In this document: one piece after another, positions 1-24,000 of the stretch
Layout of the letters: every line of letters starts with the position of its first letter
Numbering within the stretch: the first letter of the stretch is position 1
Origin: an uncultured Photobacterium sp.
GTDB taxonomy: Bacteria > Pseudomonadota > Gammaproteobacteria > Enterobacterales > Vibrionaceae
Length of the DNA: 24,000 nucleotides
Direction of reading: 5' to 3'
Assembly: GCA_947039005.1 (NCBI GenBank)
Contig: CAMQXY010000013.1
Span: 21,003-45,002 of the forward strand
The notes under the pieces: model-generated
Databases searched by the model: none
What the model was told of the DNA's origin: nothing
Seen by the model: only the letters and a program-made list of their open reading frames with translations
Position numbers and translations under genes: made by a program

Positions 1-1315
1 CTTGCCATAACAGCGGCATAACAATGAGACTTAATAGAATGGTTGAAAGAGGCATTGATAGCCAGACACCGTTCACGCCTAACCACTGAGGCAAGAAATA
101 TAAAAACGGTAATTGTACTAACATGTTACTTACTGAAATAGTTAATGCTTTGCCTGCTTTATCTACTGCCATAAAGTACACGGTTGTGAGTACAATTAAG
201 CCATCTAAAAACATCGCAAACAGGTGCAATTGAATACCGCCGACCGCTTCTGAGGTCAGCTCCGCATTGCCGCTATTAAATAATCCAATTAATGTGTGTG
301 GGAAACTATACAATAATGCAAACCATGCAATACCAGCAATAATGGTTACTTTTATGGCTAAATAAATGGTTTTATTTATCTTTTGCGGTTGTTTAGCACC
401 ATAGTAATAGCTCACCGGTGGTTGCATTCCTTCTGCAATACCTTCAGCAACTAAGTAATATAATGTCATCATATAGCCGACAATCGCAAATGCACCTACG
501 GTGAGTTCAGTGCCATATTTCATAAATTGATAATTATGTAAAGCGACTACAAAACTGGCATAGAGGTACATGATTAATACCGATGAGCCAAGACTAATAA
601 TTTTCCAACAATGGCTGAATTGAATATTTTTGGTGGTAAAGTGGATGCGGAGTGATGAACGTGAAGAATAAAAGTAGATGATCCCCCCCACAACGGTGAT
701 ACCTTGCGCAATAATAGTCGCAATCGCAGCGCCTTGTAATTGCCACTTAAAAATACCAATAAACAGATAATCCAACACAATATTAGTTAGTGCGCCAATG
801 ATTAATAATCCGGTGGCTATTTTAGGGCTATCATCATTACGAATTATCATCGGAATAGCAGCCGCAAAGATAGTTACAAATGCTGCCCAGCCAAAACTTT
901 GAACATATTGTAGAGCTAACGCTTTTATAGTGTGGTTAGCCCCTTGAATGGTTAATAATGTTTCACCGAAATGAACAAATAGCACTAATGCCATTACACT
1001 GACCGCGGCAATTAATAATACCGCATGATCTAACGCTCGTTGCGCATGGTGAGGTTTATCTTCCCCTCGAGCAATCGAGATAAGCGTCCCACTGCCAATA
1101 CCAATCATTAAGCCTAAGCCTGATAACAAATAGGTGATTGGCCATGCCATATTGATTGCAGCTAGCCCTTGATAGCCCACATAGTGACCAACAAAAATAC
1201 CATCAACAATTTGATATAAACCTGTGACTAACATGGCTGCAATTGATGGGATCGCATAACGCCAAAAATTTTGGCTAATAGTCAGTGATGGCGGTGGTGA
1301 GTGAGTTAATTGCAT
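1..1315 (-). CDS. MATE family multidrug/toxic-compound efflux transporter (partial; the C-terminal ~15-25 codons lie beyond the left window edge)
   Basis: Absent from the supplied ORF track because there is no stop inside the window. Manual translation of the complement from ATG 1315-1313 stays open down to position 2: MQLTHSPPPSLTISQNFWRYAIPSIAAMLVTGLYQIVDGIFVGHYVGYQGLAAINMAWPITYLLSGLGLMIGIGSGTLISIARGEDKPHHAQRALDHAVLL... That is about 438 codons of alternating hydrophobic helices with a MATE/NorM-DinF-like N-terminal pattern. The frame was re-checked at 590-610 and 660-721. Confidence 0.85.
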   Translation of the reverse strand, partial: MQLTHSPPPSLTISQNFWRYAIPSIAAMLVTGLYQIVDGIFVGHYVGYQGLAAINMAWPITYLLSGLGLMIGIGSGTLISIARGEDKPHHAQRALDHAVLLIAAVSVMALVLFVHFGETLLTIQGANHTIKALALQYVQSFGWAAFVTIFAAAIPMIIRNDDSPKIATGLLIIGALTNIVLDYLFIGIFKWQLQGAAIATIIAQGITVVGGIIYFYSSRSSLRIHFTTKNIQFSHCWKIISLGSSVLIMYLYASFVVALHNYQFMKYGTELTVGAFAIVGYMMTLYYLVAEGIAEGMQPPVSYYYGAKQPQKINKTIYLAIKVTIIAGIAWFALLYSFPHTLIGLFNSGNAELTSEAVGGIQLHLFAMFLDGLIVLTTVYFMAVDKAGKALTISVSNMLVQLPFLYFLPQWLGVNGVWLSMPLSTILLSLIVMPLLWQ

Positions 1316-1368
1316 AAGAGGTCTCATTATATTAGTAGCGGTATTATCCTTGTTTATTAGATTGTTCA

Positions 1369-1385
1369 AAGATAATATCTATCTT
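1369..1385. promoter_or_regulatory. Candidate LysR-type binding site (inverted repeat AAGATA-N5-TATCTT) in the MATE/LysR divergent intergenic region
   Basis: Perfect 6-bp arms (1369-1374 and 1380-1385) with a 5-nt spacer give a T-N11-A-like architecture. It lies between the divergent MATE and LysR starts. Confidence 0.3.
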
Positions 1386-1408
1386 ATTTTCGGATGGTTT
1401 AAGCAGTG

Positions 1409-2293
1409 ATGGATTGGACATTAGATCAGCTCAATGCGTTTGTAATCTCAGTCGAGCAGGGCTCCTTTTCAGGTGCAGCTCGAAAAATAGGCAAGGCACA
1501 ATCACGTATAAGCACCGCAATCAGTAATCTTGAGGCAGATCTAGGATTTGATTTGTTTGATCGCAGCGCCCGTTTACCGGTGTTAACGGTTGCAGGTGAA
1601 CAGATGTATGAAGAAGCAAAAGTGGTTTTAGCCCAATGTGACCGTTTGCAATCGCGGGCATTAACATTAACTAAAGGTGAAGAAGTTTCACTTACTATTG
1701 CGATGGATGAGGCAACACCGACCACAGTCTTTGAAGAGTTTTTTGAACGTGTTGCTGCTCGATTCCCATTACTAAAGTTAACCATTATTAGTGGTTCGAA
1801 AGATGATATCACAAGTCAAGTTGACGATTTAACTGCAGATTTAGGGATTTTGTTTTTTAGTAAGACCCTGCCGAGTAGTTTAGAATTTACCCCTATTTGT
1901 GAGTTTAATTCATCACTTATTGTTGCTAAAAATCACCCGCTAGCAAAAGTTGTTGCACCTACGATGCAGCAACTTGGGCAATATCGGCAGCTATTAATTT
2001 GTGATCGTATGGGTTATTACCATACCGATGCCCTTTCTGCGAATTATTGGCATATTGATAGTTATTATTCGATTACGGCGTTTGTATTAAGAAATATGGG
2101 CTGGGCATTTGTGCCTGATCATGTGTTTAATTACTCGATCTTTAAAGATGGAGTGGTGAGGTTATCAATAGAAAATATTCCGACGTCACCGTGGATAGAT
2201 ATGGGATTGGTAAAACGACGTGATCAAGGTAATGGTCCGGTTCTTCGCTGGATGTATCAAGAGCTTAAAACAATGTTCGCTCAACATAACTAA
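1409..2293 (+). CDS. LysR family transcriptional regulator
   Basis: The N-terminal segment LDQLNAFVISVEQGSFSGAARKIGKAQSRISTAISNLEADLGFDLFDR is the LysR wHTH signature, and the rest is of LysR substrate-binding-domain length. The gene is divergent from the MATE gene. ATG 1409 is preferred over the track's GTG 1406. Confidence 0.9.
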   Translation: MDWTLDQLNAFVISVEQGSFSGAARKIGKAQSRISTAISNLEADLGFDLFDRSARLPVLTVAGEQMYEEAKVVLAQCDRLQSRALTLTKGEEVSLTIAMDEATPTTVFEEFFERVAARFPLLKLTIISGSKDDITSQVDDLTADLGILFFSKTLPSSLEFTPICEFNSSLIVAKNHPLAKVVAPTMQQLGQYRQLLICDRMGYYHTDALSANYWHIDSYYSITAFVLRNMGWAFVPDHVFNYSIFKDGVVRLSIENIPTSPWIDMGLVKRRDQGNGPVLRWMYQELKTMFAQHN

Positions 2294-2310
2294 CTGTTTA
2301 TTATTGGTGT

Positions 2311-4236
2311 ATGGTAGAAAAAATGGAAAATTGCTTGGTTAGAGATCCTTTACCGCTAGTTGTAGCAGGACCTATTTTACGTAAAGTAACCGCGAAAGAA
2401 TTGACGCTATGGTTAGTGACAACACGTCAACTAGACGCTGATTTTAGGATGTTTATGGGAGCGGATGACAGACCTTTTTATGAGGCTAAATTTGATCCTG
2501 CACACCAAATTCAAATTGGTAAACAGGCGTGGGTGGTACTTGCTCGTTTTATAGGTGATTTTCCACAAAATACCCCTCTTGAATATCAGGTTATAACCTC
2601 AGAAGGTTCATTAACTGAATTAATGCCTGATTTACTGTATGACAATGAGTCGCGCTTGAGTGTTGTTATTCAGCAACGTGCTGATTATGTTTTACATGGT
2701 TCTTGTCGTAATCCTCATTATCCAAGTAAAGACAGTTTAGTGGCTGCTGATAATAAAATGAGTACGTTAGCCGCTGTTGATCGTCCGAGTTTATTAATGA
2801 TGAGTGGTGATCAAATTTATGCCGATCATGTTGCAGGACCAATGTTGGATGCCATTCAACAAGTAACAGTATTATTAGGGTTACCAGATGAAACGTTTGA
2901 ACAGGCACAAGTTGCTGATACTAAAGCGTTATACCAACATCCACAAAATATTTATGGGCGTGATAAATTATTACCGCGTTATGTTAACGATGAAAGTTGG
3001 TGGCGACGTTGTTTACCGACAACTACAACCCCTATTTTTAGTTCGCGTGAATGTGAAAACCATTTAATTAGTTTCAGTGAATTCTTTGCGATGTATTTAT
3101 TGGTGTGGTCGCCGACATTATGGCAGTTTGTTGATCGTGAGCGTTTTGCGCGTAATGGTTATTGTAATGCTGGCGTTGCTGTGTCACTAAAATGGCAGCA
3201 AACATGGCAACATGAAGCGCCTATTATTGATGATTTTGTTGCAGGGCTTAACAATGTGCGTCGATTAATGGCGCATATTCCCACCTATATGATTTTTGAT
3301 GATCATGATATTACAGATGATTTTCAGCTTAATCGACGTTGGGAAAAAGCTGCCCACGATAATTTTTTCTCACGCCGTATTATTGGTAATGCCTTAATTA
3401 GTTATTGGTTATGTCAAGGGTGGGGTAATGCGCCTGAAAAATTCACTCCCGCTTGTTTAGCGTTAGCCCAGACATTTTTTGATCAGCCGACACCGCAGGC
3501 ACAAGATGCGTTAGCGGAGTATTTTTATCGGTTTGAAGAGTGGCATTATACCATTGCAACGATCCCTAAAATGGTGGTGTTAGATACGCGAACTCGACGT
3601 TGGCGATCAGAATCACATGCTAATCGTCCGTCAGGATTGATGGATTGGGAGGCATTGATTGAATTGCAACAAGAGTTATTAAATGAATCGGCAGTGATCA
3701 TTGTTTCTGCCGCCCCTATGTTTGGGGTTAAGTTTATCGAAACCTTACAACGGATAATGACATTATTAGGGCAACCATTGGTGGTTGATGCTGAAAATTG
3801 GATGGCACATCCTGGTTCTGCTAACACCTTATTAAGTATTTTTACGCACACCAAAACGCCGACGACATTTATTATTTTATCTGGCGATGTGCATTACTCA
3901 TTTGCTTACGATATCACATTACGTAATTTGAAAGGGCAGTTTAAAATATTTCAAATAACGTGTAGTGGGCTTAAAAATGAATTTCCTAATCGGTTGCTAC
4001 GTTTTTGTGATTGGATGGATCGCTGTCTTTACAGTCCGCATTCCCCTCTTAACTGGTTCACTAAACGGAAGCGATTATTAATTGAAAAGCGCGATCCAGA
4101 TATTGAAGGGCATCATCGCTTAATCAATAGAAGTGCCATTGGTGAATTATATCTTGATGATCAAGGGACACCACGTGTGATTGATATATTAACCGCAGAA
4201 GGGGATGTGATCCATTTTCCACCCAAAAGGTCTTAA
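2311..4236 (+). CDS. PhoD-like metallophosphoesterase (alkaline phosphatase D family), apparently without export signal
   Basis: 641-aa ORF carrying the PhoD motif series HGSCRNP, MMSGDQIYADHV, IFDDHDITDDF and ILSGDVHYSF, plus an N-terminal PhoD_N-like strand (PLVVAGPILRKVT..LTLWLVTT). It starts 17 nt after the LysR stop. The start is unresolved between ATG 2311 and ATG 2323. Confidence 0.7.
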   Translation: MVEKMENCLVRDPLPLVVAGPILRKVTAKELTLWLVTTRQLDADFRMFMGADDRPFYEAKFDPAHQIQIGKQAWVVLARFIGDFPQNTPLEYQVITSEGSLTELMPDLLYDNESRLSVVIQQRADYVLHGSCRNPHYPSKDSLVAADNKMSTLAAVDRPSLLMMSGDQIYADHVAGPMLDAIQQVTVLLGLPDETFEQAQVADTKALYQHPQNIYGRDKLLPRYVNDESWWRRCLPTTTTPIFSSRECENHLISFSEFFAMYLLVWSPTLWQFVDRERFARNGYCNAGVAVSLKWQQTWQHEAPIIDDFVAGLNNVRRLMAHIPTYMIFDDHDITDDFQLNRRWEKAAHDNFFSRRIIGNALISYWLCQGWGNAPEKFTPACLALAQTFFDQPTPQAQDALAEYFYRFEEWHYTIATIPKMVVLDTRTRRWRSESHANRPSGLMDWEALIELQQELLNESAVIIVSAAPMFGVKFIETLQRIMTLLGQPLVVDAENWMAHPGSANTLLSIFTHTKTPTTFIILSGDVHYSFAYDITLRNLKGQFKIFQITCSGLKNEFPNRLLRFCDWMDRCLYSPHSPLNWFTKRKRLLIEKRDPDIEGHHRLINRSAIGELYLDDQGTPRVIDILTAEGDVIHFPPKRS

Positions 4237-4465
4237 TCATAAATGGCATTTGTTTTATTTTTCATCGATAACAAGAACGAATAAATATGAATGTTATTTC
4301 TCATATTTATGGTTTTATTTTTATAAATAAAACAGATTTAATACCGCATTATAAAAAAAAATGACCTATTATTGACTTTGACATGACGTTAATTAGATAT
4401 GTTTTTCATGCTAATGGTGGATACTGTTAAGGTTATATTTGAATATGAGTTTTACAGGAGTTGAT

Positions 4466-5164
4466 ATGAAAAAAAGTATTATTGCTATAGCGATTGCTGG
4501 TTTAGTGCTTGTTGGTTGTGATCAAGCAAGCCACGATTCGGCAAAAGAATCTACGGCTTCAGTAAAAGCAACAACGACACAAGTAAAAGACGATGCTGTT
4601 AGTACAACGGATACAACGCTTAATTCAACCAAGCAAGCACTAACAGATTCTGCCGATGCTGTAAAAGATACAGCGGATAAAGCAGTTGATAAAGCCACAG
4701 AAGCTAAAAATAATGTAGCAGACAGTTCTGATTCGGCAGTAGAAAATACAGAGAAAACTGTTTCAGATTCAGCTAATGCTATAGAGAATAAAGCCTCTGA
4801 GCTAAAAGATAATGCCACGGATGCAGCCTCTGATGCTGTTGATGCATCTAAAGATGCTGCTAGTGATGCGGTTGATGCGTCTAAAGATGCAGTCAATAAT
4901 GCAACAGATACGATGAAAAATGCAGCGAGTAATGCTTTAGATAAAGCAACTGAGATGAAAGACGCGGCAATGGATAAAACTAAATCAGCGGTCAGTGATA
5001 CAACTGATGCGGTGAAAAATGCCGCGAGTAATGTTGCAGATAGCGCAACAGATATGAAAGATGCCGCGATGGATAAAACTAAAGCAGCAACTAATGATGC
5101 GGTTGATATGATCAATAAATCTGTTGATTCAGCAGAGAAGAAAGCATCTGATTATATAAAATAA
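4466..5164 (+). CDS. Lipoprotein built from ~15 tandem 11-residue repeats (group-3 LEA-like / apolipoprotein-like amphipathic repeat protein)
   Basis: Start moved to ATG 4466 (AGGAG at 4456-4460, 5-nt spacer). MKKSIIAIAIAGLVLVGC is a signal peptide with a lipobox. The mature part is composed almost entirely of A, D, S, T, K, N, V, E with a strict 11-residue period (DKAVDKATEAK, DASKDAASDAV twice, DKTKSAVSDTT, DSATDMKDAAM and so on). Confidence 0.8.
   Translation: MKKSIIAIAIAGLVLVGCDQASHDSAKESTASVKATTTQVKDDAVSTTDTTLNSTKQALTDSADAVKDTADKAVDKATEAKNNVADSSDSAVENTEKTVSDSANAIENKASELKDNATDAASDAVDASKDAASDAVDASKDAVNNATDTMKNAASNALDKATEMKDAAMDKTKSAVSDTTDAVKNAASNVADSATDMKDAAMDKTKAATNDAVDMINKSVDSAEKKASDYIK
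4820..4885 (+). repeat. In-frame tandem 33-bp repeat (2 units, encoding DAASDAVDASK twice) inside the LEA-like gene
   Basis: gatgcagcctctgatgctgttgatgcatctaaa is followed directly by gatgctgctagtgatgcggttgatgcgtctaaa. The differences are mostly synonymous. Confidence 0.9.
4916..5113 (+). repeat. In-frame tandem 99-bp repeat (2 units, 3 x 11 codons each) inside the LEA-like gene
   Basis: aaaaatgcagcgagtaatgc...atgaaagacgcggcaatggataaaactaaa at 4916 recurs as aaaaatgccgcgagtaatgt...atgaaagatgccgcgatggataaaactaaa at 5015, a period of exactly 99 nt. Confidence 0.85.
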
Positions 5165-5266
5165 TCAATAAGATACAGTAGTAAGTAATAAAAAAGATTA
5201 ATATTGACGTTAAGATGCCGAGTATTATCAATGCTCGGTTATTCTTTTTTTCACAAGGAGTTTACG

Positions 5267-5707
5267 GTGAAAAAAAAATGTTTATTGGTCGCTATGGTCG
5301 TACTTGCATTAGCGGGGTGTGATCAAGCTAAAACCAATGATAGTGCTTCTGTTGCAAAACAAACCGAAGTACATAATGCACAAAACTCACTAGATTGGAT
5401 GGGCGAATATACTGGCATTCAGCCTTGTGGTGATTGTTCTGGCATTGAAACCAGCTTAACCTTAAATAAAGACGGTAGCTTTGTTTTAAATGAAACCTAT
5501 CAAGGTAAAGATACGAAGCCGTTTGTTAATAAAGGTAAGTTTAAGTGGAATGATCGTGGTGATACTATCACGCTAAATCTTAGCGGCAGTCAATCAGTGA
5601 AGTATTTCGTTGGTGAGCATCGTATTTTCCGACTAGACCAACAAGGTCAGCGTATAAAAGGTGATTTAGCTGACGCTTATACGCTTACGCAAAATGACGA
5701 TAATTAA
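5267..5707 (+). CDS. NlpE N-terminal-domain lipoprotein (CXXC copper/envelope-stress sensor domain only)
   Basis: Start moved to GTG 5267 (AAGGAG 5255-5260, 6-nt spacer). VKKKCLLVAMVVLALAGC carries a lipobox. QPCGDCSGIETSLTLNKDGSF matches E. coli NlpE LPCADCEGIETSLFLEKDGTW. The protein ends after this domain, so the NlpE C-terminal domain is absent. Confidence 0.8.
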   Translation: MKKKCLLVAMVVLALAGCDQAKTNDSASVAKQTEVHNAQNSLDWMGEYTGIQPCGDCSGIETSLTLNKDGSFVLNETYQGKDTKPFVNKGKFKWNDRGDTITLNLSGSQSVKYFVGEHRIFRLDQQGQRIKGDLADAYTLTQNDDN

Positions 5708-5718
5708 TTTTTAAGAAA

Positions 5719-5772
5719 ATGCTCTGAAGTCTCTTTTTATTGGTTAATAAGAGAGATATCAGGGCATTTTTT
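5719..5772. terminator. Bidirectional Rho-independent terminator between the convergent nlpE-like and LysR genes
   Basis: ATGCTCTGA..TCTCT pairs with AGAGA..TCAGGGCAT (one G-U wobble). It is followed by TTTTT on the plus strand and preceded by AAAA. Confidence 0.7.
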
Positions 5773-5815
5773 ATTGCCTCATGTAAGTAAAAGCCACTTT
5801 TTTAGTTTTGTTTCA

Positions 5816-6721
5816 TTATTGTGAGCGTTCAATTTCTTCATCTACCCAACGTAATAATTGTTTGATAGCGCGTGATAACACTTGATTTTGACGGACTATA
5901 TAACCAAGGCTGGTGGTCGGGAAATGTGGTAATGGTGTAATGGTTGTTTGTAGATGTAATTTCGAGTGCAATGAAAAACTCGGTACAATAGCGACCCCAA
6001 ATCCTGCTTCAGCCCAATCTATTTGAGCATCGACACTACCAACCTCCATCACATGATATTTAGCAAGTTGTAAGCTAGGTAAGGCCAAATCAATTAATTC
6101 GCGAGTACGGGTATCATGGCCTAATAAGATTAATGTTGGTTCTTCTGCTGCGAGAGGCTGTGATTCAATAATGGCTGCGGGATCATGAGATAATTGTTGC
6201 CAGCGCTCTAAGCCGTTGCCTAATGCACACCATTTAACCTGACGCAGCTCCATAAAATGCAATGGTTGACTTTCTTTTTGGGCAATCACAAACCCTAAGT
6301 CAGCTTTGGCACTTTTTACCAGTTCAGTAGCCTGTGACGAGGTGGTATTAAAAAGTGATAAATCAATACCTGGATATTCTTTTTTAAATGCTTGGAAGGG
6401 ACTGATAAGTAATAACCGCGAGATAATATCACTGGCTGCAATAGTCAGTGTGCCTTGGTTGAGTTCGTTAATTGCATTCAGATCCGCCTGACAGACCTGT
6501 AATTCCATTAAGGTGTTTTCGGCACTTTTCAGTAATCTTTCGCCCGCTTGGGTTAACCTGAATGGGTTTCTTTCAATTAATTTTACTCGGGTTGTTTGTT
6601 CTAATTGTTTAATATGAAGACTGACATTAGGCTGAGTCATATGAAGAAAAGCGGCTGTCTTCCCAAAATGTTTATGTTTAGAAAGTGCAACGAATGTATT
6701 AAGCCAATGTAAATCTACCAT
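5816..6721 (-). CDS. LysR family transcriptional regulator (divergent from the purA paralogue)
   Basis: The N-terminal segment LHWLNTFVALSKHKHFGKTAAFLHMTQPNVSLHIKQLEQTTRVKLIERN is a LysR HTH. The ORF is 301 aa, with an AAGAAGGT RBS just upstream of ATG 6721-6719. Confidence 0.9.
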   Translation of the reverse strand: MVDLHWLNTFVALSKHKHFGKTAAFLHMTQPNVSLHIKQLEQTTRVKLIERNPFRLTQAGERLLKSAENTLMELQVCQADLNAINELNQGTLTIAASDIISRLLLISPFQAFKKEYPGIDLSLFNTTSSQATELVKSAKADLGFVIAQKESQPLHFMELRQVKWCALGNGLERWQQLSHDPAAIIESQPLAAEEPTLILLGHDTRTRELIDLALPSLQLAKYHVMEVGSVDAQIDWAEAGFGVAIVPSFSLHSKLHLQTTITPLPHFPTTSLGYIVRQNQVLSRAIKQLLRWVDEEIERSQ

Positions 6722-6800
6722 TTTTACCTTCTTAATTTTGATTCAGCTCTCTTGCTGGCTGCAACATATCTGAGTAAACACAATGACTAATGTACGCCAT

Positions 6801-6815
6801 ATAAGAGATTCTTAT
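6801..6815. promoter_or_regulatory. Candidate LysR box (ATAAG-N5-CTTAT, T-N11-A type) in the LysR/purA-paralogue divergent region
   Basis: Perfect 5-bp inverted repeat with a 5-nt spacer. It lies about 80 nt from both divergent start codons. Confidence 0.35.
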
Positions 6816-6895
6816 CAAGTTAATAACGATTATTAATTATTTTTATTGCGTCATTGAGCATAGGATAGAGGTCTTGCTTTTGAGGAGATTAAATT

Positions 6896-8152
6896 ATGTC
6901 GTCTATTGTTGTTGTTGGTGCTAACTGGGGTGATGAAGGTAAAGGTCGGATTGTTGATTATTTAGCAGACCAAGCTTCAGCGAGTATTCGTTTCCAAGGT
7001 GGTAATAACGCAGGTCACACTGTTGTTAACGATTTTGGTACTTTTAAACTACACCAGTTACCAAGCGGCGTATTTAACCCTGATTGTATCGCTGTTTTAG
7101 GCCCTGGTATGGTTATCAGCCCAGAGAAATTAAGCCTAGAAATCGAAGAAGTAGCAACATCAGGTGTTGAAGTTAAACTTTGCATCTCAGATCGTGCCAC
7201 ATTATGTCTACCATTACACGCACTAGAAGATACCCTAGAAGAATTACGTCTAGGTGACGGTGCTTACGGTTCAACACGTCAAGGTATCGCACCTGCATAC
7301 GGTGACCGTGTAATGAAGAAGGGTATTCTTGTTGGTTGGTTAAATCAGCCAGAAGTACTTCTTGAGCGTATTCAATTCATGATGGATTGGAAATTGCCAC
7401 AGCTTAAAGCGTTATATCCTTCAATGGAGTTCACGCAAACAGCTGAAGAAATGACAGAGTGGCTACTTGAAGTGTCTCAACCTTGGCGTGACAGCATTTG
7501 TAACGTTACTGAGCCACTAAAAGCGTTACAAAAAGAAGACAAAACATTATTGTTTGAAGCACAGTTAGGTGCGGGTCGTGACTTAGTTTACGGTGAATAC
7601 CCATGGACAACATCATCTAACGTGACTGCAGCTTATGCAGGTATCGGTAGTGGTTTACCAGCACTTCACCCTGAGCGTGTTATTGCTGTTGCTAAATCAT
7701 TCAGTTCTTCAGTAGGTACAGGTACGTTGATCACCGCAATGGAAGATCAAGACCAATTCCGTGAAGATGCTAAAGAGTTCGGCGCAACAACTGGCCGTCC
7801 ACGTGATATGGGTTACTTTGATGCAGTAGCAACACGTAATGGTGTTGAACTACAAGCAGCAACAGAAATCGCATTAACTAAGATTGACTGTTTAAGTGGC
7901 ATGAAAGATCTTAAGATCTGTGTTGCTTACAACGGTGACCACACTGAAAACCCAATTTGGCCTCAAACTGCATCTCTAACAGCAGTTTATGAGCAAATGA
8001 TGGGTTGGGATGAAGACATTACGGGTTGCCGTAAGTTTGAAGAACTACCAGAAGGTGCACAACAGTACGTACTTCGCATTGAAGAACTAATGGGTGTTCC
8101 TGTTAAAATGGTATCAGTAGGTCCAGAGCGTGACCAAATGATCCTACGTTAA
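6896..8152 (+). CDS. purA: Adenylosuccinate synthetase, divergent second-copy type (PurA2-like)
   Basis: 418 aa. GANWGDEGKGRIVD, FQGGNNAGHTV, YPWTTSSN, EFGATTGRPR, LTKIDCLSG and VSVGPERDQMILR align with E. coli PurA QWGDEGKGKIVD, YQGGHNAGHT, YPYVTSSN, EFGATTGRRRR, LTKLDVLDG and ISTGPDRTETMILR. GAGGAG RBS at 6882-6887 with an 8-nt spacer. The strong ggt/cgt/tac/gac codon bias differs from the neighbouring genes. Confidence 0.9.
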   Translation: MSSIVVVGANWGDEGKGRIVDYLADQASASIRFQGGNNAGHTVVNDFGTFKLHQLPSGVFNPDCIAVLGPGMVISPEKLSLEIEEVATSGVEVKLCISDRATLCLPLHALEDTLEELRLGDGAYGSTRQGIAPAYGDRVMKKGILVGWLNQPEVLLERIQFMMDWKLPQLKALYPSMEFTQTAEEMTEWLLEVSQPWRDSICNVTEPLKALQKEDKTLLFEAQLGAGRDLVYGEYPWTTSSNVTAAYAGIGSGLPALHPERVIAVAKSFSSSVGTGTLITAMEDQDQFREDAKEFGATTGRPRDMGYFDAVATRNGVELQAATEIALTKIDCLSGMKDLKICVAYNGDHTENPIWPQTASLTAVYEQMMGWDEDITGCRKFEELPEGAQQYVLRIEELMGVPVKMVSVGPERDQMILR

Positions 8153-8175
8153 TCGTAGCGTAATCAAAAATTATA

Positions 8176-8211
8176 ACGGGCGAGTTACTTAGTAACTCGC
8201 CCGTTTTTTTT
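8176..8211 (+). terminator. Rho-independent terminator of the purA paralogue
   Basis: ACGGGCGAGTTAC tta GTAACTCGCCCGT forms a 13-bp perfect stem, followed by TTTTTTTT. Confidence 0.9.
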
Positions 8212-8574
8212 ATAAGAATGATACACAATTAACCTCGAAGCTATTTTCCCGCAGTAATACAGCACATCTACTACCATATCACTTGCCGTTTGTAACGAAA
8301 TCTGAGGTAAAGACTCATCAATCGAGTGGCAGCCTTTTTATTGTTGTTAGCAAGAGAATTAACAAGATAATTATACCAATCCCATTAATTAAGTGGTTAT
8401 CTTTCAAAGCATTAGATTCTCTATCGCCCTCGCGGGCATTCACTGTAGGGAATGACGAAAGGGGAGGCATTAAATGAAGTCAGAAACTTATTGTGATTGG
8501 TATTAATATGATGTTATGGGGTTTTGTGAGCTTAGTAGCGTATTAAGTGTGAGGTGCTTATGGGGAAGGTGTTA

Positions 8575-8608
8575 TAGATAGCAAATATAGATAAGTATTT
8601 GCTATCTA
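8575..8608 (-). terminator. 3' stem-loop just downstream of the PTS IIA gene (possible terminator or mRNA-stabilising hairpin; no clean U-tract)
   Basis: TAGATAGCAAATA-N8-TATTTGCTATCTA forms a 13-bp perfect stem, 8 nt beyond the IIA stop codon on the minus strand. Confidence 0.4.
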
Positions 8609-8616
8609 AAAGAAGA

Positions 8617-8976
8617 TTATTTTTTTAAGAGGGCTTGTTCTAATGCATATAAACGACGATTTTGTTTAATCATTTTCTGAATTAATTCACGCTCAGATAA
8701 TGTTGTCATTAAGTGATCTTGTGCATGCACCATAATCATACTAACCGTCATTTTTTCACCACAGATTTCTTTGCGGATCAATTCTGTCTGTACTTCATGG
8801 GCTTTAAGTACGCTTTCATTGCACTTTTCCATCATAGAGAGAGCGCCATCAAAATCACCGTCTTCAGAGAGACGCAACCCTTCATAAGCATAACCTTTAG
8901 CTTCACCTGAATAGCTTACGATAGAAAAAACAATTCTTTCTAGATCTTCATTTATATCAACGGTTGCTGTTGTCAT
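8617..8976 (-). CDS. PTS lactose/cellobiose-family EIIA component
   Basis: 119 aa. The helical-bundle pattern and C-terminal MIMVHAQDHLMTTLSERELI match E. coli ChbA LVLVHAQDHLMTSMLARELI, which contains the phosphorylatable His. AAGGA RBS upstream of ATG 8976. Confidence 0.85.
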   Translation of the reverse strand: MTTATVDINEDLERIVFSIVSYSGEAKGYAYEGLRLSEDGDFDGALSMMEKCNESVLKAHEVQTELIRKEICGEKMTVSMIMVHAQDHLMTTLSERELIQKMIKQNRRLYALEQALLKK

Positions 8977-9049
8977 TAGTATTCCTTTACATCAGTAGAG
9001 TTTTTTATTTTGATGGATAGAGATTAGCATGAATTTAAATTAGCTCTAT

Positions 9050-9086
9050 AAAACTTCATTTCACAAATTACGTGAAATGAAGTTTT
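9050..9086. promoter_or_regulatory. Perfect 15-bp inverted repeat (AAAACTTCATTTCAC-N7-GTGAAATGAAGTTTT): candidate operator/activator site of the divergent PTS promoters
   Basis: Arms at 9050-9064 and 9072-9086 are exact reverse complements. The repeat ends one base before a TTGACG -35-like hexamer. It is the longest perfect palindrome I found in any promoter-containing intergenic region of the window. Confidence 0.5.
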
Positions 9087-9087
9087 G

Positions 9088-9116
9088 TTGACGGAATAAA
9101 TAAAAATATTATTAAT
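9088..9116 (+). promoter_or_regulatory. Putative sigma70-type promoter of the IIB gene (and possibly downstream genes)
   Basis: TTGACG (9088-9093), a 17-nt spacer, then ATTAAT (9111-9116), about 40 nt upstream of ATG 9155. Confidence 0.3.
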
Positions 9117-9154
9117 AGTGTTGTTTTTATATTTAAATGACTAAGGAAAGTGTG

Positions 9155-9490
9155 ATGAATATCTTATTAGTATGCGCTGGTGGATTCTCTACGACCATGA
9201 TGATGGAAGAGATGAAGAAAACTATTAATAAAAGTGAAAAATTAAACATCGAAGATTTTGTTATGGAAGCTATTCCTGTTGATCGTTTACCTGAAAAAAT
9301 AGAACAGTTCGATGTTATTTTGGTTGGTCCACAACTTGGTCATAAATATATTCAAATCAAAAAAACATCAGATGAAAATAATAAACCCTCTGTACTGTTA
9401 ACTGCTGAAATATATGGCTCTATGGATGGTGCAACAGTGTTGAAACAAGCATTAATCGCACACAAAAAACATCAAATGGCGGCAGTGTAA
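9155..9490 (+). CDS. PTS lactose/cellobiose-family EIIB component
   Basis: MNILLVCAGGFSTTMMM contains the active-site Cys in the position of E. coli ChbB IYLFCSAGMSTSLL, and VILVGPQLGH corresponds to VVLLGPQIAY. Start moved to ATG 9155 (AAGGAAAG at 9143-9150). Confidence 0.85.
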   Translation: MNILLVCAGGFSTTMMMEEMKKTINKSEKLNIEDFVMEAIPVDRLPEKIEQFDVILVGPQLGHKYIQIKKTSDENNKPSVLLTAEIYGSMDGATVLKQALIAHKKHQMAAV

Positions 9491-9528
9491 TCTTTCTTTA
9501 TGATCTTTTCTCATTAAGAATAAATAAC

Positions 9529-9557
9529 AATGAGCCTAATTAACAGGCTCATTTTTT
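9529..9557 (+). terminator. Canonical intrinsic terminator located between the IIB and IIC genes (internal attenuator?)
   Basis: AATGAGCCT aattaac AGGCTCATT forms a 9-bp perfect stem with a 7-nt loop, followed by TTTT. It lies 39 nt after the IIB stop and 36 nt before the IIC start. Confidence 0.7.
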
Positions 9558-9592
9558 AGATGCTTTGATCTACGAATATAAAGGTTATTGAA

Positions 9593-10936
9593 ATGAGTGT
9601 ATTTGCTAGTTTCGAAAGACTGATTGGTCGGGTATTAGTACCGATTGCTGAAAAAATAGATAAACAAGTTCATTTAAGTGCGGTTAAAAAAGGGATGGTC
9701 GTCTTAACGCCTATCCTTTTATTAGGTTCAATGGCATACCCACTTAAAGCCTTAAAAAATGTTTTTTCAGACTCGGTTGCTGTGCAAGAGTGGTTTGTTA
9801 ATAACGTATATCTAATTGATTTATTGATTAAATTCTCGCTTGGTTTTATTGCTATTTATACTGTTATTTCTATCGCTTTCTTCCTCAGTGAAGGCTATAA
9901 AATCTATACGGTTGGTGCGATAGCCTTATCATTGTTTGCCTTTTTGATAATGACGACCTCGGTTAATCCTGATGGTTCATTAGACGTGACATTCTTTGAT
10001 TCTAAAGGCTTATTTACGGCTATTTTTATTTCGATAGCTTGTGTGGAAATATACCGTTTCTTCACAAAAAATAAGCTTGTTATAAGAATGCCTGAAGGTG
10101 TGCCTGACTTTGTTTCCAGCTCCTTTGAATTAATCACACCGACCGCGTTTATTGCAGTATTATTTCTTTCTCTACGTTATTTTATTGCTGATATGACAGG
10201 TGGTTTATTATTGCCTGAAATTGTAATGGATGTATTAGCTCCAGTTGTTGGCAGTTTAGATAACTTATTAGTGGTATGGTTTGTTATTTTACTTCGTTTA
10301 TTATTTTGGTTTTTTGGTATTCACTCTGCAGTATTAAGCCCTATTCTTTCACCTGTTTTTGTGCAGTATTTATCTGAAAACATTGCGGCTAAACAGATTG
10401 CTGCTGAGTTACCTCACTTTGTGACAGGCGGAACATTTTCGGCATTCGTAAACTTTACGGGATCCGGTGTGACCATTGGTTTAGTTATTGCGATGATGAT
10501 CGCAAAAACGCAACGTTATAAAAAAGTAGGGCAGGTATCTTTAGTTCCAAGCTTATTTGGTATTAACGAACCCGTATTATTTGGTGCGCCAATTATACTT
10601 AACCCAATATTATTTATTCCGTTTGTGATCGGCGGCTCATTAATTGGTATTTTTCCATTAGTGCTTATGAAGTATGGCTTCTTAGCAAAACCATTTTTTG
10701 ATCCTCCGTACTTACCGTTATTCTTTGAAGGTTATTTAACTGGCTTTGACTGGAAAACACCGTTTGTTCAAATGGTACAAATCATGGCGTCATTCTGTGT
10801 TTATTACCCATTCTTCCGTGTAATGGATAAGCAAGAAATGGTACGTGAAGAAAAGCTAAAAGCTGAAACAGAAAAGAAATCAGTATTTAGTAAAAAAGAC
10901 GAAGAGTTATTAGACGAGCTCGGTCTCGATTTTTAA
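9593..10936 (+). CDS. PTS lactose/cellobiose-family EIIC permease
   Basis: 447-aa polytopic membrane protein. LLFWFFGIHSAVL and GINEPVLFGAPIILNPILFIPFVIG match E. coli ChbC LLWFFGIHGALAL and [25 protein letters not shown]. Confidence 0.9.
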   Translation: MSVFASFERLIGRVLVPIAEKIDKQVHLSAVKKGMVVLTPILLLGSMAYPLKALKNVFSDSVAVQEWFVNNVYLIDLLIKFSLGFIAIYTVISIAFFLSEGYKIYTVGAIALSLFAFLIMTTSVNPDGSLDVTFFDSKGLFTAIFISIACVEIYRFFTKNKLVIRMPEGVPDFVSSSFELITPTAFIAVLFLSLRYFIADMTGGLLLPEIVMDVLAPVVGSLDNLLVVWFVILLRLLFWFFGIHSAVLSPILSPVFVQYLSENIAAKQIAAELPHFVTGGTFSAFVNFTGSGVTIGLVIAMMIAKTQRYKKVGQVSLVPSLFGINEPVLFGAPIILNPILFIPFVIGGSLIGIFPLVLMKYGFLAKPFFDPPYLPLFFEGYLTGFDWKTPFVQMVQIMASFCVYYPFFRVMDKQEMVREEKLKAETEKKSVFSKKDEELLDELGLDF

Positions 10937-10967
10937 ATGCGAATAGCACCACATTACAGAAGTGATA

Positions 10968-12068
10968 ATGATGAATATGTTGAATATAACAACTTACAGC
11001 GATCAATTTGATGCTTTATTAGTGACGGATACCATTAATAAACGTTATCTAACACAATTTACAGGCAGTGGTGGTTACCTTCTTATGACCGCTGAAAGTA
11101 AAGAATTATTGGTTGCTGGTAAATATGTTGAACAGATTTTTTTGCAAAGTCATGATTGTAATGTGGTGTGTACTGATCACCTTGGTTTGATTGAAACATT
11201 AAAGCAACGCTTAGCACATCACGGCATTCAGCGTCTTGGCATCGAGGCGAACGCATTGAGTTATGCCATGTTTTGTCAATTAGATGAAAATCTATCTCAA
11301 ACATTGGTTGCTACAACTGAGATTATTGAAACATTACGCCAACAAAAAACAGATTCAGAATGTGTTTTGATTAAAAAAGCGTGTGCGATTACTGAGCAAG
11401 CGATTGAACATGCTTTAACGCGTTTCACCCCTAATATGACAGAAAAAGCATTAGGGTTATTGATTGAATTTACTGCGCGAGAATTAGGCGCTGATGATAT
11501 TGATTTTTTGATTGTCGTGTCAGGTAAAAGGGGGGCATTACCTCATGGTCGTCCTAGTGATAAACCGATTTTGATGGGGGAATTAGTCACTATTGATTTC
11601 GGGATTGTTTATCGTGGTTATCATTCTGATGTTACGCGCACGTTTGCTGTTGGAGAAATTAGCCATCAGTTACAGCATATCTATGATGTTGTTTTTCAAG
11701 CGCAACAATTGGGCGTGAGTATGTTGGGGATAGGTGTCGCAACTCAAGATATTGATACTGCGGTACGTAATTACATTCAAGAGCATGGCTATGGTCAGTA
11801 TTTTATTCATGGCTTAGGTCATGGCGTTGGTTTACAAGGGCACGAAATTCCATTTTTAAATCAGCATCAAAATACAGTGTTACAGCAAGGTATGATCGTA
11901 ACAATTGAACCGGGTGTATATATTCCAAACGTTGGTGGTGTACGTATAGAAGATACCTTGTTGATCACTGACAGTGGGGCGGAAAGTCTGACTCATCTTC
12001 CTCGACAATGTCGAGATATCACACAAGATTTTTGTGTTCCCGTTCAGATAGGAGTGCCGAATAAATGA
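10968..12068 (+). CDS. M24B family Xaa-Pro-type aminopeptidase (YpdF-like)
   Basis: GKRGALPHGRPSDKPILMGELVTIDFGIVYRGYHSDVTRTF, HGLGHGVGLQGHE, IVTIEPGVY and GGVRIEDT form the pita-bread metal-ligand set. The sequence is collinear with E. coli YpdF ([40 protein letters not shown]...GGVRIED). The start is ambiguous among GTG 10962 and ATG 10968, 10971 and 10977. Confidence 0.85.
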   Translation: MMNMLNITTYSDQFDALLVTDTINKRYLTQFTGSGGYLLMTAESKELLVAGKYVEQIFLQSHDCNVVCTDHLGLIETLKQRLAHHGIQRLGIEANALSYAMFCQLDENLSQTLVATTEIIETLRQQKTDSECVLIKKACAITEQAIEHALTRFTPNMTEKALGLLIEFTARELGADDIDFLIVVSGKRGALPHGRPSDKPILMGELVTIDFGIVYRGYHSDVTRTFAVGEISHQLQHIYDVVFQAQQLGVSMLGIGVATQDIDTAVRNYIQEHGYGQYFIHGLGHGVGLQGHEIPFLNQHQNTVLQQGMIVTIEPGVYIPNVGGVRIEDTLLITDSGAESLTHLPRQCRDITQDFCVPVQIGVPNK

Positions 12069-13114
12069 ATACCGATCTAATGATGTCACTGACTAATGCT
12101 CATGGACCTTCTGGGCGAGAAGATGAAGTACGAAGTGTGCTTTATCATGCATTAAATGAGGTTGCTGATGAGATCAGTTTTGATGGTCTTGGCAGTATTA
12201 TTGCTCGTTTAAATTCACAGGCGCAAGGACCTAAAGTTGCTATTATTGCGCATATGGATGAAGTGGGATTTTTAATTCAACATATTACCAATGATGGTTA
12301 TTTGAAGTTGTTTAAATTAGGCGGTATTGATCCGCTTATTGCATTAAACAGTGAAATTGAAATTAAAACCCGTTCAGGTAACAAATATCATGGGATTGTT
12401 TTTACAGATAAGCCATTAGCTCACTTAACAATGGATGATCTGTTTGTTGATATTGGCGCAAGTAACAAAGCTGCTGTGGTTGATATGGGTATAGAAATTG
12501 GTGATAGCGCTGTTTTTGCAACCCGTACGCGTGAATTGAATCATAGCGGTAATTATATCGCAAAATCATTTGATGATCGGATTGGATGTTTGCTTGGCGT
12601 TGAGTTAATGCATGCTTGTGCACTGCAAAAATTAGATTGTGATTTGTATTTTATTGGTAGTGCTCAAGAAGAAGTGGGCACGAAAGGCGGTAAAACAGCC
12701 ACAGAAATGCTGCGTCCTGATATTGTGATAGTACTTGATGTTGCATCGACTAAACATACACCCAACCATCACACTGAAAGACGGGTATATGGTCAAGGAC
12801 CTTGTCTTGTTGTGGCGGATAAATGTGCATTAGCAAACTACCCTTTATTGAATTATGTCAGTGATGTGGCACAAAGCCATAGCATTGCGGTTCAGCGTGA
12901 CTTTTTAGCGGGGGGAGGGACGGATAATGGTGCTGCAACGTTAGTGGGATCGGGCATTGCGGGTTTGGCTATTATCTTACCGGTTAAAAATTGTCATAGT
13001 CCTTATACATTAGTGAATGGAAATGACTATAAAAGGTGTTTATCTCTATTAAGTCATACCGTTAATGGTCTTAATCCTGCAATAGTCGCTAGTTTATATA
13101 ACTATGGTCTATAA
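12065..13114 (+). CDS. M42 family aminopeptidase (YpdE/FrvX/SgcX-like; often mis-annotated as endoglucanase CelM)
   Basis: LTNAHGPSGREDEVR, AHMDEVGF, FDDRIGC and SAQEEVGTKGG are the M42 motif series. Its ATG 12065 overlaps the TGA 12066-12068 of the M24 gene (ATGA overlap). Confidence 0.85.
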   Translation: MNTDLMMSLTNAHGPSGREDEVRSVLYHALNEVADEISFDGLGSIIARLNSQAQGPKVAIIAHMDEVGFLIQHITNDGYLKLFKLGGIDPLIALNSEIEIKTRSGNKYHGIVFTDKPLAHLTMDDLFVDIGASNKAAVVDMGIEIGDSAVFATRTRELNHSGNYIAKSFDDRIGCLLGVELMHACALQKLDCDLYFIGSAQEEVGTKGGKTATEMLRPDIVIVLDVASTKHTPNHHTERRVYGQGPCLVVADKCALANYPLLNYVSDVAQSHSIAVQRDFLAGGGTDNGAATLVGSGIAGLAIILPVKNCHSPYTLVNGNDYKRCLSLLSHTVNGLNPAIVASLYNYGL

Positions 13115-13125
13115 CCGCGCTCACT

Positions 13126-13151
13126 ATTAGGTACTTTCATTAGGTACTTTC
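13126..13151. repeat. Tandem 13-bp direct repeat (attaggtactttc x2) in the convergent intergenic gap
   Basis: Two exact adjacent copies at 13126-13138 and 13139-13151. Confidence 0.8.
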
Positions 13152-13152
13152 T

Positions 13153-13180
13153 AAAAAGGAGCAAGAGAATGCTCCTTTTT
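13153..13180. terminator. Bidirectional Rho-independent terminator between the M42 gene and the convergent regulator gene
   Basis: AAAAAGGAGCA agagaa TGCTCCTTTTT: a 6-bp GC-rich core flanked by an A5 run and a T5 run that also pair. Confidence 0.8.
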
Positions 13181-13192
13181 ATTCATCTTTAT

Positions 13193-14878
13193 TTATTGTT
13201 GATTGGTGTTTACTTGTTCATGTAATTGATGAACCGCCCGTAAATGCTTAACGTTATCAACATTAGAGATCATAATAATTTGTTTAAATTGTCGTTGTTG
13301 CGCATCAATGATGGGGGTTGTTAATTGTAAGTTTGTTACGGTGAGTTTTTTACTGTGAGATTGACATTTACCATGGCAGATCAGAACGTGATTTTCGACG
13401 AAATAGTCATGACTGTGTGCATATAATAATGAAAGTACGCCTTTTTTATATTCCGAAGTAACAAATTCTTTTTGCTCCATTTGATCGCATAGCCACTTAA
13501 TGGCTTCTGTTAATGAATTTGCCTGAGCTGTGGGTAATGTGTCGTTGATAGTGTAAGAAATTGTCATTAAATCGGCTAAATCACGATCATCAAAAACCAA
13601 TGTCTCAAAGCTATTTAAGGTATCGATAATAAATTGTTCGCAGTTTAAATGATGACTATTTTGTTGTGCGAGCCGCAATAGTTGGCTTAATGGAATTCGT
13701 GTCTTTTGGGCACGGTGAATCGCGTTATTGACTAATTCAGTGATATAGCTAACTTCTTCATCGCGTAGCGGCTCAACAAGATAATGTTGATATTCAGTAG
13801 TGATCCACTTTATTTGGTTAAATAAGCCATGACTTGCATTACTGTGATCAAAGGCGTGAAGCGTAAGGTTATTCTTAGCTCGATATACTGCCGTTGTTAG
13901 ATAGTTGATAATATCAGTTATTAAGCAGGTATCTGTGACTAAACTGAGTGATAATTTATTATCAACAATCGTTAACAGTTGATAAACAAAACTCTCTGCT
14001 TGAAATCTTTTTTCGAAAAAACTTTCAGTATTACAATTGCTTAAAAAGTATTCAGTTAAGTGTAATGCTTCGTATTTGTAAGAGGGCTGTTGCCATTGTA
14101 ATGCATGGCAAATAATCGGGTAGAGTTGTGTTAATTCTAAAAAAGCCCCATTATTTTTTTGTGCGATTAATGTTCGTTGTTCTATACGATGTAATGTGAT
14201 GATGAGATAAATAGTAAAAATATTTTTAAAATCAGTTTCGAGGCTTTTAGTGTACTGTTTCTCCATCATCTTAATACTATCAATCGCATGCTGAGTGTGA
14301 GTGCTTTCTATATAGTATTTAATTTCATTAAGGATATCTTGCTCATAAAAATAGGGCTTGGAAACAAAATGAATTTTATTATTTTTAAAGTAAAGATATT
14401 TACTGGTATAACACATTGTTAAGTAACGAATTTGCTTTTCTTTTCCGGTTACCGAAATACTATCACCACACAGGTTAATTTGTAGTGCTAATTGATTAAA
14501 TGTCTCATTGACGCGTTTGAGATCTTTATTCAATGTTGTATTACTGACTTTTAAATAATCACGAAGATGACTTAACTTTGGTGTTGGATGAAATAAAGCA
14601 ATAACGGCTATATATTCATCGCGTTCTTCTTTACTAAAAATAAAGTTACTGGCGCTATTATGGCTAAAGAAAAGAGTCGCATCATGCGAATACTGTAAAG
14701 CGCCATGATCTAATTCAATCAAAGGTAAAGATAATCGATCTAAATAAAAATTAATATTTTCAATGGCATATCGTATGTTTCTTGAACTCATATTAAAAAT
14801 AGTGGCTAACTCATTAATCGTTTTGGCGCTATGAATGAGATAGGTAACAATATCAAAGTGTTTTTTATTTAGGCTCAT
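13193..14878 (-). CDS. PRD-domain transcriptional regulator with N-terminal HTH domains and C-terminal PTS EIIA(Mtl/Fru-type) domain (FrvR/LicR/MtlR-like)
   Basis: MSLNKKHFDIVTYLIHSAKTINELATIFNMSSRNIRYAI aligns with the E. coli FrvR N-terminus MLNERQLKIVDLLEQQPRTPGELAQQTGVSGRTILRDI. A second Mga-like HTH follows (LSHLRDYLKVSNTTLNKDLKRV). The central His-containing helical PRD-like regions include IITLHRIEQ and NNAIHRAQ. The C-terminal HVLICHGKC...LTVTNLQLTTPI resembles an EIIA-2 phospho-His region (FrvR: LAIPHCW...FFITLAQPV). The track's TTG 14923 start is replaced by the first ATG, 14878. Confidence 0.75.
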   Translation of the reverse strand: MSLNKKHFDIVTYLIHSAKTINELATIFNMSSRNIRYAIENINFYLDRLSLPLIELDHGALQYSHDATLFFSHNSASNFIFSKEERDEYIAVIALFHPTPKLSHLRDYLKVSNTTLNKDLKRVNETFNQLALQINLCGDSISVTGKEKQIRYLTMCYTSKYLYFKNNKIHFVSKPYFYEQDILNEIKYYIESTHTQHAIDSIKMMEKQYTKSLETDFKNIFTIYLIITLHRIEQRTLIAQKNNGAFLELTQLYPIICHALQWQQPSYKYEALHLTEYFLSNCNTESFFEKRFQAESFVYQLLTIVDNKLSLSLVTDTCLITDIINYLTTAVYRAKNNLTLHAFDHSNASHGLFNQIKWITTEYQHYLVEPLRDEEVSYITELVNNAIHRAQKTRIPLSQLLRLAQQNSHHLNCEQFIIDTLNSFETLVFDDRDLADLMTISYTINDTLPTAQANSLTEAIKWLCDQMEQKEFVTSEYKKGVLSLLYAHSHDYFVENHVLICHGKCQSHSKKLTVTNLQLTTPIIDAQQRQFKQIIMISNVDNVKHLRAVHQLHEQVNTNQQ

Positions 14879-15141
14879 AACGTAATTAATTTCATCTCTG
14901 CATCGTTCATTCAAACGGAACAATAAAAAATTGAGTGCATAATGGCGTAATAACCCTACTAAAAATGAGATCTATTACACTAAATAATGAAATTATCAGT
15001 AAATTTTATAAATTATGAGAGAGTAAACACATTATCTATATCAAAGACTGAATGTAACAATTGTCATTGGTCGCAATATTATTGATCATTTAGGGTTACA
15101 TCAAAGGAAAAAGCGAGGATAATAATCGCCCTCTAGTGGTT

Positions 15142-15171
15142 CTCGCGGCACATCATGTAATGTGTGGCGAG
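15142..15171 (+). promoter_or_regulatory. Stem-loop in the 5' leader of the trmY-like gene (possible regulatory RNA structure or palindromic operator)
   Basis: CTCGCGGCACAT catgta ATGTGTGGCGAG gives 12 positions with 10 Watson-Crick pairs, one G-T wobble and one G-G mismatch. Flanking GCGAG (15113-15117) and CGCGCTAG (15177-15184) could pair alternatively with the 5' arm. Confidence 0.3.
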
Positions 15172-15218
15172 TGATTCGCGCTAGGATAAGAAAATTTTAA
15201 ACTGCTAGGATATTGATT

Positions 15219-15815
15219 ATGCGCGCTTTCGTATTACGAGCTCGTTCTGCTCCAACAGATAGTAAGATGTTGTTAGCTTCAGTTGGACAAGATGCTCACA
15301 CTGAGATTTTGGCTCACGTTTTAATGAATGCTATTTTTGTAGCGCAATCACATCGTGAAGATATTATGGTGCATTTAGTTCTTGAAAGTACTCAAGACTT
15401 CTCTCGCACTATTAGTTTTAATTCAAATGAGATCACTAATTTATCAGGCTTTCATGAGCAAGCTTGGTTGGATAAAATAGCGCATGCGTTAGATAAATCC
15501 ATTGGTATGAATAAAGAGCAATTGCGCAATGTTGAGCCTGGTATTTGTGTTCGTACGATTAGCTTTGAAAAGTTAGTCGGTGAGCTAGCAGAAGATTACC
15601 AATTATATATGCTCGATAAAAAAGGTGACTTTATTCGAGATATCGAGCTAGCTGCAAATCCCTGTTTTTTACTGACTGATCATATGCCGATGCCAAAGAA
15701 AAGTTTTAATAGTTTAAAACGTTTAGGCGCAGAAAAAATCAGTTTAGGGCCTAAGATGTTATTTGCATCTCAATGTATTGTACTGATACATAATGAGTTA
15801 GATTTAACGCTGTAA
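15219..15815 (+). CDS. TrmY-like SPOUT methyltransferase (DUF358; homologue of archaeal tRNA pseudouridine-54 N1-methyltransferase)
   Basis: MRAFVLRARSAPTD..., GICVRTISFEKLV, FLLTDHMPMPKK and ISLGPKMLFASQCIVLIHNELD are collinear with M. jannaschii TrmY as I recall it ([57 protein letters not shown]). AGGA RBS at 15207-15210 is 8 nt before ATG 15219. Confidence 0.8.
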   Translation: MRAFVLRARSAPTDSKMLLASVGQDAHTEILAHVLMNAIFVAQSHREDIMVHLVLESTQDFSRTISFNSNEITNLSGFHEQAWLDKIAHALDKSIGMNKEQLRNVEPGICVRTISFEKLVGELAEDYQLYMLDKKGDFIRDIELAANPCFLLTDHMPMPKKSFNSLKRLGAEKISLGPKMLFASQCIVLIHNELDLTL

Positions 15816-15851
15816 TTGTTTGGTATTTGTTGGTTTTTAACCAGTAAATAA

Positions 15852-15905
15852 AAAGCCGTTAGGTGACCGTTGATATTTTAGCGGCTTACTTAACGGCTTT
15901 TTTAT
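15852..15905 (+). terminator. Rho-independent terminator of the trmY-like gene
   Basis: AAAGCCGTTA ... TAACGGCTTT forms a 10-bp stem (an alternative inner AGCCG/CGGCT pairing exists), followed by TTTTT. Confidence 0.65.
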
Positions 15906-16209
15906 TATCTAAATACAATTGAATAGTTATGCTTTGATTTAGAATAAAATGATTTTTTATGTAATATTTATGGCAAGAATGTAACTAAAAGTGTAAAGTA
16001 TATCTATATGGTATATAATAGAGCGTCATTTTTTATATCTGATAAAGTCCGTTTTATTTGTGTGAAAATTAAGATATTAAATATGGAGTAAGATTAAGCT
16101 TGAGCTTGTGGGTGTTCAGTGTATTTTCAGTATTAGATACCAACGGTATTGCGAATTAAATAACAATTATTACCGTTAGCCTTTATGGCCCCTTTACCTA
16201 GGAAACAAT

Positions 16210-17670
16210 ATGCAATTATCCTCTCAGCCTAAAGGGCTTTTTCACCTCATTGCTATTCAGATGTGGGAATTCTTTAGTTATTACGGCATGCGGTCGTTAT
16301 TAATTCTCTTTTTGACTCAAAAACTTTTAATGTCTGACGATCATGCGTATGCCCTTTATGGTGCTTATACGTCGCTTGTTTATGTTACCCCGATTTTAGG
16401 TGGGTACTTAGCTGACCGTTATTTAGGTAACTATTGGTCGGTGATCATTGGTGGCTTATTAATGGTTGCTGGGCATGCTGTACTGAGTATTCCGAGTCAT
16501 GACAATACGGTGCTTTATGCTGCATTGGCATTGATTATTTGTGGTTATGGTTTTTTTAAAACTAACTCAAGCTGTTTATTGGGTGAGTTATATAAAGACC
16601 ATGAAGATGCACGTGAATCTGGATTTTCGATTTCCTACATTGGTGGTAATGTTGGTTCAGCCTTAGCACCTATCTTCTGTGGTTATGCCGCGAGTCGTTG
16701 GGGTTGGAATGTCGGTTTTGCCCTAGCGGGTATCGGTATGCTTATTGGTTTGATTATCTTTAGTACGGGTCGTAAGCACTTTGCGCATGTTCAAAAAGTT
16801 AATATCCCAGCATTACGTCAAAAAACGGCAGGTTTTCGTCACTGGCAACTGATTATTCTTGGCGTGATTGTATGTGCCATTGGTTTAGTTTTCGTATTAC
16901 AAAACTTGTTAGCGGGCTATATTCTTGCGGTTATTTTGGCATTCTCAGCCTTACAAATGCTACGTTTATACCGTAAAAGTAATATGGAAGATCGTAAGAA
17001 ACTGAATGCGATCATCTACTTTATGTTATTTGGTATGGTGTTTTGGGCGTTTGATCAGCAAGGTGGTAGTTCTATCAGCTTGTTCATTGAGCGTAATATT
17101 GATACTGATATCTTTGGTTACCATATCCCAACGGCATTTTTTCAATCAGTGAATCCTATCGCGGTTATCGTGGGTGGTGGTGCTGTTGCATGGTTATGGA
17201 AAGTATTGGCGTCACGTCAAATTTCAGTACGTACCTTAACAAAGCTTAATATGGGTTTGTTCTTGCTAACGGCAGGTTTTAGCTTAATTACTTTATCGTC
17301 TAAATTAGCGATGGTGAGCGGGCATACAACATTCTTATGGCTGTTCCTTGGTTTGTTCTTAATTGGTATTGCTGAGCTGTTTATTGACCCAGTAGCATTG
17401 TCTGCTATTACTCGTATGAATCCACAAGGTGCAACGGGTACGGTGGCAGGTATTTATATGTTAATGGGTGGTTCGGTTGCTAACTATTTAGCGGCGAATA
17501 TTGCAGAGCTAACCTCTACCGGTACGCAAGCAACCAATACTGCGGATTTGATTGCATCTGCCGCTCAGTATCACCATGTATTCCAATCAATCTTTATTGT
17601 AACAGTGGTAGTCTTTATTCTGGGTTTATTAGTGAATTTCAAAACCCGTAATGATCCTGAATACGATTAA
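16210..17670 (+). CDS. Proton-dependent oligopeptide transporter (POT/PTR2), DtpC/DtpD (YjdL/YbgH) subfamily dipeptide permease
   Basis: [62 protein letters not shown] and [15 protein letters not shown] closely parallel E. coli DtpC/DtpD ([60 protein letters not shown]). AGGAAA RBS. Confidence 0.9.
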   Translation: [486 protein letters not shown]

Positions 17671-17688
17671 GTTTCGGCGTTAGAAAAA

Positions 17689-17734
17689 GTCGGCAATACA
17701 CGCTATTTAAGCTTGTATTGCCGGCTTTTTTTTT
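17689..17734 (+). terminator. Rho-independent terminator of the POT gene
   Basis: GTCGGCAATACA ... TGTATTGCCGGC forms an 11-12 bp stem, followed by T9. Confidence 0.85.
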
Positions 17735-17840
17735 GGCTGTATATCAGGATTTTGTGTCAAGCAAGGATAATATCTTTTGTGATAACATCAACGATAGTTA
17801 TCAATAATTACGATGATAGATGAAACTAAAGAGTCGTTAA

Positions 17841-19160
17841 ATGAGTGATAAAAAGAAGTATGCAAAAGTACCAAGTGGTCGATTGTCACGTTTGGCGAAA
17901 TTAGGATCATTAGTCACCCGTGTTGCATCTGGCATGGTGGCTGAAGGGGCTAAACAATTAGCGACAGGGCATCGGCCTCATGTCAGTGAATTGATGTTAA
18001 CGCCTGCTAACGTTAAGCGAGTGGCAGATCAACTTGCTGATTTACGCGGTGCAGCGATGAAAGTTGGGCAATTATTGTCAATGGATGGTGGTGATTTATT
18101 ACCGCCAGAATTAACCGAATTGTTGTCTCGATTGCAAGCAAATGCGAAACCAATGCCCATAAGTCAACTTAACTCTTCTCTTGAACAGCAATGGGGATGT
18201 GATTGGCAGCAGCAATTTAGTCAGTTTTCATTTTACCCCATTGCGGCGGCATCTATCGGCCAAGTGCATAAAGCGACAACTGTAGATGGGCGGCAATTAG
18301 CACTAAAAATTCAATACCCAGAGATAAATGAAAGTATTGATAGTGATGTTAATAATGTCGCGACATTATTGAAGATTAGTGGCTTAGTTCCAAAACAAGT
18401 GGATGTTTCTGGTTTATTGGATGAGGCTAAAAAGCAATTACATGCGGAAACAGATTATTTACTTGAAGCTCAATATGTAAAGCAATACCGTCACTTGTTA
18501 GCCGCAGACATAAATTATTTATTACCCGATATTGCGGATGATCTAACGACGAAACATATTCTTGCGATGACGTTTGTTGGTGGAATGGACGTCGATGAAT
18601 TGGTTCATCAATCGCAATCTATACGCGATCATGTTATCGAGTTGGCATTTAGCTTAATGTTTCGGGAAGTGTTTGAGTTTAGATTGGTACAAACTGATCC
18701 GAACTTTGCTAATTATCGTTATGATATTAATACTAAACAATTAGTGTTACTTGATTTCGGTGCAACACGGGTTTACCCACAATATATTGCTGAAGGCTAT
18801 CGTCAGTTAATGACGGGGGCTGTGATTGATGATCAACCACGAATGTTAGCCGCCTTAAAACACATTGGTTTTTTCTCTCAGCCAATTGAACCTCAAGCCC
18901 AACAAGCATTATTGGCGTTGTGTTTACAAGCCTGTGAGCCGTTGAAATATCAAGGTCTATATGATTTTGGAGAGTCAGGGATGGTACATCGAATTCGTGA
19001 TGCTGGCAGTCAATTAAGTATGAAACGAGGTTATTGGCATACACCACCGGCAGACGCGATATTTTTGCACCGTAAATTAGGCGGACTTTATTTATTAGCA
19101 GCCAAACTTAAAGCTCGTGTGAATGTTAATAAAATATTTTTATCCTATATGACTGAATAA
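17841..19160 (+). CDS. ABC1/UbiB (AarF) family atypical protein kinase-like protein, soluble short form
   Basis: KxGQ motif (AMKVGQLLS), Ala-rich loop (PIAAASIGQVHKA), catalytic Lys context (LALKIQYP), a QTDPNFANY catalytic-loop variant, and DFG (LLDFGATR). No C-terminal TM helices are visible. Confidence 0.8.
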   Translation: MSDKKKYAKVPSGRLSRLAKLGSLVTRVASGMVAEGAKQLATGHRPHVSELMLTPANVKRVADQLADLRGAAMKVGQLLSMDGGDLLPPELTELLSRLQANAKPMPISQLNSSLEQQWGCDWQQQFSQFSFYPIAAASIGQVHKATTVDGRQLALKIQYPEINESIDSDVNNVATLLKISGLVPKQVDVSGLLDEAKKQLHAETDYLLEAQYVKQYRHLLAADINYLLPDIADDLTTKHILAMTFVGGMDVDELVHQSQSIRDHVIELAFSLMFREVFEFRLVQTDPNFANYRYDINTKQLVLLDFGATRVYPQYIAEGYRQLMTGAVIDDQPRMLAALKHIGFFSQPIEPQAQQALLALCLQACEPLKYQGLYDFGESGMVHRIRDAGSQLSMKRGYWHTPPADAIFLHRKLGGLYLLAAKLKARVNVNKIFLSYMTE

Positions 19161-19315
19161 TTATATGAAGCAGGTAATTTAATGTGAGTCAAGAGGCTCA
19201 TATTTAGAATATCAGTTATTATTTTGACTAATTTATACTTTACTCAACAATGAGTATACTAATCACCTCTTAAAACAATTTGTATGACAAATGCCCACTA
19301 AAAAGTAAACGCGTT

Positions 19316-20305
19316 ATGACTGGTAAACACATCTCTTATGCAGTACAAAATATTGAAGGACTTTCCTTTGATACAACAGATATATCAAAAATAGCTTTAG
19401 TTACTGAAGGCGGAGGTCAGCGTGGTATTTTTACTGCTGGCGTGCTTGATGCCTTTTTAGAAGCAGAGTTTAATCCATTTTCTCTGATGGTGGGCACATC
19501 AGCAGGATCGCTCAATTTAGCATCTTATATTTGTGGTCAATATAAACACGCATATAAAGTTATTACTCAAGCAACGACAGATCATCACTTTTTTGATGTG
19601 TATCGGTTTATTTTTGGTCGAGAGGGATTGGATTTAGATTGGTTGATGAAACAAACGCAAACCAGTTTTGAACTTGATTGGCATCAAGGGCGCGAAAATA
19701 TGCGTTCCCGAACAGTATTAGCTTCTGCCAGTGGCGTTACCAGTCATCAGGCGGCGTATTTTAACTTAAACAGTGAAAATTGGTCATTAGCATTAAAAGC
19801 ATCATGTGCTGTGCCGGTATTAAATAAACAACCTATTTTTTCTCAAAATGAATTCTGGGTTGATGGCGGGTTATGTGCGCCTATTCCAGTACAAGAAGCT
19901 TATGAGAGAGGGTATCGTCATATTGTTGTTATTCGAACTGTACCGATAGATACCTCATTTGATCATTGCTGGATGACTAATATTAGTCGTGCTTTAGGTA
20001 ATTCTAAAGCGGCTGGTATGATAGAGATGTTGTTAGAGCATGAAGATAATTACCGTAAAACTCAAGAATTTTTAAGTAATCCTCCTGATGATGTGACGAT
20101 TTTTGAAATTCATCCTCAAAAACCGTTAAAATCAAAAATGATTGGTAGTGATTTAGCTGCTTTGGATATGGATTATCACTTAGGTTATCAATCGGGTAAA
20201 TATTTTCTCAATACCGTTGGCCGTCATATTAATATTCAAGATGCGCCTTATAAAACGGATTATAAGCATGACATTGAAAATGATGATTTAATGAAATATG
20301 CCTAA
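19316..20305 (+). CDS. yjjU: Patatin-like phospholipase, YjjU type
   Basis: IALVTEGGGQRGIFTAGVLDAFLEAEFNPF (oxyanion GGGxRG), GTSAGS (nucleophile GxSxG), VDGGL (Asp of the dyad) and VVIRTVP parallel E. coli YjjU (IALVCEGGGQRGIFTAGVLDEFMRAQFNPF, GTSAGA, LDGGI, VVIRTVP). Start moved to the first ATG, 19316; the track used TTG 19280. Confidence 0.85.
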   Translation: MTGKHISYAVQNIEGLSFDTTDISKIALVTEGGGQRGIFTAGVLDAFLEAEFNPFSLMVGTSAGSLNLASYICGQYKHAYKVITQATTDHHFFDVYRFIFGREGLDLDWLMKQTQTSFELDWHQGRENMRSRTVLASASGVTSHQAAYFNLNSENWSLALKASCAVPVLNKQPIFSQNEFWVDGGLCAPIPVQEAYERGYRHIVVIRTVPIDTSFDHCWMTNISRALGNSKAAGMIEMLLEHEDNYRKTQEFLSNPPDDVTIFEIHPQKPLKSKMIGSDLAALDMDYHLGYQSGKYFLNTVGRHINIQDAPYKTDYKHDIENDDLMKYA

Positions 20306-20376
20306 TTTTATTACTCAAATAATATCACTGTAAACGTGGAAATATTTGGGAGCCTTTACTAAGAAGTTGATAATCA

Positions 20377-21354
20377 ATGAACCTGAAAAATGTGGAATTC
20401 TCAACCAAGGAGTCGGTATTTACACAGTTGATGGAAAATGACGTTCATAGTATGTGGTTGCAACGTAAACAAAATGCATTTAGTGGTAAAGATGGGGTGC
20501 AGATCCAATGGATAAGTGTCACTAATCCTGTTAATACTCGCTGTATTGTAATTGTAAATGGTCGCAATGAAAGCTTTTGGAAATATCAGGAGATTTTTTT
20601 TGAGTTTTCGCGCCAAGGTTATGATGTCTATGCTTATGATCATCGAGGTCAAGGTGCCTCTGGTCGATTAACTGCTGATCCTGAGCTGGGTCATGTGAAT
20701 AGTTTTGATGACTATGTTGATGATTTACAAGAGTTTGTGACTAAAGTTGTAGAAAAAGAAAAAGACTATCAGCACCGTTTCTTATTGGCGCATTCTATGG
20801 GGGGGGCCATTACCACCCTGTATCTTGAAAAATATAAGAGTCACTTTGATGCCGTGGTATTGAATGCACCGATGTTTGGGATTCATATGCCAGTGCCTTT
20901 AAAATTAGTCGCGTCATCTATTGCCAAGCTTATGGAACATTATCAACATGAGCCTTCGTATGTTTTAGGGCAGAAGCCTTACCATGAAGAGCCATTTGAA
21001 GATAATGCATTATGCCAAAGTAAATTACGTTATGTTTGGGCTAAACATTTATATCAAATTCATCCAGAGTTACGTATTGGCGGGCCAAGCCCACGTTGGT
21101 TATGGCAAGCGATCGAGGCCGCTGATCATTGTATTCGTGATGTTGAAAAAATAAATATTCCAGTATTATTACTGCAAGCGGGCAGTGATACCATTGTTGA
21201 TAATAATAGCCATCATCGATTCTGTGGTCAGAATAAGCACTGTAATCTGAAAGTTATCCGTAATGCGCGCCATGAAATTTTGATGGAAAAAGACGTTATT
21301 CGCAATCAAGCATTATGTGAAACGTTAGCTTTTTTTAATCAATTTATAGTCTAA
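20377..21354 (+). CDS. pldB: Lysophospholipase L2 (alpha/beta hydrolase, PldB-like)
   Basis: 325 aa. HRGQGASGR after the first strand block, the nucleophile elbow LLAHSMGG, late SDTIVD and ARHEI (Asp and His of the triad), and a PldB-like length and layout. Confidence 0.75.
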   Translation: MNLKNVEFSTKESVFTQLMENDVHSMWLQRKQNAFSGKDGVQIQWISVTNPVNTRCIVIVNGRNESFWKYQEIFFEFSRQGYDVYAYDHRGQGASGRLTADPELGHVNSFDDYVDDLQEFVTKVVEKEKDYQHRFLLAHSMGGAITTLYLEKYKSHFDAVVLNAPMFGIHMPVPLKLVASSIAKLMEHYQHEPSYVLGQKPYHEEPFEDNALCQSKLRYVWAKHLYQIHPELRIGGPSPRWLWQAIEAADHCIRDVEKINIPVLLLQAGSDTIVDNNSHHRFCGQNKHCNLKVIRNARHEILMEKDVIRNQALCETLAFFNQFIV

Positions 21355-21390
21355 ATCGATTAAAAAACAGAGAAAGCACAAATTAACGCT

Positions 21391-21438
21391 AAAGAAAGAG
21401 GCTGTATTTAATCATTAAATACAGCCTCTTTTGTTTTT
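21391..21438. terminator. Bidirectional Rho-independent terminator between convergent pldB and the lipoprotein gene
   Basis: AAGAGGCTGTATTTAAT c ATTAAATACAGCCTCTT has 17-nt exact inverted arms, flanked by an A-rich run upstream and TTGTTTTT downstream. Confidence 0.85.
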
Positions 21439-21471
21439 AAATAAAACCAGGTAATTGATAAATAATCTAAG

Positions 21472-22323
21472 TTATTGGCAGATAAACCAAGATTTAGCAT
21501 CCGCTTCAATAATGGCTTTTTTGTGCCATGGTAGTGGTGTTGAGATTGGTGCGATACGTACATCCCCTTTGATCTTATGTGTTACTAACACACGTACACG
21601 ACCATCCTTAACACTTTCAATCGTGCCTTTGTAGGTTACGCCATAAGCCTCATCTTTCGCTTTTTTATACATACACACAGTCTCACCGACATGTGTAGCA
21701 ATAAACGTTGTCTCTTCAGTCCATGCTTCTTCTGTTGGAGGAGGGGTTGCATCATCAAGACTCTCAATGGCTTTCGTGCTCATTAAAGTACGATGCACGG
21801 AATAAGGTTGATACCCTAATAACGCAGCACCATCAATCCATGCAGATTGGGGAATGTCTCGATTTTCAATGATACGCATGGTGACAAAAGGACCGTTGGC
21901 GCAAATATCAGCCCACAGATCAATCGAAGAGATACGAGCGGCAAAGAGGGGGGTTTCTTGCTCAGTATTAGGATGTTGTACACACCACGTACCCGTGTCT
22001 AAATTAACCATTGAACCTTTATTGAGATTACAGGTTTCTGTGGCTAACTGGTTAAATTGCACGATGTCTTGTTGTGCTTGTTGCGCACTATTAGAACAAT
22101 AACGGTAGCTATAAGAAAAAGTTTCTTTAGGATAAAACATCCCTTTATCAACGACAACGCCACTTTTTCGCGTGCTATCAGCTGCGATAAATTTATTGGC
22201 AGCCGTTTTAAAGCTGTAATCAGGTGCTGGTTTTGGTGCAGGTGGCGGTGGTGGTGAACTACAGCCCGTAAGCACAGCGATAATTGCAGCGAGTGATACG
22301 CGAGTAAAAAGGGTGTTGTGCAT
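21472..22323 (-). CDS. Lipoprotein of unknown function (poly-Pro linker, six additional Cys)
   Basis: Start moved to ATG 22323 (GGGGGAAAGA immediately upstream). MHNTLFTRVSLAAIIAVLTGC carries a lipobox, followed by SSPPPPPAPKPAPD. I recognise no family motif. The track's 33-codon N-terminal extension has no support. Confidence 0.7.
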   Translation of the reverse strand: MHNTLFTRVSLAAIIAVLTGCSSPPPPPAPKPAPDYSFKTAANKFIAADSTRKSGVVVDKGMFYPKETFSYSYRYCSNSAQQAQQDIVQFNQLATETCNLNKGSMVNLDTGTWCVQHPNTEQETPLFAARISSIDLWADICANGPFVTMRIIENRDIPQSAWIDGAALLGYQPYSVHRTLMSTKAIESLDDATPPPTEEAWTEETTFIATHVGETVCMYKKAKDEAYGVTYKGTIESVKDGRVRVLVTHKIKGDVRIAPISTPLPWHKKAIIEADAKSWFICQ

Positions 22324-22535
22324 TCTTTCCCCCAGAGAAAATGATTTTATATACCAGATAAAACGGCAGTAATAATAAATAAGTCTATAGGGGACAACAG
22401 AAATTGTTAGGAAGCAAGCCATTATTCAGTTAAATAAAAGGAGTATTAATAGATTCAATGAGTTAGTAGTAACTAAGATTTACTTATATTTATTGATAGT
22501 AACTTATTGAGATAGTTATCAGCGCTATAATGCAA

Positions 22536-22568
22536 TCAGCCCATTGACGATGAACGGCAATGGGCTGA
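22536..22568 (-). terminator. Stem-loop downstream of the Dyp peroxidase gene (probable terminator, weak U-tract)
   Basis: TCAGCCCATTG-N11-CAATGGGCTGA forms an 11-bp perfect stem, 26 nt past the stop on the minus strand. It is followed there by UUGCAUUAU. Confidence 0.5.
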
Positions 22569-22593
22569 AAATTTTACTGATTATCAACTAAGA

Positions 22594-23532
22594 TTAATCA
22601 GCAAAAGTATCAAGTAGTGTTTGTGAAACGATAAAGTAGTTCGTCCCTGTTTTCGCTTCTACAAAATCAAGTAAGCGGTCGTAATGACCATTATCATCAG
22701 CGAAGATCATTTGTTGTAATGACGTACTCATGATGACAGGAGAAGCGGTTAAACCGATGAACATAGTGCCATGTTCCATCGCGTTACCAAATGGACGGTT
22801 CTGACGTAGCATCTTGATTTCTTTATCATCAATGATCACTTTACTCTTGTTGTTGTGCGCCCAAACTGGCTTCACATCATCATCAAGTTCAATATCATCA
22901 AGTTTAGTACGACCAATCACTTGCTCTTGGTATTCTGTTGATTGCTTATCCCATAAACCTTGACGGTCAATGTAACGTTGAACGGTTAAGTAGCTACCAC
23001 CTTGGTGAATATCAAGATCATCAACTACTAATACAGCATTCATACGTGCTGCATTTTTAGGGTTTTCTGTGCCATCAACAAAATCAATCATGTCGCGACT
23101 ATCAAGGTATTTAAAGCCTTGGATATCTTCAATCAATGTTGCGATACCAGTAAATGTCTGTGCAAGATATTTAGCAGCTTGGTAGTTTAAATCCATTCGT
23201 TCAGATTTAATCATGATGAACACATCACCAGGGGTGCTTGGAAATTGGCGTTCGCCATCAATCATTGCTTCAAAATCTTGTAGCAAAGCAGGTACAGGTG
23301 TTGTTGGGAAAGCCGTTGCCCAACCATGATGAGACACACCAATAGTAAAGCTAAGATCTGCAGTTGAATCTTTTTGTCCGATAGATTTTTCAATGATCTG
23401 AATTTTAGCAAAAGCATCGCTAACGGCTTCTGCATTAACATCTGCTTTAAAAACAAAAGTGAGATATTCAGCAAACGTATTTGGATTTGATAAAGCACCA
23501 GGTTGGGCACGTTCAGATAACATTGGATTCAT
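22594..23532 (-). CDS. yfeX: Dyp-type (dye-decolorizing) haem peroxidase, YfeX-like cytoplasmic class
   Basis: RDMIDFVDGTENP, GGSYLTVQRY, VIGRTK, MLRQNRPFG and NYFIVS parallel E. coli YfeX (RDLSGFVDGTENP, GGSYVFVQRW, VIGRTK, IVRQSLPYG, YYFAPS). No signal peptide. Confidence 0.85.
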   Translation of the reverse strand: MNPMLSERAQPGALSNPNTFAEYLTFVFKADVNAEAVSDAFAKIQIIEKSIGQKDSTADLSFTIGVSHHGWATAFPTTPVPALLQDFEAMIDGERQFPSTPGDVFIMIKSERMDLNYQAAKYLAQTFTGIATLIEDIQGFKYLDSRDMIDFVDGTENPKNAARMNAVLVVDDLDIHQGGSYLTVQRYIDRQGLWDKQSTEYQEQVIGRTKLDDIELDDDVKPVWAHNNKSKVIIDDKEIKMLRQNRPFGNAMEHGTMFIGLTASPVIMSTSLQQMIFADDNGHYDRLLDFVEAKTGTNYFIVSQTLLDTFAD

Positions 23533-23687
23533 AATAGTAGACCTTAATTAAAGCTATCTTGTTACGTTACGCTTTTTAGATAGCGGGCTATAGGTAAATT
23601 TTTGTAATGTAAATTTTCACATTTTAGACTGTAAAATGATACCTAATCTGTTGTTAATAGTGAAACGACGAAGCACACAAATTGTTT

Positions 23688-23732
23688 ATATCGTTAATAA
23701 TTTTTACTTCTAACGATATTAACGTGACGTTA
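23688..23732. promoter_or_regulatory. Cluster of TAACG/CGTTA half-sites: 9-bp inverted repeat ATATCGTTA-N14-TAACGATAT immediately followed by the palindrome TAACGT-g-ACGTTA
   Basis: Arms at 23688-23696 and 23711-23719 are exact reverse complements. A second palindrome lies at 23720-23732. The cluster sits in the 470-bp non-coding stretch upstream of the Dyp gene. Confidence 0.3.
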
Positions 23733-24000
23733 TGAACTAGGTGAGGTGTTTTTGAATAAAAGCACAGTTTTGCATGAGGCAAAAAGGCGACATTGAGAGA
23801 CAAATTATTTGCGTTTAAGCATGCTTTATTTATAAGGCATGAACGATCAAAACTACGCAATAAATAGATCTATTACTAGTCTTTTTTGGTTATTTTATTA
23901 CGAATATGGCGTTGCTCACAAACTTGTTGTTATGTGCTTTTTTCAATTAAAAACCTTTGATACTAAGTACTGCATGTCGACACAGGTTTCTTTAGGAGGG

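Follow-up and report, generated by a model that had tools for sequence, protein, structure and literature searches.

Gene content and state of the locus

The locus described here raises the question of what a Lac/Chb-family PTS would import when the only enzymes encoded beside it are aminopeptidases. The window, by which we mean the whole stretch of 24,000 nucleotides analyzed, comes from a Photobacterium host, and ORF inspection together with Pfam searches showed that six intact genes span positions 8617–14878. All six ORFs match their families well above the Pfam cut-off, at the places given in an earlier note made from the sequence, so the gene content claimed there was borne out. The full set of catalytic residues is kept across the cluster. 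Comparison with the sister-species locus gave dN/dS values of 0.017–0.13 for the six genes, indicative of purifying selection and similar to those of the housekeeping flanks. As had also been claimed, the cluster encodes no glycosidase, deacetylase, kinase or isomerase; none is annotated in the flanks of identical contigs either. The locus is an intact yet trimmed-down copy of a widespread PTS-aminopeptidase module.

The transporter

EIIA (119 residues, 8617–8976, minus strand, divergent from the other genes) matches PF02255 with an E-value of 2e-30 and TIGR00823 at a score under that model's cut-off, and its putative phospho-histidine is His 84 within the motif VHAQDH. EIIB (111 residues, 9155–9490, plus strand) matches PF02302 with an E-value of 1e-12 and carries its active cysteine within LLVCAGG. 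The EIIB ORF opens at 9137, and translation probably starts at ATG 9155 instead, judging from the ribosome binding site AAGGA and from orthologues that begin at the equivalent position. With both active residues in place the phosphorelay looks intact, in agreement with the earlier reading. The EIIC permease (447 residues, 9593–10936, plus strand) matches PF02378 with an E-value of 5e-43. The respective dN/dS values of EIIA, EIIB and EIIC against the sister species are 0.08, 0.06 and 0.017.

Conservation within the module is highest for EIIC, which shows 89% identity to its counterparts in Vibrio, 72% in Cetobacterium, 70% in Sarcina, 67% in Brevinema, 59% in Carnobacterium, 57% in Enterococcus and 48% in Romboutsia. 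In Cetobacterium the 72% identity of EIIC compares with 47–49% for the enzymes, and this far greater conservation of the permease points to one defined transported substrate. That substrate could in principle be an ordinary beta-glucoside, chitobiose or cellobiose, with the phospho-glycosidase encoded elsewhere and the peptidases either passengers or, following the old CelM "endoglucanase" annotation, represented by an M42 protein that is itself the glycosidase; we regard this explanation as improbable. EIIC does pass TIGR00410, the generic NCBIfam model for the Lac/Cel subfamily (278.6 bits; cut-off 236), and its GIH and INE motifs, containing the histidine and glutamate, align with those of Bacillus cereus ChbC (3QNQ). 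However, it fails all of the substrate-specific equivalog models, those for chitobiose (136 bits, cut-off 760), cellobiose (279 bits, cut-off 434) and lactose.

The two aminopeptidases

The M24B Xaa-Pro-type peptidase, which is YpdF-like (10968–12068, plus strand), matches PF01321 and PF00557 with an E-value of 1e-65. It comprises 366 residues from ATG 10968, the start chosen by gene callers, in an ORF that opens at GTG 10962; the gap from EIIC, previously put at about 30 nt, is thus 31 nt to the ATG and 25 nt if counted to the GTG. The five metal ligands (Asp 212, Asp 223, His 287, Glu 316 and Glu 330) are all kept, with what we take to be the spacing of Pyrococcus furiosus prolidase. The protein shares 39% identity with Escherichia coli YpdF, and its closest solved structures are proline dipeptidases and YpdF itself (5CNX).

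The M42 aminopeptidase, which is YpdE-like (349 residues, 12065–13114, plus strand, PF05343, E-value 1e-75), starts within the stop codon region of the M24 gene, and the ATGA overlap reported at 12065–12068 is confirmed by the sequence. Among NCBIfam models it scores best against the one for YpdE, NF007421, at 291 bits under a cut-off of 412, and its identities to YpdE, FrvX and SgcX are 33%, 33% and 29%, respectively. Residues His 63, Asp 171, Glu 202/Glu 203, Asp 225 and His 311 are kept and are invariant within its clade. The term "endoglucanase" is still used for M42 proteins in some database sources, which would suit the plain-disaccharide explanation, but this protein retains a dinuclear aminopeptidase site and its junction with the M24 gene is translationally coupled.

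The parallels previously drawn with E. coli hold, in that each of three PTS loci has an M42 gene: frvABXR and fryB-fryC-ypdF-ypdE-fryA, which belong to the Fru family, and sgc, which belongs to the Gat family. YpdE clusters with the M42 proteins of the module, and the gene order of fry is the same as that of the module. The PTS-peptidase module makes the old frv, fry and malXY puzzles of E. coli testable.

A pepT remnant

A tblastn search with PepT from the sister-species locus (L091) detected a remnant of the 3' end of pepT, encoding an M20B tripeptidase, at 8260–8328 on the minus strand. Over its approximately 70 nt the remnant is 65% identical to PepT across 23 residues (E-value 0.004; translation LPQISLQTASDMVVDVL against LPVPSLEAASDVVVDVI in PepT), lies in the syntenic slot in the right orientation and has in-frame stops just upstream. 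The L091 region 4924–6468 is matched by only 8211–8501 of the window, and the sister-species gene is a bona fide pepT that passes TIGR01882. In the lineage of the window, pepT has thus been lost by deletion, the remnant marking its slot downstream of EIIA. The statement that the peptidase pair are the only enzymes is therefore accurate for the gene content of the window but not as the norm of the module; the two-enzyme state is that of a locally eroded copy, and the usual module adds a MalY/PatB C-S lyase.

Distribution and variants of the module

The same module was found in about 23 loci from several phyla, with gene order rearranged and flanks that differ. The carriers are Photobacterium, six Vibrio species, Cetobacterium, Brevinema, Sarcina/Clostridium, a Bacillaceae MAG, Enterococcus, Carnobacterium and Romboutsia, and most of them are tied to animal gut or tissue as judged from organism and sample names. 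When EIIC homologues of 48–59% identity were sampled blind, all three carried the module. A MalY/PatB PLP beta-lyase with conserved PLP lysine and Tyr 121 is present in about 18 of the 23 loci. M42 is present in every variant, M24 is absent from several, and the minimal loci (L093, L094 and Brevinema L020) consist of the PTS and M42 alone. The invariant enzyme of the module is thus M42, and the peptidase pair is not its fixed partner; the PTS-M42-M24 adjacency does extend beyond this strain, though with M24 missing from those variants. These genome comparisons lend strong support to the proposal that selection acts on the PTS-aminopeptidase linkage as such, given its recurrence across phyla in shuffled order and differing surroundings.

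No contiguous module among the approximately 23 loci encodes a glycoside hydrolase, and no gene for onward metabolism of a sugar phosphate is consistently linked to the module. In Brevinema a GH4 gene lies about 1 kb upstream, which could be taken to favor import of a plain disaccharide, but it is part of a separate Glc-family EIICB unit, and peptidases that were mere passengers would not have remained linked through the changes of order seen across the loci.

The arrangement is already on record, being common in public genomes, and a Lactobacillus sakei version was drawn, unexplained, by Kato and Oikawa (2018; PMC5845896), in whose work the MalY from that cluster has both beta-lyase and racemase activity. 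In the searchable literature we found no expression or biochemistry for any member of the module.

Proposed function

The accessory enzymes M24B, PepT and MalY/PatB all take as substrates amino acids or peptides whose amino group is free. The likeliest reading, to which we give about an even chance, is that the PTS imports and phosphorylates an amino acid or short peptide in glycosylated form, which is then trimmed inside the cell. The aminoacyl- or peptidyl-sugar substrate suggested earlier is not demonstrated but agrees with all the new facts, among them the recurrent additional PepT and MalY-type lyase. The region 8260–14878 would then be a catabolic module that moves horizontally, present here in a reduced but working form, with Lac/Chb EIIA, EIIB, EIIC and M42 as its core and M24B, the MalY/PatB PLP beta-lyase and PepT as variable accessories. 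EIIC would import a conjugate of a hexose-type sugar with an amino acid or short peptide, most plausibly derived from animal glycoproteins as a glycopeptide remnant or a beta-glycosylated amino acid, and the sugar would be phosphorylated via EI, HPr, EIIA (His 84), EIIB (Cys) and EIIC. M42 and M24B, joined by PepT in the sister species, would trim residues from the free N-terminus, and in complete modules the MalY-type lyase would act on the amino-acid part that remains, a step that in this Photobacterium would be either missing or supplied from elsewhere in the genome. MalY-family enzymes cleave C-S bonds; we know of no demonstration that they cleave O-glycosyl-serine. Since aminopeptidases alone cannot free a side-chain-linked sugar, both the PTS-plus-M42 loci (L093, Brevinema) and the lyase-less window would need an unlinked enzyme.

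Because no module encodes a glycosidase, an encoded hydrolase may instead break the bond between sugar and aglycone. The substrate would in that case be an aminoacyl- or peptidyl-amino-sugar, with the carboxyl group on the sugar amino group or esterified; M42 would cut the pseudo-peptide bond and free a sugar phosphate such as GlcN-6-P or GalN-6-P, while M24, PepT and the lyase would handle longer chains or the freed amino acid. This would fit with M42 being the sole enzyme common to all variants, down to the minimal loci, and with the Romboutsia module, which adjoins genes for PfkB, for a SIS-domain protein with a weak match and for a class II aldolase that together we interpret as a tagatose/amino-sugar-type set. 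The Romboutsia neighborhood is, however, a single case, the dedicated beta-lyase of most loci is left with no clear role, and we know of no abundant natural aminoacyl- or peptidyl-amino-sugar in animal-associated habitats; on balance we think deacylation unlikely, if worth keeping in mind.

Glycated amino acids or peptides of the fructosamine type (Amadori or Heyns products), entering through the PTS and then cut back by the peptidases, seem to us a very improbable substrate. Such compounds are found in food and gut, and the Enterococcus gallinarum module adjoins a sigma-54/Man-family PTS/SIS-domain operon that we interpret as of fructoselysine/glucoselysine type, but this adjacency occurs in one genome only. 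Known Amadori pathways require a deglycase or kinase (of the SIS/FrlB, FrlD or GfrE/F types), and no module contains either; the known PTS routes for these products run through Man-family rather than Lac-family systems.

Regulator, candidate operator and hairpins

Expression of the operon would be driven by the regulator encoded convergently at 13193–14878 on the minus strand (561 residues; Pfam Mga HTH, HTH_11 and EIIA_2). Within the ORF 13193–14923 translation probably starts at ATG 14878, as the resulting MSLNK N-terminus is conserved among orthologues. The protein combines an HTH with an Mga winged HTH, a pair of degenerate PRDs and a domain resembling EIIA(Mtl). A domain search gave no PRD match for the window regulator itself, and the PRDs are seen only via its orthologues, most of which have PRD matches, via profile comparison and via the predicted structure. 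In hhalign the regulator aligned with PRD/EIIB/EIIA regulators of the same module from Firmicutes at a probability of 96.7% over 500 columns. The AF2 model (pLDDT 82.9) has as its top folds AtxA (4R6I), a Mga-family protein (3SQN), MgaSpn (5WAY) and EIIA-Mtl domains, which places the regulator in the DNA-binding Mga/AtxA/MtlR-LicR structural class. Of its earlier description as a FrvR/LicR-type PRD regulator, this class assignment stands, but homology to FrvR was not demonstrable (hhalign probability 30%, in the HTH region only). The PRD histidines are mostly replaced, only His 273 of PRD1 being invariant, and His 502 (in LICHGK) aligns with the active histidine of EIIA and is a tyrosine in Cetobacterium; residual PTS control would probably act through these two histidines.

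A perfect 15-7-15 palindrome, AAAACTTCATTTCAC-N7-GTGAAATGAAGTTTT, lies at 9050–9086 and is a candidate operator, to which the regulator would bind as an activator. It is unique in the window, had no matches in 100 shuffles and directly adjoins the -35-like TTGACG at 9088–9093. It is conserved in Photobacterium and the six Vibrio species, with a shorter form in Cetobacterium, and among the orthologues C and G are exchanged in the two arms in a compensatory way. From the TTGACG, an 18-nt spacer and the -10 element TTAATA (9112–9117) we infer the promoter of the EIIB-EIIC-M24-M42 operon at 9088–9117 on the plus strand, a position absent from the output of a simple promoter scan. In every Vibrionaceae orthologue the palindrome is followed by GTTGAC.

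Between EIIB and EIIC, a terminator-like stem-loop followed by a T-run (9526–9556, plus strand) may serve as an attenuator or processing site setting the EIIB:EIIC ratio. L091, Sarcina and several Vibrio species (the latter with different sequence and without the T-run) have a hairpin at the corresponding position. The stem-loop of the window matched no Rfam family; an Rfam search of the locus likewise found no RAT-like RNA or other Rfam element. A second terminator-like hairpin, with a 12-bp stem followed by TTCATCTTT, separates the convergent M42 and regulator genes at 13152–13181. In Fusobacterium varium, a homologous regulator adjoins malX-malY orthologues, and a similar palindromic element lies upstream of the malX-like gene.

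Gene content of the cluster and its PTS permease

The cluster in the window represents a reduced form of a common module, one that has been met before but is uncharacterised and that is related to the fry locus of E. coli. All six genes are as the earlier note had described them, each matching its family far above threshold. EIIA (8617–8976, minus strand; PF02255, E 2e-30) is followed on the plus strand by the EIIB open reading frame (9137–9490; PF02302, E 1e-12), EIIC (9593–10936; PF02378, E 5e-43), an M24B peptidase with Creatinase_N and Peptidase_M24 domains (10962–12068; PF01321, E 3e-18, and PF00557, E 1e-65) and an M42 peptidase (12065–13114; PF05343, E 1e-75). The regulator gene, with Mga HTH, HTH_11 and EIIA_2 matches, occupies 13193–14923 on the minus strand. 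Judging from the N-termini of orthologues, the true starts of EIIB and of the regulator are likely the ATG codons at 9155 and 14878, respectively. The ATGA overlap of the two peptidase genes is found at 12065–12068, and the phosphorelay that the note considered intact has its residues in place, His84 of EIIA in VHAQDH and the Cys of EIIB in LLVCAGG. Comparison of the window with the corresponding locus of a sister species (L091; 84–86% DNA identity) indicates purifying selection in all six genes, with dN/dS values of 0.08 for EIIA, 0.06 for EIIB, 0.017 for EIIC, 0.13 for M24, 0.085 for M42 and 0.10 for the regulator.

EIIA and EIIB are separate proteins, each with its active residue, as in the Lac/Chb family, and EIIC scores above the cut-off of the Lac/Cel subfamily model TIGR00410 (278.6 bits vs 236). 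The only solved EIIC homologue found was ChbC (3QNQ, E 8e-55). The GIH and INE motifs of EIIC align with this B. cereus structure and include the His and Glu that adjoin the sugar 6-OH. The likeness to the chb, cel and lic operons covers the EIIA, EIIB and EIIC families and the phosphorylation motifs, which align with ChbC 3QNQ, and the LicR/MtlR-type regulators of these operons have a related architecture. The window differs from them in having peptidases in place of a glycosidase; as the earlier note had it, neither a GH1/GH4 glycosidase nor a ChbG deacetylase is encoded in the cluster or its annotated flanks. EIIC also falls below the equivalog cut-offs for chitobiose (NF007634, ChbC; 136 vs 760), cellobiose (TIGR00359; 279 vs 434) and lactose (173 vs 614), and below that of NF007157 (163 vs 503). 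With these scores and no GH genes, a plain chitobiose or cellobiose operon is ruled out as the main reading. That the system is a plain disaccharide PTS of this family accompanied by passenger peptidases seems to us very unlikely.

A terminator-like hairpin with a T-run lies at 9526–9556, between EIIB and EIIC. Hairpins of unrelated sequence are also present at this junction in L091, in several Vibrio and in Sarcina (L008, 7184–7230), and may serve attenuation or transcript processing.

Occurrence of the module in other bacteria

Loci were collected by following M42 homologues to their contigs and by scanning one genome per species, and were annotated by phmmer with the window proteins; the window's own species was not among the matches listed. 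The module was found in at least about 23 distinct loci, a number that is a lower bound and no census. These loci have differing flanks and shuffled gene order, and a glycoside hydrolase is present inside the contiguous module in none of them. The arrangement is not a one-off: the Lac-family module with the M24–M42 pair is coherent and mobile and occurs in at least four phyla. The adjacency of PTS, M42 and M24, on whose conservation the earlier note had made its reading depend, is kept outside this strain and in other genera, with M24 absent from some variants.

The cassette of six Vibrio species (renipiscarius, sinensis, fluminensis, scophthalmi, ichthyoenteri and marinisediminis; M42 64–67% identical) is the same as that of the window. 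Cetobacterium (M42 47–49%) has the same genes, with the regulator on the same strand and then a lyase. The order is REG-EIIA-EIIB-EIIC-lyase-M42 (REG, regulator) in Sarcina/Clostridium MAGs (M42 39–40%), EIIB-EIIC-M42-GntR in a Brevinema MAG (M42 42%), EIIA-EIIB-EIIC-M24-M42-lyase in a Bacillaceae MAG (M42 35%) and REG-EIIA-EIIB-EIIC-M24-M42-lyase in an Enterococcus MAG (M42 33%). An independent start from EIIC led to the same module in all three homologues examined (57%, 48% and 59% identity). Enterococcus gallinarum and Carnobacterium gallinarum share the order REG-EIIA-EIIB-EIIC-M24-M42-lyase, and Romboutsia ilealis has REG-M42-EIIA-EIIB-EIIC-M24-lyase.

EIIC is the most conserved component, at 89, 72, 70, 67, 59, 57 and 48% identity in Vibrio, Cetobacterium, Sarcina, Brevinema, Carnobacterium, Enterococcus and Romboutsia, respectively. 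The corresponding values for M42 are 66, 47, 40 and 42% in the first four of these and about 33–35% in the Firmicute group, and those for M24 are 57% in Vibrio, 49% in Cetobacterium and 35–40% in Firmicutes and Romboutsia. Beyond this group, about 60 loci with M42 homologues show no linkage to a Lac PTS, and triplets of M42 paralogues are frequent among them. Because M24, the lyase and PepT vary among the loci, the Lac PTS plus M42 is the invariant core, with the other three as accessories. In another Photobacterium-like variant (L093/L094; M42 69%) M24 is missing, and in the Brevinema variant (L020) neither EIIA nor a PRD regulator was detected, a GntR/UTRA regulator being present instead.

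Closer to the window, the 90%-identity EIIC cluster includes P. leiognathi and P. lucens, and ENA metagenome contigs encode identical proteins in a syntenic arrangement. These matches, with the cluster of the flanking POT transporter, assign the window to an uncultured Photobacterium. The carriers are mostly from animal gut or tissue, as judged from organism and sample names alone.

The surroundings of the module differ from locus to locus, and no recurring sugar-catabolic neighbour was seen among the module loci. In V. renipiscarius (L005, 1–5241) the neighbours, a Man-family PTS, GH88 and others, are of the GAG-utilisation type, and in Romboutsia (L099, 27–3977) PfkB, GntR, SIS and class II aldolase genes are of the tagatose/aga type. 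An operon with a sigma-54 regulator, a Man-PTS and SIS adjoins the module in E. gallinarum (L098, 1–3731), as does a glycyl-radical microcompartment locus in Cetobacterium (L006, 1–6675). The Brevinema module sits between a Glc-family EIICB plus GH4 (3162–6094) and SBP_bac_5 plus PepT (11012–13729). One further contig, L016, is labelled Sarcina sp. MAG_436 and is of the Cetobacterium type in content, order and sequences, its regulator and EIIC being nearest to those of Cetobacterium; this contig may be mis-binned.

The M42 and M24B peptidases

The window M42 protein scores 255 bits on PF05343, against a gathering threshold of 23.2, and the solved structures nearest to it are those of the YpdE orthologue 1YLO and the TET aminopeptidases. 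The alignment of the clade shows no variation at H63, D171, E202/E203, D225 and H311, which we take, after the TET/PhTET2 structures, to be the metal and catalytic residues. The best NCBIfam match is the YpdE model NF007421 at 291 bits, below the cut-off of 412 and well short of the 681 scored by E. coli YpdE itself, and the FrvX model gives 193. Identity amounts to 33% with YpdE, 33% with FrvX and 29% with SgcX. On these scores the window M42 is YpdE-like but no YpdE equivalog. In the M24B protein the five metal ligands (D212, D223, H287, E316 and E330) are present, and it is 39% identical to YpdF, with scores below the YpdF equivalog cut-off (255 vs 393) and below that of PepQ.

Neighbour-joining trees group the M42 proteins of Vibrionaceae, Cetobacterium, Brevinema and Sarcina with 98.5% support, and YpdE pairs with the Lac-linked M42 of Romboutsia in 99% of 200 bootstraps. 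A clade of all Lac-linked M42 proteins together with YpdE has a weak 56% support. FrvX falls outside the Lac-linked clade and SgcX is distant.

The lyase and pepT in the reduced copy

About 18 of the at least about 23 loci include a C-S lyase of the PatB/MalY family, with the class-I aminotransferase fold. TIGR04350 is the best match of the module lyases, and the Sarcina protein passes its cut-off. Among solved structures the first match is E. coli MalY (1D2F), to which the Vibrio module lyase is 53% identical, and the PLP lysine and Tyr121 are kept in all eight module lyases examined. Neither a PatB/MalY gene nor a remnant of one was detected in the window (tblastn, E > 0.3). The lyase is likewise missing from the modules of V. 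marinisediminis and Brevinema.

The second accessory has left a trace. In the sister species (L091; M42 88% identical, same synteny) a bona fide 413-aa PepT is encoded in the slot downstream of EIIA, whereas of pepT the window retains only some 70 nt from the 3' end, at 8260–8328 on the minus strand, with stop codons upstream. This remnant lies in the gap at 8211–8501, the counterpart of L091 4924–6468. Since PepT is intact at the same slot in the sister species, the window lineage has therefore deleted pepT. The statement in the earlier note that the peptidase pair are the only enzymes is consequently right for the window and fails as a rule for the module, the window being in a derived state and the lyase or pepT being present elsewhere. 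A second indel is seen on the other flank (window 15034–15188 vs L091 12962–13537), where L091 has a DCC1-like gene (PF04134) between the regulator and trmY that the window does not have.

The regulator and a candidate operator

The regulator has an N-terminal HTH and an Mga winged HTH (PF08279, HTH_11, E 8e-5; PF05043, Mga, E 3e-9) and ends in an EIIA(Mtl/Fru)-like domain (PF00359, E 5e-8). A Pfam PRD match is absent from the window protein itself, but most orthologues have one. When the window-type profile was aligned with the HTH-Mga-PRD-PRD-EIIB-EIIA regulators that accompany the same module in Firmicutes, hhalign gave a probability of 96.7% and E 3e-10 over 500 columns. Among PDB folds, an AlphaFold model with 41 homologues (pLDDT 82.9) best resembles AtxA, MgaSpn and an Mga-family protein of E. 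faecalis, in alignments of about 500 columns, and matches EIIA-Mtl domains at the C-terminus; its all-helical region 177–390 aligns with the PRDs of AtxA and the Mga-family structures. Orthologues, profile and model together predict two PRDs.

The fold is thus like that of the Mga/AtxA/MtlR–LicR class, with differences at the sites of phosphorylation. The canonical PRD histidines are mostly Tyr (Y224 and Y326, the usual PRD2 His being Tyr) and H273 alone is invariant. An EIIB(Gat)-like Cys motif is not detectable in the window regulator, the CSSGGG region of the Firmicute homologues falling in a gap. H502, within LICHGK, corresponds in alignment to the EIIA active His and, because this position is Tyr in Cetobacterium and in L093, is unconserved across the family. 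We infer that the protein is a DNA-binding activator with reduced PTS control.

The description of this regulator as FrvR-like did not hold. Homology to FrvR is not demonstrable (blastp, E 0.002 over 45 aa of the HTH; hhalign, 30%), and orthology is ruled out, as the similarity is confined to the N-terminal HTH and the window protein has no NCBIfam match, including to the FrvR model NF007366. An RNA antiterminator of the BglG/SacY type is likewise ruled out, the N-terminus being a DNA-binding HTH and no Rfam/RAT element having been found; the name 'antiterminator BglG' carried by orthologues reflects their PRD content only.

The region between the divergent EIIA and EIIB genes contains a candidate operator, a perfect 15-7-15 palindrome at 9050–9086, immediately adjoining a -35-like GTTGAC. 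The window has no other such palindrome, and none arose in 100 shuffles. The palindrome is kept in L091. In five Vibrio species it is kept with a C/G exchange that is compensated between the two arms; it shows extra arm mismatches in V. ichthyoenteri and takes a shorter form in Cetobacterium.

Comparison with known PTS loci

The K-12 annotation bears out the listing, in the earlier note, of frvABXR, fryB-fryC-ypdF-ypdE-fryA and sgc (with SgcX) as PTS–M42 loci, and family models bear out its point that the permease family differs, Fry and Frv being of the Fru family and SgcC an EIIC-GAT whereas the window EIIC is of the Lac family. The fry locus has the same gene order, EIIB-EIIC-M24-M42, and an overlapping M24/M42 junction, as in the window; it differs in its Fru-family rather than Lac/Chb-family PTS, in its fused EI-HPr-EIIA protein (FryA) and in having no adjacent PRD regulator. 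The cryptic frvABXR locus resembles the window in combining PTS EII proteins, an M42 peptidase (FrvX, 33% identical) and a large HTH/EIIA_2 regulator, and differs in its Fru-family PTS, in lacking M24 and in an M42 that lies outside the Lac-linked clade. From YpdE/YpdF and the module peptidases, the pair seems to have moved with PTS permeases of different families. The proposal that the PTS–aminopeptidase linkage is itself selected gains support from this occurrence with several PTS families and from the conservation of the module.

The malX-malY locus of E. coli, controlled by the LacI-type MalI, offers a different likeness: a cryptic PTS permease next to the MalY lyase, with no glycosidase. 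It differs in its Glc-family EIICB and in having no peptidases, and the window for its part has no lyase. The regulator family of the module reaches Fusobacterium varium and F. ulcerans (identity about 30%, covering 98% of the length; E 2e-64 for F. varium), and on an F. varium-type contig (L102, 9001–13781) the regulator homologue is directly upstream of malX (59%) and malY (47%) orthologues. Upstream of the malX-like gene there is again a palindrome of this kind (AAAACTTTTTTTCA...TGAAAAAGT). The F. varium and E. coli pairs therefore make PTS plus MalY-type lyase without glycosidase a second recurrent pairing, which shares its lyase and regulator family with the module. A literature search found no published MalX/MalY substrate.

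A fuller version of the module has already appeared in print. The figure legend of PMC5845896 lists, for a strain-specific 8-kb cluster of Lactobacillus sakei LT-13, PRD proteins and an aminopeptidase together with Lac/Cel EIIA, EIIB and EIIC, RDD, a second aminopeptidase and MalY. By this gene content it is the full version of the module. The cluster is drawn but unexplained there (PMC5845896). It has the MalY lyase and RDD, both missing from the window, and its regulator is annotated as two PRD proteins. L. sakei MalY is a PLP enzyme with cystathionine beta-lyase and broad racemase activity (Kato & Oikawa 2018, PMC5845896). Full-text literature yielded no functional study of frv, fry, sgc or the Lac-PTS/M42 module.

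Possible substrates and reaction routes

The combination of a conserved sugar-type permease, an invariant aminopeptidase, accessories directed at a free alpha-amino group and no glycosidase leads us to propose that the module takes up and phosphorylates a conjugate of a sugar with an amino acid or peptide, which would then be trimmed inside the cell; this is the reading we prefer, and we consider its chances evenly balanced. The accessory enzymes, an Xaa-Pro peptidase, a tripeptidase and a PLP beta-lyase, all need a free alpha-amino group. That the conjugate is an Amadori product we hold to be extremely improbable.

Two variants differ in where the sugar would be attached. If it were on a side chain, the peptidases would expose a glyco-amino acid, from which the lyase or an unlinked enzyme would free the sugar. 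If instead the bond ran from the carboxyl group of the amino acid to an amino sugar, M42 itself would release the sugar phosphate, a variant that we regard as unlikely. The minimal loci, which consist of PTS and M42 alone, speak for it; the side-chain variant has in its favour that the lyase is frequent and that operons of PTS plus lyase exist.

Within the side-chain variant the MalY/PatB lyase might replace the missing glycosidase, removing the sugar from glycosyl-Ser/Thr/Cys by beta-elimination, an idea we put forward as speculative and rather improbable. O- or S-glycosyl Ser, Thr or Cys would be imported and phosphorylated by the PTS, M42, M24 and PepT would trim the substrate to the free glyco-amino acid, and beta-elimination would yield a (thio-)sugar phosphate, pyruvate or 2-oxobutyrate, and ammonia. 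The source of the substrate would likely be O-GlcNAc or mucin-type glycopeptides of animal tissue, and the Photobacterium copy would be a reduced form relying on an unlinked lyase. Should this be true, PLP-dependent deglycosylation would give one explanation for fry, malXY and the Lac-type module. The PTS-peptidase loci of E. coli (frv, fry and sgc) and the PTS-lyase pair malXY have been unexplained for decades.

If the substrate of the module is a glycosylated amino acid or peptide, it would represent a new class of PTS substrate. The module might also reveal a non-hydrolytic removal of sugars from amino acids, which would bear on the use of host and dietary glycoproteins by bacteria of the gut and of food spoilage. 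It is tractable, with a defined enzyme set, a candidate operator and a candidate regulator, and with culturable carriers in E. gallinarum, C. gallinarum, L. sakei LT-13, V. scophthalmi, Cetobacterium somerae and P. leiognathi.

Genes flanking the cluster

The flanks carry genes for a LysR regulator, a PurA paralogue, TrmY, a POT peptide transporter, a UbiB-like protein, a patatin, a hydrolase and DyP. Upstream, a gene of the adenylosuccinate synthetase family (6896–8152, plus strand; 418 aa; PF00709, E 7e-135) looks like a PurA paralogue and is divergent from the LysR regulator gene (5816–6721, minus strand). The PurA-like gene is 99% conserved in the sister species and is followed by a strong bidirectional terminator at 8175–8205. 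On the other side lies a TrmY-type tRNA pseudouridine-54 N1-methyltransferase gene (15213–15815, plus strand; NF002560, 229.7 bits vs a cut-off of 183), an enzyme type that is mainly archaeal and is nevertheless encoded in this Photobacterium. At 16210–17670 on the plus strand, 1.3 kb downstream of the cluster, lies the gene for a di/tripeptide transporter of the POT family that probably has no connection with the module. Synteny at this gene is preserved in the sister species, whose cassette differs in carrying pepT, and the 90%-identity cluster of the transporter includes P. phosphoreum, P. iliopiscarium, P. aquimaris, P. carnosum and others.
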